A stretch of DNA of 48,166 bases, from IMG/VR virus record IMGVR_UViG_2639762987_000003; one strand, given 5' to 3'. Positions within the stretch are counted from its first letter, which is position 1. Each line of letters begins with the position of its first letter. The stretch comes from a virus. Its lineage: Duplodnaviria; Heunggongvirae; Uroviricota; Caudoviricetes. The position numbers and the translations under genes are program-made. The notes beneath the pieces were generated by a model. That model was not told the origin of the DNA. It did not search any database and saw nothing but the letters and a program-made list of their open reading frames with translations. This document shows, one piece after another, positions 1 to 48,166 of this stretch.

Positions 1-34
1 TAAAGCACTTTTTATATAAATATATAATTATATA
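1..34. repeat. 34-bp terminal overlap identical to positions 48133-48166 (circular join or terminal redundancy)
   Basis: First 34 nt (taaagcactttttatataaatatataattatata) are identical to the last 34 nt of the window. Confidence 0.9.
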
Positions 35-37
35 ATT

Positions 38-625
38 TTATGCCACTTGCCAGAGAGCATCATGCAACTGGATACCTCCATTGCACTGGTTGCCCCAGCC
101 ATGCCAACCATCAGGTAAATCACCGCGAGAAAACAGCTCAATACGAGGAACATCACCTAACAGCCTTACCAGCTTGTCACGAACCACATCAGGCTTCCGA
201 GAATGCTCCAGACGAGGCGATGTAAACGACTGAATGATCCCCGCATCAAGGCGGGTCGGCAATTTGCCTTTTACCGCAAACAAGCAATCTTCACTGTTTG
301 CACGAGTCATATGCCCCATCCCCATCACCAGCTTATCTGGTTGTCGGCTACCACATTTGTTCCATGTGAAGCCCTTCATGGTCATAAGCCTGAATCCCCA
401 TGCTTTCACCACCAGCAACGCTTCTTCTGGCTGAGTCGGAACCCACCACATGGCCAACAAACACGATTCAGGATTAGCAAGCTGCCAGACAGGAATACGA
501 GCAATATCCTCAGCTTTCATCGTTGGATACTTAAAACCAGCTCCACGATTCCCATCCTTACACTTATCTTTGTATTCCCAGGGGGGATCTGCATAAATCA
601 GATTAAACAATGCAATTGCCTCCAT
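38..625 (-). CDS. DNA N6-adenine methyltransferase, MT-A70-like
   Basis: 195-aa ORF with DPPW motif (LIYADPPWEY) typical of MT-A70/Dam-like phage methyltransferases. Confidence 0.75.
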   Translation of the reverse strand: MEAIALFNLIYADPPWEYKDKCKDGNRGAGFKYPTMKAEDIARIPVWQLANPESCLLAMWWVPTQPEEALLVVKAWGFRLMTMKGFTWNKCGSRQPDKLVMGMGHMTRANSEDCLFAVKGKLPTRLDAGIIQSFTSPRLEHSRKPDVVRDKLVRLLGDVPRIELFSRGDLPDGWHGWGNQCNGGIQLHDALWQVA

Positions 626-933
626 GTTAGTTGTGCCTCCGGCGCTGATCTCCGGCAGTCATAACGCTGGCCAGCTCTACAGCAGACACAACGAAAAGGG
701 CACTAACCAGACTGATTAATGCCCTTGCCTGTTGTGTGCCGGATATCGCCCGACAACGCTGTTTTGGTAACACGGCTACAGTTCCGTGCCGCTCCAGCTT
801 TTACCCCTTTGCGGATAACAGGCCCTGCCTGTAACTTAGCCCCACGTTCGCCCGAAATGCGCACCAGGCACGCATAAAGATGAGCACGAAGGAAGTAACT
901 CCACCGCGCTTATCTTTATGTGTGAGAGTGAAT

Positions 934-1009
934 TGGTGGCCCCTACCGGATTTGAACCGATGACCGTGCGATTATGAGTCGCCTGCTCTAACCACTGAGC
1001 TAAGGGGCC
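934..1009 (-). tRNA. tRNA with CAU anticodon; acceptor, D and anticodon arms resemble E. coli tRNA-Ile2 (ileX-type), elongator tRNA-Met not excluded
   Basis: Reverse complement folds as a 76-nt cloverleaf: 7-bp acceptor stem GGCCCCT/AGGGGCC, D-arm GCTC-AGTGGTTA-GAGC, anticodon loop CTCATAA, T-arm ATCGG-TTCAAAT-CCGGT, terminal CCA encoded. Confidence 0.85.
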
Positions 1010-1150
1010 ATATTTGATCTGTTTGTCTGGTGTGGCGCCGCGCACGAAAATCCCAGCCAATAAATTCAGGATTTTTGGGCGCGGCGGCATATCAGACAAA
1101 CATGGTTGATGCGTGCGCCCATGAGAAAAGCGCATAGAATGTTGTAACTA

Positions 1151-1178
1151 TATATTTATATAATTATAGAAATATATA
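1151..1178. promoter_or_regulatory. AT-rich element containing perfect palindrome TATAATTATA (1159-1168)
   Basis: Member of a dispersed AT-rich motif family; lies between the lysis cassette and the tRNA. Confidence 0.5.
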
Positions 1179-1358
1179 TTACTTGGGGCAGTTGATTTCC
1201 CATGCCCTGTTATGAGCCAGAATATCTTTCTTTGTCTGGCGGTCCATAACATCGATATCGTGATCAGTCAGGTAGATGGGCTTTACCCAATCACAGGCGG
1301 TATCAACCACCACCGGGACGCTTCCACGACTCCCGCAGCTCGCGATCAACATCGTCAT
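1179..1358 (-). CDS. o-spanin (Rz1-like outer-membrane lipoprotein), overlapping the Rz-like gene out of frame
   Basis: Short ORF with lipobox-like LIASC near the N-terminus; overlaps the 3' part of the adjacent ORF in another frame at the end of the lysis cassette. Start chosen at an internal Met of the 1179..1388 track ORF. Confidence 0.5.
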   Translation of the reverse strand: MTMLIASCGSRGSVPVVVDTACDWVKPIYLTDHDIDVMDRQTKKDILAHNRAWEINCPK

Positions 1359-1581
1359 CAGCCATATGGTTAACACTCTGATGTACATTCCCCACCTCTT
1401 TTGTCACTTCTATACGCCGCTCCGCAGTGGCTTTTACGGCGGCTGCATTCTCATTAATGCGCTGCTTTTCAGCTTCATCTTCGGCCTTTTCTCGCCCCTT
1501 CATACGACCAAAACCAAACGCGCCGAATGCAACCAATATAATTGTGCCAATAAATGACAAAACGGCCTTCAAACCAGTCAT
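1303..1581 (-). CDS. i-spanin (Rz-like), N-terminal transmembrane helix and charged periplasmic part
   Basis: 92-aa ORF with N-terminal hydrophobic segment then charged/coiled region; start overlaps the endolysin stop. Confidence 0.55.
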   Translation of the reverse strand: MTGLKAVLSFIGTIILVAFGAFGFGRMKGREKAEDEAEKQRINENAAAVKATAERRIEVTKEVGNVHQSVNHMADDDVDRELRESWKRPGGG

Positions 1582-2120
1582 ACCACCACTCGCTCTTTCA
1601 TCCAGCCGTAGACAAACGACTCATTCGCCTCGCGCTTCTCCGCCAGCTCCAGATAGCGTTCGCCCTGCGTACAGTTCAGCGACGTCAGCATCACCCGTTC
1701 GCCGTCTTTTCCCCGATTCCCAAGATAAGCACGCAGCGCATTAATGGTACGTGGACCGATTCGTCCATCTGCATCCAAATCGGGATACAGCTTCCCACGC
1801 AGATTGAACACATTCAGCCAGCGTTGAAGCATTTTGGACGCCACTGTTGGCCCCATATTCACACCGGTATCACACAGCTCTGCGGCAATATCAGAGGATA
1901 ATGCGGCCACCTGATCAAAGCGTGGTCCGTACCAGTAATCAGCCTCAAGGATTTCCAGTGCCTGTTCGCGGGTTAAATCGCGCATATCGCCACGGTATCC
2001 ATGAGCACGGGCAGTGTTCTGAGTAATGCCCCACTTTGTTGGGCCTCCCTTGTCGTCAGGGTGATCCACATAGCCGCCCTCTTTTCCAAGAACGCTGTTA
2101 AAAATCTCATCTTTGGTCAT
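1578..2120 (-). CDS. Endolysin, GH108-type N-terminal domain with peptidoglycan-binding C-terminal domain
   Basis: Motif EGGYVDHPDDKGGPTKWGIT near the N-terminus is characteristic of GH108 lysozymes; sits between holin-like and spanin genes. Confidence 0.8.
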   Translation of the reverse strand: MTKDEIFNSVLGKEGGYVDHPDDKGGPTKWGITQNTARAHGYRGDMRDLTREQALEILEADYWYGPRFDQVAALSSDIAAELCDTGVNMGPTVASKMLQRWLNVFNLRGKLYPDLDADGRIGPRTINALRAYLGNRGKDGERVMLTSLNCTQGERYLELAEKREANESFVYGWMKERVVV

Positions 2121-2403
2121 GATTAAACCCTAATGCGTCAACTATCCGCGCCAGATTGCCCCTGAAATACAGAACAACGATGCAGATAATCAGATTTCCA
2201 ATAACCACCAGCCAGTGGGATTCTTGATAAAGACCGAACACATAACGGAAGGGAACATTGGCGTATACAATGACGTAAATATAAGCCAGAAAGGAAACAA
2301 ATGGACGATGCCTGGAGTCTTTCCGTCGATAAAGCATCAGCGCCATTACTATTACTGTGCAAAGCACCGCATTAATCAGTGCTGACGGGTCACTGCTTAC
2401 CAT
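2107..2403 (-). CDS. Holin-like or antiholin-like small membrane protein
   Basis: Several hydrophobic segments; located between the holin and the endolysin. Start uncertain (internal Met chosen). Confidence 0.45.
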   Translation of the reverse strand: MVSSDPSALINAVLCTVIVMALMLYRRKDSRHRPFVSFLAYIYVIVYANVPFRYVFGLYQESHWLVVIGNLIICIVVLYFRGNLARIVDALGFNHDQR

Positions 2404-2785
2404 TTGAACCCCCTCCACGTAAGCGGGAAAGCATTCCAAAGATGCTACCGAGATCCTGGCTGTTTACGAACGTGAGGATTTTAATGGTCAATGCAGCCAC
2501 AATAACCGCACCAAGCGCATCCAGAGGACGATCGTTGTAGCTGGTCCATTTAGCAAGAAATGAGCCAACTAACGGCGCTCCAATCACTCCAACAATGAAC
2601 GATGTAAAGAAATAGCCAATCAGCTTGAGACGGCTAATATTCACCGCTGTAGCAACATAGAAAACAGCGCCAGCAAATGCCCCGAATACAACGCCGTAAT
2701 CAATACCAGTTGCAATACCAAAAACGCTGGCACCCATCAGGCCACCAGCAGCAACGGCCGTACCGGAAATTGGTTCTGCTGACAT
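2390..2785 (-). CDS. Holin (multi-pass small membrane protein)
   Basis: 131-aa Gly/Ala-rich hydrophobic protein with charged C-terminus, first gene of the lysis cassette. Confidence 0.55.
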   Translation of the reverse strand: MSAEPISGTAVAAGGLMGASVFGIATGIDYGVVFGAFAGAVFYVATAVNISRLKLIGYFFTSFIVGVIGAPLVGSFLAKWTSYNDRPLDALGAVIVAALTIKILTFVNSQDLGSIFGMLSRLRGGGSNGKQ

Positions 2786-2797
2786 TGAAATCCTCGT

Positions 2798-2830
2798 TAA
2801 AAAAAAAGCCCCGCCGAAAAAGGCAGGGCT
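2798..2830 (-). terminator. Rho-independent terminator immediately upstream of the holin start
   Basis: On the minus strand, 9-bp GC-rich stem (one G-U pair), 6-nt loop, followed by a run of 9 U. Confidence 0.65.
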
Positions 2831-2975
2831 TCATAAAGCAACAAATTACGCGGTAATCGCTTAACGCAGTTTTACTACGTTAAATGAAACACTACACCCA
2901 GTTACCACCTAAAACAAGGTTTCCCCATAAAAAAACCTTCATATCGTGGTTAATCGATCAATAAAAAAGCAATGT

Positions 2976-3167
2976 TCAACTTTTTACCAACTGAACATCC
3001 CGACCAGGACTTCCATAATATTCGCCGATATTCCACTGCTTAAGTTGAGTAATCTTCTCCAACTTAACTCCCACAGAATCCAATTTCTGCCATGTTTTCG
3101 GTTGTATGTGCCTCATTACCCGCTCTGAATATCTAAATACTGCTCGTAGCCTCGCTAAATTGCTCAC
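2976..3167 (-). CDS. Hypothetical small protein
   Basis: 63-aa ORF with GGAGG Shine-Dalgarno 6 nt upstream of a GTG start; overlaps the stop of the upstream gene. Confidence 0.4.
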   Translation of the reverse strand: MSNLARLRAVFRYSERVMRHIQPKTWQKLDSVGVKLEKITQLKQWNIGEYYGSPGRDVQLVKS

Positions 3168-3880
3168 TTGTCGCCTCCTTTACGAATCTGTTCCGCCCAC
3201 TCCTCAAGAGATTTCTCCGCATATTCACCGGACAGGCCATCAATCGGGTGCGGTTCATTAGCCAACTCTTCTTTCGCTGACAAAATCATGCGTGTAACGT
3301 CGAAAACTTCACGCAAAGACTTATTGATAAATCCGTGATTGAACGCAGCAGCAAGACGGCTTGCGGTGTAGTTAATCCCCTCGTTGCGTGCCTCCGCACG
3401 TATTTCAGCCAGGAAAGCATCGGTGGCTGGAATGGGCTTTTGTGGTGATATAGCAATGCGAATTGTCTCAAGGTCTGGAGCTGTTTCCGCTGTTGGCACC
3501 TTGATATAACCCGTCTGCACCCCATTCATGATGAACCTGCGACGGTCATCACATATCGCCTTAAGCCCTGCATTCTCCGCCGCCAGCGCCGCACGACTGG
3601 CCTCCAGTTCAGCAATGCGTTTGCTTTGTGCTTCCCGTTCATTCAGCAACGCCTGCACTACTTCTGGGTTGAAAGCTGCGATATAACGAGCGTTGTTCTC
3701 TGCGTTTTTCTGTCCGTCAAAGCCGGTCCATTTGATAACGTCTTCACATCGTTTATCACCGGGTGTATGCACCGCATATGTACCAGTACCCGACGAAATA
3801 AATGCGACCCATTCGCCTTGTGTTGCCTGTTTTGCTATCTCACGTAGTGCCTGATAGTTAATTGCTGTGCTGTTAGTCAT
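3164..3880 (-). CDS. Ea22/Ead-like lambdoid early-region protein
   Basis: Resembles Ead/Ea22-like proteins by eye (segment YAVHTPGDKRCEDVIKWTGFDG...AAFNPEVVQALL); start set at Met with GGAGG 7 nt upstream. Confidence 0.45.
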   Translation of the reverse strand: MTNSTAINYQALREIAKQATQGEWVAFISSGTGTYAVHTPGDKRCEDVIKWTGFDGQKNAENNARYIAAFNPEVVQALLNEREAQSKRIAELEASRAALAAENAGLKAICDDRRRFIMNGVQTGYIKVPTAETAPDLETIRIAISPQKPIPATDAFLAEIRAEARNEGINYTASRLAAAFNHGFINKSLREVFDVTRMILSAKEELANEPHPIDGLSGEYAEKSLEEWAEQIRKGGDK

Positions 3881-4217
3881 TCCAGGCCTCCAGCTCGTTC
3901 TGAATCTCCTCGTCAACCTCGTCATTGGTGGCGTCTTCGTTCAGATGGTCGCGCGCCTCTTTGAGATACTGTTCACGGCGTTCGTGGTACCAGGCTGAGA
4001 ACTCCGGCGACCATCCTCGATTAGCCCCCTGAAAATCTACCATCGCATTATCCTCGGCCATACGCTCGACCATGCAATCCGCGGTGTTCAGTGCAACCTC
4101 ACGGATGTACCCCCGCAGGTCGCGCTTACGCCAATACGGGCTATATTTTGAGTCGCAGCGGCCTTTAAATTCGACGGTCCAGCGACGGATGCAGCGTGCG
4201 TTAAGTGATTTGCTCAT
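3873..4217 (-). CDS. Hypothetical protein
   Basis: 114-aa ORF in a tightly packed minus-strand operon. Confidence 0.45.
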   Translation of the reverse strand: MSKSLNARCIRRWTVEFKGRCDSKYSPYWRKRDLRGYIREVALNTADCMVERMAEDNAMVDFQGANRGWSPEFSAWYHERREQYLKEARDHLNEDATNDEVDEEIQNELEAWND

Positions 4218-4219
4218 AG

Positions 4220-4831
4220 TTATGCTTCCTTAATACGCTTAAACTCAATTACCCATACCCACGGGTTAGATAGCCAGTTCTCTTGCCCGTAAATACCGCG
4301 CCAGATATCACCAAAGCCAACGCGATAAACAGCTTCCGGCGGTGTAATCTTGTACGTCACCGGAGATGCGCCTTCTGCTTTAGCATCTGCCTCGCTCATG
4401 TCATGCAGCCGCTCCACACGCACGTCGGTAATTTCCAGCAAAATACGCGAAGCCCAGCGCGGCATGTGAATCGACGGGGTCCAGCCCTCAGCTGGCTTGC
4501 TACTATCTGAGTAATCAGCCTTGTAATCACACAGTTCAGAAGCCAGAGAGACACCATCTTTGATTTCCTGAATGACATCGTTATCCAGCCAAAAAGCGTT
4601 GAATGTTTCACGGACCCATATGCGATCACCAACGTTACCGAACGGGCATAAACCATGTTCCAGTGCATCCATAACGTGGGTATAGACACCATTGCGTTTC
4701 TTTGTCGGTTTACGGATAACCAGGCAGTTATCGGCCCTGACATTTTTTACAGGTCGGCGAGTCTGCGTCTTCCTTCCTTCGAGGATGGCCCTAACCATAT
4801 CGTCATTAAAAACAACACCACGTTCTTTCAT
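4220..4831 (-). CDS. Hypothetical phage protein with conserved N-terminal GRKTQTRRP motif
   Basis: 203-aa ORF; motif recalls a conserved phage protein family but the family cannot be named with confidence. Confidence 0.45.
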   Translation of the reverse strand: MKERGVVFNDDMVRAILEGRKTQTRRPVKNVRADNCLVIRKPTKKRNGVYTHVMDALEHGLCPFGNVGDRIWVRETFNAFWLDNDVIQEIKDGVSLASELCDYKADYSDSSKPAEGWTPSIHMPRWASRILLEITDVRVERLHDMSEADAKAEGASPVTYKITPPEAVYRVGFGDIWRGIYGQENWLSNPWVWVIEFKRIKEA

Positions 4832-5082
4832 TTAGAAGCCACCTTGTTCAATTTCCGGCGACAAGACACGCAATCATCAGGACTCTCAAAAGTGTCTGGC
4901 TCACGGTAATCACCAAAATACATCCAACGGCCGCAAATGCTGGTTACTTCACCTTCATTAAAATAATGATGTTTATTCGCCTTCATTGGCCTGACCCATC
5001 CGGCATTTTTCTTGCTCACTTCAACTCCTCCCGACGACGTTCCTGAAGCTCTAGCATTGCGGCTCGGAAATCCTGCCACCAT
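4828..5082 (-). CDS. Hypothetical small Cys-containing protein (true start may be the internal Met at 4986)
   Basis: ORF overlaps the upstream gene by 67 nt unless the internal start is used. Confidence 0.35.
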   Translation of the reverse strand: MVAGFPSRNARASGTSSGGVEVSKKNAGWVRPMKANKHHYFNEGEVTSICGRWMYFGDYREPDTFESPDDCVSCRRKLNKVASK

Positions 5083-5381
5083 TCCTCATCTGCAACGGGG
5101 GTGTTCCGCTCCAGCACCTTGTCCGCATCAGCGATCAGGTTTGCCAGACTCTTGTCTGAAATCTTCGTTACCGGAGTCGTTGGTTGCTCAACCTGCCCGA
5201 TAGGTTTTATCGTGCTCAAAAGGAGGCGACGGCGGGAAAGTGGTGCCCCACAACGACGGCCATCTTCCTTGCGATATGTTTCTTTCGGACCAACACACCA
5301 GGTTGTCGGCGTTTCGCGCAACTTCACTCTTTTCTCACCATCATTGGTAATGATTATTCCGGTATGGGTTTTGATGCTCAT
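5016..5381 (-). CDS. Hypothetical protein
   Basis: 121-aa ORF in operon context. Confidence 0.4.
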   Translation of the reverse strand: MSIKTHTGIIITNDGEKRVKLRETPTTWCVGPKETYRKEDGRRCGAPLSRRRLLLSTIKPIGQVEQPTTPVTKISDKSLANLIADADKVLERNTPVADEEWWQDFRAAMLELQERRREELK

Positions 5382-5680
5382 GCCACAGCCCCTCTCAACG
5401 GCTTAACTTTGGCTAATAAGGTGTTAAACAACATGGAGTTAGGATTCATGCCAAATGGCAATTCCGGTTTAGCGGAGTAGTACAGGCAACCATTTATTTT
5501 CCTGGTTGTTATCTGTCCTTCGGCAACCATGCTTCTCAGTCTGCAACGCATAGAGTTCTGCGACACACCAATGTGCTCCGCGATTACGTCCACTTTTGAA
5601 CATGGGTGATCGGTCAGGAAATTAATCACATCTTGGGGGTTAATAATTTTGCGTTTCATTGTCGAGGCGTCCTTATACAT
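5378..5680 (-). CDS. Hypothetical protein, possible small DNA-binding regulator
   Basis: 100-aa ORF directly downstream of an AT-rich motif and a hairpin terminator. Confidence 0.4.
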   Translation of the reverse strand: MYKDASTMKRKIINPQDVINFLTDHPCSKVDVIAEHIGVSQNSMRCRLRSMVAEGQITTRKINGCLYYSAKPELPFGMNPNSMLFNTLLAKVKPLRGAVA

Positions 5681-5704
5681 TTGTATAAATATATAATTCT
5701 ATAT

Positions 5705-5726
5705 ACGGCGGGAGACGTCCCGCCGT
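5705..5726 (-). terminator. Perfect 9-bp GC-rich hairpin (terminator or RNA stability element)
   Basis: acggcggga-gacg-tcccgccgt, 10 nt after the stop of the 5737..6804 gene; no clean U-run, so termination efficiency is uncertain. Confidence 0.45.
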
Positions 5727-5736
5727 AGGCTTACTG

Positions 5737-6804
5737 TCAGGCTTTCAATAGCGATTCTTTTAGATATCGGGCATCAGCCAGGGCGTTTGGAGTAATCTTG
5801 CGAACCCATGCATTACGGGTTGGACTCCACTTAAAGGCGCGTGATTTAAGCAGCGAACGAATGTTTGCCTCTGGTTTGCCAGGGAAATAAAACAGGATGC
5901 GGTTATCCTCTGGATCTATCTCCATAGAAAAGCCGTCGTATTCTTCGCGCTGTGCTCCTGTTACAGACTTGACCGATTCAAGCTCCTTAATACGGCTCTG
6001 TAGTCGTTTGATTTCGGCGTTATTGTTGCTCAGTGCGTATGAAGGGAATCCGATGTGCCCACAGAAATCTCCGGCCAGTAACTCTTTGGCTTCGCTTTCT
6101 GTAAACCTGAGATCGATTAATGCAGAAAGCTGCTGTATTTGGTCTTTTTTGTATTTGCGAATGGCCTTATTTGCGGCCTTCATTTTGACGTGTGACTTCA
6201 TGCAGCCTTGCAGCTTACGAAGCAACTTAAATAGCGCATCAGGATCATCAGACGAAATTCCATTACGACCAACACCTGCGGCTTTGCTCTCGTAGTGTGA
6301 TGCTTTACTTTCGCATTCAACAAACGCTTTTCTGAATAACGCATCAGCTTTAGACAAACGGCGGCGATGGCCTTTCGCGCTATAATGGTCAACTAAAATC
6401 GGCTGGCCTAACGGGATCACATCCAACAGGTCATGCGCTCGCTTATGCGCTACCGCACCTTCTTTTCTGGCTTTTTCTGCACGAGCAATATATCGGGCAA
6501 GACGCGCGTTCTGGCGTTCCTGATAGGTGTTTACGTAATCATCTCCGCGCTGCTGCTGTTCAAGCCATGCTTTGCGCAGATCTTCTGTTACGTCCACCAG
6601 CTCCGCAGGGATACAACCAGTTTGGGCTTCATAAGAGTAACCATCCTCATAGATACGCCCATCGTCTTCAACAAAGAAAAAGGTTTCGTGCTCATCGCTT
6701 TTGACCATACGACCATTAACATGGCGTAATAGGTAGCCAGTATCAGTGCTTAACAGGCTGTTAGGGTTGTTGATCCAGTCAGAAATAATTACTTGTTTAT
6801 TCAT
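5737..6804 (-). CDS. Hypothetical 355-aa protein, first gene behind promoter cassette A
   Basis: Start set at the ATG 8 nt downstream of the cassette's GGAG; the longer track ORF (from 6858) translates the conserved leader. Confidence 0.6.
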   Translation of the reverse strand: MNKQVIISDWINNPNSLLSTDTGYLLRHVNGRMVKSDEHETFFFVEDDGRIYEDGYSYEAQTGCIPAELVDVTEDLRKAWLEQQQRGDDYVNTYQERQNARLARYIARAEKARKEGAVAHKRAHDLLDVIPLGQPILVDHYSAKGHRRRLSKADALFRKAFVECESKASHYESKAAGVGRNGISSDDPDALFKLLRKLQGCMKSHVKMKAANKAIRKYKKDQIQQLSALIDLRFTESEAKELLAGDFCGHIGFPSYALSNNNAEIKRLQSRIKELESVKSVTGAQREEYDGFSMEIDPEDNRILFYFPGKPEANIRSLLKSRAFKWSPTRNAWVRKITPNALADARYLKESLLKA

Positions 6805-6912
6805 CAGATTTCTCCGGTTTAACCAGGGCGGGTATCGCTCGGTTTCGGGTATAACCATAGGAAATTTTTTCCCACCTGTAAAGCACTTTTTATATAAATC
6901 TATAATTATATA
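6801..6912 (-). promoter_or_regulatory. Promoter-leader cassette copy A: TATAATTATA palindrome, -35 TTTACA, 17-bp spacer, -10 TATGGT, ~45-nt leader, GGAG, ATG
   Basis: Near-identical to 16776-16877 and 48055-48166; lies about 60 bp downstream of the Q-like gene. Confidence 0.6.
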
Positions 6913-6973
6913 TTTATAGATTTTCGATGTTCCCGATGTCTACACACCATCAAAACAGCTCAAAATGACACTT

Positions 6974-7351
6974 TTACTCTCTTCGCTTTTTCAAATAGTC
7001 GACAACATACGCCCTGGCTTTTGCCAGCTTCCGGCGATACTGTCTGAGGCTAAGAGAAAGGGCGTGGGCTTTATCAATATGCGGTGCATTTATGTCGAGG
7101 CCCCGAATCTCCCACGCCCCGTATTCAATTCGGACAACCAGCGCCGCAGTCTCATCAACTACCGTGAGGGCCGTCACCGCTCCCTCTATACTGGTTTCCA
7201 GTGAGTCATTTGGTGCGCCGCCCCCTCCGGTAAACTGGCAGCGCGTAACCATCATCATTTCTAACATCGACGCGAAACCGCTACGGGCGTTGCAGCCATT
7301 GCGCACCCACAGCGCCCATAGCTCAAACAAGCTATCCAGATCGCGTCTCAC
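6974..7351 (-). CDS. Putative Q-like antitermination protein
   Basis: 125-aa protein whose N-terminal pattern (MRRDLDSLFELWALWV) resembles small Q-family antiterminators; gene is followed immediately by promoter cassette A. Confidence 0.45.
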   Translation of the reverse strand: MRRDLDSLFELWALWVRNGCNARSGFASMLEMMMVTRCQFTGGGGAPNDSLETSIEGAVTALTVVDETAALVVRIEYGAWEIRGLDINAPHIDKAHALSLSLRQYRRKLAKARAYVVDYLKKRRE

Positions 7352-7354
7352 TGT

Positions 7355-7687
7355 TCAGATCTCCCGTATCGTGACGGGATAAAGCGCCTCTACCTGCTTT
7401 TTCTTCATGATGTAGACGTCTGTTCGCACACCTTTAGTGTCGACACAATCAATCGTCCCATCGTCATAAAACACCATGAAATCAAGTTTATAAACGACAC
7501 CACCTGGCAGATGAAAAGGCACCTGCATAAGAAACGTCACAACGCGGCCAGCTTTTCTCAGTAGCTTCAGTTCGCAGTAGTAATCAGCCTCTTTTTTGCT
7601 ATCAAAAGCGATATCATCGACAACCGTTTTTTTATTGCCGTATTTGCTTTTCCTTGTCGCTGGTTTGCGAAAGCCGGTATATCTCAT
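7355..7687 (-). CDS. DUF1064-like phage protein
   Basis: Motif SKYGNKKT...FDSKKEADYYCELKLLRKAG typical of the DUF1064 phage family. Confidence 0.55.
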   Translation of the reverse strand: MRYTGFRKPATRKSKYGNKKTVVDDIAFDSKKEADYYCELKLLRKAGRVVTFLMQVPFHLPGGVVYKLDFMVFYDDGTIDCVDTKGVRTDVYIMKKKQVEALYPVTIREI

Positions 7688-8088
7688 TTGGTATCCCCTG
7701 GTACTTCACCAAGACTAAGATCAAACCCAATTTCGTCTTTAACTGACTGCGGCAACAGCTCCCACGTCTGCGCACACAAAAATTCATCTGTGCCATAACG
7801 CTCAACAAAGCGAGCACAATTACTCAGGGGAGGGTGACGAACGGCAATATGCGGAGGCACACGCCCACCACCAGGCACAACACCGCGATGATGTGGTGCG
7901 CACAACCCAAAGCTATGGAAGTGGCAATTCTCATCAACGCTGCCGTAATCAGGATCGTGATGTAGCTCCGTCCACAGCTCTGGATTCTCAATTTCACGGC
8001 CATCAATAATGCAAGCTATGCAACCCACGTGAGTGAGCACCGCTTGTATATAAAGTTTCTCTTTCTTCGTTGGTGTACGTCCGTTCAT
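7684..8088 (-). CDS. Putative zinc-binding/HNH-like nuclease-family protein (NinG- or Ref-like?)
   Basis: Cys/His-rich segment (HHDPDYGSVDENCHFHSFGLCAPHH); family assignment tentative. Confidence 0.3.
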   Translation of the reverse strand: MNGRTPTKKEKLYIQAVLTHVGCIACIIDGREIENPELWTELHHDPDYGSVDENCHFHSFGLCAPHHRGVVPGGGRVPPHIAVRHPPLSNCARFVERYGTDEFLCAQTWELLPQSVKDEIGFDLSLGEVPGDTK

Positions 8089-8321
8089 CAGCGCCCCTTA
8101 CCATTGATAAAGAGGTTGAACTCGTTGATTAACTGGACATACATGCTTCTGGCCGCGTAGTTCTTTGCCAGCTCTTTACGGGATGAGATCCCGCAAAACT
8201 CACGCAGAATCACAGAGGCCTCAGAACTGTTTGAAACGTTCTTCCCTGTTTTACTGGTCAGAAAGCGCCAGAATTGGGGATTCTGGCAATGCATCGCAGC
8301 ACCGCGAACATAACTACTCAT
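8088..8321 (-). CDS. Hypothetical protein
   Basis: 77-aa ORF in the early leftward operon. Confidence 0.4.
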   Translation of the reverse strand: MSSYVRGAAMHCQNPQFWRFLTSKTGKNVSNSSEASVILREFCGISSRKELAKNYAARSMYVQLINEFNLFINGKGR

Positions 8322-8833
8322 TGATGGCCCCCGTCATTTCTGGTGCTTTTCACCGTGCGGCTTCTTAAAAACCTGCCATCACGAACAACAGACACTTCTC
8401 GTTTACCCAACCTCATTTCACGGCGGTAACATTCAGAAAATGCCTCGTCCGGCATCATATAAATGCGACGCTTCGCCTCCGTATCCAGAAGGGAACGGCT
8501 TGGGGTTACATATAAGAACGACTCATCAATAGGGACAAAACCACGAGCAAGAATTGCTGGCAGAATACCAGGAAGAACGCAGAAAACAGCTCCACGATGC
8601 AGCAACATCTGGTACTCCATGACCTCCGTAATCCCCGTAACGACTGTTACGGTGTCACGTCTGTTACGGCTGGCAACCAGTCGCTGCACACCTCCAATTT
8701 TCTGCTCTACAGATAGACGTTTGCTATCGTTATCAATATGATCGATAACAAATCCTTTAATCGTTTGATCAAGGTAGTGCACCACCTGCGATTGAATCTG
8801 GTGATTATCACCAAAGAAGGCCAGAATCATCAT
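8318..8833 (-). CDS. Hypothetical protein
   Basis: 171-aa ORF, stop/start overlaps with neighbours. Confidence 0.45.
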   Translation of the reverse strand: MMILAFFGDNHQIQSQVVHYLDQTIKGFVIDHIDNDSKRLSVEQKIGGVQRLVASRNRRDTVTVVTGITEVMEYQMLLHRGAVFCVLPGILPAILARGFVPIDESFLYVTPSRSLLDTEAKRRIYMMPDEAFSECYRREMRLGKREVSVVRDGRFLRSRTVKSTRNDGGHQ

Positions 8834-9324
8834 TCCTCAAGCCTCCCAAGTGCTGAACGCCGGGCGTTGCTAATCTCCTTATGAATCAGCTCGATATCGC
8901 TGGAATCTTTATTCTTAAGCTCCAGCACGGTAATCGCATCACGAACCTCTGAAACGGTTACGTGTGAGTGTTTCCAGCGAGCAATGAATCGCGGACCGCG
9001 TAGATTGCAACGCTCCGCAGGCATCCCCAGCTCAGAGAAAACCGCTTTCAGCCTTGATAAGCAGTTAACAGGGAGATTCCCTTTGATCTTGTTCTGCCGA
9101 ACCGATGTGCCATCGCTACGCTGGCGCTGACGTTCGGCAAAATCTGCCGCCCATTGCTGGACGTTAATCCGGCCTTCCGAATACGCCACCAGCAGCGTCA
9201 GGTTATCCGCACGAGGGAATCTCTCGAAGCGATACCAGGCACCAATCAGTGATGACGTAAAGCAAAACTTTCTGGCAACACCAATTTGGCCTCCATTTTC
9301 GTCAACCCACTCCTGAAAGGTCAT
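8830..9324 (-). CDS. First gene of the operon divergent from the repressor; possible DNA-binding regulator
   Basis: 164-aa ORF transcribed divergently from the CI-like repressor across an operator-rich region. Confidence 0.4.
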   Translation of the reverse strand: MTFQEWVDENGGQIGVARKFCFTSSLIGAWYRFERFPRADNLTLLVAYSEGRINVQQWAADFAERQRQRSDGTSVRQNKIKGNLPVNCLSRLKAVFSELGMPAERCNLRGPRFIARWKHSHVTVSEVRDAITVLELKNKDSSDIELIHKEISNARRSALGRLEE

Positions 9325-9343
9325 TTAACGAACTCCAGTTAAA

Positions 9344-9461
9344 ACCACGATACGTGGTATTAAAACCACATATCGTGAGTTTTTCAATGGGCGAAACAAA
9401 AAATAACCTTCTATTTGTGGTCCACCTCTCGTCTTACCATGTGAAAACCACTAAATGTGGT
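9344..9461. promoter_or_regulatory. Operator cluster: ACCAC-N5-GTGGT palindromes at 9344-9358 and 9447-9461, imperfect site at 9365-9379
   Basis: Perfect inverted-repeat half-sites with 5-bp spacer in the divergent promoter region; the 9447 site abuts a TATAAA -10-like element before the repressor start. Confidence 0.65.
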
Positions 9462-9498
9462 AATGTATAAATAACCCACCATTCACGATTGATGAGAC

Positions 9499-10155
9499 AT
9501 GAAAAGCAACGACGAGAACATCAAGAAAGAAATAGGTCTGCGCATTCAGACTCTACGGAAACAATCCGGCATGACTGCCGGAGATCTCCAGCAAGTCACT
9601 GGAATAGGCTTAAGCACCTTGCAGAACTATGAGGCCGGATTAAGACAACCATCTATACCTGCCATCAAGAAAATCGCGCACGCCCTGAAAGCATCAGCGC
9701 CTTATATCGCGTGCTTAACAGATAACCCGTTCCCACCCCAGAATACTAACGCTCCTGTTATTCCTGGGCTTGTAGCTATAAAAAATGACATAGCATCGCA
9801 CGCCGGAGAAAAGCCAGTGCTGGCGATAGAACAGGAGATTCTACGAAGCAAGAACATCAACCCATCGTCTCTGTCAGTTCTCCAGAGCAACGATGAGTTA
9901 ATGTCACCAACAATATCCCCAGGCTCCCAAGTCCTGATTAATACAGACGATACAGAGATTCATGAGGGGATCTATGCCCTTGAAGACAGAAATGGCCTGG
10001 TTGTTTTGAGGCACTGTAGAGTCATACCGGGTGACAATGCTGTTATGCTGTCAACCGAAAGGGATGCTGAAATGAACACTAAGCATCTGAATAACGAGGA
10101 ATTTAAGCGTTATAAAGTTCTTGGCCGCGTAGTTAGTGTTGTCAACTGGTTATGA
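9499..10155 (+). CDS. CI-like repressor (N-terminal HTH, C-terminal LexA/S24-like fold)
   Basis: HTH segment (MTAGDLQQVTGIGLSTLQNYEAG) and C-terminal domain alignable by eye to lambda CI; the Ser of the S24 'SM' motif appears replaced (DELMSPT). Confidence 0.7.
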   Translation: MKSNDENIKKEIGLRIQTLRKQSGMTAGDLQQVTGIGLSTLQNYEAGLRQPSIPAIKKIAHALKASAPYIACLTDNPFPPQNTNAPVIPGLVAIKNDIASHAGEKPVLAIEQEILRSKNINPSSLSVLQSNDELMSPTISPGSQVLINTDDTEIHEGIYALEDRNGLVVLRHCRVIPGDNAVMLSTERDAEMNTKHLNNEEFKRYKVLGRVVSVVNWL

Positions 10156-10197
10156 TACACAGCACGGCGAAAGCCGTGCATTTCTACGCTCAAAAAA

Positions 10198-10212
10198 ACC
10201 ACATTTTGTGGT
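10198..10212. promoter_or_regulatory. ACCAC-N5-GTGGT operator site next to a TTGACA -35-like hexamer
   Basis: accacattttgtggt immediately upstream of TTGACA, before the 10248 gene. Confidence 0.55.
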
Positions 10213-10247
10213 TTTGACAACATGTAAAAGTATAAAAGAGGCTACGC

Positions 10248-10622
10248 ATGGAATTACATACAGCCAATAAAAACGAAACTCTGATCACTGCTGGAATCGA
10301 AATCCAAGCGTTGAACATAGCGATTGAGTGTATGTTATGCCAAATCATTGATAATGAGAAAGATATCGACTGGATAGAATCTATCCTTCATCTGGCATCA
10401 GAACAAAAAGTCTGCCTCAAAACGGCCTTACAATACGATGTGCCAGCGGTATCGAAGCTGTGCCAGCCATTGATGGCATATAACAGGGCTATTATTTCTG
10501 TATGCCTCATGATTCTTGATGAAACCCCCCCTCTTAGCGACCGCTCAGAAGCTGCTCTAACCCTCTCACGTAAACAGCGACAGCTAGCAAATCAACTGAT
10601 ATCAACGATAGCTGACCTCTGA
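10248..10622 (+). CDS. Hypothetical protein
   Basis: 124-aa ORF downstream of the repressor, followed by a terminator. Confidence 0.45.
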   Translation: MELHTANKNETLITAGIEIQALNIAIECMLCQIIDNEKDIDWIESILHLASEQKVCLKTALQYDVPAVSKLCQPLMAYNRAIISVCLMILDETPPLSDRSEAALTLSRKQRQLANQLISTIADL

Positions 10623-10627
10623 CTGCA

Positions 10628-10650
10628 AGCGGGCTAACGCCCGCTTATAT
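10628..10650 (+). terminator. Rho-independent terminator-like hairpin
   Basis: agcgggc-taac-gcccgct followed by a T/A-rich stretch just after the 10248..10622 stop. Confidence 0.5.
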
Positions 10651-10750
10651 GATTATAGATTTATATAATTATATAAAACGCTTTTCATCAGCCAAAAAGT
10701 TGGTTATGCTTACCTCGTTCTATAAATATAGATTTATAGAATTATATAAC
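10651..10750. promoter_or_regulatory. Two AT-rich palindrome elements upstream of parA (perfect TATAATTATA at 10664-10673; variant TAGAATTATA at 10737-10746)
   Basis: Same motif family as at 23-32, 1159-1168, 6901-6910, 11429-11438 and 16866-16875. Confidence 0.55.
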
Positions 10751-10772
10751 CAAACACATGGAGCCTCGACAA

Positions 10773-11426
10773 ATGACTATCTCTGTAGGTATTTTCAACG
10801 GAAAAGGCGGCGTAACCAAATCAACAATTGCCCGTGCTTTAGCAGTTGCTTATGCAAAGGCTGGCTGGAATGTATGCCTGATCGATATGGATGTGCTTAA
10901 CGGAACGGTAACGCGTTGGGTACAACGCAGAATGGCCAACAATATCGAACCAGCAATCGCGGCGCAGCCGTGCGGCACACCATCACAAGTCCAGAAAATC
11001 ATCGAATCAGAAGTATACGACCTGGTTATCGTCGATGGCGGTGCCTACGCATCTGAATCAGTACCGAAGCTATCTGAATTTCTGGATATGGTTATTTTGC
11101 CAACCCGATTCTCTACCGATGACCTGGAAACCACCGTTAACACTGCTCACGGCATCGTTAAAAAGGGTGTACCAATCAAGAAAATTTGCATGGTGTTTTC
11201 CGGCGCGGCTGAAAACGAAGCTGACTATATTGAAGCCCAAGAGTACCTGGCTAATACGCCATACTTTGTTGTCGATAAGTACATTCCCCACAAGCCAGCT
11301 CTGAGCAAAGCTCAGGATAAGGGCTTAAGCCTCATTGAGTGCTCATACGTTGCGCCACGCAAAAAGGCAGACGACGTTATTCAGGGGATTATCAACCAGC
11401 TTGAGGCTCTGACTACTGCCGCATAA
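10773..11426 (+). CDS. parA: ParA-family partition ATPase (small type Ib)
   Basis: Deviant Walker A motif GKGGVTKST near the N-terminus; start set at the ATG 9 nt after GGAG. Confidence 0.8.
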   Translation: MTISVGIFNGKGGVTKSTIARALAVAYAKAGWNVCLIDMDVLNGTVTRWVQRRMANNIEPAIAAQPCGTPSQVQKIIESEVYDLVIVDGGAYASESVPKLSEFLDMVILPTRFSTDDLETTVNTAHGIVKKGVPIKKICMVFSGAAENEADYIEAQEYLANTPYFVVDKYIPHKPALSKAQDKGLSLIECSYVAPRKKADDVIQGIINQLEALTTAA

Positions 11427-11457
11427 TATATAATTATAGTTTTATAGATTTATATAA
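11421..11457. promoter_or_regulatory. AT-rich palindrome element (TATAATTATA at 11429-11438) between parA and the small downstream gene
   Basis: Motif family member followed by tatagatttatata. Confidence 0.5.
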
Positions 11458-11469
11458 GAGGGGATACAC

Positions 11470-11718
11470 ATGGCCGCACCATCAAAACCACCAAAGAAGA
11501 ACAGCAAAGGCGTACCGCCATCGATCGAACAACCGCAGGTTTTCGACCCGACTGAAACGCCAACCAGAACCAAATCAGGTGGGGCACAAATGGCGTTTAA
11601 CGTCGACCCTGAATTTAAACGCGAGTACAAAACGTTCGCCAGCTCAATGGATATGTCATTGAAAGAAGTGCTGACAAAGTCTTTTGAGTTACTCAAGGCT
11701 CAATACAACCAGAAGTAA
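11470..11718 (+). CDS. Small ParG-like (putative ribbon-helix-helix) partition partner
   Basis: 82-aa protein with a Pro/Lys-rich flexible N-terminus, directly after parA; fold assignment is inferred from size and position. Confidence 0.45.
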   Translation: MAAPSKPPKKNSKGVPPSIEQPQVFDPTETPTRTKSGGAQMAFNVDPEFKREYKTFASSMDMSLKEVLTKSFELLKAQYNQK

Positions 11719-11780
11719 GAGAAGGTGACGGCCTCCAGCGCCAACTGTTGGCCGTCGCGACACAACAAGGGGAATTTGTT

Positions 11781-11930
11781 ATGTCCGAGCAACAATATAC
11801 ACGGTTACTGAAAACTCGTCTAACCGACCTCAAACGGCTGCAAGCTGGCTGCTTATTTGCCCTGCTATCCACCAGGCCAGAATGGGTACGTGAAGCAGTT
11901 CTGAAAGGCTTAATGCGCTCCAGCGTTTAA
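11781..11930 (+). CDS. Hypothetical small protein
   Basis: ATG preceded by AAGGGGAA; 49 codons. Confidence 0.35.
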   Translation: MSEQQYTRLLKTRLTDLKRLQAGCLFALLSTRPEWVREAVLKGLMRSSV

Positions 11931-11937
11931 ATTCAGC

Positions 11938-11963
11938 CATAAAAAAAGGCCCCCGAAGGGGCC
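11938..11963 (-). terminator. Rho-independent terminator for minus-strand transcription
   Basis: Stem aggcccc/ggggcct with GAA loop, followed on the minus strand by 7 U. Confidence 0.65.
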
Positions 11964-11969
11964 TAATCG

Positions 11970-12092
11970 CTACTTGCTGCTAATGTTTATCGTCACATTC
12001 AGAGCGTTATCAGTAATCTTCCAACCCTCCCCATGTGGCGTAAACAAAGCCCCAGTAACAACGATAAAAATACACATACAGTATTTTTTCAT
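11970..12092 (-). CDS. Candidate 40-aa hydrophobic peptide (possible type I toxin or small secreted peptide)
   Basis: MKKYCMCIFIVVTGALFTPHGEGWKITDNALNVTINISSK; AAGGG 8-12 nt upstream of the ATG; own terminator downstream. Confidence 0.35.
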   Translation of the reverse strand: MKKYCMCIFIVVTGALFTPHGEGWKITDNALNVTINISSK

Positions 12093-12415
12093 TGTATGGC
12101 CCTTACAGGCCGTTTCACGGCATCCCCACCGACGAAAACAACGCGAGAGCAAGCACGGCTGCTTGTGCTTGCATGTACGGCAACGGAGAATCCTCCCCTA
12201 AAGTCGGTGCCCGGGTGCGAATCGGCGGGAAGGTCCACAGGTATTTTACGATTATTTTAAGATTAGTAATAGGAAAGAAATTAAACGAAAAAACTCGTTT
12301 ATTTTCACAAAATCAGTAACCTACCCACAATCTGTGAGTTTGCAGGCACAACAAGAACCACAATTTTTTGAAGCATAATAGTGGACTATTATTACCTTTT
12401 GGGTAAAATTAACTT

Positions 12416-12516
12416 GCTGCTTGTGCTTGCGTGGTTGTTTATACAACAACGTAATGCTGAAAGGACCGCGAATCCGATCAGCACGAAAGAACCGTCCTCA
12501 ATAGGGCGGTTTTTTT
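12416..12516 (+). ncRNA. Candidate ~100-nt sRNA, 5' 15-nt complementary to the leader of the 11970..12092 mRNA
   Basis: TAAAAT -10-like element at 12404-12409; 15-mer gctgcttgtgcttgc at 12416-12430 is identical to 12158-12172; two internal hairpins; terminator 12491-12516. Confidence 0.35.
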
Positions 12517-12535
12517 GTTTCTGCCTACCAATAAA

Positions 12536-12550
12536 CCCACGCTATGTGGT
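12536..12550. promoter_or_regulatory. Operator-like CCAC-N5-GTGG site upstream of the antirepressor leader
   Basis: cccacgctatgtggt, followed by TAAAAT (12560-12565) and TTGACA (12575-12580). Confidence 0.5.
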
Positions 12551-12585
12551 TGTCTCTGTTAAAATCCCGCCGTATTGACATGAAT

Positions 12586-12682
12586 GCGCCATTGGTGGAC
12601 ACTTTCCGAGCCGTAGCAAAATCTACGGTCGGGATTGGAACCCCGTGGACACAATGGCGCATACCGCGTTAGCGGTTTTTTT
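12586..12682 (+). ncRNA. Candidate structured regulatory RNA domain (P1 c4-like antisense RNA analogue)
   Basis: 9-bp closing stem gcgccattg/caatggcgc (12586-12594 with 12652-12660) encloses a hairpin and the element GAUUGGAACC; ends with a short hairpin plus 7 T. Confidence 0.35.
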
Positions 12683-12848
12683 ATGCGTAAAGCACTGCTA
12701 CACCCAAATTATGGTGGGGCGTGCGGGGGAGTCGTAAGACTCGCCGGTTCGTCATTGTGTCCGGTAGTTCCAACCCTGCACGTCTCACCACCCAATGATT
12801 GGAACCTGACGGTGGTGAGTATCCTTAACCTTTAAGGGAATCATCACA

Positions 12849-13040
12849 ATGACAAACCTACCCCATGACTATTACGTCAACCTCGTAAAGATCCTTCTCA
12901 AGAAAGCCTCATACGCCGATAAATTCCGCCTGGCTGAAATCATCGAGCGCGAAGCTATGCGCATCGCCAGCAACGATAACGCTGTTTCTGACGCAAAAAT
13001 CTCCCTCGTAACCAAAGTAGTTATGGGAGGTGCAAAATGA
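12849..13040 (+). CDS. Small protein upstream of and overlapping ant (icd-like position)
   Basis: 63-aa ORF with AAGGGA 9 nt upstream; its stop overlaps the ant start. Confidence 0.4.
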   Translation: MTNLPHDYYVNLVKILLKKASYADKFRLAEIIEREAMRIASNDNAVSDAKISLVTKVVMGGAK

Positions 13041-14179
13041 AAACGCTTCCGACCGTTAACACCCTACAGCCTATCCTGCATAACCAGATCCCCGTTATCA
13101 CTAGTGAACTTCTGGCGCAGTTATACGGAACAAAAATCAAAAACATTTCTGATAACTTTCTGAACAACACGACGCGATTCGTAGCCGGAAAGCATTACTT
13201 TAAAATTGAAAAAAACGAATTACGCGAGTTCAAGAACAGACCCGAAACAATCGGGTTAGTTGGTAAAAATGCCCGCTCCCTAATTCTCTGGACCGAACGC
13301 GGGGCTGCACGTCACGCTAAAATGCTCGAAACCGATCAGGCGTGGGATGTATTCGAACGGCTGGAAGACTGCTACTTCAACCAGAACGCGCAAACGGCCG
13401 CGACCGTAACCGTCTCGCCAAACAATGCTCGTGAGGTTGTCGATACGCTCAACGCCAAACCGATGTTTTACATTAAGGTGTGCAATAACGAGCCACTCAC
13501 AACCTCAGCCGATGTTGCCCAAGCATTCAGCACCACAAACAATTCCATCGTTATGGCCATCGATGCGTTACGCATTCCTCGCACAGCTGCGGCGCGTCAT
13601 TTCTTTAAAGAGCAACGACCGTTGGAAGGAAGCGACCGCGAAATAACAATCTATCGCATGACAAAAGACGGATTTACCTTGCTCATGGAGAGTATCGACG
13701 GTCCAGGCGTGAAAGATATCAAGCTGGCCTACATTGAAGCCTTTAACGCTATCAGCAGCGTGTTAAAAACACAGTACGAGCGTGATCTGGCTAAACGACT
13801 GTACCAGGAAAAAACGATTATCCGCGCGGCAACAGAGCATAATCGGCTATTAACGGAACCGAACTACAGGAAGGAACTAATAAAGGAGTTTGACAAGGCA
13901 ACAGGGAAAACCAAAGCGGCGCTAAATCTGCCAGCAATGACTCAGGAAAATGTGATATCAGCCTTACTTCTTGATCTGCTCAGAAACGCCAGAGCACTTA
14001 TCAGCTTTGACGAAAATCTGAACCCTCAGCTCAAACTACTACCACCGACAGGCAAAGTAGTCGACCAAGCTGATCACAACAGCATACTCAGCGTACTGGA
14101 TGCAAACCTGCCAGCCAGGACACTACAGGAACTGATAAAAATATCTGCGGATAAACTGGCCGCAGGTGCAAAACCATAA
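13037..14179 (+). CDS. Antirepressor (Ant-like)
   Basis: 380-aa protein whose N-terminal region resembles antirepressor N-terminal domains (ITSELLAQLYGTK...RFVAGKHYFKI...LWTERGAARHAKML). Confidence 0.7.
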   Translation: MKTLPTVNTLQPILHNQIPVITSELLAQLYGTKIKNISDNFLNNTTRFVAGKHYFKIEKNELREFKNRPETIGLVGKNARSLILWTERGAARHAKMLETDQAWDVFERLEDCYFNQNAQTAATVTVSPNNAREVVDTLNAKPMFYIKVCNNEPLTTSADVAQAFSTTNNSIVMAIDALRIPRTAAARHFFKEQRPLEGSDREITIYRMTKDGFTLLMESIDGPGVKDIKLAYIEAFNAISSVLKTQYERDLAKRLYQEKTIIRAATEHNRLLTEPNYRKELIKEFDKATGKTKAALNLPAMTQENVISALLLDLLRNARALISFDENLNPQLKLLPPTGKVVDQADHNSILSVLDANLPARTLQELIKISADKLAAGAKP

Positions 14180-14213
14180 AACAAAGCGCCCGATTTGGGC
14201 GCTTCTTCAATTC

Positions 14214-14849
14214 TTAATATTTCGGTGTAATCAGTAGCGATACATGCCCTGATTTGTCACGAGAAACGTAATACTCGCCTCTCTTAGTCTTGAACTCAGC
14301 TTTCTGCATATCAGATTTAACAATCTGCTCTAACTGCGCAATCACGGTGTCTCTTTCACTTGACGCATCCAAGACTTCAACTGCTACGGCCATAGAAAGC
14401 AAGGAATCAGAGTTAGGCTTGGATACTCGCCATAATAACTCAGAAATCTTTCCATCCTTATCAACTCTAGCCCGACCGTTAACAGATGAGTTGATGGCAA
14501 ATTCAACGGTATTGTTACCTTGTTTAACAGACTTAATTCTTATAGTGGAGGTGGCTTTTCCTGATGTAGCGATGCCTTCAAGGTCATCATTATATAACTG
14601 CTTAAACTTATCTACGGTCACACCATCAAAAGCAGCTCCGGTGGTAGCCGTAGTGCTGGAGTCTTCTGGGATCAAGGTCACAGCCGCAAGAGTATTAACA
14701 ACTACAAAAGTAGCAATCCCGAGAAAGCCACTCACTAAAACAGCTTTGAACCTACTACCAGAAGACGAGGCACATTGTTTCCGATATGCGCCACGAACTA
14801 CGAAGAAACACAAAATCAGGCTAATAATAAACGCCACCAGCATCCCCAT
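14214..14849 (-). CDS. Hypothetical membrane-anchored protein (candidate exclusion or defence function)
   Basis: 211-aa ORF with two N-terminal hydrophobic helices and a Ser/Thr-rich extracytoplasmic part. Confidence 0.45.
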   Translation of the reverse strand: MGMLVAFIISLILCFFVVRGAYRKQCASSSGSRFKAVLVSGFLGIATFVVVNTLAAVTLIPEDSSTTATTGAAFDGVTVDKFKQLYNDDLEGIATSGKATSTIRIKSVKQGNNTVEFAINSSVNGRARVDKDGKISELLWRVSKPNSDSLLSMAVAVEVLDASSERDTVIAQLEQIVKSDMQKAEFKTKRGEYYVSRDKSGHVSLLITPKY

Positions 14850-15412
14850 AGAAATCTCCTTTTAGATATAAGGGTAAAGCAATATCGTATTAGATCTTCC
14901 TTTAGACACAACCCCCCCTCCCCCCATACAGGGTGCCCTTTACCGGAGTTCCGGCCCCTTCTCAAAAGCATCAAAAAAAGCTCGAGATCGAGTACCGGAA
15001 CTCATGCCACCAGATAGCTCCACATCGTTTCCAATGCTTCGCCGCCGTGTGCGCCCTGTGGCCCACAATCATGCCATTGGTCGTCTGATATACCTTCTTC
15101 TGCTCATAGAGCACAGGCGAGTTGTCGCACTCCTGCCTTTCTCAGACTCGACTTAGTTTAGATCGCTGTTCCTGGCTTGCGTCAGCACACTTTCCCCTTG
15201 TACGCATACCCGCGCGCCACTTCGCCCAAAAACACCGAACCCAACGAAGTGGCAAAGACAACGACGCGAGCGTGAGTCTGAAATGGGCACCAGTAAAAAA
15301 GGGGTTGCAGGCGCAAAAAGATTTGATTATCTTTAGACGCAAGAAAGCCGCCCCAATCAAGAGGTGTCTTTTTAAATCCAGCCTACCAAGCAAGATTTAA
15401 ATTTCAGACTGA

Positions 15413-15437
15413 AAACCGCCCGGCAAGGCGGTTTTTG
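15413..15437. terminator. Bidirectional rho-independent terminator
   Basis: accgcc-cggcaa-ggcggt flanked by A-run upstream and T-run downstream; follows the minus-strand HTH gene. Confidence 0.65.
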
Positions 15438-15505
15438 TCTTTCTGGCGCTTACATTACACCACCATAAAACGATCCGTAAAGGATCATTTGATCCCTTGT
15501 TCCAA

Positions 15506-15757
15506 TTATGACGACACTTTAACCTTTTCCCATACAAGGGTTTGCAGCCTTAACAGAATCGCATCTTTATCAAGGTGTGAAAGATCCTTAACCATATCGT
15601 CAAACGACAGAACGCGAATGGCCATCTCCATGACACTCGGCGGCCCCCCCTTCTCATATCGCTTATATGTAGCCAACGATATCCCAAACTCTTCGGCGGC
15701 TCGCTCCTGCGTCCAGTTCATCCCACGACGCCATAATTTCAATTCGTAACCCGTCAT
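15506..15757 (-). CDS. HTH (Cro/C1-type) transcriptional regulator
   Basis: 83-aa protein with HTH-like segment (MNWTQERAAEEFGISLATYKRYEKG). Confidence 0.55.
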   Translation of the reverse strand: MTGYELKLWRRGMNWTQERAAEEFGISLATYKRYEKGGPPSVMEMAIRVLSFDDMVKDLSHLDKDAILLRLQTLVWEKVKVSS

Positions 15758-15858
15758 TACATCCTCTACCTTTCCCTAGATATTCAATAAATTAGACATA
15801 GCCACTCACGACAAAATAAGATGTATTAACAATCCAATCTTTAGGCTTTAGGTAAAAA

Positions 15859-16284
15859 ATGAGTTCATCTGCTTTTGTCACCGTGGTCACTGGTGTAAGT
15901 GTTTTTGTTCTAGGCCAACTCATCGTCAAAGGAGCTATTGAGCCTTACATTTCATTCAGGGAACAACTAGGGAAAATATCCAATCTGTTATTGTGTAACC
16001 AAGCAAAAATAGTGAATCCTGGCTCGAACTTAAAGCCAGAAATCATTCATGATCTAAAAGATTCCGCAGCACAGTTAATGGCGAAATATTCCACTTTACC
16101 TTTCTATATCAAAAAGTTACATATCGGCTTTCGTCTTGTTCCATCAGCCACCGAGATTCTTGGTGCAGCTCAAAATTTGAACTATATAGCATCAATACAT
16201 GAAGGTAAGACTGGGGAAAATCCATCTAAGCATCTCGAAGAGATTGGCCATATGCTCAAAATACCAACTACCTATTCAAGCTAA
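15859..16284 (+). CDS. Hypothetical protein with N-terminal transmembrane helix
   Basis: 141-aa ORF in an AT-rich segment; only plus-strand gene in this block. Confidence 0.4.
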   Translation: MSSSAFVTVVTGVSVFVLGQLIVKGAIEPYISFREQLGKISNLLLCNQAKIVNPGSNLKPEIIHDLKDSAAQLMAKYSTLPFYIKKLHIGFRLVPSATEILGAAQNLNYIASIHEGKTGENPSKHLEEIGHMLKIPTTYSS

Positions 16285-16387
16285 CCCAATGTAAGTTATC
16301 GGCTTGCCCCACAATAAGTTATCTATCTTCAAACGCCCCCTATATTAACACTCGCAAAGTGTCAAAATGACACTTTGCGCATTGTGT

Positions 16388-16768
16388 TTACTTAACGAGG
16401 AATAAAAATGGTTTATCGTTCGGCGGTGTAATCGGGGCTGGCTCGCTTTTGCTCATGCGATCAGTGTACCAGGCCAACTCCTTGTCAAAGTAAGCCTGAT
16501 TAAAATAGGCCATGAATGTGGTTTCAAATCCATAACGACCGCTAATACGCAGCATCTGATTGCCGTTCTCTGTTTCCAGATATACCTGGGCACGTTCCTG
16601 ATTCTCCTTCAGCCAGGTTAAAGCCTCATCGCACGAGGACAAACGATACTCATCATCGTAGCCGTCATCGATGCGGCTTGAAGAAGAACGGCAAATCACG
16701 CCAACAGAACCAGCCAGGATAGTTTGAATTTTAAGGAAAGCGTTTTTGCGGATTTTAATCATGCTCAT
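16388..16768 (-). CDS. Hypothetical protein, first gene behind promoter cassette B
   Basis: 126-aa ORF whose ATG lies 8 nt after the cassette's GGAG. Confidence 0.5.
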   Translation of the reverse strand: MSMIKIRKNAFLKIQTILAGSVGVICRSSSSRIDDGYDDEYRLSSCDEALTWLKENQERAQVYLETENGNQMLRISGRYGFETTFMAYFNQAYFDKELAWYTDRMSKSEPAPITPPNDKPFLFLVK

Positions 16769-16775
16769 CGGGTTA

Positions 16776-16877
16776 TCTCCGGTTTAACCAGGGCGGGTAT
16801 CGCTCGGTTTCGGGTATAACCATAGGAAATTTTTTCCCACCTGTAAAGCACTTTTTATATAAATCTATAATTATATA
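16776..16877 (-). promoter_or_regulatory. Promoter-leader cassette copy B (identical to copy A over 102 bp)
   Basis: Same -35 TTTACA / -10 TATGGT / leader / GGAG as copy A; contains TATAATTATA at 16866-16875. Confidence 0.6.
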
Positions 16878-16889
16878 ATTCTATGAGCA

Positions 16890-16916
16890 CAAAAAAGCCC
16901 CTTTGCAACAGGGGCT
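16890..16916 (-). terminator. Rho-independent terminator ending the higBA transcript
   Basis: On the minus strand, stem agcccct/aggggct with 7-nt loop followed by 6 U. Confidence 0.6.
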
Positions 16917-16931
16917 TATCATTCGTTCTGA

Positions 16932-17231
16932 TCAGATGTTAAACGCTATTCGTTTTCCTGTGGGAAGCTCAACATCCAGGCTTAATTTGCCTCCCATAGC
17001 TTCAACGTAACGCTTTAATGTCGCCAGCTTTAAATCATTTCCGCGCTGCTCCAGCTTTGTTACTGCTGGCTGGCTTATACCCATCGCCTCAGCAACCTGT
17101 TTTTGTGATAACTGGAGTTCTTCACGCATCATCTGCAAGCCGACCTCAAGAATCATCTCATCTGCCATTTCTTTAATTCGCGCCTGGCTTTCAGGTGAAC
17201 GGCTGGCAATCACCTCATCTAATGTTCTCAT
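16932..17231 (-). CDS. higA: HigA-like HTH antitoxin
   Basis: 99-aa HTH protein (LSQKQVAEAMGISQPAVTKLEQ) immediately downstream of the toxin gene, 1-nt overlap. Confidence 0.65.
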   Translation of the reverse strand: MRTLDEVIASRSPESQARIKEMADEMILEVGLQMMREELQLSQKQVAEAMGISQPAVTKLEQRGNDLKLATLKRYVEAMGGKLSLDVELPTGKRIAFNI

Positions 17232-17584
17232 TACTTGCTCTCCAGTGTGTTCAGATGTGCTGCAAACTCATCCTCAGCTATACGCACCAGTTTTTCATAA
17301 AACCGTTTATCGTTACTTTTGTCTCCTGCACAAAGAACGATGGCCCGGCGAATCGGATCGAACGCATAAAAGGCTCTGATCGGACGGCCAGAAAACTGAA
17401 CGCGAAGCTCTTTCATATTTTTGTACCGAGAACCTTTTACGGTATCGGCATATGGCCTGGGTAACTCAGGTCCGTAAACCTGTAGCTTTTTCAAATCAGC
17501 CAAAACCTTTTCCTGAAGAGCGTCTTCTTGCTCATTTAGCCAGTCGTCAAATCGCTGGCTAAAAAGTACCGTCCACATGCTCAA
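17231..17584 (-). CDS. higB: HigB/RelE-family toxin (Gp49-like addiction-module killer)
   Basis: 117-aa protein with segments typical of HigB-like toxins (PIRAFYAFDPIRRAIVLCAGDKSNDKRFYEKL); toxin-first gene order. Confidence 0.65.
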   Translation of the reverse strand: MSMWTVLFSQRFDDWLNEQEDALQEKVLADLKKLQVYGPELPRPYADTVKGSRYKNMKELRVQFSGRPIRAFYAFDPIRRAIVLCAGDKSNDKRFYEKLVRIAEDEFAAHLNTLESK

Positions 17585-17587
17585 TCC

Positions 17588-17633
17588 TATAACCTGTAGT
17601 TTATATCACTAACTATATAACCTGTGGGTTATA
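17588..17633. promoter_or_regulatory. Putative higBA operator: direct repeat TATAACCTGT (17588, 17616) with TATAACC/GGTTATA inverted arms
   Basis: Repeats lie directly upstream of the toxin start. Confidence 0.4.
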
Positions 17634-17822
17634 ATTTCAAGAAAAACGGGGCTATTTAACATAATGGACGTTATCGGCACCACCGGATCACCGTTCATTG
17701 TCGGATCTAAAAAATCCGCTCAAAAGATCATGTTTTCCTGGGCGTTTTCCACCGTTTTTTATGTTGCTTATTTGTTAATGAAATCTCGTTTTCAGTTTCG
17801 CCTCATTTTCGACGCGAAAGCC

Positions 17823-18113
17823 CTATTTTTGTGACTTTACTCCTGGCATATGGACTTCCCAGCGACGAATCCCCATAGCTGCGCAAAAATCAGCCACATA
17901 ATTCAATCCCGCCCATTCGCGGATACCACCACGGGCTTTTTCAATGAAAACGGCAATCCCTTTTTTATTGAGAGCAAAAAGCCGCCAGCTTTTTGTCACT
18001 TCGTCCTGGGTAGCCACAACACAAGTGAAAGCTCCCATGCGATACAGGTCCAAGAACTCTTTGCGTGTTTTGCGTACAAGTTCCATAACAAACCTCATAT
18101 TTGCATGTTTCAA
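17823..18113 (-). CDS. Hypothetical protein
   Basis: 96-aa ORF with start/stop overlap to the upstream gene. Confidence 0.4.
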   Translation of the reverse strand: MKHANMRFVMELVRKTRKEFLDLYRMGAFTCVVATQDEVTKSWRLFALNKKGIAVFIEKARGGIREWAGLNYVADFCAAMGIRRWEVHMPGVKSQK

Positions 18114-18409
18114 ACATCTGTTTTGTTATCAATGAAGATTAACCCTAACCCAGCGAAGTAACACAGCAGCGCCCAGGCTGCATACGGAATGCTGGATCTG
18201 GATGTGGACTCCTTTAACATCTGCCAGTTGCGAACATTGCGACTATCTTTTAAGCCTAGTTTTTTGGCCAACTGCGAGCCACTCATTCCGGTGAGGCCAA
18301 TGACTGCCCGAACTTCTCCACATGTAGGAGATTCCCATTCATCCGCTTTTTTTAAACAAGCCGGATTCAACATTTTTAAAACAGTATCTTTATCCATAAC
18401 CATCTCCAT
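18110..18409 (-). CDS. Hypothetical HTH-containing protein
   Basis: 99-aa ORF with HTH-like segment (MSGSQLAKKLGLKDSRNVRNWQ); directly downstream of the origin-like region. Confidence 0.4.
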   Translation of the reverse strand: MEMVMDKDTVLKMLNPACLKKADEWESPTCGEVRAVIGLTGMSGSQLAKKLGLKDSRNVRNWQMLKESTSRSSIPYAAWALLCYFAGLGLIFIDNKTDV

Positions 18410-18779
18410 TTATTATATCTACGATGGTAGGAAATCTTTTCCTATGTGGCAATAGAAATTTACTACATTGCGTATAAGACAAGTTTTCTATGTCTAATAG
18501 GAAATGATGTTTCTTACGTTTTATCGCGTTCTGATGGCTACTGTGTGCGTATTTCTCGACGTTTATTGATAAGGCTCGCCCCTTCCTCCTGCAAAGCCCG
18601 GCCGTAGGCCTTATTTCGGCCTTATATAAATTGATTTTGTATAGTTCGAAACGCGCCGTTTCGAAAAGGATGATCAGGCTGCTCCATGCCTCCGGCAAGT
18701 GCCGGAGGAGGTATATTTGAGCGTAGCGACTCGAACCGGCGCGAGCTTTAGCTCGCTGCAAGGGCGAACATATTCACAG

Positions 18780-19040
18780 GCAAAGCCTGCGTAAGTTAAA
18801 TAAAGAAAGTCTTAATAAAAGAAAGTGATTTTGCATTTATTTGTTTAGTGCATCTATTATAAAAAACCATTTGCATATACATATCAAAACTGTGGATAAC
18901 TTTATTAGCCGATGCCTGTAAAGGCGATATTTTTGCTGTGTTCCGGTTTAGAGAAAATTAATTTAGATTGTTTTTTGAACAGATATTTTATTGCGACGTA
19001 GATAATCCTCCGGTAAAACCGGATTCATCATTCAGGTGGG
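18780..19040. other. Candidate plasmid origin region downstream of repA (AT-rich, DnaA box 18891-18899)
   Basis: TTATCCACA (as tgtggataa on the plus strand), repeated ATTTGCAT motifs and a ccggtaaaaccgg hairpin; GC-rich hairpins follow at 18590-18780. Confidence 0.45.
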
Positions 19041-19889
19041 TTAATGTTGGAGTGATTTCCAGGTCTTTCTTAACCTGTTATAACGCTGCTCAACGAGGGA
19101 TCGTAAATATGCAAGGTCAGCTCCAGGATACATGCCATCAGCAAATTCCTGGCTAACCTCTCTAGTGATTTGATGACGAAGTTCGGCCTCTCCCTTTTCC
19201 CGAACAAGACGCGCAGCTCTCTCCGCTGCTTTCTGTTTTGCCTTTATCTCTCTGGCCGTCTTCCTCTGATGCCATACATTCTCCATCTGCTCCTGAATAA
19301 CAATACGCTTATAATCAGCCTCCGTTATCGCTTTTTTAAGCCGTTCGCTATTCTTCGCATTGAAGTAATTAAGTTTCTGGCTAACCGCACGTCTCCATGC
19401 TTGTTCAGTAATACCAACGGTTTCCAGCAGTTGATCACGAATCTCTATTTTCGCTGGCCAATACTGTTTATTCACCCGATCCCAGCGACGTTCATAATCA
19501 ATAAAACCTAACGCTTTCAGTTGCGACAACGCCCTTGTACAGCGCGTTATAGACTTGTTCCCAGCTTCGGATACGGTAGACAGGCCGCAAAAATCAGCCA
19601 ACGCCTCAGCACTGGCCAGAACCCGCTTAGAAATGATGTTTACATGGTGCAAAATCGCAGCGATCACAGCATTAATCGCCCGACGACGATGCTCGTTTAT
19701 CCGGCGCTTCCGCTCTGACGGTTGATTAACGTAGAACGCAACCTCACACGTAAGATCACGCCCATTAATGCGCTGTAAAGCATCAGATAACACCAGCGGC
19801 AGCTTGTGCGTATGGTGCTTTGGAGGCTGGAACTCCGGCGACAAATTACAAACGTAAGCTGAACGTAGAGACGGCATTGGTCTATCCAT
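19041..19889 (-). CDS. repA: IncFII-type RepA1-like replication initiator
   Basis: Segment KSITRCTRALSQLKALGFIDYE matches the RepA1 core as recalled; start set at Met 44 of the track ORF to give about 282 aa. Confidence 0.75.
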   Translation of the reverse strand: MDRPMPSLRSAYVCNLSPEFQPPKHHTHKLPLVLSDALQRINGRDLTCEVAFYVNQPSERKRRINEHRRRAINAVIAAILHHVNIISKRVLASAEALADFCGLSTVSEAGNKSITRCTRALSQLKALGFIDYERRWDRVNKQYWPAKIEIRDQLLETVGITEQAWRRAVSQKLNYFNAKNSERLKKAITEADYKRIVIQEQMENVWHQRKTAREIKAKQKAAERAARLVREKGEAELRHQITREVSQEFADGMYPGADLAYLRSLVEQRYNRLRKTWKSLQH

Positions 19890-19899
19890 ATGTTCGCTC

Positions 19900-20010
19900 T
19901 TGCGTCCACGGAAAACCAACGTATAATGGGAGTTGTCGAGGCGCCCATGGTTAGTTGTTGGTTTTCCGTGGATGTCGCAAGAAGCCCGCAGATTTATCTG
20001 CGGGCTTTTT
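19900..20010 (+). ncRNA. Candidate CopA-like antisense RNA over the repA leader
   Basis: 15-bp inverted repeat (19906-19920 with 19957-19971) followed by a perfect rho-independent terminator (19983-20010), both on the strand opposite to repA. Confidence 0.35.
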
Positions 20011-20054
20011 GTTTCCATATCTGGTCACTTTCCAACCAGACACCCACAATCATA

Positions 20055-20069
20055 ACCACGTTACGTGGT
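20055..20069. promoter_or_regulatory. ACCAC-N5-GTGGT operator site upstream of the repA leader
   Basis: accacgttacgtggt; same palindrome family as the repressor operators. Confidence 0.55.
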
Positions 20070-20484
20070 TTTAAGAGAACTCTACCACAACACTTTCGGT
20101 CATGCACGAAGTCTCTCACTGATCGAACGATAATCCACCAGTAAAAGGATCTAAATTGGATCTCGTTTTGCGAGCATCATACTACTGGCCTAACTCCAGT
20201 CAATGATTCCCAGCCAGAAACCTGCGGTAAACTCATCGTTCAGCAATATGCTGTCCGGCTTCAAAGATAAGGTGACATCATCCCTTAACAGCGCGGCCAG
20301 TTCAGTTAAAGGGCTGTTCTGATTTAATGCTGGCCACTCATACCTGGTAATAAGTGGTCAGTCTTAACACTCACCATTTGATTGCACCCGTGTTGACGAT
20401 TTGTTACTGGATATCAGACACGCTGGATAGCCAGTAGAAACATACCATTAAAATTATTACAATAATTGGTCACATGATTATCTT

Positions 20485-21048
20485 ATGCTGAATAATAAAG
20501 ATATGAATATTAATGAACTTAAAGACTGTATTCACTATGAAGTAATCGGTAGCGAGCGTCCTTTCTCCTGGCGAAAGGCAATTGTTCGCGCAATAAAACA
20601 TAGAAGGGTTCGTTATTTATTTTGGTGGCGCATAGCCAAATACCTTTTTGATAAAGGCGGATACTGTCGGAAGATTGCGGGAAAAATAGAACGTTTCATT
20701 CTTGATAAATATAATGTAACAGTCCCTTTAACTGTAAATATAGGGAAAGGCTTTGATATTTCTTATCTCAACAGTGTTGTTATCGGTCACAAAGTAACAA
20801 TCGGTGAAAATTGTTCAATTAAGCCCGGAGTAACTATTGGACTTCGCGGGGAATTTAATGATATGGATATTGTTATAGGGCATAATGTGACCATTGGTTG
20901 TAATGCCACCATTCTTGGTGGCAAAGTGCGTATAGGAAACAATGTCACAATAGGTGCTCATGCATTGGTATTGCATGATATTCCTGATGATTCAACATTC
21001 ATCACTAAATTTCAGTCTGAAGTTATCTGCTCGTCCTCCCGAACATAA
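20485..21048 (+). CDS. Hexapeptide-repeat (left-handed beta-helix) acyl/acetyltransferase; candidate moron
   Basis: Repeated [LIV]-G-x-x-x-x hexapeptides ([22 protein letters not shown]...[32 protein letters not shown]); AT-rich segment; converges on the tail-fibre assembly gene. Confidence 0.7.
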
Positions 21049-21629
21049 CCCTGATTCATCAGCTCTGGCCATACGATATCCGGAGCTGTACTGGTGTCAA
21101 TTCTACTCACTAATACTCTGTATTTTCTCCAGGAATCCAGTTGTGAATTTTCCTCGTTTGTTGCTATTTCAAGATTAACTGCATCCTGCAGAATTGCGAT
21201 GTTATCTGTTGCTTCCTGGATCAACCTTGCCTTTTTCTCTTCCGCTTCCCGTATCCGAAACAGTTTTTCTGCTTCCTCATCATTCACCCAGGATACGCCG
21301 TCCCACTTCTGATACTCCCCTGCTGGCGACAACCAGGTGACATTCTCTGGTAGCGGTCCGAGTTCAGAAATAAACAATGCGTCCCCCGACGCCACGTCAT
21401 AGACCGTTTTACCACGATGGTCTTCAACAATATTCCACGATTCATTTTCACTGTTAAAAACTGCCACAAAGCCAGCAGGAATTTCCGGTGGGGCGATATC
21501 TGTAGAATTAGCTGGCAGCCCTGTATGAGGTGGAATATATGCGTCACCTTCACCAATAAACTCATTAGTTCCGGCCAGCAGGTTATAAATTTTTACGGTA
21601 CGTGATTGTTCACTCATTCTGAATGCCAT
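21012..21629 (-). CDS. Tail fibre assembly chaperone
   Basis: 205-aa protein directly downstream of the tail fibre gene, typical Tfa size and position. Confidence 0.7.
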
Positions 21630-24475
21630 TATGCAAGCCTCACAATATAATTAAATGCGATGTTTTTAACGGTGTTTTCCGCGTTACCAGCAGCGTTAAC
21701 GGTGATGGTGTGTCCATGTGAACCAATCTTAACAGAGTGCGTATGAGCGCCAATACCAACAGTGTGTGCATGTGCCCCAGCACTTGTAGCGGTACCTGAT
21801 ACTGAGTGGGTATGTGCGCCAGAAGAAGGCACAGTTCCATTCCCCACCACCGTGCCACTTGATGAACCATCCAGCCAGTCGAAATTCATACCGCCACTGT
21901 TTGGTCTCCTTAATGGAACGGTATGAGTATGTGCGCCAGCACTATTTGCAGTACCAGATACATTGTGGGTATGTGCACCTGTGTTATTCGTTGATTTAGT
22001 ACCGTAATCAAACGACGATGTGGTTTTCGTACCCAAATCCGTACTGGATGCGCTGGCACTGTGGGTGTGCGATTTAATGCCATCCTGTTCCTGAGACAAT
22101 ACGGCCCGACCACTGGCGGGTTTGCCCTTGATTGTCCAGCCGCGCATATCTGGAATAACACCAGAAGGATAGGCAATAGCCAGTTTCGGATATGCTGCCT
22201 TATCAAACGTCTGCCCCTGCATGATTGCATAACCTGCAGGTGGCGTATCTGATGGCCACGGCAGCGGAACACCTGGCGGAAACGCTTCAATATTTGCCGA
22301 GCCGTCAAATTTTACGCCGTTAATTGTCCTTGCCGTTTTCAGCTTTGTTGCTGTAGCAGCATTGCCGGATAGTTCGCCTGAAAGACCACCGCTGAATGTC
22401 TGTTTCGCCATCCATGTCTGAGCTTCGTCGATAATTGGCACACGTCTTGTCGTGATCGTGCGGCTTCCCGGATTTCCTGAAATGCGAACCATAAAAAAGC
22501 GGTAGTTGGCTTTACTTACAGTGCTGCGCCATACATGCATTGAGCGTCCCGAACCAGAATCATCACTCGGACCGACTGAGATGTTTATCAGGTTGCCATC
22601 AATGACGCCCCAGTCCATACCGTCGGGAATATTGGTCATGTTATCAAGCCGAACGGTTATCAGACTGCCCGGCACAAAATCGTAGGTCTGCCAGTCCAGG
22701 CTGGTGAGCTTTGCCACAGCACCGCCGATACCCAGATTCAGGGGAAGTGAATACGAGGTGTAGACTTCCCGCCATTCGCTCCATGAGCTGCCGGTAAAGA
22801 CGCGCTCAAAGGTGCGGCCTTTAAGGGTTGTACCTGTTCCGGCAGTTGTATAACGCTGCCATACATTAACACCATCAAACCGCCTCAACACTTCCAGAAT
22901 GCCGAGTACAGTCACGCCGTTTCCGTCCAGTACTGGACCGTTGGTCGCTTTACCTGTAACGCTGTAAATACCTGGTGAGGTTACATCATTCAAATCACCT
23001 TCGTAATAACGACTCTCTGACTGATGACCGACTCTTAACCACGGTTCCCACTGCGGATTTGATGCATCCCAGCTTGCCGCAAGACAGCGGACATACATAT
23101 TTCCACGGCGAGTGGTATAACGTTGCGTTCTTCCATAATTTCCGCCTTCGAGGATCTCAAGCATCCCCTGAGCAAAGCCGCCTTCCTCTGGATAATTGCG
23201 TTCATATGAAGCTATAGCTGAGCTACTGTTACGCCATAAACCAAGATGCTCGGCGGCTCCAAGCGTATTCAGGTCTATAGTCGTACTCAAAGGGCGGGTA
23301 GCAGATTGAGTGTGACGCCATACGCCCCACGGACCATCAGTGCCATTCCACTTATTGGCGAGTTTACGCATGTATACATTGCCGCCTCCCGTGGTAAAGC
23401 GTTGCGTACCTGCAAAATTGCCGGCAGCAAAAACCTCAAGCACACCGACAGCATTATCTTCCGGGAAATTTTTCTCCAGTGTTGCGTTGGTGGATGTTGC
23501 TTTAGACCAGATACCTGAATAAGCCTTAACAGGACCAAACGTATTCAGATCAGCATCAAGCGGCATTTCGCCATTGTTTTTCATAAACGTCAGGCTGGTA
23601 ACGCCAACATTGTCCAGAAAAGCTGATTTATCCTGGATATCTGCACCGTTCTGATTTTTCGCCAGACGTGAATTTGCGTTGTCATTTGCTGCCTTGACCG
23701 CTTTTGGCGTTGCCGCCTGCGTTTCAGACGTACTGTTAGTGGCACTACTGAGCTGAACTATCCCTTTTTGTGCCGTGGTGGCATTCTGGGCGGTATATTT
23801 TCCGTCAGCCAGGTCATATGCAGCCTTAACAGCCTTAGGCGTCGCTGCGAGCTTTTCAGACGTGCTATTGGTGGCATTACTGAGTTGAACAATGCCTTTT
23901 GATGTTAAAGTTGCATCAGGATGATTACGTGATTGCTCATGTTTTACAATAGCTTGCTTAAGCCGCTTTGCTGAAACAGCCAGGGAATCATCTGTACCTG
24001 CATCAATTTCTTGTTCATTAGCAAATCTTGCTACTCCAACAACAGTTTCGGTTGCGGGAGGGTTAATAAACTCAACATCACCAAATGTAATGTTTTTAGT
24101 ATCAAGATTTTTAATTGCTATATCACTTGATATTAAAGCAATTGTAGAAGATGCTTTATTTATTATTACTTGTTCTTGCGAGTATACAGCAAACAATGTT
24201 CCTTTATTTGTATACAAACCTATTGTATGGACAGCATACTCATCTTTACTATCATCCTTCGCAGTTACATGAATGGTATCAGGAGAAACGACTTTGCCTC
24301 CTATTGTGGTAAGTCGCTTTATTTCATCTGTTATTTTTGTTTGTGTGGTTGATGTGGCATAATATCTACTACCTAAACCAACAGAAACGATCTCAACTTT
24401 ATTTGTTCCAGTCTTGTTGGCATTAACCAGCGCCTTACGCCCGGCGTCAGTCATCGTAAATAATAATTTACTCAC
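21629..24475 (-). CDS. Tail fibre protein
   Basis: 948-aa protein with His-rich GAH(T/A)H(S/T)V repeats at the C-terminus. Confidence 0.8.
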
Positions 24476-24505
24476 GCTTAATTCCTTGGATTAACAAATC
24501 GCAAA

Positions 24506-25087
24506 TTAGCACTCACCAATTAATCGTACATAAGACACAGGCTGGAAAGCACCGACAATACCAACACCACCTGAAACATTGGTTGCTTGCGAAAATGTAA
24601 ATAGTGTTCTTGCCGACTTTGCACTCTTGATACTTCTTAACGTATCCTCCAACATCTCTTTCGAAGGAACAGCACCATCAAAAGAGTTAATCGAAGCAAC
24701 AATTGAGGCTGTATATGGTTCGCCAGGTGGTGATGTTTCAAACCATTCTGTTATGTTTACCTCTCCACCCAAGCTATTTACTACATCTTCAACCGCTGCC
24801 CTTGTACCCTTTATTCGCTTTGTTCGTATTATTGATTTAAAAACAGAACGCTTTAACAATACAGGCCAACTATCCCTCCATGTATCAGCATTCCATTGCC
24901 AAGCTAAATGATCGAGAACAACTGAGTCCAGGTTATCAACAACGCTATATATTTCTGTCTTATATATTAAATTGTTAATTGCTTGTAGTTCATCATCAAT
25001 AGCTTTCGACATAGCTATCACGTTGGGATCGCTAGCTAAGTTAGGAGGTAAAACATCCAACAAGCTAACATTAAAGATATCAGCCAT
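24506..25087 (-). CDS. Baseplate/tail protein, P2 gpI-like
   Basis: 193-aa protein in the gpI position after the gpJ-like gene. Confidence 0.6.
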   Translation of the reverse strand: MADIFNVSLLDVLPPNLASDPNVIAMSKAIDDELQAINNLIYKTEIYSVVDNLDSVVLDHLAWQWNADTWRDSWPVLLKRSVFKSIIRTKRIKGTRAAVEDVVNSLGGEVNITEWFETSPPGEPYTASIVASINSFDGAVPSKEMLEDTLRSIKSAKSARTLFTFSQATNVSGGVGIVGAFQPVSYVRLIGEC

Positions 25088-26204
25088 CCTCTAACCCCGC
25101 ATACTGGCAATTTATATTTCTCTCTCTGGCGACCTGTGTCTCTCCAATCACAGTAAAAACAGGACTTGATATTTCTAATCTTTTAGCCCCAGCATTTTTT
25201 AAACGTTGAATAATTTCATCTGGATTTATATCTCTTCCCATAACCGAACGTTGCCATTGTTTATACTCATCAATAGCTTTCTCAACCTCACTTTGAATTA
25301 AAGTTGTTCTGTTTTTGTCCGATGAGTTAATCCAGTATTTAATTATTATATCGTATTCAATGCTCTCTGGTTTCTTAACAAGAACTTTATCTGTGAATGG
25401 TCGAATATTAGTTGCAGAGAGAACGCTATTTATCTGCTCTAATAGTTCATTAGAAGGTATATCTCCGTTCTCTAACAAAGAACGGATTTCTACAATTCCG
25501 GGCGATGGTGTATATACATTCACATCTTTTATATTCTGATTGGCTGTTCTTGTCCAATATTTATAAGAATCCTCCGGCCCTGCTGTAGACAGTTTTTCCG
25601 GCGACAGTTTTATTCTTTCAGCATAATTATCATCTGACTCCGTATCAGCACCAGAATTAGATGTTGTTACATTCCTTACGCTGGAAACATACGGCAACGG
25701 AGTCACCAACTCATTTATTTGCCCTGGTAAAAAGCCATTCCCAGATAAACCAGGTATAACAGCATATCCTGAGACTGTACCAACTGTTTTCCCAGCAGGT
25801 ATTTCCAACAAAATATCTGTTTGGAAAATAACACCATTTCCAGTTGAAACTTGAGTGCCAGCAGGTATTGTATATATCCCCGATAATTTTGTTGACAGAT
25901 TAAACTCAAATGTAGTCAAGGCAGATTGAGCTTCCAGCCTAGGCGTATCCGTCAGATAGCCTATATGGTCGAGATATTCACCTTCACCATATGTAAGAAG
26001 GTTTTGTTTTGCAGAAAAATCGATAGCTTTTCTTTGCTGTATAATAATCTCACACAATGATAAGATGAATAATCTACGTGGATCAGCAGGTGCTAATGTT
26101 TCACCTGTTATACTCTCAAAAGCCCTGATTGAACGAGTTGTTATATCAGTCGGGTTAGAATCTGCGAAAGTAATATCTGGCAAACCACCACGCGGCAACG
26201 TCAT
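25080..26204 (-). CDS. Baseplate protein, gpJ-like
   Basis: 374-aa protein in the W-J-I order typical of P2/Mu-like baseplates. Confidence 0.65.
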   Translation of the reverse strand: MTLPRGGLPDITFADSNPTDITTRSIRAFESITGETLAPADPRRLFILSLCEIIIQQRKAIDFSAKQNLLTYGEGEYLDHIGYLTDTPRLEAQSALTTFEFNLSTKLSGIYTIPAGTQVSTGNGVIFQTDILLEIPAGKTVGTVSGYAVIPGLSGNGFLPGQINELVTPLPYVSSVRNVTTSNSGADTESDDNYAERIKLSPEKLSTAGPEDSYKYWTRTANQNIKDVNVYTPSPGIVEIRSLLENGDIPSNELLEQINSVLSATNIRPFTDKVLVKKPESIEYDIIIKYWINSSDKNRTTLIQSEVEKAIDEYKQWQRSVMGRDINPDEIIQRLKNAGAKRLEISSPVFTVIGETQVARERNINCQYAGLEDG

Positions 26205-26521
26205 TCTCTAACTCCTATCACAAGTTTTGGCCTAATAAAACCATCAGAAACGTCCGTTCTTTCAAAAGTAACAGAATGGATAATCGCTCTAGGCTCAAAC
26301 TCACTAATTTTTTGAATTATTTCTCGTGTTGCTGTAGCAATAAAAATTGGACTAGGGCTATCAACAAGACTTGAATTAATTCCTAATTTTCTGGCATATG
26401 GTACAGTGCCAATTTGAGTATTAATAATAGTAGAGACATTTTGCAAAACTTCTTCTACAACTGTTTTGGGCGACCAATCAATCGAGTAAGAAGGTGATGA
26501 TATGGTAAACGTATTATTCAT
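26201..26521 (-). CDS. Baseplate assembly protein, gpW/gp25-like
   Basis: 106-aa protein between the V-like and J-like genes. Confidence 0.6.
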   Translation of the reverse strand: MNNTFTISSPSYSIDWSPKTVVEEVLQNVSTIINTQIGTVPYARKLGINSSLVDSPSPIFIATATREIIQKISEFEPRAIIHSVTFERTDVSDGFIRPKLVIGVRE

Positions 26522-26985
26522 AATAATTTACCTAACGCACTTCTAGTTTTTGACTCTATATTGCCAGCAATATCAACTAATGCTTCTTTCAGAGAGGTCT
26601 GTCCGACTTCCTGTAATTTAATGCCGACGATAATCACTCGTGGATTCCCAGTTGGACCGAAATAAGTCCATGATTCCTCTATATCTGTAATTATAAAATT
26701 ACCAAAATACTGAATACCAATTACAACAGGATTTACTTCCTGAATTGATTGCATTGTCCTAAGTAATGAAAGCGCAGCCAATGGAACAATGCCAAGTGTT
26801 GTATCCAACCGCATATTAAAACTAACTTCATCCAGATCTGGACCTATATCCTCCAGAACAGGTTTAAGCCCAATAACATCATGGCGCGCTACACGACGCT
26901 TTGACGTCCTTTTAAAATTGTTGAACGTATTCACCACTATTGATGAGGCAACAAAAGGCATTGTACCAAGCATACCCACAATCAT
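26518..26985 (-). CDS. Putative baseplate component
   Basis: 155-aa ORF inside the baseplate gene block. Confidence 0.45.
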   Translation of the reverse strand: MIVGMLGTMPFVASSIVVNTFNNFKRTSKRRVARHDVIGLKPVLEDIGPDLDEVSFNMRLDTTLGIVPLAALSLLRTMQSIQEVNPVVIGIQYFGNFIITDIEESWTYFGPTGNPRVIIVGIKLQEVGQTSLKEALVDIAGNIESKTRSALGKLL

Positions 26986-27602
26986 GCCTGAGCCTCCGTT
27001 GTCGGAGCGTATTCCCCCTGAGCTGTGTGATGGTGGCCTTTAGATTTAATCCCATCAACATCTATATCACCACCAACAACCTTAACATTCCCAGAAATTG
27101 TAGCTGCAACACCTCCAGCAGAAGATCCTTTCATTCCACCTTTGAAGGTTAGTAATCCTTCAACTGTAGCATTTCCGGTAATGATGGTTTCTGGAGCATC
27201 AATAGTTACGGTTCCTGTAGCCTTAATGGTTACATCTCCGACAGCATCAACAAGGAGTAAATTAGATTCTCTGTCTATCTCAATACGAGTTCCGTTATTA
27301 AATCTAATGACGCGTTTATTAACAGTATTAGATGGCGGCTTCTGTGTTTCATCATAAAAACTACCAAGAATAAAACCTTGTTGCGGCCCCGCGGGATGAA
27401 AGATACACAAAACTTGCTCACCAATATCTGGCATCCAGTAATCAGCATTCTTATCTGTATTTTTCACAATAACTGATAACTTTGCCGAAGTGACGTTATC
27501 CTGATCATCGAAAGTAACTCTTGCTGTAACATCACCATCATCAATATCAGAAACAACGCCAACTCTTATAGTCTGACGTAATAATGTTTCTAAATCATTC
27601 AT
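26982..27602 (-). CDS. Baseplate spike/assembly protein, gpV-like
   Basis: 206-aa protein with beta-rich repeats and a C-terminal Gly/His-rich tip. Confidence 0.7.
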   Translation of the reverse strand: MNDLETLLRQTIRVGVVSDIDDGDVTARVTFDDQDNVTSAKLSVIVKNTDKNADYWMPDIGEQVLCIFHPAGPQQGFILGSFYDETQKPPSNTVNKRVIRFNNGTRIEIDRESNLLLVDAVGDVTIKATGTVTIDAPETIITGNATVEGLLTFKGGMKGSSAGGVAATISGNVKVVGGDIDVDGIKSKGHHHTAQGEYAPTTEAQA

Positions 27603-27604
27603 AA

Positions 27605-28606
27605 TTAATACCCATTAATTACTCTTCGGACATCAATCGAGGTGGTATAACCACTAGTCCCAATTGAATGCACAGCTTTCGATATAAGATATTTTCCAGA
27701 AAATGAACCGAATCCCTCCAGATTTATAGTTACACCAGCTACCAATCTGGTGTCTCCAACCAATACTAAAGATCCGGTATTTTGATATCTATTTTTAAGC
27801 CGCAAAGCAGCCTTTGCCTTACGTTTTGCTTCATCTAAATTAGCTACCAGTTTTCTTATCTTAAGATTCGACCCTTCTTCTACGGATGGATCTACCCAAG
27901 TATACGAAAGCGACTTTCTTTTTTTAGGTACGCGATATTTGCACGTGCAACTTTTATACAAATCTGTAGATTGTGTGCTAAAGCTATATCTGATTATCTC
28001 ATCAATACCTAACGTAAGCGTAGCGATAGGATCTTTTTGCTCAAACATCTCTTGAGCAAATATTATTAATTGGCTATCAGTGACCTTTAACGACAACCCT
28101 TCATCCTGGCAAAGTCGATGGAGAAATTTTAAATCGCTTTCCTCCATTTGATCTTCACGTGCATAATATGGATTACTATCACCATCAATAAGAAACAACA
28201 GTTCAAGGTTAGCTAATTTAGCTATAGAAGTTGCTATATCTTTAAGAGTTGTTTTTTCCCATGCATTACTTTTTAAATCACGTCTAATGCCTGATGAAAT
28301 AGGAACAGAAACAGCAGTTACCTCAACCACAGAAGGTGGTCCAGAGCAAGTTATGCCATCTACCTGGAATTTCCCGCACTCAAGGACGATTTGATTTATA
28401 GGCTTAAAGCTCAAATCAATAAAATCACCCTTTTTAGGTGTCCAGTCTCCAGACCATTTCCCATCATCATTTTTTAATATAATAGAAATATCATCGACCT
28501 GACCATCTTCATTATCTGTATAAGACATTGACAAAACATCAGGTGACATATGAGCGGTAATATTTACATTCTGATATATAACATCAAAAAGCGTTTTACG
28601 TAACAC
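27605..28606 (-). CDS. Tail protein, P2 gpD-like
   Basis: 333-aa protein immediately after the tape measure and X-like genes. Confidence 0.55.
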   Translation of the reverse strand: MLRKTLFDVIYQNVNITAHMSPDVLSMSYTDNEDGQVDDISIILKNDDGKWSGDWTPKKGDFIDLSFKPINQIVLECGKFQVDGITCSGPPSVVEVTAVSVPISSGIRRDLKSNAWEKTTLKDIATSIAKLANLELLFLIDGDSNPYYAREDQMEESDLKFLHRLCQDEGLSLKVTDSQLIIFAQEMFEQKDPIATLTLGIDEIIRYSFSTQSTDLYKSCTCKYRVPKKRKSLSYTWVDPSVEEGSNLKIRKLVANLDEAKRKAKAALRLKNRYQNTGSLVLVGDTRLVAGVTINLEGFGSFSGKYLISKAVHSIGTSGYTTSIDVRRVINGY

Positions 28607-28814
28607 TATTGCGTCTCCACGGAGGAAAATTGTTTACTGATATTGGCATAACCGGAGCATCAGGAACTTTAAGAATAATTCCCGCAGAAAAAAGCACCGT
28701 AAAGCGGTGCTCAGTATTAGCATCAATAAGAAGATAAGACAGGTACTCATTACCATACAACTTTAAAGCGATACTATCCCATGAGTCCCCTTGAACCGTT
28801 CTATAATCATCCAA
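28596..28814 (-). CDS. Tail protein X-like (possible LysM-like fold)
   Basis: 72-aa ORF between tape measure and gpD-like gene. Confidence 0.45.
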   Translation of the reverse strand: MDDYRTVQGDSWDSIALKLYGNEYLSYLLIDANTEHRFTVLFSAGIILKVPDAPVMPISVNNFPPWRRNSVT

Positions 28815-31599
28815 AACTTAATCTCCGTTGTTGGAACATATGAGCACTCAATTTCTTCTCAAAATCAGAATATCCCGCATCTAATGCTCTTTTAGCTGCC
28901 GCCTCAGTTTCCTTTGGTGAACCAGCCGGAAGATTGATTACAGGTGAATAGGTTATTCCACCAGTCACAGCGTTAACGTTCTGGCGAGGTCCAGAAGTCC
29001 CGGCGGCAGATATCCCGTGAGGTGATAAATTTGATTGCCCGAACTTGCTTGCTATTGCATTCTGTAAGCTGTTATTCCTGCTAACACCTGATGCCAGAGT
29101 AGTCATTATTGCACCACCTGACTTTGTTAGCTGTGAGAATGGACCTTTTTTCGCGTCAGAGAACGGTAAATACTCACGTACAGAAGAAAAAACGCCTTTC
29201 ACTTCATTAATTAAAGCATTTGCTTTTGATTTTATCCCAGTGATTAACGTCTCAATTATTTTTGCGCCTGACTCACTCCAGTTTATTCCAGATAAATAAG
29301 TCGTTACAGATTGGAATGCTCTTATAAAGAGTCCAACTGGTGAAAAACGCATAAAAACAGATACCAGTGTATCTATGATTTTCTTTCCTGTTTCGCTCCA
29401 GTTAATGCCAGAAAGGTAATTTGTTGTAATTTTAAATGCTTTAATTAAGAACGGAAGCGGAGACATCCATTTAAAAGCACTAATTAATGTACTGTAAATT
29501 CTTACACCTGCCGAACTCCAGTTTATGTTGGAAAGATAATCCCATGCTTTACCAAACATAGATATAATCCATCCATTGAGGTCAAAGTTTAAGATAAAGT
29601 TTTTTATAGCCTCAAATGATTTAACTGTATATTCCTTAACAGAAGGCCAAACTCTGACAGCATAATCTCTGATCTTATCCCAATTCTGATAGAGCAATAT
29701 TCCTGCGGCAACCAGCGCAGATATAGCCATCTGAATCCACCCGAAGGGTGTTAGCTTTGTCGCTACAGATAAAGCCAGCATAGCTACCCTACACGCTATA
29801 ACCACACTTTTCATGGTTAGAAACGCACCTGCCGCCATCACTATCTGAGACACAAAATTGGGGTTGTTAGCTACAAATTCACTAATTTTTGTAATCAGCG
29901 GAACCAAAACACTAAGCGCGGCATTCAAAGCAGGTTGCAAGGCCTGACCAAAACTTAATGATGCATTGCTAGCCTGAATACGTAATTGTTTCAATCGCTC
30001 CGCATTATCTTTCGTTATGTTGGCAAAATCGCGGTCAATAACAGCACTTCCAGCTCCAAGAGATGTTGCTTTGATTCTCTGGTATTCCTTCCAGTTTTGA
30101 ATCATCGGACGAACAAAGTTCTGAACCTGCATATCGCCAAATAGTTCACCAAGTAACTTCTGATCTCCGTTCTTAGTCATTTTCATGACAGAATGCATTG
30201 CAGCTTCGAATGGATTCTTCCCTTTTTTCTGCGCTGTTGTAACAATTTTATATAAATCTACACCGAAATTTTTCTTTGCTTTTTTTAGTGTTTCAGGGGA
30301 AAGTATTTTTGCCAAAAAGTTGTTCATATTATTAGCAGCCTCATCCGAAGTTGCAGCCCCCTTGCGAGCTATCTGCAAAGCTGCACCCATCGTCGCGGCT
30401 GCTTCTTTACCTCCCATTTTTAATGCCTGGAACTGAGCACCAAGCACAGGAAGATTTTTGGCCATATCTTTAAATTCAAAGTTCCCCTCTTTCCCTGCCT
30501 GAACCAGAATCCCCATTGCAGACTTCATTTGAGATGGATCAATCTTCAATGAGTCACTTAATGTAAATGATGCTTTCGAGACATCGAGGATATCAGAGCC
30601 AGTAGCTGTAGCTGTTCGCCCAATAGTTAGTAGATTCGCCTGAGCCTCTTTATAATCCTGCCCAGCAGCGACGAGAAAACCCTGAGCGGCCTGAATATCA
30701 GATGCAAACTGGTTGGTAGCCGTTCCGGTAACAAGCATCGCCTGCCCCATCGCCTGAACTTCTTCCGGCTTCATATCTGCCGTAAGACCAATCATTTTGT
30801 TTTCACGATTGAAATTTGCTGCATTGTTAGCAGCAGCAAATGCACCAGCCGCTACAGCACCAGTTTGTAATCCTGACCTTACAAGTTGACTCTTTGCCTC
30901 ACCAAGATGCTCTCGCTTCAATTCACGCTGCCTTTCCAACGCGCGGTTTAACTCCTCCTGAGCACGTTTTACTGCAAGAACATTTTTCCGTGCTTCAGCC
31001 AACGCATTTTTATAGCTGTTAATTTTATCAATACGTTGTTTTTCTAATGCCCGGTTAAGTTCCTCCTGCTGTTTTTTCACTTGCTGAACATTTGCTCTGG
31101 CTAAAGCCAAAGCCGTTCTGTAGCGGTTAACCTGCTCAACGCTACGGGCCTGAGCCTCACGATTACGATCAATGCTGGCTTTAAGCTCTTTCTCTCTTGA
31201 GGCCAAAGCTCTGGCAGATGTATCAGCTCCCTGATAGGCAGACTTTAAAGCGGCCAGTTCTTCACGCTGAGAACGTAGTGATGCTCGTAAATTCGATGAA
31301 TGTGTTTTTGCCTTCTCAAAGTCACGAAGCATCGCTCTGGTTGGATTGGCCGTGTTTTTTATTTGCTTCTGTAACTCTTCAACGCGAGCGGCAGCTTTAT
31401 GATATTCGAGGGCAGTCTGTCCAACCTTTACTTTTACAGATTGTAGCTTTTGAATTTCCCCATGTTCTTTCGTTAATCCAGCAAGCTCGGCATTTAATTT
31501 AGCAACAGCCTGATTAGCTGTAGTAAAACTTTTGGGGAGAGAGGCGGCAACTTTGCCGCCAATTTCAAAAGCCAGCTTAAAGTTCTTATTGCTGGCCAT
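28807..31599 (-). CDS. Tail tape measure protein
   Basis: 930-aa protein with long coiled-coil N-terminal part and three SGINWSE(S/T)G...II(D/E)TL repeats. Confidence 0.85.
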   Translation of the reverse strand: MASNKNFKLAFEIGGKVAASLPKSFTTANQAVAKLNAELAGLTKEHGEIQKLQSVKVKVGQTALEYHKAAARVEELQKQIKNTANPTRAMLRDFEKAKTHSSNLRASLRSQREELAALKSAYQGADTSARALASREKELKASIDRNREAQARSVEQVNRYRTALALARANVQQVKKQQEELNRALEKQRIDKINSYKNALAEARKNVLAVKRAQEELNRALERQRELKREHLGEAKSQLVRSGLQTGAVAAGAFAAANNAANFNRENKMIGLTADMKPEEVQAMGQAMLVTGTATNQFASDIQAAQGFLVAAGQDYKEAQANLLTIGRTATATGSDILDVSKASFTLSDSLKIDPSQMKSAMGILVQAGKEGNFEFKDMAKNLPVLGAQFQALKMGGKEAAATMGAALQIARKGAATSDEAANNMNNFLAKILSPETLKKAKKNFGVDLYKIVTTAQKKGKNPFEAAMHSVMKMTKNGDQKLLGELFGDMQVQNFVRPMIQNWKEYQRIKATSLGAGSAVIDRDFANITKDNAERLKQLRIQASNASLSFGQALQPALNAALSVLVPLITKISEFVANNPNFVSQIVMAAGAFLTMKSVVIACRVAMLALSVATKLTPFGWIQMAISALVAAGILLYQNWDKIRDYAVRVWPSVKEYTVKSFEAIKNFILNFDLNGWIISMFGKAWDYLSNINWSSAGVRIYSTLISAFKWMSPLPFLIKAFKITTNYLSGINWSETGKKIIDTLVSVFMRFSPVGLFIRAFQSVTTYLSGINWSESGAKIIETLITGIKSKANALINEVKGVFSSVREYLPFSDAKKGPFSQLTKSGGAIMTTLASGVSRNNSLQNAIASKFGQSNLSPHGISAAGTSGPRQNVNAVTGGITYSPVINLPAGSPKETEAAAKRALDAGYSDFEKKLSAHMFQQRRLSFG

Positions 31600-31604
31600 T
31601 AGTA

Positions 31605-31787
31605 TTAATCCTCATTAAACACGTCAATCCATGCGACGATTCGCCTCAACCGAAGCGAAAGCCAGTAGGATATAGGTGTTGATTGAGATGATTGAGATAG
31701 AGAACTCGCGGCCCTCATTATTTGCTTATCAATAGGTTTTTGCTCATCAAAACCTACGAGAGCAAAAAATTCTGTACCTTTTGACAA
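31605..31787 (-). CDS. Frameshift-extension ORF of the tail assembly chaperone (-1 frame)
   Basis: Overlaps the 3' end of the 31754..32035 ORF in the -1 frame; slippery heptamer T-TTT-TTG at 31763-31769. Confidence 0.55.
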   Translation of the reverse strand: MSKGTEFFALVGFDEQKPIDKQIMRAASSLSQSSQSTPISYWLSLRLRRIVAWIDVFNED

Positions 31788-32035
31788 ACTTTAACAAAGT
31801 CTTTCGCTGGTAATCCATTCAGATACTCTATTGGACGACCAATACAGCGAGCAGCCAAGGCTGCATGGACTTTATTATCAAGTGATGTTTGAACTGAAAC
31901 ATGCCCTTGAGATTGCAGTAAGTCCGATACCTCTAAAATATCACTGCCTTTTAGGTTGTCTAAATCAAGGTTGAGTTCAGTCACTGGCTCAAAGTCTTCA
32001 AAACGATATTCTTTACTTAATTTAACGGTTTCCAT
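31754..32035 (-). CDS. Tail assembly chaperone (gpG/gpE-like)
   Basis: 93-aa acidic protein between tail tube and tape measure genes. Confidence 0.6.
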   Translation of the reverse strand: METVKLSKEYRFEDFEPVTELNLDLDNLKGSDILEVSDLLQSQGHVSVQTSLDNKVHAALAARCIGRPIEYLNGLPAKDFVKVCQKVQNFLLS

Positions 32036-32044
32036 TTTTTCACC

Positions 32045-32566
32045 TTATAAACCTAAATCATCACGAACAGTTTTTAATATATCTTCGCCATCAAAGATAC
32101 AAATAAAGTTCAACTTATCAATTTCTAAGACTTCTTTCCCATCAATAAATAATTTGATATAGAGAACTTCGAATTCATTTTCTGAATCAGTGGCCTTTGC
32201 TACCTGTAGCGAACCCAAATCCAGTTTTTTAGGATTTAGCTTCATTGAAGCTCGAATAGGAACCGTTTTATATTTTCCTGTTCCGGCATCATAAACCTGC
32301 TGGCTACCGCGAAAATCTACCTGATGCGATGAGGATAGAAATAATTTTGTACCAGCAGAGGTCAGAGTTCGCCATTTAAGAGAGACAGTCATTGGTTTGA
32401 AATGCCCCAGCGTTCCGCTATCAAGCTCTCCAGCGATACCTGCACCACTAACAGTTTCTGTCATCATCTCAATTGATGGCAGCTTTGCGTCAGCAACACC
32501 GATAATACGGTTTCCCTCACCGTATACTGTAAAGTTAATAAGTCTCTCAGGAATTTGATTGCTCAA
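32045..32566 (-). CDS. Tail tube protein
   Basis: 173-aa protein directly downstream of the sheath gene. Confidence 0.7.
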   Translation of the reverse strand: MSNQIPERLINFTVYGEGNRIIGVADAKLPSIEMMTETVSGAGIAGELDSGTLGHFKPMTVSLKWRTLTSAGTKLFLSSSHQVDFRGSQQVYDAGTGKYKTVPIRASMKLNPKKLDLGSLQVAKATDSENEFEVLYIKLFIDGKEVLEIDKLNFICIFDGEDILKTVRDDLGL

Positions 32567-32582
32567 AGCAACCTCCTATTAT

Positions 32583-34046
32583 TTATTCAGAAAACAAGTT
32601 CAGCAGATAATCAGGATTATATTCCATGACGAACTCTATATCTCTGGCAGGTGAGAATGGTGTCATTTTTACATGGAATTTAACAATCCCGTCCATCAAT
32701 GACGTAATCGTGTTTTCAGACTGATCAAAGGTAACAACACCACCTGCAATATCCTGATTACCTGTGAGGCCGTTAAGCCAAATATTCGCACTTGTAACAA
32801 TCGATTCAATTAATCGACGGTTTGCAGGATTGTCTATTTTTGACCAATGCGAAAGAATTAACGTATTACCCACCCAGTTAAACATACGTCGGCAAACACG
32901 AAATGCGTCTTTGGGGTCTGTAGATGTTGGATAAATAGCATTACGGTTTCCCCATGATTTCCAACCATCAAAATTAAGGCTTGTTACAATCCCCTGTCCA
33001 TTTAAGTAGTTTGCCTGGCTAATGTTAAGCCATACTTCACTGCCATCTTTACGTACAGCACCGTCCATCTGTAGTTTTATATTTGACGGAGAACGTGATG
33101 GAATATCGCCATACTGACTATCCAGCAAGCATGTTGCGGCCGCTAAATGGGTTGAGTGATGGTAAATATTGTCACCAAGTTTCACCATCGGCCAGCACAC
33201 TGTCTGGTTAGCGGCCATGTGATTATTGTTCTGTTTCCATTCAGGAACAGCCGAGTAATCACTGATAGTAGATTTATCGGTCGGTGCATCAGTTATGGCT
33301 TCTGCTTTGAACAATTCACTAATCAACGCGGCTTTAGCCGCCATTAGCTGACCAACTTCACTATCAGAACTAAATCCAGGCGCAATCACTTGTCCAGGAA
33401 CCAACTTGAAGCGGGGATACACATCAGACAGTAACTCAAGCCCTGTATTGGCTTTAGTGTTGGAATCCACACCACCGATAATGTCATTTTTAGTTACGGC
33501 ACCGGGATCAAGATGTGTATAACTAACCTTAAGAGTAGCGTCTTTTTCGGTAATTTTTCCTCCGCTAATAGCGGTAATGACCGTATAGCCATTATCATCC
33601 AGCGCCAGCACATAATCGGTATCAACCGTTAACCCTGCCGAATCACCATCTGCTTTTTTCACAACAACAGATTTATATAAGACACCATCGTTAGAGAGCG
33701 TACCTTTCCCGCCAGAAAGTTTTACTACCTCATCAGTTACGTCTTTCTTATGCTTTGCTGGATCAAGCACATTGATAAATACAACTGGCGCAACACCATA
33801 TATTCCAAATGCGACTTTAATTACTTCGCTTAAAGTATATTTCTCGAAGTTTGTGCTATATCCTATTTTAGATACGGCCTCTGCGTATGTATAAGCAATG
33901 ATAGGTTTATTTACCGCTGAGGCTGGATCTTCTAACTGATTAACAGGAGCTGTACCAAATGCGACAATCAACCCAGCACTAACTTGTACTGGAGGAGTTA
34001 TAGATGTAGCCAGCTCAGATATATAAATACCGTGGCGATATCCCAT
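32583..34046 (-). CDS. Contractile tail sheath protein
   Basis: 487-aa protein at the head of the sheath-tube-chaperone-tape measure block. Confidence 0.8.
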   Translation of the reverse strand: MGYRHGIYISELATSITPPVQVSAGLIVAFGTAPVNQLEDPASAVNKPIIAYTYAEAVSKIGYSTNFEKYTLSEVIKVAFGIYGVAPVVFINVLDPAKHKKDVTDEVVKLSGGKGTLSNDGVLYKSVVVKKADGDSAGLTVDTDYVLALDDNGYTVITAISGGKITEKDATLKVSYTHLDPGAVTKNDIIGGVDSNTKANTGLELLSDVYPRFKLVPGQVIAPGFSSDSEVGQLMAAKAALISELFKAEAITDAPTDKSTISDYSAVPEWKQNNNHMAANQTVCWPMVKLGDNIYHHSTHLAAATCLLDSQYGDIPSRSPSNIKLQMDGAVRKDGSEVWLNISQANYLNGQGIVTSLNFDGWKSWGNRNAIYPTSTDPKDAFRVCRRMFNWVGNTLILSHWSKIDNPANRRLIESIVTSANIWLNGLTGNQDIAGGVVTFDQSENTITSLMDGIVKFHVKMTPFSPARDIEFVMEYNPDYLLNLFSE

Positions 34047-34336
34047 TATTTAATCTCCATGATAGAAGAAGAAACTCTAGAGTACATTACATACTCGACA
34101 CTGGTTTTATCAGAAAGTCTTTTTTCTGCATCTGCAAAATCACTGGTTGCCACAAACAAACACTTTGCACCAGGAATATGTGATATTAATTTTTCACACT
34201 CTGGAGATAAGCCATTCTTAAATAGTTTATGCTTCAAAATTGAGAGTTGAGGGATTGTTGGTCCTATATATACAAATGTTTGAGCAACATCTTCCTTCTT
34301 TTCTATATCTTCTTTACTACTTTTCTTATTAGCCAT
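34046..34336 (-). CDS. Hypothetical virion/neck protein
   Basis: 96-aa ORF between head and tail modules. Confidence 0.4.
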   Translation of the reverse strand: MANKKSSKEDIEKKEDVAQTFVYIGPTIPQLSILKHKLFKNGLSPECEKLISHIPGAKCLFVATSDFADAEKRLSDKTSVEYVMYSRVSSSIMEIK

Positions 34337-34822
34337 TTAGATAAACTCCTGAGACTGAATATTCTGAGGCTTTAATACTAGCCACGTTCCAGTTGCTTCC
34401 GTTATCCAATATGGATATGGTTGATCATCAAACATTCGCCATCTGATATCACCCTGAAAGAGAAATTTCTCTTCAAGTAAAGGCTTCTCCTGAAAATGAA
34501 ACATCATCCTTTCAAGAAGAGCCATTACCCATTCATACCCAGTATGGTCCTCACAAAAACCACCTAGAAGAAACTTAACCTTAACTTCATCCGTTTCAGG
34601 CTGCATTCCTCCTTCCGTGGGTCTGATAATCACATGAGGAAATTCTGGCGGTTTATCTGGAGATGGTTGTGATTTAGGAGGCAAGTACCCTTTAAATATT
34701 GTTGGAACAAACAATTTAATATCGCTGTCTGTTTCATCATAAGGAGGCCCCTGCACTAATAAATCATGGAAAACCTCATGTTCCAACCGATTTTTTATTG
34801 CATCTATCAAAAGATTAATCAA
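34337..34822 (-). CDS. Putative tail completion/neck protein
   Basis: 161-aa ORF between head and tail modules. Confidence 0.4.
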   Translation of the reverse strand: MINLLIDAIKNRLEHEVFHDLLVQGPPYDETDSDIKLFVPTIFKGYLPPKSQPSPDKPPEFPHVIIRPTEGGMQPETDEVKVKFLLGGFCEDHTGYEWVMALLERMMFHFQEKPLLEEKFLFQGDIRWRMFDDQPYPYWITEATGTWLVLKPQNIQSQEFI

Positions 34823-35163
34823 ATCGGCATTCCTCTGTTAGTATTAACAGTGAGAGTTATTTCCAATACACCAACATTATCTGATACTTCATCAACAATA
34901 TAACTTTTACCGTTGATTTTCATTGACTGGTCTTTGACAGGGAGAACAGGAAAATCTTTTCTTGAAACAAATAATATTATTTGCCCCTGATTTATTCCCT
35001 CTGCAAACTCAGCATATGAGCGTTTATTACGCTCATGAATAAGGTCTGTATCAATAACGGCAAGGATATCCTTGCCGTCTATGTTATATGTATCGGCAAA
35101 CTCTTTTTCATTGAGGAATATTGCAGAAATATCTTGCGCTATAACCTCTTTGAAGGAGTTCAT
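34819..35163 (-). CDS. Putative head-tail connector/head completion protein
   Basis: 114-aa ORF following the capsid block. Confidence 0.4.
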   Translation of the reverse strand: MNSFKEVIAQDISAIFLNEKEFADTYNIDGKDILAVIDTDLIHERNKRSYAEFAEGINQGQIILFVSRKDFPVLPVKDQSMKINGKSYIVDEVSDNVGVLEITLTVNTNRGMPI

Positions 35164-35555
35164 TACTTCTTATTACCTTTTTTTTGCGTTGATTTTTTCG
35201 CATTACTGGTATCAGAAGTAGCTACAGACTCAGATGAATCATCAGCAACCATTTCCTCATTGCCGCCATCATCCTCAAACTCAACCTCGAATACACAGCT
35301 ACCCGCCTCCGTTCGCGTAATCAACCCTGCGTCCACAGCATCATTAACAGCAGATGCGTATCCATGCTCAAAAGCTAACTTAGCAGCATCATAGCCCCCA
35401 GCCGATGCCAAATCACCATCCTCTTCGGTGGCAATAGCATGTCCTGACGCAATCAGTTCGGCAATTCTGGAGTTATCCATTAGCCCATTAAGCAAACGGC
35501 CCGCTTTTAGCGAGCCGTGGCTTATCGTATCAATGTTTTTAATCAGTCTGGCCAT
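35163..35555 (-). CDS. Hypothetical acidic protein downstream of the capsid gene
   Basis: 130-aa ORF with acidic stretch and Lys-rich C-terminus. Confidence 0.4.
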   Translation of the reverse strand: MARLIKNIDTISHGSLKAGRLLNGLMDNSRIAELIASGHAIATEEDGDLASAGGYDAAKLAFEHGYASAVNDAVDAGLITRTEAGSCVFEVEFEDDGGNEEMVADDSSESVATSDTSNAKKSTQKKGNKK

Positions 35556-36599
35556 TTAAACCACCTTAGCCACCAGATAGGCATCAGCCACACCAGGATT
35601 AGGCAGTGGAGATGACTTCATGGCAACATAACGGCCAGCCGGCTTACGAGTTACCCAGGTGTCTGGAACTCGTGGCGACTCAACAATCGTTAGAGTCTTT
35701 TCGGCGTCATCTACAAGCTCTACAGCACCATACAGCATCGTTCCTCGACCAGGAGAGCCAAAGAGGATCTTATCTTCCGGTACTAATGGTTCTGGTTTTC
35801 CTGTTTTATCATTGCGAATAAGTTCGTCGTAACCATAAAAATCGACACCTTCAAGATTGCCATAATGAGTTACGCCTTCTTCTAACTCCTTAGGCTCAAT
35901 ATACCCAAGCTCTTTTCGGCGATTATCAAGATATTTAGTTACTGCTTCATTTTTAACGAAGGCATCAACAACTTTTGCGCCCATTACGGCAACACGAGGT
36001 GTAAAACCTGAAGTTAGTGATACCCGACGTTTCCAGTTGCGAACATTGACCAACGGATCTGATTTTGCTGCACTCCATAAATCATCACCTGTCAGTTCAA
36101 GATATGGTTTATCTCCTTCCTCTTCAGGCCAAAAATAAACTGTGTCATCCACTCCTTCACCAACAATATCAACCTGCCCCGTAAACAAGACTTGTGCACA
36201 CATCCATTCTTCACGGCGGTTAACCATTTCATCAAGCTCAAGCAAATCTTTACCTAATTGCTCGGCGGCTCGTTCTTCTGGCGATTTTGCGTTGTAAATA
36301 TTCTCACCCGGAAGCCTGTTTAAAAGCAGCTCGGCTGTTGTTACCAAATCAGGTGCAACAAGTGGTGGCTCCAGAGTTCTCGTTACAAAGCCGCGTCGCT
36401 CAACGGTTTTTGAGCCAAAACCTTTACCAACAAACGGAGCCATAGTACGGCCCCCGCGAACAAAATCCAGATCAACTTTCTTTGTATTAAAGGTCTGAAC
36501 ACCAGGAAAAAAGGTACGAAGAAGAAAACGACGAGCCTTGAAATTCTGAATAACAGGCTCAAGCATTGTACGTCGTTCAAAAATATCAATATTCGGCAT
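35556..36599 (-). CDS. Major capsid protein, lambda gpE-like
   Basis: 347-aa protein with lambda E-like pattern (N-terminal LRTFFP; C-terminal PDTWVTRKPAGR resembling lambda PKNWVTTGDPARE). Confidence 0.8.
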   Translation of the reverse strand: MPNIDIFERRTMLEPVIQNFKARRFLLRTFFPGVQTFNTKKVDLDFVRGGRTMAPFVGKGFGSKTVERRGFVTRTLEPPLVAPDLVTTAELLLNRLPGENIYNAKSPEERAAEQLGKDLLELDEMVNRREEWMCAQVLFTGQVDIVGEGVDDTVYFWPEEEGDKPYLELTGDDLWSAAKSDPLVNVRNWKRRVSLTSGFTPRVAVMGAKVVDAFVKNEAVTKYLDNRRKELGYIEPKELEEGVTHYGNLEGVDFYGYDELIRNDKTGKPEPLVPEDKILFGSPGRGTMLYGAVELVDDAEKTLTIVESPRVPDTWVTRKPAGRYVAMKSSPLPNPGVADAYLVAKVV

Positions 36600-36619
36600 A
36601 AAAATACGACCTCTTTATA

Positions 36620-37003
36620 TTATGCAGATGGATTTTGTTGTGCGGTATTAAGGAATATCCCAACCTTCCGGCAAGCCAGATATACATCGGCAATCTTTGC
36701 TGATTCAGGAAGGATAACCGCATGTGCATTGAACATTCCGGTCAGCCATGCTGTTCCAACTTGCGCTGAATCAGTCGCATCAATATTGTGTTGAGCGATA
36801 CAATACGGTTCTTTTGCCTCCCCTTCACCAGAGAGATTTATTGGCGCCACAGTGACAACATTTGTTGTCTGATCAATACTGACAAAAGCAAGTAACTCAC
36901 CCCGTTTTACTTTACCGCTGGCAAGTTTAATACTTGTTGGAATTGCTGGCATACCACCAGAAATAATCAGATTATCTGGTTCAAATGAAAAAGACTCTCG
37001 CAT
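36620..37003 (-). CDS. Head decoration protein, gpD-like
   Basis: 127-aa protein between protease/scaffold and capsid genes. Confidence 0.55.
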   Translation of the reverse strand: MRESFSFEPDNLIISGGMPAIPTSIKLASGKVKRGELLAFVSIDQTTNVVTVAPINLSGEGEAKEPYCIAQHNIDATDSAQVGTAWLTGMFNAHAVILPESAKIADVYLACRKVGIFLNTAQQNPSA

Positions 37004-37012
37004 AAACTCACC

Positions 37013-38101
37013 TTAATTTTTATCGCGGTTTTTAAATACTGACCCAATAACATTTTTTACTGCTTCAGCCTGTTTGTTGCCGTTGTTTTCTGGTTGATTA
37101 ACATCAACTGAATCATTCACCTCACTTGCGTCTTCTTGCCGTTGATTAAGAAAGTTTTTGTTACGCGCTCGCTCTGCATTCATAATTTCCAAAGCAAGTT
37201 CAGCCGCAGAAACTCCTGTTTTGAATTTTGCATTCTTAACCAGGTCGTCATGACCAGGAATCACGCTATTCTCGATTGTTTCAATGCGCTCGCGTTCTGA
37301 TTTAACGCCCTCGTCTTTACCAGCATTAAAAACCTGATTGTATAATTCTGGATATTTATTTTTTAATTCATCAAGAGTCACAATATCGTCCTCATTTTGT
37401 TCATTTGATTCAGTAGATAACTCATTTTTATTTTGCGGCAACTTTGCGAGTGAATCAGGTAATTTTGAAAACCTTGATGCTTCAAAAGTTATTCCATTAA
37501 GCGAAAGCATCCCTTCCTTTATAGAAGCGGATAAGCGTATTGGTTTTTCAACTTCGTCAGCAAATCCAAGCTCTACAGCCTCTTCTGCATTTAGCCATGT
37601 TTCCTGATCCATTAGTTCAATTAATTTATCCTCAGAAAGCCCTGTTTTCTCCTTATATGCAGATAAAATACTATTGCGTATCTTATCCATCATCTCAGCA
37701 ATATCACGCAATTCATCCGCATCGCCAGCAGCAAATGTCCACGGATTATGGATCATCATCATAGCATTAGATGGGATAATAATTTTATCACCCGCCATTG
37801 CAATAATAGTTGCAGCCGATGCAGCAATCCCGTCGATATAAACCGTAATATTCGCCTTATGACGCTTTAATGATGAAAGAATAGCTTGAGCAGTAAAAAC
37901 AGAACCACCATAACTATTAATTTTTACGTTGATAGTATTTGATGAAATATCCTTTAATTTATTAACTATGTCAGAAGAAGAAACCTCATCAAATTCACCA
38001 ATATACCCGTAAATTAAAAGTTCAGCCGGAGAGTCATCTTCACCCGTGCTATTTTTTATTTCCCACCAATTAGGCATCATCAGTCTCCATATTTTGTTCA
38101 T
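37013..38101 (-). CDS. Prohead protease (ClpP-like) with C-terminal scaffold-like region, lambda gpC-like
   Basis: ClpP-like core (INSYGGSVFTAQAI...GIAASAATIIAMAGD) followed by long charged C-terminal part. Confidence 0.75.
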   Translation of the reverse strand: MNKIWRLMMPNWWEIKNSTGEDDSPAELLIYGYIGEFDEVSSSDIVNKLKDISSNTINVKINSYGGSVFTAQAILSSLKRHKANITVYIDGIAASAATIIAMAGDKIIIPSNAMMMIHNPWTFAAGDADELRDIAEMMDKIRNSILSAYKEKTGLSEDKLIELMDQETWLNAEEAVELGFADEVEKPIRLSASIKEGMLSLNGITFEASRFSKLPDSLAKLPQNKNELSTESNEQNEDDIVTLDELKNKYPELYNQVFNAGKDEGVKSERERIETIENSVIPGHDDLVKNAKFKTGVSAAELALEIMNAERARNKNFLNQRQEDASEVNDSVDVNQPENNGNKQAEAVKNVIGSVFKNRDKN

Positions 38102-39644
38102 TTACCTCAGAAACAGGAGGTGTAATAAGCCCCAACTCACGGCGAGCATTCTCTTCTCTGCCACAGATTTGTGCGGTTTCTTCCCAGTTAAGACCTGACA
38201 TTTCAGCCGCTTCTTTTTCACGGGTAGAGAATGTTTCCTCAACACGCAGTTTTGCAGCTTTGACTTCTTTAAGGGGATCTAATTGGCCTTGTGATGGGCC
38301 ATACCATTGAGCGCCACTCCATGCAGCGCGATATTCAGGCCCATAAAAAAAACCAGGGGCAATAACACGACCTTTAGCAACGGCTTCGGCCAACCATTCC
38401 TCATAGATCGGTTGGCAAAATGACTGAACCATCCAGTCACGTCGCATACGGAACATTTTCCAGGCTTCAAGTAATGCGGCCCTGCTTGCGCTATAACTTG
38501 CTGTAAAATGCTTTACCAAGAGTTCGTAAGGGAGTTCTAAAGCAGCCCCAATTTGACGGCATATGGCGACAACAAAACCATCAAATGCCGTATTTGGTCG
38601 CCCGGGATTTGCTGTATCTATCGACTCACCTTCACCCAAACTTACTATGGAGCCATTCCCCATTTCTTGGGTGTTATCATCATGGTTATCGATCTGCTCG
38701 TACTGAGGGATACCCGATTCACCGACTGGCCCATCAGGAGCGTCTGTTTTAATAAAGACAGTAAACATCCCTGACACAACCGCAGCAACCAATTCAGCAT
38801 CGGTGTATCGTCCTAACTGCTTCAATGCTTCAATTACAGGAGCAAGGACAGGAACGCCACGGCGTTGCCCAGGCCTTTCAAAATCCTGCATGACATGCAG
38901 AATATTTCTTCTTCCTGTTTTACTCCCATATGCGGGAATACGTTCCCACTTGCGGGTTACAAAACCAGAAGTCCCGGCTGGGTGATGTTTTGCAACCCAG
39001 TACGCCACAGGCTCGCTAAATTCACCAACCTCTACGCCACCGTAAAGATTTGGTATAAAACGATCCTCTGGATTGCAAACACGATCACCTTCAATTAAAT
39101 AGACGCACAAATCATATATAACACCCTTACGCTTAATAACTGGTAGCGCAGCAAATATATCGCCAGATGTTAACGCAGATATTTGGACCAATGATTGCAA
39201 TTGTCCAAAAGTACACATTCTTGATGCATCACAATTTGGAGAATCAGCCCATAATCTAAACTCACGCTCAACATGCTTTTCCCATGCTCGCGCTTCTTCC
39301 TGCGTCATCCCCAAGAAATCGGCATCAATGTTCGCATTTAGTTTTAAACCGGAACCAACAACGTTTGTCCTGATAGTTTTTATTGCGCCAACCGATAGCG
39401 GGTTTCCCATGAAGAGATCACGAGAACGCTCACGCAATTTATCTATATTTTTAACAATATCATCATCAGGAGAACCAGCTTTACTAAACCAACCCCTTAA
39501 TGATTTTTTATGAGTGCTTGCACCATGACGTGAATATCCAAGGTTATTAATACCTTCAAGTGCTTCTAACCGTTTTCTTGCCAAAGCTCGATTTAATGAC
39601 CTCTGAGGTGAAAACGGCGCAATAACTCGATCAAGAATATTCAT
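38070..39644 (-). CDS. Portal protein, lambda gpB-like
   Basis: 524-aa protein between gpW-like and protease genes. Confidence 0.8.
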   Translation of the reverse strand: MNILDRVIAPFSPQRSLNRALARKRLEALEGINNLGYSRHGASTHKKSLRGWFSKAGSPDDDIVKNIDKLRERSRDLFMGNPLSVGAIKTIRTNVVGSGLKLNANIDADFLGMTQEEARAWEKHVEREFRLWADSPNCDASRMCTFGQLQSLVQISALTSGDIFAALPVIKRKGVIYDLCVYLIEGDRVCNPEDRFIPNLYGGVEVGEFSEPVAYWVAKHHPAGTSGFVTRKWERIPAYGSKTGRRNILHVMQDFERPGQRRGVPVLAPVIEALKQLGRYTDAELVAAVVSGMFTVFIKTDAPDGPVGESGIPQYEQIDNHDDNTQEMGNGSIVSLGEGESIDTANPGRPNTAFDGFVVAICRQIGAALELPYELLVKHFTASYSASRAALLEAWKMFRMRRDWMVQSFCQPIYEEWLAEAVAKGRVIAPGFFYGPEYRAAWSGAQWYGPSQGQLDPLKEVKAAKLRVEETFSTREKEAAEMSGLNWEETAQICGREENARRELGLITPPVSEVNEQNMETDDA

Positions 39645-39880
39645 AAATCTCTTATCACCACTCGTTTAATTCGTGGGCCTCGGCGTATACCTGCTGATAA
39701 TCTTTCTACTTCATTACGCCAGTAATCCATCTCTTTTCTGACTTCTGATAAATCCGCACGAGTTAACTGCCGCGTACCAAATTTATATGACTGACCGCCA
39801 ATAGCAATAGCGCGATATGCTTCCCGCCAGACAGATAACATCTCTCTGGCTTCAGTCAGAGAAAATGCTTCATTGTTCAT
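39641..39880 (-). CDS. Head-tail joining protein, gpW-like
   Basis: 79-aa ORF between terminase large subunit and portal, as in lambda. Confidence 0.5.
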   Translation of the reverse strand: MNNEAFSLTEAREMLSVWREAYRAIAIGGQSYKFGTRQLTRADLSEVRKEMDYWRNEVERLSAGIRRGPRIKRVVIRDL

Positions 39881-39891
39881 TTATATTTCCT

Positions 39892-41748
39892 CTATATGGT
39901 TACGCCTTTACTTATAACTCTACGGCGTCTTCTACGTATACCTGACGAGTTCTGCACATACACATTACCTCGCATTTCCTGTTCGGCAAGCCAGTTAAAA
40001 TTAGGGTTCAGAATTTCCATCGCGGCAGTTGCATAGTTACGGCAATCAAGAGGCTCGTTACGCTCGTAGACTTTTACCCACTTTTCTTTTGTCTGCCCAT
40101 TTTTATATTCAAATATTTTCTTCTCTGATAATAATCCTTTAAAGTATTCGGTATCATATCCTCTGTCAGAATCTAATGGGAAATGCATATAACCAGGACC
40201 AGGATCATGTAGTTTAATTCTTGCCATGATGGTCCCTTTACCATCATCAACCCCCAAATTAAACAACATAGCACCCACACGGTTATTATTACTTGGCTTT
40301 CCTATAAACGGTAAACCTACCCCACCACGCCCCCTGATAGAGTATATTCGCCTTGATTCTCTCGGCTTAGTAAAGCGATATACCTCTGTCGTAAAATGCC
40401 CACCAGAGTCAATACAAACGGAAGAAATCTGTAATTTTCGACCGTCACGGAATGACCAGCTACGGAGTAAGTATTCATCAAGTTGTTTCCAGACAACATC
40501 TTGTGCGGGATCACCTGGGAATATTTTATATTCTATCCCCCATGACTCCTTACCTTTTCCCCAACCGACCAATTCACAAACTAAATACGTGTCCTGTACG
40601 TCAACACCAGCACTTAACAATAAAACATCATCTGGTAAAAACTCTTCAAACCTTATTCTGCGTTGCAACAAGTATTCAGGATCGATATCGTCTTTAGCAT
40701 CCTCTTTCCATGGCTCACCCAGCTTAAGGTTAATAAACTCCATTAATCCATTTTTATCGCGGTTTCTGGTTGCTTCCGTAAATTCTTCAACCAGCTCTGA
40801 CAATGCAACCCACGGGGAGTAAAGACTGTTAATATGAAAACCAACAATACCTTTAACTCCAGTATGTTCAGCTATCCATACCCCCTTCGCCAACCAATCA
40901 ACGTCTGGTTTACCAGATCCGCGCATAATCCCGCCGCACTCACAGCACTCATATCTGGCCGTTTCCGGTAACGCCTCACCTGAATCGCTCTTATCCCATC
41001 TGACTTGCGACCATTTCATCACCTGCATGGTGCCACAACATGGGCAAGGAACATGGTAGTAACGCTGATCGGAGAGCTTAAACCACTTGTGGATTTTGCT
41101 CGTTTCCTCCAAAACAGGAGTAGAAACAAAAACTTTCTTACGATTATGAAAGTTGGTAGTACGCTGAATACCTAGTTTTAGTGGGTCGCCCTCCTGCGTC
41201 ACACCGTAACGATCAATCTCATCAGCTAACAGTATTCGAATTGGCCTGGATGCAAGACCTGCTGGGGAATTAGCACCAACAAGTGCTATATATCCACCAG
41301 CGTAATGCTTCATACGTATAGTCGTGCTGGACTTTTTGGCTGCACCGCGCCCCTCTTTCCCTTCATGCAGCTTGTGTTTCAAACCAGGGGAATATTTGAA
41401 CGTCGGATCAATACGCTCCTTTGAAAAAGCCTCAGCCGCCTCTACCGTTGGATAAATCATCAACTGAGGAGATGGCTCCTGATCTGCAAAGTAACCCATA
41501 ACATTTAGCTGTAATTCGGATTTACCAATTTGCGAGCTACATTGCATCACTACTGTTTCTGTATCAGCGTCACCAATAACATCCATTGGTTCACGCAAAT
41601 ATGGCACTCGGCTTGTACGCCACGGCCCTGGCTCTGGAGACGTTCCCGGCGCTACATGACGATACTTATCAGCCCATTCGGAAACAGTTAGCCGTGATTT
41701 AGGGCGAAGCGCACGGAAAAAAGCGGTGCTCCATACTGTTTCGCCCAT
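39892..41748 (-). CDS. Terminase large subunit, lambda gpA-like
   Basis: 618-aa protein; N-terminal region resembles the gpA terminase family (TVSEWADKYR...). Confidence 0.85.
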   Translation of the reverse strand: MGETVWSTAFFRALRPKSRLTVSEWADKYRHVAPGTSPEPGPWRTSRVPYLREPMDVIGDADTETVVMQCSSQIGKSELQLNVMGYFADQEPSPQLMIYPTVEAAEAFSKERIDPTFKYSPGLKHKLHEGKEGRGAAKKSSTTIRMKHYAGGYIALVGANSPAGLASRPIRILLADEIDRYGVTQEGDPLKLGIQRTTNFHNRKKVFVSTPVLEETSKIHKWFKLSDQRYYHVPCPCCGTMQVMKWSQVRWDKSDSGEALPETARYECCECGGIMRGSGKPDVDWLAKGVWIAEHTGVKGIVGFHINSLYSPWVALSELVEEFTEATRNRDKNGLMEFINLKLGEPWKEDAKDDIDPEYLLQRRIRFEEFLPDDVLLLSAGVDVQDTYLVCELVGWGKGKESWGIEYKIFPGDPAQDVVWKQLDEYLLRSWSFRDGRKLQISSVCIDSGGHFTTEVYRFTKPRESRRIYSIRGRGGVGLPFIGKPSNNNRVGAMLFNLGVDDGKGTIMARIKLHDPGPGYMHFPLDSDRGYDTEYFKGLLSEKKIFEYKNGQTKEKWVKVYERNEPLDCRNYATAAMEILNPNFNWLAEQEMRGNVYVQNSSGIRRRRRRVISKGVTI

Positions 41749-41753
41749 GAGGT

Positions 41754-42305
41754 TTATTCTTCCTGCTTAATAAATCGGGATTCCTGGAGCGCCTGAAGCG
41801 CAAAATTAATCTCGTCTTCAATAATGCGTTCGATCTCCCTGGCTGTTTTGCCTTCACAACGGGGAGCTGCTCTTGGAGCAATACTAAATAAGCGGCTACG
41901 CAATTCATTAGCTGCCAGAAATGCATCATCCCTGACCGCATCTTTAGCGATGAGAGAGCCTTCCTTTTCTTCAAATTCAAGGCGTTTCAGCTTTGCCTGA
42001 TAAATTTTTTCTGCGGTCTTAGCCTTGTTGAATTGCACCGCAACACCGGAAGTACCACCAGCTAATCCGGCATCATCAGCGGGTAACTCTGGTTGTTCCG
42101 AAGATATCCCATGCCCTCTTTTTCCATTTTCAGCAGATACCCCACGACCAACCTGTCGGCTCGCTTCATAAGCCGCACTGGCTTTATCAAAATCCAGCTT
42201 GCCGCTTTTCAGCACTGGAATGCGACCGGAACGACAGAGCTTCGTAACCATTGCCGGAGAAATACCTTTCCGGCGGGCAAACTCTGACTTACTGACGATG
42301 GCCAT
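41754..42305 (-). CDS. Terminase small subunit, Nu1-like (N-terminal HTH)
   Basis: N-terminal HTH-like segment (SKSEFARRKGISPAMVTKLCRSGRIP); start overlaps the upstream stop (TAATG). Confidence 0.6.
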   Translation of the reverse strand: MAIVSKSEFARRKGISPAMVTKLCRSGRIPVLKSGKLDFDKASAAYEASRQVGRGVSAENGKRGHGISSEQPELPADDAGLAGGTSGVAVQFNKAKTAEKIYQAKLKRLEFEEKEGSLIAKDAVRDDAFLAANELRSRLFSIAPRAAPRCEGKTAREIERIIEDEINFALQALQESRFIKQEE

Positions 42306-42895
42306 TACTTGCAACCATTAGCAAGATACTGAACAAATCCCTCATGCGTTTCATGCGCGTCGTGGTACTGACGATAAACATCCAGCAACAATGCAATTTC
42401 CATATCCGTCGCGGGAATACGTTCTTTATCAATAGCCAGGTACTTAATTTGAACAACAGGGGAAGAATTATCGTCTTCTTCCTGCGGCTGTTCATCGCTT
42501 AACATTTCGTCAAGCTCTGCATCATTAAACCCAAGCAGATCAATATCAAAATCATCATCCATTAACTCTTTGACTTCTTCGGCCAGAAGCTGCATATCCC
42601 AGCCAGCATTTAAGGCCAGCTTGTTATCTGCAATCCTGTACGCCTTCTTCTGTTTTTCAGAAAGGTTACTCAACCGAATCGCCGGAACTTTATCCATTTC
42701 CAGAATTTCGGCTGCTGCAAGCCGCCCATGCCCCGCAATCAGTTCATTCTTTTCATCGATCAGCACAGGATTAGTGAAACCGAACTCACGGATACTGTTC
42801 ACCAACTGTTCAACTTGCTCATCTGAATGAGTCCGTGAATTTTTGGCATATCTGAGCAGCTTACCGACTGGTAAATATTCGATTTTTAGAGCCAT
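42305..42895 (-). CDS. ParB N-terminal (nuclease-like) domain protein
   Basis: 196-aa protein; paralogous by eye to 45562..46185 (shared GHGR and KKAYR(I/L)ADN...LNAGWD segments). Confidence 0.65.
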   Translation of the reverse strand: MALKIEYLPVGKLLRYAKNSRTHSDEQVEQLVNSIREFGFTNPVLIDEKNELIAGHGRLAAAEILEMDKVPAIRLSNLSEKQKKAYRIADNKLALNAGWDMQLLAEEVKELMDDDFDIDLLGFNDAELDEMLSDEQPQEEDDNSSPVVQIKYLAIDKERIPATDMEIALLLDVYRQYHDAHETHEGFVQYLANGCK

Positions 42896-43452
42896 TTTTT
42901 AACCGCCATAACACAACAGGTTAAAGAAAAATGTTTAACTTATTGATACTAAAAGAGAAAAATGACGATCTTTTTACTCATAAAAAATCACACAAACCAG
43001 CATAATTATCTGGTTTTATTAAGTTTTTATAAGTAAAAAGGATCTTCCGATGGTGTTTTGGTTAAAAGATTGGATGTATTTGCATGATTTATAAAGATTT
43101 TTATCAAAACAGCCTTGCATTGGTTAAAGATCTGCGCGTATCTTGATGATCTAAAAGAAAATTCTCTACTTTCTTTTCACCATCACAAGCACAGCAAAAA
43201 ATCACGTTTTCCCAATATTTTTCAATGAGATGGGTAAATTTCTTTTACCGCAACTTTTAACCTAACTTTTTTCACGTTTAGCTAGCCGAACATCGGGGTT
43301 CGAATGACCCGCATCCAACGCTTTTGGCCAGAAGGACCCAATTCTGCCGGACGATGAAACGATGCTCGTGCCCACCCACAGACAGCCAGCGAGCGACGCT
43401 ACAGAACACAGTGAATACACTCTGCATAACAACACCATCAACCACACGATGA
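42896..43452. other. Long intergenic region upstream of the packaging genes; candidate packaging or regulatory site
   Basis: About 555 bp without convincing ORF; AT-rich half contains four GATC sites (about 42969, 43041, 43128, 43152). Confidence 0.3.
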
Positions 43453-44172
43453 TTAACGAGAGAAAGTCTTAGAAAGAATGTCATCAATAGCCTTTGTGAC
43501 TTCATCAGCAAACGCATCCTCACCAGCACGCAGCGCCACGCCATGCCAATCAAGACGCTGCGAATAGTTAGGTTGCTGGATAAACGTAAGGATCAACGTA
43601 GGACGCCGCCCAACGCGCTGCCAGACGCCTGGTTGAAGCGGGTTACTTGTACCAGGTCGAACAACAAAAAACTCCGTAGGCTTGCCCTGACGGCGATTTT
43701 GATGCGCATCTCGCTGAACTCTTAGGCCAGATAAGACCTGCTGTAATTGCCCCCGCGAAATATTCCCGTATTTGTCCAGCTTTGCACCGGGACCAGGAGC
43801 AAGCTGCCAGCCGTTAGGCAAATATCCACCAGCCCTTAGCGCCCCTTCTGAGCGTTTGTACTGTCGTTGTCCACCTTCGATTTGCGGAGTCAACGTTACA
43901 GGGGCTGGCGTTCCTCCCCATTCACGAGCATACACAATGGCTGTAGGATCACTCTTCTTTGCGGCCAAAACGTAAGTAGAGTTCTGAATCCACGGCGTGG
44001 GCCTGTCAAATACCCGATTAATTTCATTCTTAATCGCAGCCTGAGAAGCCTTTGCCGTTCTGGTTGCCGCAAGCGCCATTGCGAACGGCAATTCGCGTTC
44101 TTCAAGGCGCTGGAGTTGTCGTTGAATATCCTGAGAAGAAAAATCCATCTTTATCTCAATTCTGTCAGCCAC
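43453..44172 (-). CDS. Hypothetical protein
   Basis: 239-aa ORF between the methyltransferase fusion and the intergenic region. Confidence 0.45.
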   Translation of the reverse strand: MADRIEIKMDFSSQDIQRQLQRLEERELPFAMALAATRTAKASQAAIKNEINRVFDRPTPWIQNSTYVLAAKKSDPTAIVYAREWGGTPAPVTLTPQIEGGQRQYKRSEGALRAGGYLPNGWQLAPGPGAKLDKYGNISRGQLQQVLSGLRVQRDAHQNRRQGKPTEFFVVRPGTSNPLQPGVWQRVGRRPTLILTFIQQPNYSQRLDWHGVALRAGEDAFADEVTKAIDDILSKTFSR

Positions 44173-44188
44173 CAGCGCCTCCTACACA

Positions 44189-45568
44189 CTACTTAATCAA
44201 CGGCCGGAAAGCCGCCAGCACATCATCAGATCGTCCGATTGTTGAACCACCAGGCAACGGCAACTCAAACTCAAAACGAACAGCTTTCTCCAGACTCGCC
44301 CAACTAAGGGAATCATCGTTAATGACGTGCAAATACCAGCTCTTACAGTTGAATATTGACCGCTTAATCCTGAAACCATGTACACGACACAACTGCTTCA
44401 CTTCATCATCAGAGTGAAACTTCTGGTAAAACCAGTGCCCCTTCCGGTACAACGCGGTAAAACCGTTATGATCAATAAAATAAAGCCGGCTTTTGGAACT
44501 CGCCGCTTGTGTTTGTTTCAGGACGGTTTCCAGCTCTCCACGGCTACGGCCAGAAAAGAATATTGACCCACCAGCTTTACACAAGCCTTTCAGAACCGTC
44601 AGAACGGACCATTCAGCCTCGACACTATCGACCGAGTTCAAAACGCTATCGCAAATCACGTAGTCGTAACGCCCTCGCGTTTTTAAGTCGTCCACCAGCG
44701 TATCAATCATCCGGTTTGTTGCGGTCCTATCCAGAGTGTTTCCAGCGCCCTTACGGCGGAAAAGCTCGAGATCATGCAGGTTATATCCCTTTGCCCTGAG
44801 CATTCGCGCGTAGTCTCCCTGCCCCGAACCAAAATCAATTCCTCTTGGCGTCTTGGCAATGATCGGGAGGATCAACGACTCATACAGGTTTGATTTCAGG
44901 CTGCCACCATTACGCAACCGCATAAGCTGCGCATACGTCTGGATGTATGTTGTTTTCTCCAGATGAGAATACTCAAATACACCATAAGTTTTATTCAGAT
45001 AACTTTGGTATTTTTCCTTCTCAACATCAGGGATCACAAACACCGTTAGCGGTGTGCGCGTCATCTTCGCTGCTAATGCATACTGAGCACAGTGAATAAC
45101 CTCGCCAGACTGAGTAGCAACACAACCACCCCACGGACCATACTTGATAACCAGTTCCGCTATGTTCTTTCGAACATATGCCATTTTCGCGCGCATATTG
45201 CCTGAGATCTGGCTTGCCGATACCTGAACAAAACCATGCTTATCTTCCAGACCGGACACCCTGCAACGCTCATCTCCGCTATCAAAATCCGTTCCGTTAT
45301 GCAGTTGGTTAAACCGTACTTCGTCGTATACCGTCGTTTCACAGGGCAACACATACACCGCAGCACGCGTTATTCCCAACTTACGTAGCGCCTTCGTCCT
45401 TTGGTGTCCCGCCACCAGCAAATCGCCGCGCACTATCAATGGCTTCACAAGCCCCAGCTCCCTGACGCTTTCCGCCAGCCTCGCAAGATCATCCTCACCG
45501 ATAAAACGCGGGTTATATTCCGCGCCGCGTAGGTGCGTTATGTCGTAATTGAGGTGAAGCATCAGCAC
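44189..45568 (-). CDS. ParB-like N-terminal domain fused to class I SAM-dependent methyltransferase
   Basis: N-terminal ParB-like segment (LVAGHQR) and methyltransferase motif I (IDFGSGQGDYARML). Confidence 0.65.
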   Translation of the reverse strand: MLMLHLNYDITHLRGAEYNPRFIGEDDLARLAESVRELGLVKPLIVRGDLLVAGHQRTKALRKLGITRAAVYVLPCETTVYDEVRFNQLHNGTDFDSGDERCRVSGLEDKHGFVQVSASQISGNMRAKMAYVRKNIAELVIKYGPWGGCVATQSGEVIHCAQYALAAKMTRTPLTVFVIPDVEKEKYQSYLNKTYGVFEYSHLEKTTYIQTYAQLMRLRNGGSLKSNLYESLILPIIAKTPRGIDFGSGQGDYARMLRAKGYNLHDLELFRRKGAGNTLDRTATNRMIDTLVDDLKTRGRYDYVICDSVLNSVDSVEAEWSVLTVLKGLCKAGGSIFFSGRSRGELETVLKQTQAASSKSRLYFIDHNGFTALYRKGHWFYQKFHSDDEVKQLCRVHGFRIKRSIFNCKSWYLHVINDDSLSWASLEKAVRFEFELPLPGGSTIGRSDDVLAAFRPLIK

Positions 45569-46185
45569 ACCTCCCCAGCCAGCAATGCGGATACAAATCC
45601 GATATAGCTGCCATTATCATCAACATAACGAGACACCGCGCAGTCAAAACGATCCGCTTCCTCATCCGTTGCCGGGATTTTATGACCTCCAAATGACAGG
45701 TACTGAACTTTTACGCCTGATTTGGCCTCATCCTTCTCAAATGGGATATCCATACCCTCTGTGTCATCGTAGACCGCCGCACTCAATAAGTTATCCAGTT
45801 CGCGCTGAGTAAAACCAATTGAGTCCAGAGCAAAATCATCGGCCGCAAGATCTGCAAGCTCCGCGCTTAACAACTCTTCATCCCAACCAGCATTCAGCGG
45901 AATACGGTTGTCGGCCAGACGATATGCCTTCTTCTGATTCTCCGTTAGCCCTTCCAGAACAATGCAGGGAACCTCATCCATCCCCAACTGAGTGGCCGCA
46001 GCAATTCGACCATGACCAGCAATTACAACGTTGTTCTCGTCTATCAGGATCGGATTAGTCCATCCGTACTCCTGTATGCTGGCAACAATCTGATCTACCT
46101 GCTCCACGGAGTGTGTGCGAGCGTTCTTTTCATAACCAATCAACACAGAAAGTGGTAAAGAAACCACATTAAGATGTTTTGTCAT
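45562..46185 (-). CDS. ParB N-terminal (nuclease-like) domain protein, paralogue of 42305..42895
   Basis: 207-aa protein with the same conserved segments as 42305..42895. Confidence 0.65.
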   Translation of the reverse strand: MTKHLNVVSLPLSVLIGYEKNARTHSVEQVDQIVASIQEYGWTNPILIDENNVVIAGHGRIAAATQLGMDEVPCIVLEGLTENQKKAYRLADNRIPLNAGWDEELLSAELADLAADDFALDSIGFTQRELDNLLSAAVYDDTEGMDIPFEKDEAKSGVKVQYLSFGGHKIPATDEEADRFDCAVSRYVDDNGSYIGFVSALLAGEVC

Positions 46186-46419
46186 GCCGTTTATCCGCTA
46201 AAATCCCCTCGCTTGTGCAAGCAAGTGGGCCTCGGTTTGTATCCACGGCACCCTGTGGGTATGAATGACTGTCGTCAGGTCGCAACTGACGGCGGTCGCC
46301 CACCTTCCAGTAATAAAAAAGCCACCAGCATTAACTCCACAGCGAGCTGGAGTTAATGAGGCAGCTTTGGTTTGCGCATTATCGCAGCCCCTGATAAGCA
46401 CAAGAGCTGCTGTAATGCG

Positions 46420-46749
46420 TTACGCAGGGATCAAACGGATGCGGCCGTTATTTACCTCAATACGAGAGTATTCCGGCTTACCATCAACGATTCCGGTAAT
46501 GACAAGTTCGCCATCAGACGAGCATTCTTCTTTGTCGTCTTCAAGTACCGCGCCTTCTGGCAAATCAACACAGGCAAAAACAGGGCAGCCTGGATAACGA
46601 TCATCTTCCATCGCAATCAACATCGATTCACCGAACCACTCTGTGGTAGCACGACCATCAGCCGCCTGATAGTGAATCAAATACTGGTTTTCGCCATTTG
46701 CATACTGAGCACGGGCTTGTACTTCTCCCCACTCTTCACTGATACGCAT
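46420..46749 (-). CDS. Hypothetical protein
   Basis: 109-aa ORF between a terminator and the ParB-like gene. Confidence 0.45.
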   Translation of the reverse strand: MRISEEWGEVQARAQYANGENQYLIHYQAADGRATTEWFGESMLIAMEDDRYPGCPVFACVDLPEGAVLEDDKEECSSDGELVITGIVDGKPEYSRIEVNNGRIRLIPA

Positions 46750-46840
46750 TGTTACCAGTTGGGATCATTCAAACTTAAACGGAACAGACTCTGCACCAAT
46801 GGCAATCGGTTTATCTTCTTTCTTTTCCATAACATCACCT

Positions 46841-46870
46841 GAAAATAAAAGCCCCGCGACACCGCGAGGC
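46841..46870 (-). terminator. Rho-independent terminator after the cassette-C proximal genes
   Basis: On the minus strand, 8-bp GC stem (one G-U) with 4-nt loop followed by UUUUAUUUU. Confidence 0.6.
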
Positions 46871-46878
46871 TGTAAGAG

Positions 46879-47043
46879 TTACTTTCGATAGAAATCAAGG
46901 CGCATTTGCTCCCGCTTAAGCCGAAAAGCTCTCTGCGCCACTAAGATGCGCCACAGGACACCAGCAATAACCACCAGCGAGATACAAAAACACACGGCCA
47001 CAATCATCAGAAAAATGCCAAGACCATTCATGAAACTATCCAT
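46879..47043 (-). CDS. Candidate 52-aa small membrane protein (below the ORF-track cutoff)
   Basis: Hand-translated MDSFMNGLGIFLMIVAVCFCISLVVIAGVLWRILVAQRAFRLKREQMRLDFYRK; GGAGG 13 nt upstream; overlaps 47028..47240 by 16 nt. Confidence 0.3.
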   Translation of the reverse strand: MDSFMNGLGIFLMIVAVCFCISLVVIAGVLWRILVAQRAFRLKREQMRLDFYRK

Positions 47044-47240
47044 TTTTCAATGAATACCTCCAGTAATATCAAGAGATACGCCGTACCCAGCGCGGTTCCT
47101 ACCGATATAGCTAAGACAAACCTCAAAGATAACGAGGTGTCTTTCGCTTTTCTCCAGACGTAAGCGCCAGCCAGAAATACCAACAAATCTCTTATTGGAA
47201 GCGGAAACCAGAACAAATCACTCGGCATAAGCACGATCAT
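47028..47240 (-). CDS. Small membrane protein
   Basis: 70-aa hydrophobic ORF with start overlapping the upstream stop. Confidence 0.4.
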   Translation of the reverse strand: MIVLMPSDLFWFPLPIRDLLVFLAGAYVWRKAKDTSLSLRFVLAISVGTALGTAYLLILLEVFIEKWIVS

Positions 47241-47517
47241 CTTCCGCTGCTGATTTACACGCCGCAGTTACTGATATATTGATAACCGGTGCGCTAATCG
47301 TGATGGACGACTCTGTCGGTTGACGCGATATAACTGAACGATGGTTATCAATGAAGTCCACAATCTCATTCAGGCATTCTTTAGCTGCCTCATCGTGACT
47401 TTTTCCGTATGCTTCACGGAGGACTTTCATCCTCATCATTGCTCCGTCACATATAGTCGAAAGCGCGTAAAGCACATCACTAACCGCCATTTCTTTTTTG
47501 GTGCTTGTCGAAGGCAT
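47218..47517 (-). CDS. Hypothetical protein
   Basis: 99-aa ORF in the cassette-C proximal operon. Confidence 0.45.
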   Translation of the reverse strand: MPSTSTKKEMAVSDVLYALSTICDGAMMRMKVLREAYGKSHDEAAKECLNEIVDFIDNHRSVISRQPTESSITISAPVINISVTAACKSAAEDDRAYAE

Positions 47518-47591
47518 CCCATGTTCTCCTTTGTCTGGATGTAAAAAAGCCCCGGCAATTGCCGAGGCTCGTTGTTCGTTATCGTTACGGT

Positions 47592-47792
47592 TTAATGCTC
47601 GCGTCGTCCGGCGACAACTTCGGATTTGTATTTCAGGTCGCCCAGCAAGAATTGCAGTTTAAGCATCTTTGCCGCCGTGTAGTTCCCTGATTCCACAACC
47701 TCTTTCATGAGGTCATAAACGGCCGCAACATCATCAGCCAGGAACTCTTTGCGTTGCTGCTCAGTCGCACGTTTGAAGGAAATACGCATCAC
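47592..47792 (-). CDS. Hypothetical small protein
   Basis: 66-aa ORF, start overlaps the upstream stop. Confidence 0.4.
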   Translation of the reverse strand: MMRISFKRATEQQRKEFLADDVAAVYDLMKEVVESGNYTAAKMLKLQFLLGDLKYKSEVVAGRREH

Positions 47793-48058
47793 TCATCATC
47801 TCCTGCCGCACATACAACCTCACAAAAAAAATCAGCAGAATGTTTCTCCTTGAACGAATGACGCTCAAAACCGCACTCAATATCAGGCGCAAAAACATCC
47901 ACCACATACGGTCTTTCAGAATGTTTGTTTTCCCAACGATAAACCGTAGTGACGTTGAAATGTTTTAACGCTTCACGGAACTCAACGCTGCCCGTCAGGT
48001 TTTTTGAGGTCAGGTATTGCAGGAGGTTTTTTACTACTTCACGGTCTTGTACTTTCAT
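47789..48058 (-). CDS. Hypothetical protein, first gene behind promoter cassette C
   Basis: Start set at the ATG 8 nt after the cassette's GGAG (MKVQDREVV...); the longer track ORF translates the leader. Confidence 0.5.
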   Translation of the reverse strand: MKVQDREVVKNLLQYLTSKNLTGSVEFREALKHFNVTTVYRWENKHSERPYVVDVFAPDIECGFERHSFKEKHSADFFCEVVCAAGDDE

Positions 48059-48166
48059 CAGATTTCTCCGGTTTAACCAGGGCGGGTATCGCTCGGTTTC
48101 GGGTATAACCATAGGAAATTTTTTCCCACCTGTAAAGCACTTTTTATATAAATATATAATTATATA
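48055..48166 (-). promoter_or_regulatory. Promoter-leader cassette copy C (continues across the circular join into positions 1-34)
   Basis: Same -35 TTTACA (48136-48131) / -10 TATGGT (48113-48108) / leader / GGAG as copies A and B; one mismatch in the AT-rich end; TATAATTATA at 48155-48164. Confidence 0.6.

Follow-up and report, generated by a model that had tools for sequence, protein, structure and literature searches.

What do a 40-codon reading frame and a divergent short RNA unit that repeats part of its leader do on a mobile element, and to which known family might they belong? The question is raised by positions 11938-12516 of the window (the whole stretch of viral DNA analysed here, 48,166 nucleotides), for which an earlier note had proposed a type I toxin-antitoxin pair. 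Our sequence analysis supports that interpretation, and the peptide gene and small RNA are very probably a diverged, unannotated copy of timP/TimR, a known enterobacterial type I toxin-antitoxin system formerly named ryfA and STnc2070/RyfB (Rfam RF00126 ryfA; NCBIfam NF040796 toxic_TimP). In that system, the ryfA RNA encodes the small toxin TimP, and a divergent sRNA, TimR, represses it (PMC7667032); the RefSeq annotation of K-12 lists timR as b4811, ryfA as b4440 and timP as b4812. The family is already known and mechanistically dissected, with both mechanism and toxicity published (PMC7667032, PMC11228461, PMC13000454); what is new here is a diverged member borne by a mobile element. The identification draws on a full-length ryfA match, homology of the peptide to TimP, an sRNA site at the same place in the leader as in K-12, and co-variation of the complementary segments.

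The minus-strand unit matches ryfA over its full length

An Rfam scan of the window placed RF00126 (ryfA) at 12238..11942 on the minus strand with 141.8 bits (E = 1.7e-36; gathering score 80), covering model positions 1-296 of 296. Homologues comprised plasmids (L003-L005), a Yersinia phage (L001), IMG/VR contigs (L020, L064, L065, L113) and a locus from assembled sequencing reads (L007); eight related loci score 134-174 bits on the same model. Transcription of timP would start near 12238, and a -10-like hexamer (TAAAAT, TAATAT, TAACAT, TACTAT or TATTAT) lies at the same offset in 9/9 homologues. The basic elements of this predicted transcript are:

11942..12238, minus strand: timP mRNA (Rfam ryfA), ~297 nt, the full-length RF00126 match
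12243..12248, minus strand: putative timP promoter -10 (TAAAAT), 5 nt upstream of the modelled RNA start
11970..12092, minus strand: timP ORF, 40 codons plus stop, starting at +147 of the mRNA and intact in 9/9 homologues
11940..11964, minus strand: timP intrinsic terminator, stem 11964..11947 with 6/7 pairs G-C, then a T-run

The reading frame claimed by the earlier note is present at 12092..11970 and ends in TAG, its Shine-Dalgarno sequence (AAGGG) lies 7 nt upstream of the ATG, and the separate terminator attributed to it is found as a 7-pair minus-strand stem followed by a T-run. The 40-aa product, MKKYCMCIFIVVTGALFTPHGEGWKITDNALNVTINISSK, had been described as strongly hydrophobic. This holds for residues 1-18, which may form a signal-peptide-like segment, with a Lys-Lys N-terminal region and a Kyte-Doolittle mean of +1.47, whereas the remainder averages -0.52; the corresponding values for K-12 TimP are +1.92 and -0.68. 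The window peptide aligns with K-12 TimP (MKIRCFCIVLIVSGALLTEVNNNRSLSGDNLLVVNNLQSSK) over its full length at 36% identity (BLASTP, E = 4e-8), with the common pattern MK..C.CI..IV.GAL.T...DN.L.V.N..SSK. The search against type I toxin families that the note had suggested returned NCBIfam toxic_TimP as the only family match, over residues 1-40 of 40 at 23 bits (E = 7.1e-5); this falls below the curated cut-off of 45 bits, and K-12 TimP reaches 86.8 bits. Pfam gave no match for either peptide. Given a score below the NF040796 cut-off and yet a homology supported by BLASTP, the window peptide is best classed as a diverged subfamily and not as an equivalog. With 23 bits against a cut-off of 45 and only 36% identity to K-12 TimP, its toxicity is not to be assumed.

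The coding capacity of the locus has been kept. The ORF starts at +147 in both the window and K-12, close to the +145 of Salmonella timP (PMC7667032), and in 9/9 homologues it retains 39-41 codons and the same start offset; pN/pS was 0.11-0.72 in 7/8 comparisons. A search of 5.8 billion proteins returned only two proteins, among them P0002, which led to the diverged locus L007; the small yield is explained by the fact that ORFs of this size are rarely called.

The leader retains the elements that timP translation requires

[quoted passage not shown] The 146-nt leader in the window likewise folds into four stem-loops. Using the site definitions of PMC13000454, we assigned the following elements, numbered from the mRNA start:

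12203..12209, minus strand: pseudoknot site 1, CACCGAC, mRNA nt 30-36, in upper stem-loop 1, fully complementary to site 3
12177..12181, minus strand: site 2, GCCGU, mRNA nt 58-62, long-range partner of the SL4 5' flank
12158..12175, minus strand: predicted TimR binding site, mRNA nt 64-81, an 18-nt repeat with one difference from 12416-12433
12149..12172, minus strand: stem-loop 2, mRNA nt 67-90, 8-bp stem and 8-nt loop
12127..12133, minus strand: pseudoknot site 3, GUCGGUG, mRNA nt 106-112, in the loop of stem-loop 3, pairing with site 1
12096..12113, minus strand: stem-loop 4 (Rfam alignment), which would sequester the Shine-Dalgarno AAGGG (12100-12104); its 5' flank 12109-12113 is site 4

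Stem-loop 2 is the palindrome that the earlier note had marked at 12149-12172. The leader is the best-conserved part of the timP RNA. Across an alignment of 10 homologues, 97% of cells in the leader helices are paired, against 37-47% for slid-partner controls, and eight pairs have changed on both sides. Individually, SL2 has 96% of cells paired and SL4 92% of helix cells, the latter with two compensatory pairs. The site 1-3 pseudoknot is 100% paired in the alignment, and two of its pairs are compensated relative to K-12 (CGCUGGC/GCCAGUG). The 5-bp site 2-4 pairing (GCCGU with ACGGC) is kept in 10/10 sequences, without both-side changes, compared with 24-52% for slid controls. The stem-loops, pseudoknot and site 2-4 pairing needed for timP translation are all present. 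The pairing between sites 1 and 2, which in the published scheme locks the inactive conformer, follows the K-12 register at only 3/5 positions when judged by inspection, with an alternative 4-bp register (GGCA/UGCC) available; in the mobile clade both sites are nearly invariant. The leader also contains a 19-codon upstream ORF that overlaps the TimR site; its equivalent in Salmonella is dispensable (PMC11228461).

A divergent TimR-like RNA carries the complementary sequence

The plus-strand unit has the layout of a TimR gene:

12382..12409, plus strand: TimR promoter of sigma-70 type, TGGACT, a 16-nt spacer and TAAAAT, with G12416 seven nt after the -10
12416..12516, plus strand: TimR antitoxin sRNA, ~101 nt as folded, with its 5' 18 nt (12416-12433) complementary to the timP leader
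12485..12516, plus strand: TimR intrinsic terminator, a 14-bp hairpin followed by U7 in the minimum-energy fold

The -10-like TAAAAT that had been noticed before the repeat is indeed in place, and the TimR 5' end would lie at 12416. In all homologues, the -35 (TGGACT, TGGACA, TAGACA or TTGACA) and the -10 keep a fixed distance from the complementary stretch. As the note had described, the minimum-energy fold of 12416-12516 shows two hairpins and a terminator hairpin with a U-run, preceded by a mostly unpaired 5' tail; its energy is -40.3 kcal/mol (z = -5.35), and 0/200 shuffled sequences folded as well. A simple terminator scan did not list the terminator at 12491-12516 that this fold does show. 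K-12 TimR, at 100 nt, likewise begins with its complementary stretch, and a core, CUG(G)AAAGG(A)CCGCGAA, is common to the window TimR and both K-12 TimR-type copies. In a permissive Rfam scan of 11800-12900, the TimR unit was left without a family, and other matches were at chance level (RNAI, 26.7 bits against a gathering score of 47; Phe_leader, 23.1 against 55). A 14-mer from the TimR core found 113 stretches among viral contigs, mostly chance occurrences, of which about 11 were real after BLAST filtering. We rejected a 65-aa GTG ORF across TimR (12381-12578), which spans both promoter and terminator.

Across all 48,166 bases of the window, the shared 15-mer, GCTGCTTGTGCTTGC, has exactly two copies, at 12158 and 12416 of the plus strand, and a search that allowed up to two mismatches added none. 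Shuffled sequence gave a mean of 0.09 matches, and 0/100 shuffles gave two or more. The repeat is longer than had been noted, extending to 18 nt with one difference (12158-12175 versus 12416-12433), and the predicted RNA duplex consists of 15 Watson-Crick pairs, one G.U pair and two more Watson-Crick pairs. On the mRNA, the duplex takes in the 5' arm of SL2 and its loop, in the same alignment columns as the K-12 site. At up to two mismatches, the timP leader is the one target of the TimR seed in the window. A second repeat (11972-11988 versus 12412-12428) would allow pairing between the end of the ORF and the region surrounding the start of TimR; we treated it as incidental, as it lies mostly upstream of the probable TimR 5' end.

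Co-variation of the TimR-timP pairing and predicted specificity

The complementarity of the plus-strand RNA to the peptide mRNA leader, as the earlier note had it, is not confined to the window. A TimR-timP pairing of 17-20 bp within mRNA nt 63-83 is kept in eight distinct lineages, across which the duplex sequence varies at 12 columns; the variants are GCAAGCACAAGCAGC (window), CACGCAAGCACAAGCGG, AUGCAAGCACUAACCUG, AUGCAAGCCUUAACCAG and GCACAAGUAAGC, plus the K-12 pair. Each lineage's TimR matches its own timP, and in a 9x9 matrix of duplex energies the cognate pair is best in every row. Window TimR with K-12 timP yields -22.8 kcal/mol, compared with -45.3 for the K-12 cognate duplex; for the two window/K-12 cross-pairs the energies are -22.8 and -26.5 kcal/mol, compared with -45.3 and -39.3 for the cognate duplexes. 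Given this mismatch between window and K-12 partners, the plasmid timPR is predicted to be insulated from the host chromosomal timPR, without cross-talk. Recombination between variants, instead of independent compensatory events, may account for part of the co-variation, because among the most closely related loci (window, L001, L003, L005) only 1-2 nt separate the two repeat copies. The promoter and terminator positions of timP and TimR are conserved among variants, and the spacer (12239-12400) is otherwise unrelated.

The locus is an insertable cassette on a phage-plasmid

The window is an E. coli phage-plasmid of roughly 48 kb. Over the regions searched it is 100% identical to several E. 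coli plasmids of ~47-49 kb, and the one annotation of an identical plasmid that we examined lists P2-like tail, capsid, portal and terminase genes and holins together with RepA, ParA and a RelE/ParE-type toxin-antitoxin pair. The combination of phage structural genes with RepA and ParA identifies the element as a phage-plasmid, and the Yersinia phages vB_YpM_39, 41 and 44 are among its relatives. By blastn, the timPR locus was found in 72 of 5,426 complete E. coli genomes, with 73/74 places on plasmids; this search did not pick up chromosomal ryfA at E <= 1e-5. Carriers include NZ_LR130559.1 and NZ_CP037450.1, the latter a 48.4-kb plasmid of E. coli ATCC 25922 with a variant of the locus at 12561-13145. 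Only the covariance model, the peptide and small-word BLAST (67% identity over 202 nt) connect the mobile with the chromosomal clade. The exact leader pattern of the mobile clade was absent from all Enterobacterales species-representative genomes scanned, and the scan returned only 10 unrelated chance loci, mostly in high-G+C lineages.

Comparison with the Salmonella plasmid pAR-0407-1 (L132) delimits the unit:

11931..12573, no strand assigned: timP-TimR cassette, 643 bp, present or absent as an insertion/deletion unit relative to pAR-0407-1

Homology between this plasmid and the window stops at 11930 and resumes at 12574, with 17 bp between, and the 9.2-kb stretch of pAR-0407-1 examined contains no ryfA match. 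In L007, L064 and L065, timPR lies downstream of a Rha-type antirepressor gene with its internal orientation unchanged. The region 11931-12573 therefore behaves as an insertable cassette, being absent from pAR-0407-1 and located at a different site in that second lineage. Moreover, some variants carry a helix-turn-helix gene inserted directly after the TimR terminator. The cassette adjoins an immunity region formed by isrK, C4 and an antirepressor gene. On the identical plasmid, RefSeq annotates nothing between an 82-aa and a 63-aa gene, and the 1.1-kb stretch with timP, TimR, isrK and C4 is without annotation in RefSeq copies of the plasmid. Together with a peptide that scores under the NCBIfam cut-off, this suggests that annotation pipelines miss the mobile clade systematically.

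Discussion

Transferred by homology with Salmonella and resting on the conserved elements described above, a mechanism can be outlined for the window copy. The minus strand would give a ~297-nt timP mRNA and the plus strand, starting ~175 nt away and divergently, a ~101-nt TimR; the timP product would be a small protein with a signal-peptide-like hydrophobic N-terminus. In the mRNA, SL4 would hide the ribosome-binding site, and translation would depend on the 7-bp site 1-3 pseudoknot together with pairing of sites 2 and 4, which exposes the Shine-Dalgarno sequence. TimR would pair through its 5' 18 nt with SL2 (nt 64-81) of the active timP conformer and destabilise the pseudoknot, so that SL4 stays closed, 30S loading is prevented and translation is blocked. 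When TimR runs out, TimP would be made, enter the inner membrane and render it leaky. In Salmonella, the sRNA perturbs such a structural switch in the leader, and does not act by standby-site block or cleavage (PMC11228461, PMC13000454), and toxic inner-membrane leakage caused by the peptide and rescue by TimR have been established for that homologue (PMC7667032). By analogy, both RNAs of the window copy would be transcribed, the peptide would be toxic and TimR would repress timP.

What benefit the cassette brings to its element is less clear-cut. The discoverers of timPR regarded its biological function as unknown (PMC7667032). Judging from context only, the most likely role is a selfish or stabilising one, in which loss of the phage-plasmid is penalised; stabilisation or selfish persistence is favoured because TimR is the less stable RNA in Salmonella. 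The fuller proposal, that the mobile timPR clade is a working addiction or exclusion cassette of phage-plasmids whose TimR specificity was driven away from that of the host timPR to allow coexistence, is put forward tentatively and may well prove wrong. Deletion of timR at native expression did not slow growth in Salmonella, and timPR deletions there had no effect on P22 infection or persisters (PMC7667032), results that weaken an addiction role and a defence role alike. The element already has a ParA partition gene and a RelE/ParE-type type II pair, which we counted against the preferred reading.

Other readings of the locus have to be weighed against this one. The cassette might instead be an anti-phage or exclusion module, in which infection by another phage or host transcription shut-off depletes a short-lived TimR, TimP permeabilises the membrane and the infection aborts. 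Such a role would suit an accessory cassette on a temperate element that sits beside the isrK/C4/antirepressor immunity region and has moved within it, but the unaffected P22 infection of the Salmonella deletion strains speaks against it (PMC7667032), and it shares its mechanism with the stabilising role, differing only in trigger and benefit; we think it unlikely, though a live alternative. We give still less credence to the idea that the minus-strand transcript is mainly a regulatory RNA, RyfA, with a secondary ORF, and that the plus-strand RNA only titrates or destabilises it. The RNA-family match (141.8 bits) is far stronger than the peptide match (23 bits), the leader is better conserved than the rest, and published phenotypes tie RyfA to stress resistance, biofilm formation and virulence, both in Shigella and in uropathogenic and avian pathogenic E. 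coli (PMC8205139, PMC10664665, PMC13188913). Yet the ORF is intact at an unchanged start offset and a length of 39-41 codons in every one of the nine homologues, pN/pS is below 1 in all but one of eight comparisons, and the conserved leader elements are exactly those that control translation (PMC11228461, PMC13000454). Furthermore, a start-codon mutant in Salmonella was harmless, indicating that the toxic agent is the protein and not the RNA (PMC7667032).

Finally, the plus-strand RNA could be imagined as a plasmid replication-control or other unrelated antisense RNA, with the 15-mer incidental to it, a reading suggested by the weak Rfam RNAI match at 12422-12517 (26.7 bits, E = 0.014). That score is far below the gathering score of 47, repA lies ~6 kb off on the identical plasmid with more than 10 genes between, the 15-mer exceeds chance expectation and changes together with the leader, and core and layout are common to the window RNA and K-12 TimR. 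Co-variation effectively refutes replication control, to which we accord almost no probability, and the RNAI reading was rejected.

The preferred reading is a diverged timP/TimR pair, with a stabilising or selfish role tentatively favoured. In the literature searched (one library), we found no report of timPR on phages or plasmids, and the published work located there concerns chromosomal copies. A mobile timPR with its own recognition sequence offers a natural place to test effects on plasmid maintenance or phage competition, and also to study how antitoxin specificity diverges. If the cassette does serve in addiction or exclusion, it would give, for the first time, a natural context where losing TimR matters for selection, and would provide a route to the biological role of the timPR family.

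Comparison with known systems

The closest known systems are the chromosomal timP/TimR pairs of Salmonella Typhimurium and E. coli K-12, which lie in the sseA-sseB region, whereas the window copy is on a phage-plasmid. Both share a ~300-nt RF00126 RNA with a ~40-codon ORF near +145 whose product would have a signal-like N-terminus, a four-stem-loop leader with an SL4-held Shine-Dalgarno sequence and site 1-3 and 2-4 pairings, and a ~100-nt divergent sRNA that ends in a terminator and at its extreme 5' end is complementary over 18 nt to SL2. In contrast, the window peptide is 36% identical to K-12 TimP and below the NCBIfam naming cut-off, the recognition sequence is different and predicted to be orthogonal, and the transcription starts would be ~175 nt apart compared with 400 nt in the annotated K-12 pair. 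For the site 1-2 "inactive lock", conservation in the window is not clear, and the window copy behaves as a 643-bp insertion/deletion cassette.

The earlier note had likened the pair to systems of the zor/orz or tisB/istR type. In architecture this stands: zorO-orzO, tisB-istR1, shoB-ohsC and dinQ-agrB have the same divergent, non-overlapping arrangement as the window, and in all of them a short sRNA region pairs with the leader far 5' of the ribosome-binding site. It does not extend to kinship, as NCBIfam and Rfam show no sequence or family relation to these systems and give ryfA and TimP instead. The mechanism differs too, since systems of the zorO/tisB type need mRNA processing and a standby site, whereas timP relies on a structural switch in an unprocessed mRNA (PMC11228461, PMC13000454). 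[quoted passage not shown] Like the pair predicted in the window, however, it is a type I system on a mobile replicon with a small membrane-damaging peptide, and its combination of a stable toxin mRNA with a labile antisense RNA provides a functional model for the killing of plasmid-free cells.

Control region of the timPR cassette

In the type I toxin-antitoxin cassette timPR, the promoters of timP and TimR are separated by a spacer (window 12239-12400) that could not be aligned among variants with 92-97% identity to the window in both genes. This suggests that the regulatory region between timP and TimR has been replaced among variants, and transcriptional control of the two genes possibly differs among them as well.

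Immunity module and insertions downstream of TimR

Directly 3' of TimR (window 12597-14179) is a P1-type immI immunity module; its RNA elements and the genes after them are:

12597-12649, match to the c4-a1b1 target, sub-threshold (37.8 bits vs 46.7)
12610-12682, isrK, 65.8 bits
12707-12795, C4 antisense RNA, 77.8 bits
12849-13040, 63-aa ORF, which follows the RNAs and overlaps the next gene
13037-14179, ORF6N/antirepressor-type gene

None of these RNA elements carries an annotation in RefSeq copies of the plasmid. Right behind the TimR terminator, about 680 bp of extra DNA are inserted in Yersinia phage vB_YpM_39 (L001, 6816-7496) and in the ATCC 25922 plasmid (L004, about 2061-2588). In both, the opposite strand of the insertion encodes a helix-turn-helix protein of about 175-180 aa, which marks the TimR-isrK junction as a hot spot for gene gain.

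Repeated elements and a tRNA gene in the window

An AT-rich TATATAAATcTATAATTATATAAT-type motif occurs about nine times in the window, mainly between operons and also just upstream of parA:

1-42
1137-1186
5662-5703
6879-6920
10634-10675
10707-10748
11428-11470 (inverted)
16844-16885
30246-30278

In the lineage whose timPR cassette lies downstream of a Rha-type antirepressor gene (L007, L064 and L065), the cassette is bordered by similar motifs, and the motif may be an operator or promoter element common to this phage-plasmid family. Additionally, a 121-nt direct repeat is present in three copies with 88-97% identity (window 6792-6912, 16757-16877 and 48046-48166), each with the motif at its end. 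A tRNA gene with the anticodon CAU lies at window 937-1009 on the minus strand (67 bits); annotation of an identical plasmid assigns it to tRNA-Ile.

A second TimR-like gene in E. coli K-12

Between the annotated timR (b4811) and ryfA, E. coli K-12 (L002, NC_000913.3) harbors a second TimR-like gene at about 2682-2790 on the minus strand, with its own TTGACA promoter, the GGCCGCGAACC core and a terminator; RefSeq does not list it in its feature table. The gene begins with GCUGAGACGCGCUUGCAUU, which has no match in stem-loop 2 of the present ryfA leader, the site paired by the TimR 5' end. In addition, the 5' end of ryfA is repeated over 16 nt at a position 321 nt upstream of ryfA. Taken together, the extra gene, the mismatch and the short copy look like what is left of a second, tandem timPR copy in K-12.

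Follow-up and report, generated by a model that had tools for sequence, protein, structure and literature searches.

The region directly upstream of a 63-aa ORF and an anti-repressor gene in the 48,166-nt stretch of phage DNA analysed here (the window) very probably forms a secondary immunity module of the phage P1 immI type, in which a C4 antisense RNA silences the anti-repressor of a plasmid prophage. As a copy of the familiar P1 C4 antisense switch the module is ordinary, although it had gone unannotated. New here are a previously unlisted combination of recognition sequences and, as a small variant, a target element that lies on a start codon; the known picture of C4 systems is unchanged. 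A preliminary description had proposed the P1 c4 architecture for this locus, and the annotated P1 immI region indeed matches it element for element. That description covered a single set of complementary elements only (a1, a' and a2 in P1 terms), to which a b set (b1, b' and b2) can now be added.

The 601 nt around the module recur with 100% identity in several circular plasmids (~47.5-48.2 kb, e.g. NZ_CP020518.1) of clinical E. coli isolates, and with 96.7% identity in Yersinia phage vB_YpM_39. The annotation of NZ_CP020518.1 contains myovirus-type head, tail and lysis genes as well as RepA and ParA. Hence, by comparison with this near-identical plasmid, the window is a 48-kb E. coli phage-plasmid, i.e. 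a plasmid prophage. The RefSeq record of the plasmid shows no feature and no RNA gene between the ParA-side genes and the small ORF. A functional annotation is thus gained for ~470 nt left blank in RefSeq, in a phage-plasmid family present in clinical E. coli, Salmonella, Klebsiella and Yersinia, and the module is likely to be the lysis-lysogeny safety catch of this phage-plasmid. A profile search identified a CI-like repressor (9499-10155) through HTH_3 and a weak S24 peptidase match; it is the obvious candidate target of the anti-repressor.

A covariance-model search, suggested as a check by the preliminary description, placed a C4 antisense RNA (Rfam C4, RF01695) at 12707-12795 on the + strand, with 77.8 bits (gathering score 45), an E-value of 1.2e-13 and a full-length match to model positions 1-87. 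The mature C4 RNA is predicted to span ~12713-12792 by analogy with P1. The MFE fold of this segment (-46.1 kcal/mol, z -6.2) has the Rfam C4 shape, with a closing stem (12712-28/12774-90), hairpin 1 (12729-33/12738-42) and hairpin 2 (12743-47/12761-65). The b' element occupies the loop of hairpin 2 (12750-60), while a' (GUUCCAA, 12767-73) is single-stranded ahead of the 3' strand of the closing stem. The middle element proposed earlier, GTTCCAA(CC) at 12767-12775, is therefore correctly described as a complement but not as a partial one, since it lies inside a complete C4 RNA.

The C4 match is separated by a 25-nt gap from an IsrK-type leader, or short RNA, at 12610-12682 (+ strand), which contains both a1 and b1. 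Rfam isrK (RF01394) scores 65.8 bits over this segment, terminator included (gathering score 50), and by the curated Rfam thresholds the locus thus belongs to both the C4 and the IsrK RNA families. The leader folds into two hairpins (12610-16/12623-29 and 12630-33/12642-45) that covary among 41 relatives. The loop of the second holds a1 (UUGGAAC, 12635-41), and b1 follows at 12649-12659, where it can form 11 bp with b', one G-U among them. A terminator scan identified an intrinsic terminator (stem 12663-67/12672-76, U-run to 12682), in agreement with the short hairpin plus T-run reported previously and here placed at 12663-12682. The C4 and c4-a1b1 motifs were both described in 2010 (PMC2864571), and the c4-a1b1 layout, with two hairpins upstream of C4 carrying complements of a' and b', is present here. 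The corresponding model (RF03163) matches 12597-12649 with 37.8 bits (E 5.7e-8), which is under the gathering score of 46.7; its first 13 positions correspond to the promoter -10 region, which is divergent in this locus. It is the middle element, and not the first domain of the preliminary description, that represents the antisense RNA; the first domain is an IsrK/c4-a1b1-type leader with its own terminator.

A putative sigma-70 promoter is located at 12575-12603 (+ strand), consisting of a -35 hexamer TTGACA (12575-12580), a 17-nt spacer and a -10 hexamer GACACT (12598-12603). In an alignment, the relatives show TTGAnn/TAnAnT hexamers at these positions; of the annotated P1 promoter P1c4 (P51b), the aligned stretch includes the -10 alone. 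A consensus promoter scan did not list the 12575-12603 promoter, owing to the weak -10 hexamer. Transcription would begin around G12610, the first position of the isrK model. A stem-closed domain had also been proposed at 12586-12660, and this segment does fold well in this sequence alone (z -4.8). However, its 9-bp closing stem (12586-94/12652-60) is paired in 40.9% of cases across the relatives, equal to shuffled and slid controls, and its 5' arm (12586-12594) falls within the spacer between -35 and -10 and is thus probably not transcribed. The closing stem was rejected on both grounds. Further upstream, a highly stable hairpin at 12484-12518 (+ strand; -19.6 kcal/mol, z -6.0) is flanked by an A-run on its 5' side and a U-run on its 3' side; going by its predicted fold, it resembles a bidirectional terminator separating the ryfA side (see below) from the C4 promoter. 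The terminator scan did not list this hairpin. Given its strength as a terminator hairpin, read-in from upstream is unlikely. A match to RNAI at 12450-12517 (E 0.29) was dismissed as chance, reflecting only a terminator hairpin.

Downstream of C4, a2 (UUGGAAC, 12799-12805) can form 7 bp with a' (12767-73). It is presented by a hairpin at 12784-12819 (+ strand; -14.0 kcal/mol, z -2.7) that is real but longer than the 8 bp originally claimed, comprising 9 bp (12784-92/12811-19). This hairpin is 91.9% paired over the 41 relatives, compared to 27-60% in slid controls, and appears in the centroid of the whole-leader fold. The compensatory evidence for it is modest, as the changes all reflect a single split between the P1 clade and the other relatives. 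The a2 hairpin and the C4 fold are mutually exclusive, since the final 7 nt of the C4 closing stem, on its 3' strand, also serve in the 5' arm of the hairpin. The b2 target (CACAAUGAC, 12845-12853, + strand) is complementary to the C4 b' loop and spans the AUG (12849-51) of the small ORF; the 9 bp between b' and b2 (12751-59 with 12845-53) have a predicted duplex energy of -13.2 kcal/mol. An alternative local hairpin is found at 12812-12847 (+ strand; -14.3 kcal/mol, z -2.5), in which GUGGUGA (12812-18) pairs with UCAUCAC (12841-47) and the Shine-Dalgarno AAGGGA (12834-39) is sequestered by an inner stem (12822-28/12832-38). The equivalent arm pairs with at least 4 b2 bases in the MFE fold of 26 of the 41 specificity types, P1 included, whereas only 3 arm bases pair within b2 in the window. 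A regulatory function of this hairpin may be considered on the basis of the predicted folds. The segment GGUGGUGAG (12811-19) hence has two alternative partners: the C4 3' strand, which leaves a2 displayed in a loop, or 12841-47, which leaves the Shine-Dalgarno buried.

Folding of the whole leader (12610-12870) yields an MFE structure in which a1b1 pairs with a'b' in cis (-102.4 kcal/mol), while local hairpins combined with the C4 fold reach -95.4 kcal/mol. Under the cis optimum, the C4 structure could form only if the RNA folds co-transcriptionally. RNAcofold analysis of C4 with its targets showed no intermolecular gain; the loop-loop contacts are pseudoknots, which lie outside the reach of this model.

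The 63-aa leader ORF (12849-13040, + strand) was taken from the ORF list and occupies the position of P1 icd. As previously observed, it overlaps the anti-repressor ORF, its stop and the start of the 380-aa ORF sharing ATGA. It matches phrog_7886 over its full length (E 2e-47), a family of unassigned function, and has 39 homologue clusters, most of 63 aa and with 60-98% identity, in Enterobacterales (E. coli, Salmonella, Yersinia, Klebsiella, Hafnia, Erwinia). A Pfam search gave no match for the 63-aa ORF, and BLASTP gave no alignment with P1 Icd at E<=100; the PHROG families also differ (7886 for the 63-aa ORF, 1426 for Icd). The earlier label icd-like hence applies to position and size, but not to sequence. 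The anti-repressor candidate (13037-14179, + strand, 380 aa) contains ORF6N (Pfam, 1.4e-20) and Phage_pRha (2.8e-12) domains, matches PHROG anti-repressor families, and is preceded by a good Shine-Dalgarno of its own (GGAGG, 13024-28). It is not homologous to P1 Ant1 (best BLASTP E 4.8): both proteins fall into PHROG 'anti-repressor' categories, with different best families. Given that neither the small ORF nor the anti-repressor is a homologue of Icd or Ant1, Rho polarity and translational coupling may differ from those of P1.

Two annotation matters concern these genes. The annotation of NZ_CP020518.1 splits the anti-repressor gene (11554-12696) into two pseudogene fragments, one for ORF6N and one for Rha, unlike the window, where the 380-aa gene is intact. 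Gene calls in some relatives lengthen the 63-aa ORF upstream to a 95-aa 'ash family protein' (window ~12753-12848). The Pfam Phage_ASH (PF10554) match covers residues 2-39 of these 95-aa proteins, which is mostly the 32-residue extension. A comparison with the nucleotide sequence of one relative indicates that these extra residues result from reading the C4 RNA gene (its 3' half) and the a2 hairpin as coding sequence. Hence, part of the Phage_ASH profile may model an RNA gene, and annotations as 'Ash family protein' can come from translation of a C4 gene.

To compare the elements across relatives, viral contigs were searched for exact matches to the 15-nt C4 5' strand. The resulting 120 loci, together with P1 and two close relatives, gave 96 distinct sequences with 41 distinct (a', b') combinations; P1 and Gifsy-1 were among the related loci compared. 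Complements of a' (6-8 bp) were found in every combination, both ~72-85 nt upstream of C4 and 3-9 nt past the C4 end. For b', a complement of 6-12 bp occurs upstream near -58 to -70 in most types, and another of 6-12 bp lies 21-52 nt past the C4 end. Across the 41 specificity types, a', a1 and a2 vary in concert, as do b', b1 and b2. Cognate duplexes were more stable than non-cognate ones in 4/4 comparisons, by 2.6 to 5.6 kcal/mol (-8.6 vs -6.0, -8.7 vs -5.4 for a':a2, -11.7 vs -7.2, and -12.8 vs -7.25 kcal/mol for b':b2).

The folds are likewise conserved. Over the 41 aligned sequences, pairing is retained at 94.3% in the local hairpins and C4 stems, compared to ~40% in slid controls, and both partners have changed in 17 pairs of C4. 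For the long-range a1:a' and b1:b' pairs the value is 82.9% (32-49% in slid controls), with both-side changes in 15/18 pairs. An alignment count gives 62.5% pairing for the a2/b2 pairs, a value affected by MAFFT misplacing the variable a2 and by a b2-AUG distance that differs by type; a2/b2 pairing was therefore assessed by the alignment-free search. The comparison set thus combines a fixed C4 scaffold with three short recognition elements that vary in concert. It represents a clean natural experiment in heteroimmunity that could guide compensatory-mutation tests.

The most informative comparison is that between the window and vB_YpM_39, which differ at 20 positions in 568 nt. Of these differences, 13/20 fall in b1, b' and b2: all three b elements are swapped, and the altered b' keeps pairing with the altered b1 and b2. 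P1 and P7, whose heteroimmunity maps to immI, differ by a change of this same type (PMC6906374). The a' and b' elements occur in many mixed combinations, for example a P1-type a' with a P7-type b' and the reverse, which suggests reassortment of the two elements by recombination. One viral contig was found to carry two C4 modules ~1 kb apart, at about 2411 and 3416 (+ strand), which share an identical b' loop but differ in a' (AGTTCCAA and AGTGCAAA).

The order annotated for P1 immI (promoter P1c4, a1, b1, c4, a2, b2, icd, ant1) is reproduced here with almost the same spacing. Both loci have a terminator-like hairpin in the leader, a2 a few nt after C4, and the 4-nt ATGA overlap between small ORF and anti-repressor. 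They also share the C4 fold, an identical 17-nt stretch (AAUUAUGGUGGGGCGUG) running into the 5' strand of the closing stem, and a plasmid-prophage lifestyle. P1 itself scores 68.8 bits for C4, 51.0 bits for c4-a1b1 and a weak 35.1 bits for isrK over the same leader. The recognition sequences differ, with a' being GUUCCAA here and CUGUCAA in P1, and b' being CGUCAUUGUGU here and CACUAAC in P1. Furthermore, b2 covers the AUG here (-4 to +4), while the b2 of P1 and of most relatives lies over the Shine-Dalgarno region (-20 to -9); by analogy, either placement would block initiation. The proteins are also distinct. The small ORF is unrelated to P1 Icd, the anti-repressor is of ORF6N+Rha type here and of Ant1/2 type in P1/P7, and the primary repressor has a CI/LexA-like HTH with a weak S24 match, as opposed to C1 in P1. 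No C1 operator is known at the promoter here, unlike P1 immI, and the carrier is a 48-kb myovirus-type phage-plasmid that is not a P1 relative. Judged by these sequence comparisons, the locus is of immI type by layout but lies outside the P1 immI protein set.

The Gifsy-1 prophage of Salmonella offers a second reference. At NC_010392 34131-34329 (- strand), isrK (79.3 bits) is followed after the same 25-nt gap by C4 (69.0 bits) and then by anrP, so the experimentally studied IsrK locus has the same architecture. Gifsy-1 IsrK also matches c4-a1b1 above threshold (48.1 bits). Common to both loci are a leader that exceeds the isrK threshold, terminator included, and an anti-repressor-like gene after C4. 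Based on its position ~25 nt after isrK, the 'orf45'/STnc1160 region of Gifsy-1 appears to be a C4 gene; the Gifsy-1 isrK locus would thus contain a C4 gene where 'orf45' was placed. The loci differ in that orf45 overlies the C4 region of Gifsy-1, with the anti-repressor directly next, whereas a separate 63-aa ORF starts 57 nt past the predicted C4 3' end here. The isrJ gene of the Gifsy-1 locus and antQ are absent beside the locus here.

In the proposed mechanism, a constitutive promoter (~12575-12603) would drive transcription from near 12610. The first 73 nt would form the two hairpins showing a1 and b1 and the intrinsic terminator, giving a short IsrK-like RNA in addition to read-through transcripts. 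P1 C4 is processed from the operon transcript to ~77 nt, with RNase P cutting the 5' end; by analogy, the C4 fold (12713-12792) would be excised from the read-through RNA as a ~80-nt RNA. On the operon mRNA, a2 (12799-12805) and b2 (12845-12853) would then be bound by the single-stranded a' and the b' loop of this RNA, respectively, and initiation at the 63-aa ORF would be blocked by the pairing of b2 over its AUG. In P1, Rho polarity limits transcription of ant when the small ORF is untranslated. With the 63-aa ORF untranslated here, the anti-repressor would be neither translated by coupling nor fully transcribed, presumably through the same Rho polarity. The prophage would remain repressed, and incoming phages of the same a/b specificity would be barred from expressing Ant. 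This is in line with P1, where C4 is required for full ant repression (PMC8198154). Weighing against the scheme are the weak -10 hexamer, the cis optimum of the whole leader, the c4-a1b1 score under its threshold, the lack of homology to Icd and Ant1, and the good Shine-Dalgarno that the anti-repressor has of its own. In Gifsy-1, the IsrK short form binds Hfq and activates translation of the read-through mRNA in trans (PMC4825925), raising anrP translation >100-fold; anrP is also derepressed by mutations in the leader that make the cis pairing weaker (PMC4825925). Given these trans and cis data and the same cis MFE in the present leader, a1/b1 most likely compete for C4, either in cis, while the transcript is still unprocessed, or in trans in the form of the short RNA (cf. 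Gifsy-1 IsrK over-expression).

The Gifsy-1 data can also be read without a C4 antisense RNA, in that the read-through mRNA is kept untranslatable by a1b1 pairing with a'b' in cis, until the short RNA opens the fold in trans and switches the anti-repressor on. The isrK score of 65.8 bits and the identical Gifsy-1 architecture favour such a scheme. The cis pairing leads the MFE of 12610-12870 by 7 kcal/mol and corresponds to the 'structure A' of the Gifsy-1 authors (PMC4825925), whose experiments back both the cis structure and trans activation. Yet the complementarities involved are those of the C4 model, and a C4 decoy predicts equal activation in trans, making the two schemes compatible. Cis pairing alone does not need the conserved and covarying C4 stems, and leaves the conservation of a2/b2 and their covariation with a'/b' unexplained. 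Moreover, the regulated ORF starts downstream of C4 here, while orf45 starts inside it. As the explanation of this locus, the IsrK-style scheme is thus unlikely.

We consider it even less probable, to the point of being a marginal option, that the processed RNA pairs with its flanking copies to cause premature transcription termination, as the CI RNA of satellite phage P4 does, instead of blocking translation. P4 CI is likewise a processed small RNA between two copies of its complement that acts in prophage immunity (PMC4825925). The authors of the IsrK work remarked on the common layout (seqA - CI - seqC; PMC4825925), and an intrinsic terminator directly follows a1/b1 here. However, the terminator scan found no terminator-like site between a2/b2 and ant, and in Rfam the locus, like that of P1, matches C4 best. 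The position of b2, on the start codon here and on the Shine-Dalgarno in most relatives, points to control of initiation. That the repeats are chance occurrences, or relics with no regulatory role, has almost nothing to commend it. The 10-mer GATTGGAACC is present exactly at 12633-12642 and 12797-12806, as first reported, and these are the sole exact copies in the 48-kb window, where 0.08 are expected; 1 of 100 shuffles had at least two. With one mismatch allowed, the 10-mer is not enriched over shuffles, and the window has 9 copies of its 7-mer core (7.3 expected); what stands out is hence the exact pair and where it is placed. The second, independent b triple, the covariation of the a and b triples across 41 types, and two covariance models above their thresholds all argue against coincidence, and the chance or relic reading is refuted as far as sequence analysis reaches.

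An extension of the favoured C4 antisense model is more tentative and somewhat doubtful as a whole, namely a three-state RNA switch. In it, the IsrK-type leader would titrate C4 as a terminated decoy, GGUGGUGAG would switch between its two partners, and the a and b elements would reassort independently. If true, the 'C4 repressor' of P1 and the 'IsrK activator' of Gifsy-1 would be two halves of one mechanism. In addition, a/b reassortment would generate dozens of immunity types, with the window and vB_YpM_39 as a natural b-only swap.

The window contains further RNA matches. Directly upstream of and divergent from the module, a full-length match to ryfA was found at 11942-12238 (- strand; 141.8 bits, threshold 80). 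A 40-aa hydrophobic ORF (11973-12092, - strand), for which a Pfam search gave no match, is situated within it. RyfA of Salmonella encodes the small toxin TimP (PMC7667032), and the ryfA copy may thus be a type I toxin-antitoxin serving plasmid maintenance. A tRNA gene (67 bits) is located at 937-1009 (- strand), and is annotated as tRNA-Ile in the near-identical plasmid.

Follow-up and report, generated by a model that had tools for sequence, protein, structure and literature searches.

A repeated promoter cassette with a putative KorC operator precedes a candidate establishment gene in a temperate phage-plasmid

Within the accessory region of a 48,166-nucleotide viral element (the window, meaning the whole stretch of DNA that was analysed), a lone gene encoding a 126-residue protein is preceded by a promoter sequence that recurs elsewhere on the same molecule. 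The locus raises the question of which regulatory circuit the gene belongs to, when it would be expressed and what its product may do. The first-pass annotation took the recurring sequence to be a cassette that heads the late operons and proposed, from co-regulation with late or lytic genes, that the protein is a candidate factor for anti-defence or host takeover. The features considered here are collected in Table 1.

Table 1. Positions of the 126-aa gene, its promoter cassette and related features in the window
Feature	Position	Strand	Remarks
Cassette copy before the 126-aa ORF	16769..16885	-	Octamer array, promoter, operator, leader and SD, up to the ATG
AT-rich octamer array, 8-bp-periodic TTATAKAW	16854..16885	-	Just upstream of the -35
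-35 hexamer TTTACA	16842..16847	-	
Putative KorC-type operator GGGAAAAAATTTCC(T)	16825..16838	-	In the 17-nt spacer, abutting the -10; one base off a perfect palindrome
-10 hexamer TATGGT	16819..16824	-	
Leader hairpin AACC-GA-GCG-loop-CGC-CCT-GGTT	16786..16809	-	A few nt past the predicted transcription start
Shine-Dalgarno GGAG(A) of the 126-aa ORF	16777..16780	-	ATG 8 nt further on
126-aa ORF (family A)	16388..16768	-	ORF list, homologues, AF2 models
12-bp hairpin between convergent genes	16353..16379		T-run favours the plus strand; minus-strand U-tract weaker
Convergent 141-aa gene downstream of the 126-aa ORF	15859..16284	+	Shares the 16353-16379 hairpin
higBA intrinsic terminator	16895..16917	-	8-bp stem, then TTTTGTG
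Second cassette copy	6805..6920	-	Drives DUF3560 gene 5737..6804
Third cassette copy	48059..48166 (octamers continue at 1-42)	-	Drives 89-aa gene 47789..48058 and a 65-aa gene
KorC homologue, 99 aa, proposed cassette repressor	18110..18409	-	tblastn, 41% identity to IncP KorC
korC-homologue promoter	18424..18452	-	TTGCCA, 17-nt spacer with TAGGAAAAGATTTCCTA (18428-18444), TACCAT
Small ParB-like protein, 82 aa	11470..11718		Follows parA

The element that carries the gene is a temperate myovirus-type phage-plasmid. A 1.9-kb query (15800-17700) is 100% identical to circular, non-mobilizable E. coli plasmids of about 48 kb (NZ_CP020497.1 and NZ_CP020518.1) and, over 71% of its length, about 99% identical to the Yersinia phages vB_YpM_39/41/44, on which a literature search found no paper. 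The annotation of NZ_CP020518.1 comprises a contractile-tail phage part (terminase, portal, ClpP-like protease, capsid, sheath/tube, baseplate, tail fibres, holins and a GH108 endolysin) and a plasmid part (RepA and ParA), together with a CI-like repressor and a higBA-type toxin-antitoxin pair. Since phage genes and RepA/ParA reside on one element, it is considered a phage-plasmid. The pSLy3 group was examined as possible kin and rejected, as it belongs to the SSU5 supergroup. Nearly all genes from approximately 9324 leftwards round the circle to 16388 are on the minus strand.

The placement of the 126-aa gene between the higBA terminator and a plus-strand gene was confirmed. HigB is a Gp49-family protein and HigA an HTH_3 protein; the terminator lies between this pair and the cassette, so the cassette is insulated from upstream transcription. 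The description of the gene as an unknown, accessory and self-contained unit is supported.

The cassette is composed of AT-rich repeats, a sigma-70-type promoter (TTTACA-17-TATGGT, 16847-16819) with the palindrome GGGAAA-AAA-TTTCCT in its spacer, a leader of about 50 nt with a small 5'-proximal hairpin, and a Shine-Dalgarno sequence whose spacing to the ATG is constant. Three copies of this unit of about 110 nt are present in the window (6792-6912, 16757-16877 and 48046-48166, the last continuing at 1-42 of the circle). They are 88-97% identical over 121 nt, with hardly any variation between the AT-rich repeats and the start codon, a repetition far beyond chance and in agreement with the claim that the 126-aa gene stands behind a repeated cassette. 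Since one promoter and leader are common to several genes, co-regulation is likely, and this part of the first-pass annotation stands. The leader hairpin of the window copy, taken alone, is thermodynamically unremarkable (-9.6 kcal/mol, z = -1.08). Across the cassette lineages, the hairpin is preserved through compensatory changes: 89% of cells are paired and four of the eight pairs have changed on both sides; the observed score was reached by none of 500 shuffles and the slid controls collapse. Rfam returned no match in 16300-17000 at E<=1.

The statement that the cassette heads the late operons did not survive inspection of the other two copies. The copy at 48058 precedes the genes of an 89-aa and a 65-aa protein, and the unit is then closed by a strong terminator (47570-47547, 10-bp stem) that lies ahead of the packaging genes, with a second terminator beyond it (46871-46850). 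Other repeats, TCTTTAACC, are found in the AT-rich region upstream of the ParB/Srx-terminase genes, and that region is a better candidate for the site of late control or packaging. The DUF3560 gene, the only cassette-driven gene with a Pfam match, stands behind the copy at 6804, and this copy is situated within a long run of genes on one strand, the last of which are the lysis genes. Because the GC-rich hairpin after the DUF3560 gene has no T-run, read-through towards the lysis genes is possible.

Such read-through would suit a late promoter that requires a phage activator, as do the Lpa promoters of P1 with their inverted repeat at -22. The 126-aa protein would then be made along with the lysis and virion genes and might even be an anti-defence protein packaged in the virion like P1 Dar. 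The other two cassettes do lie upstream of, and on the same strand as, the lysis cluster and the ParB-like/terminase cluster. The 11 late promoters of P1 are likewise scattered copies of one promoter type, some of them before single genes and several at the head of monocistronic units; they have an inverted repeat ahead of the -10 (PMC10695390), as does the cassette, where the repeat is centred at approximately -19/-20. Unlike Lpa promoters, the cassette and korC promoters have good -35 hexamers (TTTACA and TTGCCA, respectively) at 17-nt spacing, and the cassette repeat is unrelated in sequence to the P1 -22 boxes. Searches of the window for P1 Lpa by tblastn and phmmer found no homologue (best E 0.34-0.62), and PHROG scans of ten early-region proteins found no late activator. 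With the 48058 unit terminated after two small genes and with other repeats upstream of terminase, late control of the cassette is unlikely. Repetition alone is not sufficient ground for calling a phage promoter late.

The palindrome itself resembles an operator of a plasmid repressor. In the cassette, GGGAAAAAATTTCCT abuts the TATGGT hexamer and fits the form TAGGxx-N-xxCCTA within the -35/-10 spacer, a form which we take to be that of the RK2 OC sequence. A homologue of the corresponding repressor, KorC, is encoded 1.3 kb from the 126-aa gene. This 99-aa protein has no Pfam match; by tblastn it matches genes annotated as "KorC" or "transcriptional repressor protein KorC" in 3926 plasmids, mostly conjugative, and is 41% identical to KorC of an IncP plasmid (E 2e-16). 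An HTH is conserved in the alignment of the KorC family. Among 50,697 phage records, only four contain a KorC homologue and three of these are relatives of this phage-plasmid.

Directly upstream of the korC homologue, the perfect 17-bp palindrome TAGGAAAAGATTTCCTA is located in the 17-nt promoter spacer. The core GGAAA-N3-TTTCC is perfect at four sites of the window, namely the three cassettes and 18430-18442, and each of the four is located between a -35 and a -10 that are 17 nt apart. The three cassette operators have one mismatch in the left half-site (TGGGAAA versus TAGGAAA); repression could therefore be weaker there than at the korC promoter. The element encodes a KorC-family repressor and presents its operator form at several promoters, that of korC included, as would be expected of a KorC regulon. 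A palindrome that fits KorC operators, with a KorC homologue encoded nearby, further disfavors a late promoter. Control of the cassette as a CI-repressed early promoter was also considered and rejected: the operators of the divergent cI/early region are of an ACCAC-N5-GTGGT type, unlike the cassette palindrome.

A comparison with the IncP conjugative plasmid pLR-27_2, annotated with an antirestriction protein, klcB, KorC and kleE, extends the likeness beyond the operator. In pLR-27_2, the palindrome TAGGACAAAATGTCCTA occurs three times, each time between a -35 and a -10 (TATAAT/TATACT), ahead of DUF905, antirestriction (klcA-like) and kleA-like genes. The leader that follows each copy reads ...AAGGCCGGGTAA...ACCGGAGAAxxCCGATG, a pattern also seen as ...AAGGCCGGG...ACCGGAGAA..CGATG. 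It is collinear with the cassette, with an equal operator position, an equal leader length and the common blocks AAGGCCGGG and ACCGGAGA. The cassette therefore belongs to the family of KorC-operator promoters of the plasmid kil-kor regulon.

The IncP-1 kil-kor system of RK2/RP4, represented by the klcA, kleA and kleC promoters, provides the closest parallel. Both encode a KorC-family HTH protein within the element, both place a 17-bp TAGGxx...xxCCTA palindrome between the -35 and the -10 of several promoters that are almost identical, korC lies behind an operator promoter, the leader and the SD-to-ATG spacing are collinear, and the cargo consists of small genes mostly of no known function (PMC7314908, PMC10871194). 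There are also differences. Here, the host element is a temperate phage-plasmid rather than a conjugative plasmid; the sequence upstream is an AT-rich octamer array in common with a small-ParB partition locus rather than a KorB site; and the cargo is made up of families A, B, C and DUF3560 (described below), and among the genes behind the cassettes no homologue of KorA, KorB, KlcA (ArdB-type antirestriction) or Kle was identified.

KorC belongs to the autogenous global repressors of RP4. Repression by KorA and KorC places klcA among the genes with the lowest steady-state expression, and in fresh transconjugants it is the most strongly induced gene, by about 120-fold (PMC7314908). Since klcA is silent at steady state and rises on entry, the cassette would be expected to fire right after entry and not late. 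Kor regulators control their own synthesis, and kil genes do harm once derepressed (PMC10871194). KorC of the IncU plasmid RA3 is likewise a global regulator, acting on duplicated promoters (orf02p and klcAp) before monocistronic operons that end in hairpins; RA3 KorC differs in governing replication and transfer operons too (PMC7414963). The CUP (conserved upstream)/ArdK system of the IncN plasmid pKM101 is a functional analogue only. Its repeated upstream sequence bears a promoter and a repressor site before several leading-region genes, with targets that include antirestriction genes and the repressor's own gene (PMC6289460, citing Delver and Belogurov 1997).

From these comparisons, the cassette system appears to be a KorC regulon housed in a phage-plasmid, that is, a variant of the known plasmid kil-kor circuit. 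The cassette would be its portable promoter and leader unit, combining an AT-rich array, a sigma-70 promoter with a KorC-type operator, a hairpin leader and a Shine-Dalgarno sequence. The KorC homologue most likely binds the predicted operators as a dimer and blocks RNA polymerase. In a resident plasmid-prophage, it would keep expression low both for its own gene and for the three cassette units; upon infection of a KorC-free cell, the cassettes would fire until KorC accumulates, a transient mirroring the zygotic induction of klcA in RP4. The 126-aa gene, with hairpins on both sides, would be one cargo gene of this regulon, and it is probably an establishment gene expressed in a brief burst as the DNA enters a new cell. 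By analogy with RP4, entry-timed expression is more likely than late lytic expression, and the late or lytic timing proposed at first is thus not favored by the KorC-type operator and the KorC homologue. If this model is true, a temperate phage maintained as a plasmid has adopted a type of global regulatory circuit that is characteristic of broad-host-range conjugative plasmids, and through it the expression of several small genes is made to coincide with entry. The model also provides a concrete picture of how the accessory region may be controlled in this phage-plasmid group, which is common in clinical E. coli.

Relatives of the locus allow the partnership between cassette, korC and the 126-aa gene to be followed over a greater distance. 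The loci compared have homologues of 47-67% identity to the 126-aa protein and are found on IMG/VR contigs of 16-47 kb (most 40-47 kb), a Paraglaciecola MAG and a 56-kb Vibrio campbellii phage-plasmid; the protein and its homologues are referred to as family A. In the relatives, the order of elements is AT-rich repeats, a -35 (TTGCxx), the palindrome, a -10 (TATTAT/TATATT), a leader of about 50 nt with a hairpin, SD and ATG, and the palindrome, AGGAx-N3-5-xTCCT, again abuts the -10. Each relative has two to four copies within a few kb, usually with one small gene per copy. From lineage to lineage, the two operator half-sites change in concert at their inner positions (AGGAAA/TTTCCT, AGGACT/AGTCCT and AGGACC/GGTCC). 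Every cassette-bearing relative encodes a KorC homologue, always downstream of an operator-bearing promoter and next to a family-A gene, and this synteny is conserved as cassette-B-korC-cassette-A in both Vibrio campbellii and Paraglaciecola. The family-A gene is cassette-driven in elements from Enterobacteria, Vibrio and Paraglaciecola. Families B, C and D, the other cargo of the relatives, are absent from the window. The relatives' cassettes stand in arrays of small accessory genes and not ahead of structural genes, a further point against late control.

The same data bear on whether the unit is a moron, a self-contained module of promoter, gene and terminator that is active in the resident prophage, with a palindrome that is not a working operator and a product that benefits the lysogen, for example by superinfection exclusion or defence. 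A terminator upstream and a hairpin downstream do insulate the gene, which lies in a variable accessory region beside a toxin-antitoxin pair, and the neighboring gene 15859..16284 is missing from the Yersinia phages vB_YpM_39/41/44. An idle palindrome is difficult to reconcile with an operator that is conserved and covaries across lineages together with korC. In addition, PADLOC has no match for the 126-aa protein, and the same type of cassette drives genes of the leading-region type; DUF3560 is found among such genes of pO157, with antirestriction, ssb and DUF905 genes (PMC11125564). A moron is therefore quite improbable, and a KorC-regulated establishment gene remains the preferred reading.

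The AT-rich repeats at the head of the cassette introduce a further layer of possible control. Arrays of TTATAKAW occur at eight places in the window: the three cassettes, two sites upstream of parA, one between parA and the gene for the 82-aa protein, one before a MarR-like gene at 5659 and one at 1149-1180. In total, 33 overlapping matches fall into these eight clusters, compared to 0.02 expected from shuffles. A diverged relative (L016) has another unit, GATATAWA, that is likewise common to its cassettes and parA region. The sharing of octamers between cassettes and the partition region, in L016 as well, suggests a common binder, possibly the small ParB-like protein. An array-bound protein of this type would recall omega of pSM19035 or KorB of RK2.

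Taken further, the octamer array could be the main control element, with the 82-aa protein occupying the arrays of parA/parB as well as those of all the cassettes. Each cassette would in that case serve a second purpose as an additional centromere-like or silencing site, which would link the 126-aa gene to the control of partition and copy number. The presence of one kind of 8-bp-periodic repeat at the three cassettes, the parA/parB flanks and two further sites speaks for this arrangement, as does the corresponding use of GATATAWA in L016. Against it, the 82-aa protein has no Pfam match, and its putative ribbon-helix-helix nature comes from a reading of the sequence. Moreover, AT-rich tracts upstream of a -35 could act as plain UP elements, and the Paraglaciecola and Vibrio cassettes carry other AT-rich sequences. 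Primary control by the array is consequently a tentative proposal, possible yet doubtful; it is compatible with control by KorC. Of note, the MarR-like gene (5378..5659) encodes a winged-helix protein, as recognized in the PHROG scans of early-region proteins.

The 126-aa protein remains without a known function, as first described. As a single sequence it has no match in Pfam, NCBIfam, PADLOC or PDB sequences, and its sole match in PHROGs is PHROG 8090, labelled "unknown function". A profile of 26 family-A sequences gave nothing informative in searches of Pfam, NCBIfam, PADLOC or PDB sequences, and a fold search with models of the protein gave no match. Neither by sequence (PADLOC) nor by fold does it resemble known defence or anti-defence families, and its charge, as counted from the sequence, is approximately neutral, unlike that of DNA-mimic antirestriction proteins. 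The profile found no paralogue within the window and nothing in the IncP kil region. The 126-aa protein founds an uncharacterised family. Close homologues (67-98% identity) are confined to enterobacterial plasmids of about 44-52 kb and Yersinia phages; 63 PLSDB plasmids carry the gene, all typed as non-mobilizable. The profile search of 1.8 billion cluster representatives yielded 38 proteins in total, and a search of genome contigs with an alignment of a distant family-A subgroup yielded one locus.

Members of family A have in common an N-terminal alpha/beta domain of about 100 residues with the motifs IRKNAxKKI, IDDSxD (IDDxxD), WL and G.Y.F..F.AYF, followed by a variable linker that is probably disordered and a short C-terminal motif. 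In the 126-aa protein, this last motif is hydrophobic, PPNDKPFLFLVK, with the pattern PPNxxPxLFLV; many marine members end in NVVSLCAYRxR instead. The AlphaFold (AF2) models are confident for residues 1-107 (pLDDT = 78, rising to 85 with a deeper alignment) and present a beta-alpha-beta-beta-alpha-beta-beta-beta-alpha fold with a disordered tail. A small alpha/beta domain with a flexible tail and a hydrophobic end may serve to bind another protein during establishment, either in anti-defence or as a "kil"-type factor that modulates the host or a regulator. Its conserved partnership with korC and the cassette makes the protein a good candidate for an establishment factor, and the anti-defence or host-modulating role first suggested for it is still a reasonable candidate. 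Family A, its fusion partner B, family C and DUF3560 may all be regarded as candidates for establishment or anti-defence functions.

Fusions and gene neighborhoods provide the sole functional hints for family A. In some members (P0018, P0021 and the L012 gene), the domain is fused to a second domain, "YLExRGNKMTL..." (family B), which is a stand-alone cassette-driven gene in other elements. Four distant members have a C-terminal LPD25, with scores of 26.8-27.1 that are near or below the Pfam cut-off of 27; one of these fusions sits between parAB and the traM/relaxase genes of a conjugative plasmid. LPD25 is a domain of the polyvalent proteins of conjugative elements (Iyer et al. 2017), and LPD domains, which are also found as single genes, have been proposed to have an early role in invasion (PMC5512222). 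Family A resembles this set in its distant LPD25 fusions and differs in that it is not itself among the named LPDs in Pfam. In Photobacterium, a family-A gene is part of an island with about a dozen small genes that stand singly; every one is preceded by its own copy of a different repeated promoter, and a Lar restriction-alleviation gene is among them. A member from a Vibrio phage adjoins an MT-A70 methyltransferase. The LPD25 fusions, the place between parAB and traM/relaxase genes and the island with Lar are in keeping with an establishment role.

A broader and more speculative reading, rather unlikely as a whole, is that the cassette, with its fixed leader of about 50 nt running exactly to the ATG, is an ancient, exchangeable expression module common to IncP-type conjugative plasmids and several phage-plasmid lineages, and that family A with its fused partner domain is a new establishment factor. 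Elements could then exchange individual "entry-burst" genes through recombination among cassette copies, and family A would act in anti-defence or modulate a regulator, its C-terminal peptide docking on a protein of the host or element.

Three further families of proteins, B, C and D, are encoded behind the cassette (the repeated promoter/leader unit with a KorC-type operator palindrome) in relatives (L016 1256-3790; L014; L015; L003 5871-7540; L021 4220-5375), and none of them is present in the window. Pfam returned no match for any of the three. Family B is recognized by the motif YLExRGNKMTL and is fused to family A, that of the 126-aa protein, in L012, P0018 and P0021; family C carries the motif IANxILxQLGG...MTGAKN, and family D is 191 aa in length. 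A Photobacterium kishitanii contig (L018, 1-16384) contains 12 copies of a repeated promoter that differs from the cassette and is composed of TTGTCT-N17-TATTAT and a conserved leader. The copies are 660-1470 bp apart with one small unknown gene behind each; one of the genes so arranged belongs to family A, and another is a Lar restriction-alleviation gene. The region has the appearance of an island of single genes whose promoters are identical.

The KorC homologue, which is the proposed cassette repressor, has no match in Pfam. A perfect 17-bp palindrome, TAGGAAAAGATTTCCTA, is located in the spacer of its own promoter. Adjoining the terminal hairpin of the 126-aa gene is a variable insertion (15757-16342) consisting of a convergent plus-strand gene of 141 aa; its product matched no family, and the gene is missing from the Yersinia phages and many related plasmids.

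Other putative control regions were noted in the window. Three palindromes of the ACCAC-N5-GTGGT type, unrelated to the cassette palindrome, are positioned between a CI-like repressor and a divergent leftward early operon (9324-9499) and are probably CI operators. Motifs resembling TCTTTAACC are repeated in an AT-rich gap that may serve as a late promoter, an activator site or a pac region. Arrays of TTATAKAW repeats with an 8-bp period also occur beyond the cassettes, where the small partition protein may use them as centromere or operator sites.

Features of the window by position
Feature	Position	Strand	Remark
tRNA gene	937-1009	-	Rfam RF00005
TTATAKAW array	1143-1178		upstream of tRNA region
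TTATAKAW array	5674-5703		before MarR-like gene
TTATAKAW array	10646-10748		two clusters; upstream of parA
TTATAKAW array	11427-11454		between parA and 82-aa ParB-like gene
ryfA RNA	11942-12238	-	strong Rfam match, 141.8 bits; just downstream of partition genes
isrK	12610-12682		Rfam match
C4 antisense RNA	12707-12795		Rfam match
96-aa gene	17823..18113		unknown function; next after KorC homologue gene
KorC homologue and own promoter	18110-18455		99 aa
63-nt repeats	21758-21979		159 bp apart; tail-gene stretch
42-nt repeats	29258-29539		n=3, exact 120-bp spacing; tail-gene stretch
AT-rich gap	42930-43300	-	558-nt; upstream of ParB/Srx and terminase genes

Both sets of repeats in the tail-gene stretch are probably internal protein repeats. 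The tRNA gene lies inside a mechanical ORF (836..1135), which is therefore probably not a gene; a tRNA-Met is annotated in the Yersinia phage record. Directly downstream of the isrK and C4 matches is an ORF6N/Rha antirepressor-like gene (13037-14179), an arrangement that resembles the antisense-controlled antirepressor module of the P1/P7 ImmI type.

Follow-up and report, generated by a model that had tools for sequence, protein, structure and literature searches.

Taken as a whole, the explanation proposed here is in our view fairly likely to be right: bases 18575-20203 of a 48,166-nucleotide Caudoviricetes sequence (the window, by which we mean the whole stretch that was analysed) would be the replicon by which a ~48 kb phage-plasmid, whose tail genes are P2-like, maintains itself as a plasmid. 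More tentatively, we suggest that the replicon may represent a third, undescribed control design in the IncFII/L-M family, in which the promoter of an antisense RNA would lie within an anti-sequestor hairpin of the repA mRNA, pairing of the two RNAs would flip the leader into a fold that sequesters the start codon with neither leader peptide nor pseudoknot, a hypervariable loop would divide phage-plasmids that are otherwise identical into many compatibility types, and a prophage repressor would let a single origin serve both maintenance and lytic replication. If this model is true, the two classic control paradigms of the RepA family are joined by a purely RNA-structural switch, the loop of stem-loop SL1 is a sequence marker that predicts compatibility groups of these elements, and the window is an example of how a phage can subject a plasmid replicon to the repressor of its immunity. 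We found no published study of the replicon; the literature on the family yielded only P1-like, SSU5-like and unrelated Yersinia phages. Sequence comparison establishes the family of RepA, the occurrence on plasmids, the conserved and covarying structures and the variability of the loop; expression and ends of the antisense RNA, refolding, binding by repressor and RepA, and priming are deduced from these. The features discussed below are collected in Table 1.

Table 1. Features of the replicon and its control region, in window coordinates
Feature	Position	Strand	Remarks
Promoter-like site P1, TTGACT-16-TATGAT	20176-20203	-	10/12 consensus; left edge of conserved replicon module
GATCC-N6-GATCC pair (two Dam sites)	20148-20162		just past P1 start
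Candidate promoter P2, extended -10-like TGGTAGAGT	20079-20087	-	evidence: consensus and conservation
Operator-like palindrome AACCACGTTACGTGGTT	20054-20070		about +2 to +19 of candidate P2
Antisense promoter, TTGCGT (19900-19905), 16 nt spacer, TATAAT (19922-19927)	19900-19927	+	
Predicted antisense RNA, ~80-85 nt	19933-20016	+	5' tail, SL1 (19940-19976), terminator SL2 (19977-20012 + U-run)
Hypervariable patch, SL1 apical loop	19951-19957	+	candidate specificity (incompatibility) determinant
Long repA-mRNA hairpin	19899-19981	-	5' arm 19972-19957, 3' arm 19920-19905; proposed anti-sequestor, ON
Alternative hairpin	19875-19921	-	3' arm with UAUGGAUAGACCAAUG, buries ATGs 19889 and 19877; proposed sequestor, OFF
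repA coding sequence	19041-19889	-	likely start ATG 19889 = M44 of annotated ORF
Second in-frame repA ATG	19877	-	
Hairpin TCCGG-N5-CCGGA	19009-19023	-	directly after repA stop; conserved, covarying
DnaA box TTATCCACA	18891-18899	-	146 bp past repA stop
Three ATGCA(A/C) repeats: TATGCAAATGG, GATGCAC, AATGCAAAATCAC	18825-18881	-	candidate RepA binding sites
AT-rich stretch, 15-nt direct repeat (D4)	18796-18824		candidate unwinding region
Origin-distal core: H1 (18777-18789), ATATG, CGCCCTTGCAGCG, H2 (18741-18756), GCCGGTTCG	18730-18789		conserved
Further GC-rich hairpins	18689-18708, 18645-18665, 18575-18615		candidate single-strand initiation signal
CI-like repressor gene	9499-10155		palindrome-type sites at 9343 and 9446

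The replicon, its RepA protein and its origin

Plasmids such as p853EC2 match the window at 100% identity, and Yersinia phages do so at 99%. In 71 complete E. coli genomes, all 81 places at which the replicon occurs are on plasmids, of ~47-52 kb, and none is chromosomal; about 1.3% of complete E. coli genomes, including that of the reference strain ATCC 25922, contain the phage-plasmid. A protein-guided scan of GTDB genome contigs produced no relatives, and we discarded as chance the single match, in an Actinomycetota genome, of a DNA-pattern scan of these contigs, as well as three similar matches in a metagenome scan. All features listed in a preliminary description of this DNA were found at or near the places it gave for them.

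RepA belongs to the broad IncFII/IncL-M family and is only distantly IncFII. It matches PF02387 (E=1.2e-43) and passes NF040977 (RepA_IncFII_LM; 231.7 bits, cut-off 70), which indicates the broad family only, but fails the strict IncFII model TIGR03474 (77.9 bits, cut-off 446.9), and its identity to classical RepA is 36% over 121 aa. The name IncFII-like, given to the replicon at the outset, therefore holds in the sense of an IncFII-related RepA-type theta replicon with its origin downstream of repA, but not in the stricter sense of an IncFII RepA. A PDB sequence search returned no informative solved relative of the protein. RefSeq annotates repA as 19041-20018; relatives at 59-85% identity are 274-284 aa long and start at the equivalent of M48, and, if the model holds, the public annotation makes the gene some 43-47 codons too long, carrying it through the control region.

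RepA, whose gene lies on the minus strand, would act on an origin ~150 bp downstream of that gene. The hairpin behind the repA stop codon has a CCAG/CTGG version in group B, one of the two groups of relatives (A and B) considered here, and a counterpart in a classical IncFIC/FII plasmid. Further on lies the perfect DnaA box recognized in the preliminary description (TGTGGATAA at 18891-18899), which turns out to be the only one in the 48 kb, where one-mismatch boxes occur at chance level. A perfect box is kept in 10 of 13 relatives and an eleventh has a one-mismatch box; a classical IncFII-type plasmid has its DnaA box at +178. The repeated 'ATTTGCAT' motif, likewise reported before, belongs to a set of three ATGCA-type repeats, which are probable RepA binding sites. 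TGCAT occurs at 18832, 18849 and 18872 and is kept in all 13 relatives compared, and the ATGC of the repeats is invariant in every one of them, the pKPC_UVA01-like L061 included. The candidate unwinding region is AT-rich in all relatives and contains GATC in group B.

The two GC-rich hairpins of the origin-distal core are the best conserved as structures, with 97% of cells paired and changes on both sides in 6 of 11 pairs, and the distance from the DnaA box to the core is fixed at 174-182 bp in 13 relatives. Read on the plus strand, H2 has CTG (18756-18758) on its 3' side. The window shares the post-stop hairpin, the CAAAAAACA motif and the DnaA box with a classical IncFII-type plasmid, in which the core has a looser counterpart. 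Group A also keeps the hairpins of 18575-18708, and group B and L061 keep them in part. GC-rich hairpins had been noted downstream of repA before; they extend over 18575-18789, two of them with compensatory changes, and such structured elements of the origin may prime the leading strand.

Leader promoters and a phage-type palindrome

What drives repA? Transcription would start at an upstream promoter and probably at a second one with an extended -10. P1 is kept in group A relatives, its group B counterpart is TTGACG-16-TAGAAT, in the same position, and two or three GATC sites near the P1 start are kept in all relatives. Both groups keep the TGnTAGAGT of candidate P2, which precedes the palindrome by 7-12 nt. 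No copB-like ORF is conserved between P1 and repA, and the leader has a palindrome of phage-operator type, in agreement with the earlier proposal that a phage operator takes the place of the CopB gene. Since the palindrome at P2 is of this type, the prophage repressor would fill the role that CopB has in R1, and it could free replication upon induction.

The case for the repressor is built on the distribution of the motif. AACCAC-N5-GTGGTT is present at six sites in the window, against 0.05 expected; those outside the leader cluster near the gene of the CI-like repressor and near the ant/C4 region, and four of the six fall in immunity, par and ant control regions adjoining the CI-like gene, so that the palindrome overlapping P2 would be of the same type as the operators there. 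A relative at 84% identity also has the motif both in its own leader and 7-8 kb away. It is unlikely, in light of these numbers, that the leader palindrome binds RepA, as an autoregulatory site, or a host factor, and resembles the immunity region by coincidence; moreover, nothing similar occurs in the origin, where RepA must bind. In favour of such a coincidence are one of the six sites (28325), which falls in a tail gene, and the different palindrome at this position in group B, ACTAC-N5-GTAG, which could not be tied to a group-B repressor, as a scan with the CI-like protein of the window gave near-identical elements only.

The antisense RNA gene and a predicted refolding switch

Opposite the repA leader there is very probably an antisense RNA gene, as the preliminary description had supposed, with a conserved plus-strand promoter and a predicted fold and terminator. 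The promoter hexamers are unchanged in all 22 distinct variants, the group B form being TTGCAT-18-TATAAT; the -35 agrees with the consensus at 3 of 6 positions, and a promoter scan made no call. The spacer of this promoter is the left arm of an inverted repeat, and between the two groups, which share the promoter, the arms are completely different. Because the conserved promoter lies inside the repeat, the predicted RNA lacks the left arm and measures ~80 nt, not the ~110 nt of the plus-strand RNA envisaged earlier. It would be made constitutively and limit RepA synthesis.

The fold of 19932-20016 has an energy of -39.2 kcal/mol (z=-6.05 vs shuffles), and the architecture of tail, SL1 and terminator is common to 21 variants. 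In 21/21, SL1 is ~7 kcal/mol stabler on the plus strand than its mirror, because G.U pairs make it stable on that strand only. The terminator hairpin, earlier placed at 19983-20010, is present at 19978-20011 with a T-run on the plus strand and three covarying pairs; a simple terminator scan overlooked it because the stem extends into the T-run, and terminator-like partial matches in Rfam (Thr_leader, CsrC) span it. When the antisense RNAs of both groups were aligned together, the terminator alone was recovered, and SL1 was therefore analysed sequence by sequence.

The SL1 loop is hypervariable, with at least 8 alleles among near-identical plasmids. The bin 19950-19974 contains 12 variable columns, against an average of ~1.8 per 25 nt, and the flanks (19875-19949 and 19975-20024) contain none, which makes the loop a hotspot within 150 nt that do not otherwise vary. 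Instead of selection, slippage during the replication of TTG repeats could have produced this variation. A 14-nt apical sequence, GCCUCGACAACUCC, does not vary at all, which the refolding model leaves unexplained. No two such plasmids occur together in any of the 71 genomes, and hence no pair with different loops.

The inverted repeat, first described as 15 bp long, is perfect over 16 bp (19905-19920 / 19957-19972) and reaches ~22 bp when CUUGCG/CGCAAG is added, but it is best taken for a hairpin formed by the repA mRNA, not for a stem of the antisense RNA. Within group A, 99.1% of the cells of this long hairpin are paired and four pairs are compensatory; at its position group B has an inverted repeat of unrelated sequence. 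The alternative hairpin is predicted in 5/5 group-A lineages (z -2.6 to -6.2), with differing partner sequences, and most group-B variants have an analogous hairpin across the Shine-Dalgarno sequence and the AUG; in one group-B sequence the alternative fold is no better than shuffles (z=-1.5). Since the alternative helix varies on one side only, the changes that support it are one-sided and do not amount to full covariation, and the refolding model draws on few independent lineages, ~5 of them from group A and a few from group B. Cofolding of the leader with the antisense RNA gives the full duplex (~80 bp) together with the sequestering hairpin.

From these predictions we infer that repA is controlled by a refolding switch. 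When the antisense RNA is absent, the leader would form the long hairpin and leave the ribosome-binding region of repA free. The antisense RNA, transcribed from within the DNA of that same hairpin, would probably make its first contact with the mRNA through the apical loop of SL1 and next pair with the 5' arm of the long hairpin; the freed 3' arm would then pair with the repA start region and hide both candidate start codons. The 22-bp mRNA hairpin could also be an RNase III substrate, which would alter this picture.

A CopA-type layout, as the preliminary description read it, would instead have an antisense RNA of ~110 nt that comprises the entire inverted repeat and the terminator and, in the manner of R1, blocks a leader peptide to which repA is coupled. 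We regard this as decidedly unlikely. The corresponding 117 nt (19900-20016, plus strand) are very stable (-69.5 kcal/mol, z=-11.2 vs shuffles), but a search by eye for a promoter upstream of 19900 yielded only a weak TAGAGA-17-TATGTT match that is not kept in relatives, whereas TTGCGT-16-TATAAT within the repeat is invariant, and both the G.U pairing of SL1 and the placement of the hypervariable loop require a start inside the repeat. Rfam finds no CopA in 18400-20500, either at the gathering threshold or at E<=10. As for the leader peptide, an ORF (MGASTTPIIRW...) that begins with ATG 19948, in the apex of the mRNA hairpin, and extends past the repA start is kept in group A, but this ATG lacks a Shine-Dalgarno sequence and does not occur in group B. 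ATG 20018 was rejected as non-conserved, and every candidate leader ORF (TTG 20049, GTG 20119, ATG 20018, ATG 19948) changes frame through indels among relatives; no tap-like ORF is kept in frame across them.

Control of the I-complex/IncL-M kind, in which an antisense RNA with one hairpin blocks both a leader peptide and the activating pseudoknot that a target loop forms with a site by the repA ribosome-binding site, is very unlikely for the window. It is suggested by the passing of the IncFII/L-M model by RepA, by the layout of the relatives L014 (RepA 63% identical) and L061 (37%), which have the UUGGCG target loop, the distal CGCCA and a leader peptide overlapping a GTG start (15 and 17 aa, respectively), and by a conserved upstream AUG that in some group-A relatives opens a short ORF overlapping the repA start. 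In the window, however, this upstream AUG shares the repA frame, 19850-20210 contains neither TTGGCG nor CGCCAA, reading of the start region revealed no complement of the apical loop, and the predicted antisense RNA has two stem-loops. Highly improbable, too, is an action of the RNA mainly through mRNA processing or decay (RNase III on the perfect 80-bp duplex predicted) or through premature termination at the GC-rich hairpin 19978-20011, which exists on the sense strand too but is there followed by CUUCUUGCG, a poor U-run, and was not called by a terminator scan; processing or termination leaves unexplained why a start-codon hairpin is kept in both groups despite their unrelated sequences. 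The refolding switch accommodates that hairpin as its OFF state.

Relation to known systems

Part of the origin invites comparison with G4ori, in which three stem-loops are followed by CTG on the 3' side (PMC6783573). The plus strand, as template of a leftward leading strand, bears a similar layout (18645-18758): stem-loops 18645-18665, 18689-18708 and 18741-18756 each have CTG on the 3' side, a triplet that is frequent by chance. A blastn search of 18560-18800 against a phage collection (E<=10) gave no similarity to G4ori, and the most conserved hairpins sit here inside a fixed ~180 bp origin unit, not well past the origin.

N15 RepA is of the primase-helicase type and unrelated to that of the window, and N15 differs further as a linear plasmid with other operators and no IncFII-like origin. 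The logic of control may nevertheless be similar: in N15 and phiKO2 copy number is lowered by the CB repressor, which binds to operators located at the repA promoter (PMC4997575), and here an immunity-type motif lies at the candidate rep promoter, next to its conserved extended -10.

With R1 and R100 the window shares a RepA of the same Pfam family, an oriR that lies downstream of repA and has a DnaA box on its repA-proximal edge, the post-stop hairpin and a predicted antisense RNA gene opposite the leader. R1 also has two tandem promoters, as predicted here, the downstream one beside a repressor site, PcopB being constitutive and PrepA repressed by CopB (PMC5717011), and its oriR of 188 bp, which directs unidirectional theta replication (PMC5883639), compares with a conserved origin span of 174-182 bp here. 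Unlike R1 and R100, the window has no CopA homology, no conserved tap-like ORF and no copB; its putative repressor site matches phage operators, its antisense promoter lies within an mRNA hairpin, and inhibition is predicted to proceed by refolding, not by a leader-peptide block. Since the antisense region has no similarity to CopA, incompatibility with IncFII plasmids is not expected.

The sequestering hairpin over the repA start is presumably comparable to stem-loop III of I-complex/IncL-M plasmids, which have a RepA of the same broad family (NF040977) and antisense control of translation, as predicted here. In I-complex plasmids, loop nucleotides of RNAI determine incompatibility (PMC10724649), and loop nucleotides are expected to set specificity in the window too. 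The two systems differ in that the antisense RNA predicted for the window has two stem-loops and that the UUGGCG/CGCCAA pair, a conserved leader peptide and a pseudoknot partner were not found in its leader. L014 and L061, which carry I-complex/IncL-M control, share the origin core with the window; activation of repA, brought about in that design by leader translation and a pseudoknot, appears here to be the work of an RNA anti-sequestor arm.

The phage-plasmid and its replication protein

Judged from its sequence, the window is a phage-plasmid and the region studied here is its plasmid replicon, because this region is shared between plasmids and phages, lies among phage-type genes and is consistently plasmid-borne in E. 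coli genomes. The 2 kb around the replicon are 100% identical in many non-mobilizable E. coli plasmids of 47-50 kb (for example p853EC2) and 99% identical in three Yersinia pestis phages of ~49 kb each. The replicon was found in 71 of 5,426 complete E. coli genomes, and all 81 of its places in them are on plasmids, none on a chromosome. Its neighbours include P2-like tail and tail-fibre genes, a CI-like repressor, a ParA-like gene, a P1/P7-type C4 antisense RNA with an antirepressor-like gene, and a HigB-like toxin that, with its HTH antitoxin, is probably an addiction module of the plasmid state. HicAB occupies the toxin-antitoxin position in some relatives, and the slot between replicon and tail-fibre genes is a variable cargo position, holding a hexapeptide-repeat transferase in the window and a Hin-type DNA invertase in the Yersinia phages and several relatives (matching place in loci L002, L016 and L024). 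The quality-control strain E. coli ATCC 25922 (NZ_CP009073.1 and other assemblies) carries a 48,488-bp family member with a 98.6% identical replicon.

The description of the replicon as IncFII-like holds for the broad RepA family (231.7 bits to NCBIfam RepA_IncFII_LM, cut-off 70) and for a downstream origin with a DnaA box, but RepA itself is distant: it falls short of the strict incFII_RepA model (77.9 against 446.9 bits), and shares 36% identity over 121 residues with classical IncFII/FIC RepA and 37% over 274 residues with RepA of pKPC_UVA01-like plasmids.

Where does RepA begin? The Pfam IncFII_repA match runs from residue 52 on, relatives at 59-85% identity have 274-284 residues and start at the equivalent of residue 48, and the first 43-47 annotated codons, which overlap the control region, probably do not belong to the translated RepA. 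The likeliest start is ATG 19889, with AAGAG 7 nt upstream; ATG 19877 shares its frame. From the publicly annotated ATG 20018, which is not kept in relatives, the frame crosses both the terminator hairpin and the long leader hairpin (19890-20018, minus strand). A conserved AUGGA upstream of repA, which we regard as a remnant, is in frame with repA in the window and opens a short ORF overlapping the repA start in some near relatives (group A). In group B, the ~60%-identity set, the AUGGA begins an ORF of 158 aa that lies between control region and repA and is paralogous to the N-terminal half of RepA (46.5 bits to NF040977); the start codon of this ORF aligns with ATG 19889 and its stop overlaps the repA start (ATGA).

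Positions of features in the window and, where a locus is named, in relatives
Feature	Position	Strand	Details
tRNA	937-1009	minus	Rfam, above gathering threshold
ryfA	11942-12238	minus	Rfam, above gathering threshold
isrK	12610-12682	plus	Rfam, above gathering threshold
P1/P7-type immunity C4 antisense RNA	12707-12795	plus	Rfam, above gathering threshold
ORF6N/Rha antirepressor-like gene	13037-14179		after the C4/isrK matches
HTH antitoxin	16932-17231		
Gp49/HigB-like toxin	17231-17584		1.5 kb from origin
CI-like gene	9499-10155		
AACCAC-N5-GTGGTT sites besides repA leader	9343-9359, 9446-9462, 10197-10213, 12535-12551, 28325-28341		
CTG stem-loops	18645-18665, 18689-18708, 18741-18756	plus	
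repA ORF	19041-20018	minus	325 aa, as in RefSeq
Origin 1 (repA orientation): post-stop hairpin	19009-19023		directly after stop codon
Origin 2: CAAAAAACA motif			then variable stretch
Origin 3: DnaA box TGTGGATAA	18891-18899		in 10/13 relatives; one-mismatch box in an eleventh
Origin 4: three repeats			TATGCAAATGG, GATGCAC, AATGCAAAATCAC
Origin 5: AT-rich stretch			
Origin 6: core			hairpin H1, ATATG, CGCCCTTGCAGCG, hairpin H2, GCCGGTTCG
Inverted repeat	19905-19920 / 19957-19972		16 bp, perfect
Invariant apical GCCUCGACAACUCC	19935-19948		mRNA sense
Terminator hairpin	19978-20011	plus	then T-run
Small leader hairpin	20020-20040		UCUGGU/ACCAGA
Palindrome AACCACGTTACGTGGTT	20054-20070		~+2 to +19 of extended -10 promoter candidate
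Extended -10-like element TGGTAGAGT	20087-20079	minus	~90 nt downstream of P1; kept in groups A and B
Two GATCC sites	20148-20162		11 nt apart
P1 candidate promoter	20203-20176	minus	TTGACT-16-TATGAT; left edge of conserved module
Replicon/tail-fibre slot	20485-21048		
158-aa ORF, group B	L019 3528-4004; L020 1236-1712; L022 112-588		also in L018, L011, L012
I-complex/IncL-M-type leader	L014 3840-4010; L061 3700-3850		

A predicted antisense RNA and a proposed leader switch

The inverted repeat and terminator hairpin noted opposite the repA leader in the preliminary description are both present, with folding energies well beyond shuffled controls (z=-11.2 for 19900-20016, z=-6.05 for 19932-20016). 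A conserved-stretch pattern scan of viral and metagenomic contigs, together with the other loci compared, yielded 22 distinct control-region variants, all of which carry TTGC(G/A)T, 16 or 18 nt and TATAAT on the plus strand. This antisense promoter has the left arm of the inverted repeat as its spacer; between groups A (CCACGGAAAACCAAC) and B (GTCAGCCAGGGCCACAC) the arms are wholly different, with the promoter hexamers unchanged. Rather than the ~110 nt proposed earlier, the predicted RNA has ~80-85 nt, beginning near 19933, ~6-8 nt past the -10 and inside the repeat, where the conserved promoter lies, and ending in the U-run near 20014. Each of the 21 variants folded has the same predicted architecture, in which a 5' tail of 7-10 nt precedes stem-loop SL1 and terminator SL2, the latter with three covarying pairs between groups. 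SL1 relies on G.U pairs and in all 21 is more stable than its sense-strand mirror image (by 6.9 kcal/mol on average), the mark of selection for this structure on the plus strand. Antisense control of the repA leader thus stands as a prediction, but its assignment to the CopA type does not, since tap is missing and Rfam finds no CopA-like RNA in 18400-20500 at the gathering threshold or at E<=10. The apical GCCUCGACAACUCC, the complement of the antisense RNA's 5' tail, is invariant across both groups despite wholly different surrounding arms.

In a set of 14 distinct sequences whose identity across 1.7 kb is at least 97.8%, 12 columns vary within the 25-nt bin 19950-19974, against an average of ~1.8 per bin and none in the flanks 19875-19949 and 19975-20024. 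This patch, the predicted SL1 apical loop in both groups, occurs as at least eight alleles (TTAGTTG, TTAATTG, ATTGTTG, ATTGTTGTTG, ATATTGTTG, ATATGTTTG, ATTGTTTTG and one with an insertion); TTG-repeat slippage may contribute to the variation, and substitutions occur as well. Given its apical position and the precedent of I-complex plasmids, where single RNAI loop nucleotides decide incompatibility (PMC10724649), the SL1 loop is plausibly a specificity determinant. A second, minor variable spot (~20027-20030) lies in the loop of the small leader hairpin upstream of the antisense target, among near-identical plasmids.

Because the antisense promoter sits within the repeat, the long hairpin can form in the repA mRNA alone. 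In group A, pairing in this hairpin reaches 99.1% and four pairs show compensatory change; in group B the corresponding position holds a hairpin unrelated in sequence. The apex and 5' arm of the long hairpin have their complement in the antisense RNA, the 3' arm does not. Folded by itself, the stretch that begins with the 3' arm and ends at the repA start is predicted to form a second hairpin, in the window CGUUGGUUUUCCGUG paired with UAUGGA-U-AGACCAAUG, which would cover both ATGs. Each of the five group-A lineages is predicted to form this alternative (z -2.6 to -6.2), and their varying partners (ACCAAUG, CCAGCG, UUCAACG, UUCAAC, CCAAC) all pair with an invariant CGUUGG, a comparison of few independent lineages in which one helix side never varies. 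In most group-B variants the predicted partner of the 3' arm is the Shine-Dalgarno region together with the initial codons of the gene that follows. Cofolding leader and antisense RNA gives a ~80 bp duplex plus the alternative hairpin, with both ATGs paired; without antisense RNA the long hairpin is predicted to win and the start region to stay open. Long-hairpin compensation, recurrence of the alternative across lineages and the cofold result together make our best model a switch between anti-sequestor and sequestor, which the antisense RNA would flip to turn RepA off: alone, the leader would adopt the long anti-sequestor hairpin with an accessible repA start; antisense pairing to apex and 5' arm would free the 3' arm to form the sequestor over both ATGs.

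Candidate promoters and an operator-like palindrome

The proposal that an operator takes the place of CopB fits the layout, as copB is absent and an operator-like palindrome overlaps the downstream repA promoter candidate. AACCAC-N5-GTGGTT occurs six times in the window (0.05 expected): in the repA leader, twice in the divergent region beside the CI-like gene, once after that gene and ahead of the ParA-like operon, once before the isrK/C4/ant region, and once within a tail gene (28325-28341), which may be chance. The palindromes suggest one repressor regulon over lytic genes, partition, antirepressor and replication. In an 84%-identity relative the leader palindrome is likewise paired with sites 7-8 kb away, and in group B the corresponding leader site reads ACTAC-N5-GTAG. 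N15 and phiKO2 offer a precedent: their repA promoter has operators for the CB repressor, which binds them and reduces copy number (PMC4997575). No second replication initiator was seen in the window, only a DUF3560/primase-like gene, so that repA derepression on induction could, we speculate, also serve lytic replication. All relatives keep two or three GATC sites just past the P1 start, a hint that Dam/SeqA or a protein may control repA transcription.

The origin and its known counterparts

Downstream of repA, alignment of 13 relatives (groups A and B, the conjugative-plasmid relative L014 and the pKPC_UVA01-like plasmid L061) bears out the DnaA box, the sole perfect one in 48 kb, the GC-rich hairpins and the repeated motif 'ATTTGCAT', one of three ATGCA-type repeats. 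DnaA box to core end spans 174-182 bp in all aligned relatives, comparable to the 188-bp oriR of R1 (PMC5883639). H1 and H2 are 97% paired, with compensatory changes in 6 of 11 pairs. Several of these elements recur in a classical IncFII-type plasmid: the hairpin behind the stop codon, CAAAAAACA, a looser version of H1/H2, and a DnaA box, there at +178. By analogy with R1, where DnaA occupies its box only with RepA bound alongside (PMC5883639), the three repeats would bind RepA and the AT-rich stretch would melt.

The stems covary next to single-stranded blocks that are invariant, a pattern which speaks for structured nucleic acid rather than for a protein-binding palindrome only and makes the hairpins reasonable candidates for single-strand-initiation signals despite a weak likeness to phage G4. 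R1 replication moves away from repA; if the same is true of this replicon, the plus strand would be the template of a leading strand made leftward. R1 replication is also unidirectional (PMC5883639). Three plus-strand stem-loops have CTG on the 3' side, as described for the G4 origin (PMC6783573), a weak match because CTG is common, and blastn of the hairpin region against phages gave no similarity to G4 or any phage beyond the element's own relatives.

Control of repA departs from two known designs. The I-complex/IncL-M design combines a single-hairpin RNAI, a UUGGCG target loop, a leader peptide and a pseudoknot. It is absent from the window, whose leader (19850-20210) has neither TTGGCG nor CGCCAA. 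In R1, repA is coupled to the tap leader peptide, whose translation CopA blocks, and CopB represses the downstream one of two promoters (PMC5717011); the window replicon has no copB, and no leader ORF is conserved among the candidates in window and relatives, because indels shift every one between frames. Unlike the window, L014 (RepA 63% identical) and L061 (37%) have leader control of the I-complex/IncL-M type, with a UUGGCG loop, a distal CGCCA and a leader peptide of 15 or 17 aa overlapping a GTG start. These two share the origin core with the window but differ from it in control design, so within one RepA clade the control region has been exchanged or remodelled.

Follow-up and report, generated by a model that had tools for sequence, protein, structure and literature searches.

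A serine acetyltransferase-like gene with a replaced catalytic dyad in a mobile tail-fibre cassette of an Escherichia coli phage-plasmid

Phage-borne enzymes that acetylate surface glycans are already known. The membrane Oac enzymes of Sf6 and its relatives, integral-membrane Acyl_transf_3 O-antigen acetyltransferases of serotype-converting phages, belong to this kind, and their genes typically adjoin int/att, outside the fibre cassette. Another example is NeuO (PMC3046976), a soluble, prophage-borne protein of the left-handed beta-helix (LbH) family, which is encoded outside the host polysaccharide cluster and, from within the cytoplasm, alters a glycan of the cell surface. Its catalytic residues are a His and a Trp, and it resembles the acetyltransferases MAT, GAT, VatD, PaXAT and OatWY, not serine acetyltransferases (SATs) (PMC3046976). 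It is phase-variable via a 5' heptanucleotide repeat (poly-psi VNTR). The WcaB (colanic acid) and EpsC-type proteins (NF007564, TIGR04016, NF041874) have an architecture of ∼160-190 aa in common with the protein described here, and its closest solved fold is CysE (PDB 1t3d, 6wye, 4n69), a helical N-terminal domain followed by an LbH domain.

Here, a gene for an LbH acyltransferase-like protein was analysed within the window, i.e. the whole 48,166-nt stretch of caudovirus DNA. The features of the locus are collected in Table 1. The best functional precedent is NeuO, likewise prophage-borne and soluble, whereas the likeness to Oac is one of biological logic only, that of a temperate-phage gene acetylating a surface glycan; the Oac enzymes have an unrelated fold, and their activity lies on another side of the membrane. 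Unlike the WcaB and EpsC-type genes, the gene lies outside any glycan cluster, between repA and tfa in a fibre cassette, and unlike neuO it has no tandem repeat (Tandem Repeats Finder, positions 20000-21200, minimum score 30). From the known phage enzymes it differs in its SAT-type fold, its replaced catalytic dyad and its physical interlock with a mobile fibre cassette.

Table 1. Positions of the features of the locus in the window
Feature	Positions	Strand	Basis and remarks
repA, IncFII-type	19041..20018	-	NF040977, E 2e-68
Fossil 3' end of a P2-like gpU-type tail gene	20230..20322	+	Left end of DNA common to P2-like prophages
Upstream region kept in all backbones; sigma-70-like -35 TAGAAA (20435-20440) and -10 TACAAT (20458-20463)	20415..20484	+	Homology start, promoter scan
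SAT-fold hexapeptide-repeat (LbH) acyltransferase-like gene	20485..21048	+	Pfam, NCBIfam, PHROG, AlphaFold2, Foldseek; notable residues Tyr94, Thr79, His102-Lys103
Convergent 3' overlap of the acetyltransferase-like gene and tfa, 37 nt; encodes an extra C-terminal Tfa tail	21012..21048		Coordinates, Tfa domain end
tfa (tail fibre assembly)	21012..21629	-	Caudo_TAP, E 1.1e-39
C-terminal ∼715 aa of the 948-aa fibre (whole gene 21629..24475)	21629..23772	-	blastn limits; Phage_fiber_2 and Collar (Pfam)

Protein family, fold and active site

The open reading frame encodes 187 aa, or 181 aa from the second ATG at 20503. RefSeq uses the second start, some GenBank records use 20485, and both ATGs are conserved in the alignment. 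The initial annotation had described a plus-strand LbH acyltransferase-family protein of 187 aa. This was confirmed with exact coordinates, both by a match to Pfam Hexapep (PF00132; 47.5 bits against a cutoff of 27, E 1.1e-12) and by the predicted fold. The AlphaFold2 structure, a monomer model only, was computed from a 95-sequence alignment (pLDDT 90.7) and has four N-terminal helices (residues 9-76) followed by the left-handed beta-helix. A transmembrane segment was not predicted (maximal Kyte-Doolittle value 1.06). When the PDB was searched with Foldseek, the best 50 matches were all serine acetyltransferases (TMq 0.58-0.73), and the viral structure library BFVD gave nothing meaningful (best TMq 0.2-0.37). 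The protein matches the profile of phrog_2154, a family without known function, over its full length (E 6.9e-79, residues 5-186 on positions 2-184 of 185). Comparison with L002, a P1-sized plasmid, revealed 12 synonymous and 3 non-synonymous differences (dN/dS ∼0.07), indicating purifying selection. Among divergent members of the clade, dN is 0.23-0.42 and dS is saturated. The profile match, the low dN/dS and the presence of the gene in 185 of 5426 E. coli genomes indicate that this is more than a chance open reading frame.

A profile search to place the protein among sugar O-acetyltransferases had been proposed initially. Hexapep lies above its cutoff. EpsC and WcaB are, together with CysE, the best NCBIfam matches, every one of them far under its own cutoff. 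Membership in EpsC (81.2 against 150 bits) and in WcaB (62.4 against 196 and 60.1 against 194.65 bits) was rejected, and the window protein differs from both types in having Tyr in place of the His. MAT and GAT gave weak sequence matches only (E 1e-7 to 1e-4), with SATs ranking first, and no entry named NeuO appeared among 55 PDB sequence matches or the top 50 Foldseek matches.

Since 'serine acetyltransferase' is a common database name for these proteins and the closest solved folds are SATs, we considered a genuine serine O-acetyltransferase (CysE) that boosts cysteine synthesis of the host. Indeed, the LbH domain of CysE aligns with the window protein at E ∼1e-12, and TMq reaches 0.73. The equivalog models speak against this identity: TIGR01172 scores 71.5 bits, a third of its cutoff of 210.65, and PRK11132 44.7 against 397 bits. 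In E. coli CysE numbering, the catalytic dyad is Asp143/His158 and the serine-binding pair Arg192/His193. In three HMMER alignments Tyr94 of the window protein aligns with the catalytic His, and the position of the Asp partner is occupied by Thr79; the serine-binding Arg-His pair aligns with Met127-Asp128. Moreover, the helical N-terminal domain comprises ∼70 aa only, much shorter than in CysE. The C-terminal tail of CysE ends in Ile and binds CysK, whereas the window protein ends in ...VICSSSRT and lacks such a tail. CysE was therefore rejected as the identity of the protein, and a role as serine O-acetyltransferase is extremely unlikely. The database label is misleading and should not be taken as a sign of cysteine metabolism.

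The replacement is not confined to the window. In a MAFFT alignment of 116 sequences, the column of Tyr94 holds His in 99, Tyr in 14 and Asn in 3 sequences. All 14 Tyr sequences belong to the window clade (at least 52% identity), of which the protein of Hafnia phage yong2 is also a member, and the position of the Asp/Glu partner is Thr, Lys or Val in this clade. The next relatives (36-52% identity) have kept the His, and their partner residue is Asp or Glu. Canonical O-acetyltransferase chemistry is thus not to be assumed for the window protein.

These exchanges raise the possibility of an inactive LbH pseudoenzyme, which would retain the trimeric beta-helix and its ligand surfaces and act by binding instead of acetyl transfer. 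It might, for instance, sequester a CoA or sugar-nucleotide ligand, or form mixed trimers with a host LbH acetyltransferase and thereby poison it. The LbH literature regards the catalytic His as general, and according to one structural paper it is present in all crystallised members (PMC3046976). In the Tyr clade both dyad residues and the serine-binding pair are replaced. The change is clade-wide, yet the proteins are under purifying selection, so that their function, whatever its kind, needs an intact protein. Other observations point away from a loss of activity. The window protein has kept its glycine ladder and the nearly invariant Glu108-Asn109. Some sugar N-acetyltransferases of the same fold are active although their dyad is weakened or absent; VioB has no carboxylate partner, which shows this residue to be dispensable (PMC9271549). 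Furthermore, a short subfamily from Flavobacteriia and Clostridia has Tyr at the same column within the motif G-Y-G-G-x-G-V-V-L-H-K, and two of its members lie in polysaccharide clusters. In the window protein, His102-Lys103 is spaced from Tyr94 exactly as the His-Lys of this motif. The shared spacing suggests a possible relocation of the catalytic residue in the Tyr clade rather than its loss, although His102 is not conserved in the most divergent members. Candidates for a substitute residue in the window protein are His102, His133, His159 and His164. Taken together, we regard a pseudoenzyme as unlikely. In any case, a clade-wide loss of His and Asp under purifying selection provides a natural test of LbH transferases without the canonical base.

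A mobile cassette in a RepA phage-plasmid

A 1.8-kb query spanning repA, the acetyltransferase-like gene and tfa was 100% identical to circular E. coli plasmids of ∼47-49 kb. The annotation of one of these, pSCU-204-5, lists virion and lysis genes (terminase, portal, capsid, sheath, tube, tape measure, baseplate, fibre, holins and endolysin) as well as plasmid and control genes (ParA, RepA, a RelE/ParE toxin-antitoxin pair and an XRE repressor). Based on RepA, the circular matches and this gene content, the window is a myovirus-type phage-plasmid of ∼47 kb; an integrated prophage was rejected as its source. This bears on the initial annotation, which had placed the gene opposite to all neighbouring late genes. 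The strand relation stands, but the upstream neighbour is repA, a replication gene of the phage-plasmid and no late gene.

Only 20 of 62 PLSDB plasmids with this repA carry the cassette. In sister plasmids (E. coli ATCC 25922 and C311) the same position is taken by an invertase-like recombinase gene and two opposed tfa genes, an arrangement that resembles an invertible host-range switch of the Mu/P1 type and that the cassette has replaced.

The limits of the cassette were determined by blastn. Positions 20415-23607 are 94.3% identical to the ∼99-kb plasmid L002, whose replicon was typed by MOB-suite as IncHI1B and which we take to be P1-like because of its long tail fibre and its holin gene. 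Positions 20232-23772 are 94.5-95.6% identical to P2-like chromosomal prophages (L003, L004), where the homology starts at 20232, in the gpU fossil. The fossil translates to NSSFSNMLSGFKDKVTSSLNSAASSVKGLF, followed by a stop, and matches the last 30 aa of an intact 162-aa tail protein of L003; PGAP annotates a pseudogene fragment at this site. The common unit of ∼3.3-3.5 kb consists of the acetyltransferase-like gene and tfa, together with the part of the fibre gene that encodes its C-terminal three-quarters. The N-terminal ∼235 aa of the fibre are backbone-specific, and the receptor-binding C-terminal part lies in the mobile cassette. The gpU fossil shows that the phage-plasmid acquired the cassette from a P2-like prophage.

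Among 43 IMG/VR contigs with a Tyr-type gene, the upstream side carried P2 gpU and the tape measure gene in 16, an invertase 3' remnant at a distance of 85 nt in 9, a P1-type holin side in 7 and RepA with the gpU fossil in 2 contigs; the other 9 had too little upstream sequence for a context class. In complete E. coli genomes the acetyltransferase region was found at 219 places (160 chromosomal, 59 on plasmids), and the C-terminal allele of tfa at 226 places in 197 genomes. The linkage between this tfa allele and the acetyltransferase-like gene is essentially one-to-one, or very near to it.

The base composition sets the gene apart. The GC content of positions 20415-21050 is 0.369, compared to 0.445 in the window, 0.456 in tfa, 0.471 in the fibre gene and 0.479 in repA, and GC3 is 0.30 in the open reading frame versus 0.40-0.41 in the flanking genes. 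The gene had been described as a moron in an AT-rich segment, and both points are borne out: besides its foreign composition, it lies on the opposite strand, is preceded by a conserved promoter-like sequence and is absent from sister phage-plasmids. We consider it close to certain that the gene is a moron and part of a cassette which P2-like prophages, P1-type phage-plasmids and this RepA phage-plasmid exchange.

The 3' end of the gene lies inside the 3' end of tfa, as had been noted initially, and the two genes share the overlap given in Table 1. The Pfam domain of Tfa, a protein of 205 aa, stops around residue 189-192. In related Tfa proteins a conserved 'WP' is followed by 4-5 aa, whereas the window Tfa continues for 15 aa, and the extra codons correspond exactly to the overlap. 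In a subclade of ∼91% identity the stop codon of tfa is located 11 nt past that of its partner, leaving a gap and no overlap, and the gaps in other phages measure 4-50 nt. Accordingly, the overlap is a derived state of the window subclade. It is most simply explained by the loss of the original tfa stop codon.

Homologs and the link to tail-fibre genes

Homologs were scored for a convergent tfa gene within 400 nt, in IMG/VR viral contigs and in species-representative genomes. Such a pairing was observed for 39 of 40 Tyr-type genes and for 19 of 37 His-type genes (36-52% identity) in viral contigs, and for 0 of 80 loci in the species-representative genomes. The gene, named 'serine acetyltransferase' in these phages, converges on tfa and fibre genes in yong2, in Citrobacter phage phiNP (ORF4) and in the P1-like phages JL22 (sacF) and Ro157c2YLVW. 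Their products are 36-53% identical to the window protein (tblastn); yong2 has the Tyr-type like the window, whereas phiNP, JL22 and Ro157c2YLVW retain the canonical His and Asp/Glu. By these counts for both types, the pairing with tfa is a recurrent phage feature, the ancestral form of which has a canonical active site. The adjacency to receptor-binding genes pointed out initially extends to a shared cassette and a recurrent convergent linkage.

A universal link between the protein clade and tail fibres was rejected, because several members lie away from fibre genes. The divergent Tyr-clade members P0014 (54% identity) and P0009 (69%) are not located beside fibre genes, and P0015 belongs to a tandem array of three LbH genes in non-phage surroundings. 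In an E. coli homolog (P0020) and in ESSI2 P2-like phages the gene is placed at the prophage end near int, and one such int-proximal homolog adjoins an abortive-infection gene. Homologs in Streptococcus thermophilus phages (31% identity), which were isolated from dairy whey (PMC6213268), lie on the late strand between a virion structural gene and the holin. Distant His-bearing homologs are located inside glycan clusters together with glycosyltransferases, Wzx/Wzy and NeuB.

Co-divergence of the acetyltransferase alleles with the fibre tips was likewise rejected. The tips of the window, phiNP and JL22 fibres are 68-76% identical (phiNP versus window: 68% over 217 aa), whereas their acetyltransferase-like proteins share 37-42%. 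Similar tips combined with very different SAT-like proteins indicate that the alleles were shuffled, and this fits poorly with a simple model of one masking enzyme for one tip.

The shuffling, as well as the homologs near int and beside an abortive-infection gene, would fit hotspot cargo unrelated to the receptor, such as an anti-phage defence protein or a small-molecule or xenobiotic acetyltransferase residing in a variable locus. In P2-like prophages the gene is found between tfa and the tail genes, which agrees with the described Z/fun hotspot, a locus of mixed cargo and swapping of receptor-binding proteins (bioRxiv 10.1101/2024.10.15.618418) where defence-like and other genes lie beside exchanged fibre genes. 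However, the defence models of PADLOC-DB v2 gave zero matches at E <= 1, and membership in the xenobiotic acetyltransferases Vat/CatB was rejected (22-27 bits against cutoffs of 300-475). The interlock with tfa over 37 nt and their nearly one-to-one linkage speak for more than a chance co-location, and the wider family occurs in glycan clusters. Cargo of this type is therefore quite improbable.

A possible role in lysogens and the timing of expression

The location of distant homologs in polysaccharide clusters favours glycan acetylation, in line with the modification of a surface polysaccharide suggested initially. The Z/fun position in P2-like prophages, at a site where receptor-binding proteins are swapped, is likewise in keeping with this reading. 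In the best-supported reading, which we hold at a little under even odds, the gene encodes a cytoplasmic transferase that is expressed in the lysogen and acetylates a precursor of an envelope glycan, thereby altering the surface seen by the cassette fibre. The product would be a soluble protein consisting of the short helical N-terminal domain and the LbH domain, presumably trimeric like the LbH superfamily, whose homotrimers bind acyl-CoA at the subunit interfaces. In the plasmid-carrying lysogen a promoter of its own would most likely drive transcription of the gene, in antisense to the late genes, which are silent there. It would then transfer acetyl groups from acetyl-CoA to a glycan precursor at the cytoplasmic face of the inner membrane, with the LPS core, the O-unit or another surface polysaccharide as candidate acceptors. 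Such a change in the surface that the cassette fibre recognises would reduce superinfection or the loss of progeny on debris. Expression during lysogeny, acetyl transfer despite the exchange of His for Tyr (possibly via His102 or another residue), the glycan substrate and the effect on adsorption are steps that we infer, and the same applies to receptor masking.

For phiNP, whose fibre tip resembles that of the window, the receptor is the LPS outer-core GlcII, and its gene is listed merely as predicted 'fitness' cargo (PMC6456863); the purpose of the JL22 gene is described as 'still unknown' (PMC9603915). A functional study or phenotype was not found in the literature for the window gene or its phage homologs. 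A more far-reaching version of glycan editing would make the Tyr-clade protein the dedicated LbH partner, with a remodelled active site, of one receptor-binding cassette. It could be an enzyme whose catalytic residue has been relocated and which acetylates the LPS or glycan epitope bound by the very fibre it travels with, or a non-catalytic blocker of a host glycan acetyltransferase; SAT-like genes convergent on tfa would then represent a widespread, unrecognised receptor-editing class in enterobacterial myoviruses. To this version we assign a low probability.

If glycan editing by the protein holds true, ∼3% of complete E. coli genomes (185/5426) would contain an unrecognised serotype- or receptor-modifying factor. 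Together with a host-range module, this factor would be exchanged between prophages and phage-plasmids, among them plasmids that clinical isolates commonly carry, and it would bear on the prediction of host range in phage therapy, on O-antigen/LPS typing and on the superinfection dynamics of P1-like, P2-like and phage-plasmid elements.

The orientation of the gene differs between carriers. In the window it is the one plus-strand gene in a minus-strand block of ∼30 kb, whereas in P2-like prophages it lies directly downstream of, and co-directional with, the tail genes FI-FII-E-T-U. The latter arrangement makes late expression possible and would suit a role in lytic growth, in which a late enzyme would act on envelope glycans of the host, or on another substrate, and thereby keep progeny from being trapped by debris. 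Llp of phage T5, which is encoded beside a receptor-binding gene, offers an analogue. The position of the S. thermophilus homologs on the late strand (PMC6213268) is in line with such a role. In the window, yong2, phiNP, JL22 and Ro157c2YLVW, however, the gene runs antisense to the late genes behind a promoter-like sequence of its own, and its expression would be opposed by converging late transcription. A lytic role thus appears improbable to us, and expression in the lysogen remains the preferred reading.

The sequence upstream of the gene is nearly invariant from 20415 onward, and these 70 bp travel with the gene in three backbones. The promoter-like pair (TAGAAA N17 TACAAT) scored 9/12 in the scan, which amounts to no more than a match to the consensus; in L002 the -10 element reads TATAAT. 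In CP125027 an IS3-family element is inserted at ∼20470-20475, between the promoter-like pair and the open reading frame. Downstream of the gene the scan found no plus-strand terminator-like site. An Rfam scan of positions 18800-21300 gave sub-threshold matches only: IS009 (81.5 against 117 bits) falls within the tfa coding sequence, and Thr_leader and CsrC cover a terminator-like hairpin near the 5' end of repA.

Invertase-like genes and an IS element at the acetyltransferase-like locus

The sister phage-plasmids L186 (from E. coli ATCC 25922) and L187 share the repA gene of the window. In both, the segment between repA and the fibre gene consists of one gene for an invertase-like recombinase plus two tfa genes in opposed orientation, and it occupies the place of the acetyltransferase cassette. 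In its layout it resembles the invertible host-range segments of the Mu/P1 type. In the IMG/VR contigs L051-L058 and L061, whose copies of the acetyltransferase-like gene belong to the ~91%-identity subclade, the 3' end of an invertase gene (residues ~143-184 of 184) persists as a remnant on the opposite strand ~85 nt upstream of the gene. In this subclade the tfa stop codon lies 11 nt past the acetyltransferase stop codon and the two genes do not overlap. The layout of this subclade may be of older date and reflect insertion of the gene at the locus of an invertible segment.

In plasmid pKFS-D13_3 an IS3-family element has inserted directly downstream of the predicted -10 hexamer of the acetyltransferase-like gene, 10-15 nt before its first ATG. 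This plasmid is a naturally occurring variant whose gene is severed from its predicted promoter.

Coordinates of the features described, in the window unless a comparison locus (L) is named
Feature	Position	Strand	Remark
tRNA, anticodon CAT	934-1009	-	ARAGORN: tRNA-Met
HTH antitoxin gene	16932-17231	-	comes after toxin gene
Gp49/RelE-ParE-family toxin gene	17231-17584	-	
Terminator-like hairpin, repA 5' end	19975-20018	+	AGCCCGCAGATTTATCTGCGGGCTTTTT
IS009 match	21088-21286	-	candidate sRNA family
P2-like prophage, E. coli EcPF40	L003 1-7100		
P2-like prophage, E. coli CFSAN018748	L004 1-7100		
Tandem hexapeptide-repeat genes	L009 6001-7697		Enterobacteriaceae bacterium BIT-l23 chromosome
SAT-like gene	L024 3510-4037		Streptococcus phage 9871
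IS3-family element	L185 ~877-2206		plasmid pKFS-D13_3 (CP125027); insertion point at window ~20470-20475
Recombinase/tfa segment	L186 7163-9900		E. coli ATCC 25922 plasmid
Recombinase/tfa segment	L187 7163-9859		

P2-like prophages and homologs in other contexts

In the two P2-like prophages L003 and L004, the sheath-tube-E-T-U tail block lies on the strand opposite to V-W-J-I-H-G and D/ogr. Compared to the canonical P2 gene order, the FI-U block looks inverted, and one boundary of the apparent inversion falls at the acetyltransferase locus. In 16 IMG/VR contigs, gpU and the tape-measure gene are oriented in the same way. Both prophages also contain a short gpD-like gene (798 nt), which adjoins a pseudogene fragment.

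Homologs were also observed elsewhere. The BIT-l23 chromosome encodes three hexapeptide-repeat proteins in tandem (181, 193 and 195 aa), with surroundings that are not those of a phage. The first of the three shares 52% identity with the window protein and retains the canonical His/Asp. A SAT-like gene (31% identity) is present in phage 9871 and its relatives among the S. thermophilus phages from dairy whey; it lies on the late strand, flanked by a virion structural (adhesion-module) gene and a holin gene. This gene is marked in a review figure, where its function is not stated (PMC6213268).

The repA 5' end and further features of the window

We noticed a strong terminator-like hairpin, AGCCCGCAGATTTATCTGCGGGCTTTTT, antisense to repA and located within the initial codons of the ORF as annotated (325 aa). 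Matches to RepA family models begin only at residue 52-57 of this ORF. This suggests that RepA would be shorter than annotated and that a leader would precede it, on which a countertranscript acts in the manner of IncFII-type control. Rfam searches of the repA 5' end gave sub-threshold terminator-type matches only (Thr_leader, 31.8 bits; CsrC 3' end, 22.7 bits).

Close to the replication region of the phage-plasmid, the toxin and antitoxin genes (16932-17584) make up a toxin-antitoxin pair of type II. The sole tRNA of a sister plasmid record is annotated as tRNA-Ile by PGAP; we assume that it corresponds to the tRNA gene of the window, which would then encode a lysidine-type Ile2 tRNA. The IS009 match is full-length and sub-threshold (81.5 bits compared to a Rfam gathering score of 117, E 3e-18) and lies wholly within the tfa coding sequence. 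Probably, the model is homologous to tfa-derived DNA and the match does not represent an RNA gene.

Follow-up and report, generated by a model that had tools for sequence, protein, structure and literature searches.

A two-gene cassette, in which the gene for a ParB-like protein (ParB-like B) is followed by one coding for a ParB_N domain fused to a class I SAM methyltransferase, lies near the packaging genes of a phage-plasmid and recurs in other genomes as a conserved unit. The explanation that we prefer, and hold with roughly even confidence, is that the cassette is a ParB-assisted, late-expressed DNA-modification module composed of a helper and an enzyme, and not a partition or packaging-site device. 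The window (the whole 48,166 nt stretch analyzed) contains all four open reading frames of the 42305-46185 interval on its minus strand (Table 1), and the interval is composed of three independent modules side by side: the ParB/Methyltransf_23 (MT23) cassette, the gene for a 239-residue protein, and a packaging unit in the order cos, ParB-like A, small terminase subunit (TerS) and large terminase subunit (TerL). All of the genes are under purifying selection, with dN/dS values well under 1.

Genome organization

The element, a phage-plasmid and not an integrated prophage, encodes a ParA and a RepA of its own; the ~48 kb plasmid is present in 72 E. coli genomes, and 78 of 79 matches are on plasmids. 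An earlier, sequence-only reading of this DNA overlooked both that this is a phage-plasmid and that the interval contains an inferred cos site. The two ends of the window join at an established circular junction, across which the MT-A70 gene lies ~2 kb upstream of ParB-like B. The promoter-like repeat is probably the promoter at the head of a minus-strand transcription unit running toward the ParB cluster, and the terminator-like hairpin sits upstream of a 109-residue open reading frame and ParB-like B. No restriction enzyme is annotated in one near-identical plasmid.

Table 1. Features of the window discussed in the text.
Feature	Coordinates	Strand	Basis and details
MT-A70 N6-adenine DNA methyltransferase, stand-alone	38..625	-	PF05063, 80.9 bits
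Large terminase subunit TerL, lambda gpA type	39892..41748	-	GpA_ATPase E 7e-76, GpA_nuclease E 1e-84
Small terminase subunit TerS	41754..42305	-	phrog_57 E 1e-41; start ATG at 42305
ParB-like A, 196 aa	42305..42895	-	phrog_620; ParB_N 33.7 bits
cosB-like TTTAACC/GGTTAAA array	42898..43262		Between cosN and ParB-like A
Inferred cosN, 12 nt core GGTCATTCGAAC (minus strand) of conserved quasi-palindrome GGGTCATTCGAACCC	43298..43309		Homology to phage record ends
239-aa protein, HK97-gp10-like fold	43453..44172	-	GTG start; TAGGAGG ribosome-binding site
ParB_N + middle domain + class I SAM methyltransferase fusion	44189..45562	-	Pfam; phrog_5475
ParB-like B, 207 aa	45562..46185	-	phrog_620; ParB_N 25.4 bits; GHGRIAA P-motif
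Terminator-like hairpin	46850..46871	-	GC-rich 9 bp stem with 7 GC pairs, then TTTATTTT T-run
Promoter/5'UTR-like repeat, one of three identical ~110 nt copies	48035..48166	-	Repeat search

The inferred cos site is contained in a non-coding gap of 557 nt (42896..43452). Its cosN is the best-conserved block in the intergenic alignment; the ends of Yersinia phage records lie at 43297/43298 and 43309/43310, and the end of the linear record of Vibrio phage X29 maps by homology to 43299/43298. A cosN at this position would divide, in virion DNA, what had been described as a single cluster. Five of the window's 12 copies of TTTAACC/GGTTAAA fall within the 365 nt of the array (Poisson 5e-8), and parallel arrays are seen in relatives, with TTGTTAACC in locus L018 and five copies of GTTAACAC in X29. 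Beyond cos, the first gene is ParB-like A, whose stop codon overlaps the TerS start codon (TAATG) with the gpA-type TerL gene following, which bears out the proposed location directly upstream of the terminase genes. The 239-residue open reading frame is likewise a real coding gene (dN/dS about 0.06-0.09). It had been grouped with the ParB genes, but is instead a conserved gene that, in phages with a terminase of the gpA type, always comes last ahead of cos; it belongs to the cos/terminase neighbourhood and lies outside the ParB/methyltransferase cassette.

The ParB-like proteins and the methyltransferase fusion

ParB-like A and B are paralogues, as first read, with 48% identity over their full length (E 7e-62), and both are full-length members of phrog_620 (E 5e-75 and E 1e-74, respectively). 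In ParB-like B (dN/dS = 0.06) a ParB/Srx NTP-binding module is joined by a helical linker to a short C-terminal tail of an 'MT23-partner' type, and ParB-like A shares both this plan and the tail. The P-motif arginine is invariant in the ParB modules, and a Pfam profile search detected no HTH DNA-binding domain in either protein; the 'nuclease' in ParB-like nuclease domain is a historical name only. ParB-like A is restricted to close relatives among the IMG/VR loci compared, and the tails of its orthologues at two of them (L085 and L086) group with those of fusion-adjacent ParB-like proteins. Judged by its tail, ParB-like A probably belongs with the fusion and not with TerS.

The predicted ParB-methyltransferase fusion is also confirmed, with ParB_N at residues 9-70 and Methyltransf_23 at residues 233-400, and belongs to phrog_5475 over its full length (E 1.6e-265). 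It is 457 residues long from an ATG at 45562, or 459 from a GTG at 45568 (44189..45568), and the ATG is the likelier start because it overlaps the upstream stop codon (TGATG) and has GGAGG 7 nt upstream. More than 700 homologues have this architecture, and an AF2 model has a pLDDT of 92. The N-terminal ParB/Srx domain carries YNPR ... VAGHQR, and the middle domain may be a second, degenerate ParB-like domain. The SAM-binding motifs are invariant, as are DFGxG, E268, D307/N311/S312/D314 and VAGHQR across the family.

Foldseek and PDB profile matches of the fusion are to small-molecule/tRNA methyltransferases and to Spo0J/ParB. The folds and sequences nearest to its methyltransferase domain are those of UbiG, Trm9-Trm112, METTL6, GNMT and natural-product methyltransferases, and we class it, from these matches, as a UbiG/Trm9-like class I enzyme. 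There is no DNA methyltransferase among its 50 Foldseek hits, a (D/N/S)PP(Y/F/W) motif is present in none of 28 family members, and none of the PADLOC methyltransferase models match the catalytic domain; the case for DNA as its substrate is therefore one of guilt by association. Two orphan methyltransferases had been proposed, and with no recognizable DNA-methyltransferase features in the fused domain this description is demonstrated for MT-A70 alone (DPPW at residue 13; PADLOC MTase_II, E 1e-67).

Conservation of the cassette and its partner enzymes

Of 56 IMG/VR loci with the fusion, 45 have a ParB-like gene ahead of it, which overlaps the fusion gene in 36; ParB-like B is the upstream partner here, and the arrangement also occurs in Bradyrhizobium and metagenomic contigs. 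Among metagenomic phages the cassette is found ahead of terminases of at least four families (gpA, TerL_ATPase/TerL_nuclease, Terminase_6 and Terminase_3), and it also turns up in phages that are not plasmids and in prophages integrated into chromosomes. The helper can be dispensed with, since one clade of fusions (L067-L075) has no upstream ParB-like gene.

Partners of the ParB module were surveyed in its 80 nearest IMG/VR relatives. All 40 fused forms are ParB_N + N6_N4_Mtase; in 36 stand-alone relatives the next gene downstream, mostly overlapping, codes for Mom (12), the TET-associated glycosyltransferase TAGT (9), an N6_N4 methyltransferase (3) or a C5 methyltransferase (1), and E. coli phage 673R7 has a ParB-like gene paired with TAGT. 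Among stand-alone ParBs, the C-terminal tail varies in step with the family of the partner enzyme (ARI 0.87, a value that none of 2000 permutations reached), a statistic that is inflated by relatedness because the gene pairs are co-inherited. One tail cluster holds all 31 fusion partners together with the ParB-like A orthologues.

Possible roles of the cassette

Self-modification is the best-supported reading because the ParB module, in most relatives, either forms a fusion with a DNA-modifying enzyme or is translationally coupled to one. The invariant SAM-binding and P-motif residues, the purifying selection, the co-variation of tail and partner, the precedent of the ParB-dependent dioxygenases described below and the usual location of ParB-module genes shortly before a large terminase gene (39 of 56) also favour it. 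The earlier suggestion of self-modification against restriction thus has the best comparative support, but the fused methyltransferase is not recognizable as a DNA methyltransferase by motif, fold or PADLOC model. The enzyme would be the fusion, with an N-terminal ParB/Srx NTP-binding domain, a middle domain and a catalytically intact class I SAM methyltransferase, and the helper would be the non-catalytic ParB-like B, encoded immediately upstream with a 1 nt stop/start overlap. The helper's ParB module could bind NTP and DNA, or contact the enzyme's ParB domain, with the short tail acting as a partner-specific adaptor; ParB-like A, which has the same tail, would be a further helper of that enzyme in spite of its location beside TerS on the far side of cos. 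We envisage that the complex would load onto replicated phage DNA late in infection, shortly before packaging, and methylate it, complementing the MT-A70 adenine methyltransferase and shielding virion DNA against host defences.

A different view is that the fusion methylates a non-DNA target, such as tRNA or other RNA, a nucleotide bound by the ParB/Srx domain(s), a protein or a small molecule, with the ParB-fold domains acting as NTP-binding/kinase-like modules (as in sulfiredoxin and SerK) or, alternatively, as nicking nucleases or NTPases that, like Osa, attack the DNA of the host or of a competitor, and the cassette having a host-takeover or anti-competitor function within the late operon. 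This fits the methyltransferase matches and the lack of a DPPY-type motif. According to a survey of the ParB fold (PMC12704722), some of its fusions to SAM methyltransferases bind ATP through it, and it is enzymatic in Srx and SerK; nicking/DNase activity is described for the ParB domains of a methylase fusion and Osa (PMC5512222). However, the ParB module is, in its closest relatives, overwhelmingly linked to enzymes acting on DNA bases, its profile best matches the DNA-clamp proteins ParB, Spo0J and Noc, and no part of the cassette points to a pathway involving RNA or small molecules; we regard a non-DNA target as unlikely.

The sequence-only reading also raised packaging-site recognition, in which the ParB-like proteins, and ParB-like A especially, would bind the cosN-adjacent repeats and aid TerS/TerL in assembling on cos or cleaving it, by analogy with the HNH proteins that assist HK97-type terminases. 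The location of ParB-like A, first after cos, separated from cosN by the TTTAACC array and translationally coupled to TerS, is consistent with this, X29 has the same order (cos, ParB-like, TerS, gpA TerL) and a separate repeat array ahead of its ParB-like gene, and a large terminase gene lies 0.3-3.2 kb downstream of 39 of 56 related ParB-module genes. Nonetheless, the terminases that follow the cassette come from at least four unrelated families, which speaks against a partnership with any particular one, and TerS is the next gene in just three of the 36 stand-alone relatives. The ParB-like A tail is of the MT23-partner type and that of the X29 protein differs; moreover, the repeats could be read by TerS itself, through an HTH-like region at its N-terminus, and the ParB-like proteins have no detected HTH. 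A packaging role is thus not supported for the cassette and seems quite improbable. That the proteins are centromere-binding partition proteins is highly improbable, even with a ParB_N fold, a plasmid lifestyle and a GenBank annotation as 'chromosome (plasmid) partitioning protein ParB', because the phage-plasmid has its own ParA and RepA. The TIGR00180 scores of 40, 30 and 16 bits compare with a cut-off of 58.45, a ParA-binding LG(K/R)GL motif is lacking, and the ParA gene is ~30 kb off on the other strand with its own 82-residue open reading frame downstream. The ParB-like genes lie within the late packaging operon, and the cassette's occurrence in integrated prophages and non-plasmid phages also speaks against partition.

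Comparison with known systems

The ParB + Methyltransf_23 architecture is already catalogued in the ParB-fold survey (PMC12704722 / bioRxiv 10.1101/2025.10.10.680097), passages of which report the combination of a ParB-CTPase fold with Methyltransf_23 (PF13489) as phage/prophage-enriched and give its function only as 'predicted DNA methyltransferase ... perhaps anti-defense'; the domain plan and prophage enrichment described there are as in the window fusion. Those passages mention neither the obligatory-looking upstream ParB-like partner and partner-specific tails, nor the location of the cassette with respect to the terminase genes and the lack of DNA-methyltransferase character in the catalytic domain. 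Canonical ParABS ParB (TIGR00180) and Noc share the N-terminal ParB/Srx fold with the window proteins, which among PDB sequences match Spo0J, ParB and Noc best and which keep the box I and P-motif arginines. Unlike canonical ParB, they score under the cut-off, have GHGR/GHQR in place of GERR, lack the HTH, C-terminal dimerisation domain and ParA-binding peptide, and are not encoded adjacent to parA.

In ParB_N + N6_N4_Mtase fusions (phrog_498; PADLOC MTase_II PDLC03229), of which the B. cereus ParB-methylase Bce_0392 is an example (cited in PMC5512222), the N-terminal half is 50-62% identical to the ParB module and linker of the window paralogues, and the AGHGR P-motif and usual site just upstream of the terminase are shared. 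The paralogues have a ~50-residue tail where these fusions have the methyltransferase domain, and the window fusion carries Methyltransf_23 without the DPPY present in 40 of 40 N6_N4 fusions. Pairs of a stand-alone ParB-like gene with phage Mu Mom or with TAGT have the same ParB module and the same overlapping order of helper upstream and enzyme downstream, often just before the terminase, but differ in the enzyme and in the helper's C-terminal tail. A stand-alone phage ParB with an NTP-binding and a C-terminal domain and no DNA-binding domain is needed by a neighbouring DNA T-dioxygenase on dsDNA (PMC13229309), and the window likewise has a stand-alone ParB lacking a DNA-binding domain beside a putative DNA-modifying enzyme, although here the putative partner is a SAM methyltransferase with its own ParB domain. 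The cognate-pair specificity of 5mYOX176/ParB176 among the ParB-dependent thymine dioxygenases (PMC13229309) parallels the co-variation of tail and partner in the window family.

Gene organization of the ParB-like cluster

The cluster consists of three juxtaposed modules split by a putative cos site, and every gene in the region lies on the minus strand. The stand-alone proteins ParB-like A and ParB-like B are 48% identical across their full length (E 7e-62), and the gene junctions are tight: the stop codon of ParB-like B overlaps the ATG of the fusion gene by 1 nt (TGATG, with GGAGG 7 nt upstream), and the TerS ATG is overlapped by the ParB-like A stop (TAATG). Compared with relatives at 57-90% protein identity, the window shows a dN of 0.06-0.37 and saturated synonymous sites; because dS is saturated in most comparisons, it can be stated only that dN is much lower than dS, and we therefore take all four genes, both paralogues included, to be kept by selection. 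The sequence-only reading had placed two ParB-like paralogues on either side of a ParB-methyltransferase fusion and a 239-aa ORF; the open reading frames, the 48% identity, the tight junctions and the low dN bear this out, and the paralogues are real and correctly located.

Features of the ParB-like cluster and of the surrounding phage-plasmid genome
Feature	Coordinates	Strand	Remarks
MT-A70 methyltransferase	38..625		~2 kb upstream of ParB-like B over the circular junction
tRNA, CAT anticodon	934..1009	-	between lysis genes and MT-A70
~110-nt repeat	6800..6918, 16765..16884, 48035..48166		three virtually identical copies
ParA ATPase	10758..11426	+	
82-aa ORF	11470..11718	+	downstream of ParA; small putative ParA partner
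ryfA RNA	11942..12238	-	Rfam match
isrK RNA	12610..12682	+	Rfam match
C4 antisense RNA	12707..12795	+	Rfam match
ORF6N/Rha antirepressor	13037..14179		
Gp49/HigB-like toxin	17231..17584	-	
RepA	19041..20018	-	IncFII-type
TerL	41748..39892	-	gpA-type; after TerS
TerS	42305..41754	-	after ParB-like A
ParB-like A	42895..42305	-	196 aa
Non-coding gap			557 nt between 239-aa ORF and ParB-like A
239-aa ORF	44172..43453	-	GTG start, TAGGAGG in front
ParB_N + Methyltransf_23 fusion	45562 or 45568..44189	-	after ParB-like B
ParB-like B	46185..45562	-	207 aa; first of cluster in direction of transcription
109-aa ORF	46420..46749	-	phrog_1935

The ParB-like module and its relatives

ParB-like A, ParB-like B and the N-terminal domain of the fusion are assignable to the ParB/Srx superfamily (PF02195). 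ParB-like A scores 33.7 bits against ParB_N, above the cut-off of 26.3, and ParB-like B (25.4 bits) and the fusion (24.3 bits) fall just below it; all three match ParB PHROGs (E 1e-14 to 1e-75), and hhalign joins paralogue and fusion N-domain with a probability of 98%. The P-motif GxxRxxA is kept in the paralogues and the fusion (GHGRLAA, GHGRIAA and GHQRTKA), and the box I and P-motif arginines are invariant in the fusion family (R21, R57) and nearly so in the stand-alone helpers (R21, R58). The NCBIfam search gave solely sub-threshold ParB/Noc matches.

Over their first ~140 residues, which comprise the ParB domain and a helical linker, the paralogues share 50-62% identity with the N-terminal half of phage 'DNA modification methylases'. 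Of the 80 relatives nearest to the module in IMG/VR, all 40 long forms combine ParB_N with an N6_N4_Mtase domain carrying a DPPY-type motif. A further 36 are short forms with a downstream, mostly overlapping ORF, which encodes Mom (12), the TET-associated glycosyltransferase TAGT (9), an N6_N4 methyltransferase (3), a C5 methyltransferase (1), a GNAT protein (3), an ABC/AAA ATPase (4) or TerS (3). For at least 39 of 56 related ParB-module genes, a large terminase gene follows 0.3-3.2 kb downstream, so a position directly upstream of the terminase is usual for the class and not special to this phage. We note that in the siphovirus Escherichia phage vB_EcoS-673R7 (locus L081, 3989..5705) a TAGT gene immediately before the terminase genes is overlapped by a stand-alone ParB-like gene that is closely related to those of the window, and the DNA of this phage may carry a glycosylated base.

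The fusion family itself comprises more than 700 clusters, from Enterobacteria to Bradyrhizobium, Bacteroides and Brochothrix, and few cultured phages have it (7 of 50,697 records). A ParB-like gene directly precedes the fusion gene in 45 of the 56 IMG/VR loci with enough upstream sequence, and the two genes overlap in 36, an arrangement conserved across lineages in the manner of ParB-assisted DNA-modification pairs such as 5mYOX/ParB. The large terminase gene follows this cassette at 0.7-3.5 kb and is of the gpA, TerL_ATPase/nuclease, Terminase_6 or Terminase_3 family. A second ParB-like gene after cos, as with ParB-like A, occurs only in close relatives; in Vibrio phage X29 the order (cos, ParB-like, TerS, TerL) is identical.

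Two other neighborhoods are recorded here. A divergent fusion clade (33% identity) in the IMG/VR 3300045988 contigs (L067-L075) has no upstream ParB-like gene, and carries an SNF2-family helicase gene ~1.4 kb downstream, at the expected terminase position. Close to another methyltransferase-like gene, a Bradyrhizobium barranii prophage with the ParB-like/MT23 cassette (L005, 11054..17196) encodes an Amidoligase_2 and two proteins of the GGACT/AIG2 type, a set that recalls predicted systems for peptide tagging or base modification.

Tails of the ParB-like proteins vary with the partner

The C-terminal tails of 65 stand-alone ParB-like proteins were clustered, as were, separately, the proteins encoded next to them. 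The two classifications agree with an adjusted Rand index of 0.87, a value reached by none of 2000 permutations and inflated by relatedness. All 31 ParB-like proteins partnered with a fusion share one tail type (YLxF...IPxTDxE...GF), which is also carried by the ParB-like A orthologues next to TerS and is missing from the ParB-like protein of Vibrio phage X29. The pattern is nonetheless that of a domain swap and not of gradual divergence, and the co-variation lends indirect support to the idea that the enzyme may need its ParB partner for activity on DNA.

A non-canonical methyltransferase domain

The AF2 model of the fusion has a pLDDT of 92 and a pTM of 0.88. Its N-domain matches Spo0J, ParB and Noc and keeps YNPR and the P-motif arginine (VAGHQR), whereas the Glu-Arg of GERR in canonical ParB is replaced by His and Gln. 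The middle domain (residues ~110-193) has a predicted secondary structure of E-H-E-E-H-E-H in the same order and spacing as the N-domain, and hhalign of N-domain or deeper ParB profiles against it is co-linear over ~82 columns at a non-significant level (P 0.02, probability <3%); it is possibly a degenerate second ParB-like domain.

The C-terminal domain is a class I SAM-dependent methyltransferase of the Methyltransf_23 family. PF13489 is the only Pfam methyltransferase match of the fusion (32.6 bits, cut-off 27), the SAM-binding residues DFGxGxGD (DFGSGQGD) and E268 are invariant across the family, Foldseek relates the model to many SAM methyltransferases with a probability of 1.00, and profile searches match the domain to UbiG (E 2e-6). 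The (D/N/S)PP(Y/F/W) motif, in contrast, is found in none of 28 family members, as against all 40 ParB-N6_N4 fusions; a conserved segment, CDSVLNSVD, occupies the position of DPPY in DNA methyltransferases. The PCQ and ENV motifs of C5 methyltransferases and a PF00145 match are likewise absent. Foldseek and profile searches with the catalytic domain returned UbiG, Trm9, METTL6, GNMT and natural-product methyltransferases, and no DNA methyltransferase. PADLOC assigned no protein of the cluster to a known defence system; its matches were confined to the MT-A70 protein and to the ParB portion of a methyltransferase model, and in the fusion such models match the ParB domain but not the catalytic one.

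Two methyltransferases had been proposed for the element, and only one is of an expected kind. The MT-A70 protein (PF05063, 80.9 bits, cut-off 23.9; DPPW at residue 13) is a canonical N6-adenine methyltransferase, whereas the fusion has the class I SAM fold and no DNA methyltransferase motif. ParB-like A as a helper of MT-A70 was also considered and is not supported, since the relative L018 has ParB-like A and no MT-A70 gene within 5.4 kb upstream.

A putative cos site within the cluster

The termini of the records of four related phages converge on a quasi-palindrome, GGGTCATTCGAACCC, that is the best-conserved block of an otherwise divergent intergenic region. Yersinia phage records start or stop at window positions 43297/43298 or 43309/43310, and the ends of the linear record of Vibrio phage X29, which has homologous flanks, map to 43299/43298; these ends bracket the 12-nt core GGTCATTCGAAC. 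Five of the 12 TTTAACC motifs in the window fall in the 365 nt between the quasi-palindrome and ParB-like A (Poisson 5e-8), and relatives carry parallel arrays of their own variants, TTGTTAACC and GTTAACAC. We read the core as a putative cosN and the TTTAACC cluster as a cosB-like array for a gpA-type terminase; GpA domains in TerL, together with a cohesive-end site flanked by repeats, fit lambda-type cos packaging. With cosN inside the interval, ParB-like B, the fusion and the 239-aa gene would lie at one end of the virion chromosome, and ParB-like A, TerS and TerL at the opposite end.

The 239-aa protein belongs to a family without a Pfam model or named homologue; it has an HK97 gp10-like fold with long terminal helices. 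In phages with a gpA-type terminase, from Pseudomonas (F10, MD8, JBD68, Lodos), Sinorhizobium and metagenomes, its gene is always the last one ahead of cos, and stands far from the other neck genes. It follows holin genes in some phages, and an endolysin function was rejected because of the gp10-fold match and the presence of a GH108 endolysin gene elsewhere in the window.

The element is a phage-plasmid

The window, whose ends overlap by 33 nt, represents a complete circular genome. Near-identical DNA is present in 72 of 5,426 complete E. coli genomes, with 78 of 79 matches on plasmids of 47-51 kb, and also in phages Escherichia vB_EcoM-613R2 and Yersinia vB_YpM_39/41/44. This distribution, together with RepA, ParA and the lack of an integrase gene in the window, identifies the element as a phage-plasmid: a plasmid prophage, with its true partition genes situated away from the ParB-like cluster. 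An XRE repressor, an ORF6N/Rha antirepressor and the GH108 endolysin are also encoded; the head module is lambda-like and the contractile tail P2-like.

Several other features are noted. Three Rfam matches exceed the gathering score, of which isrK and C4 lie directly upstream of the antirepressor gene in an arrangement resembling the P1-type immI immunity region. On the minus strand, each ~110-nt repeat resembles a promoter (TTTACA ... TATGGT) followed by a 5'UTR, GGAGA and an ATG that would head a minus-strand operon; one copy is 1.85 kb upstream of ParB-like B. Yersinia phage vB_YpM_44 has a 237-aa gene of which the 109-aa ORF seems to be a truncated form, and the annotation of plasmid NZ_CP020518.1 gives its counterpart as a pseudogene interrupted by a stop. 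The tRNA is tRNA-Met according to ARAGORN, and its homologue is tRNA-Ile in RefSeq, which implies a lysidine-modified CAT anticodon.

Function of the module

The best-supported reading, to which we give about an even chance, is of a modification module that is expressed late and assisted by ParB-like proteins. Its enzyme would be the fusion; ParB-like B would be a helper that loads or activates it on replicated DNA before packaging, and so, judging by its tail, would ParB-like A. The module would act beside the canonical enzyme MT-A70. This reading is weakest on the substrate, since in its catalytic domain the fusion resembles a small-molecule or RNA methyltransferase. [quoted passage not shown]

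Packaging, which the sequence-only reading had offered beside self-modification, is suggested solely by the position next to the terminase genes, but the downstream terminase families are diverse and the ParB-like A tail is of the fusion-partner type, making such a role improbable. Partition by the ParB-like proteins is more improbable still. Their TIGR00180 scores (40.1, 30.3 and 16.4 bits for the three ParB proteins) are below the cut-off of 58.45, a motif search finds no ParA-binding motif [LIF]G[KR]G[LIF] and Pfam no HTH DNA-binding domain in them, ParA is on the other strand, not adjoining them and with an 82-aa neighbor of its own, and the cassette is also present in integrated prophages.

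A bolder form of the modification reading, which we consider unlikely, is that the helpers, in an NTP-gated manner, load or activate the ParB-MT23 enzyme, which then installs a DNA methylation unlike N6-mA, N4-mC or 5-mC; O-methylation, or an uncommon N-methylation, of base or backbone would be in keeping with a UbiG-like catalytic domain. If so, the cassette would define a family of DNA-modifying enzymes new to phages, as well as a general adaptor system, a ParB module with an exchangeable tail, recruiting diverse DNA modifiers. A fusion acting on DNA would also define a methyltransferase family invisible to motif-based, REBASE-style methylome annotation, and provide an E. coli/Yersinia phage-plasmid, amenable to genetics, for studying how ParB-like helpers activate DNA modifiers.

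The placement of the cluster is ordinary and its architecture is already catalogued. Literature searches found no functional study of ParB-like genes beside terminase genes or of Yersinia phages vB_YpM_39/41/44, and none of the ParB-like/MT23 cassette or of the methylomes of these phages; a Serratia phage paper merely notes ParB-like homologues, and a paper on an ssDNA methyltransferase names ParB only as a leading-region neighbor. To this the analysis adds a conserved pairing of helper with enzyme, tails specific to the partner, a catalytic domain of non-canonical type, a putative cos site inside the interval, an identity for the 239-aa gene and the phage-plasmid context. In practice, it corrects the map of the window, which now has three modules split by cos and the partition genes elsewhere.

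The usual annotation of a phage ParB-fold protein is partition protein or nuclease. In this element, as in hundreds of phages from metagenomes, the ParB module appears instead as a swappable helper of DNA-modifying enzymes, with a tail matching the enzyme. A survey of the ParB-CTPase fold includes ParB_N with Methyltransf_23 among the architectures enriched in phages and prophages, with no functional test (PMC12704722), and a functional parallel is a stand-alone phage ParB protein lacking a DNA-binding domain, which a neighboring DNA thymine dioxygenase requires, in a cognate-specific manner, for its action on dsDNA (PMC13229309).
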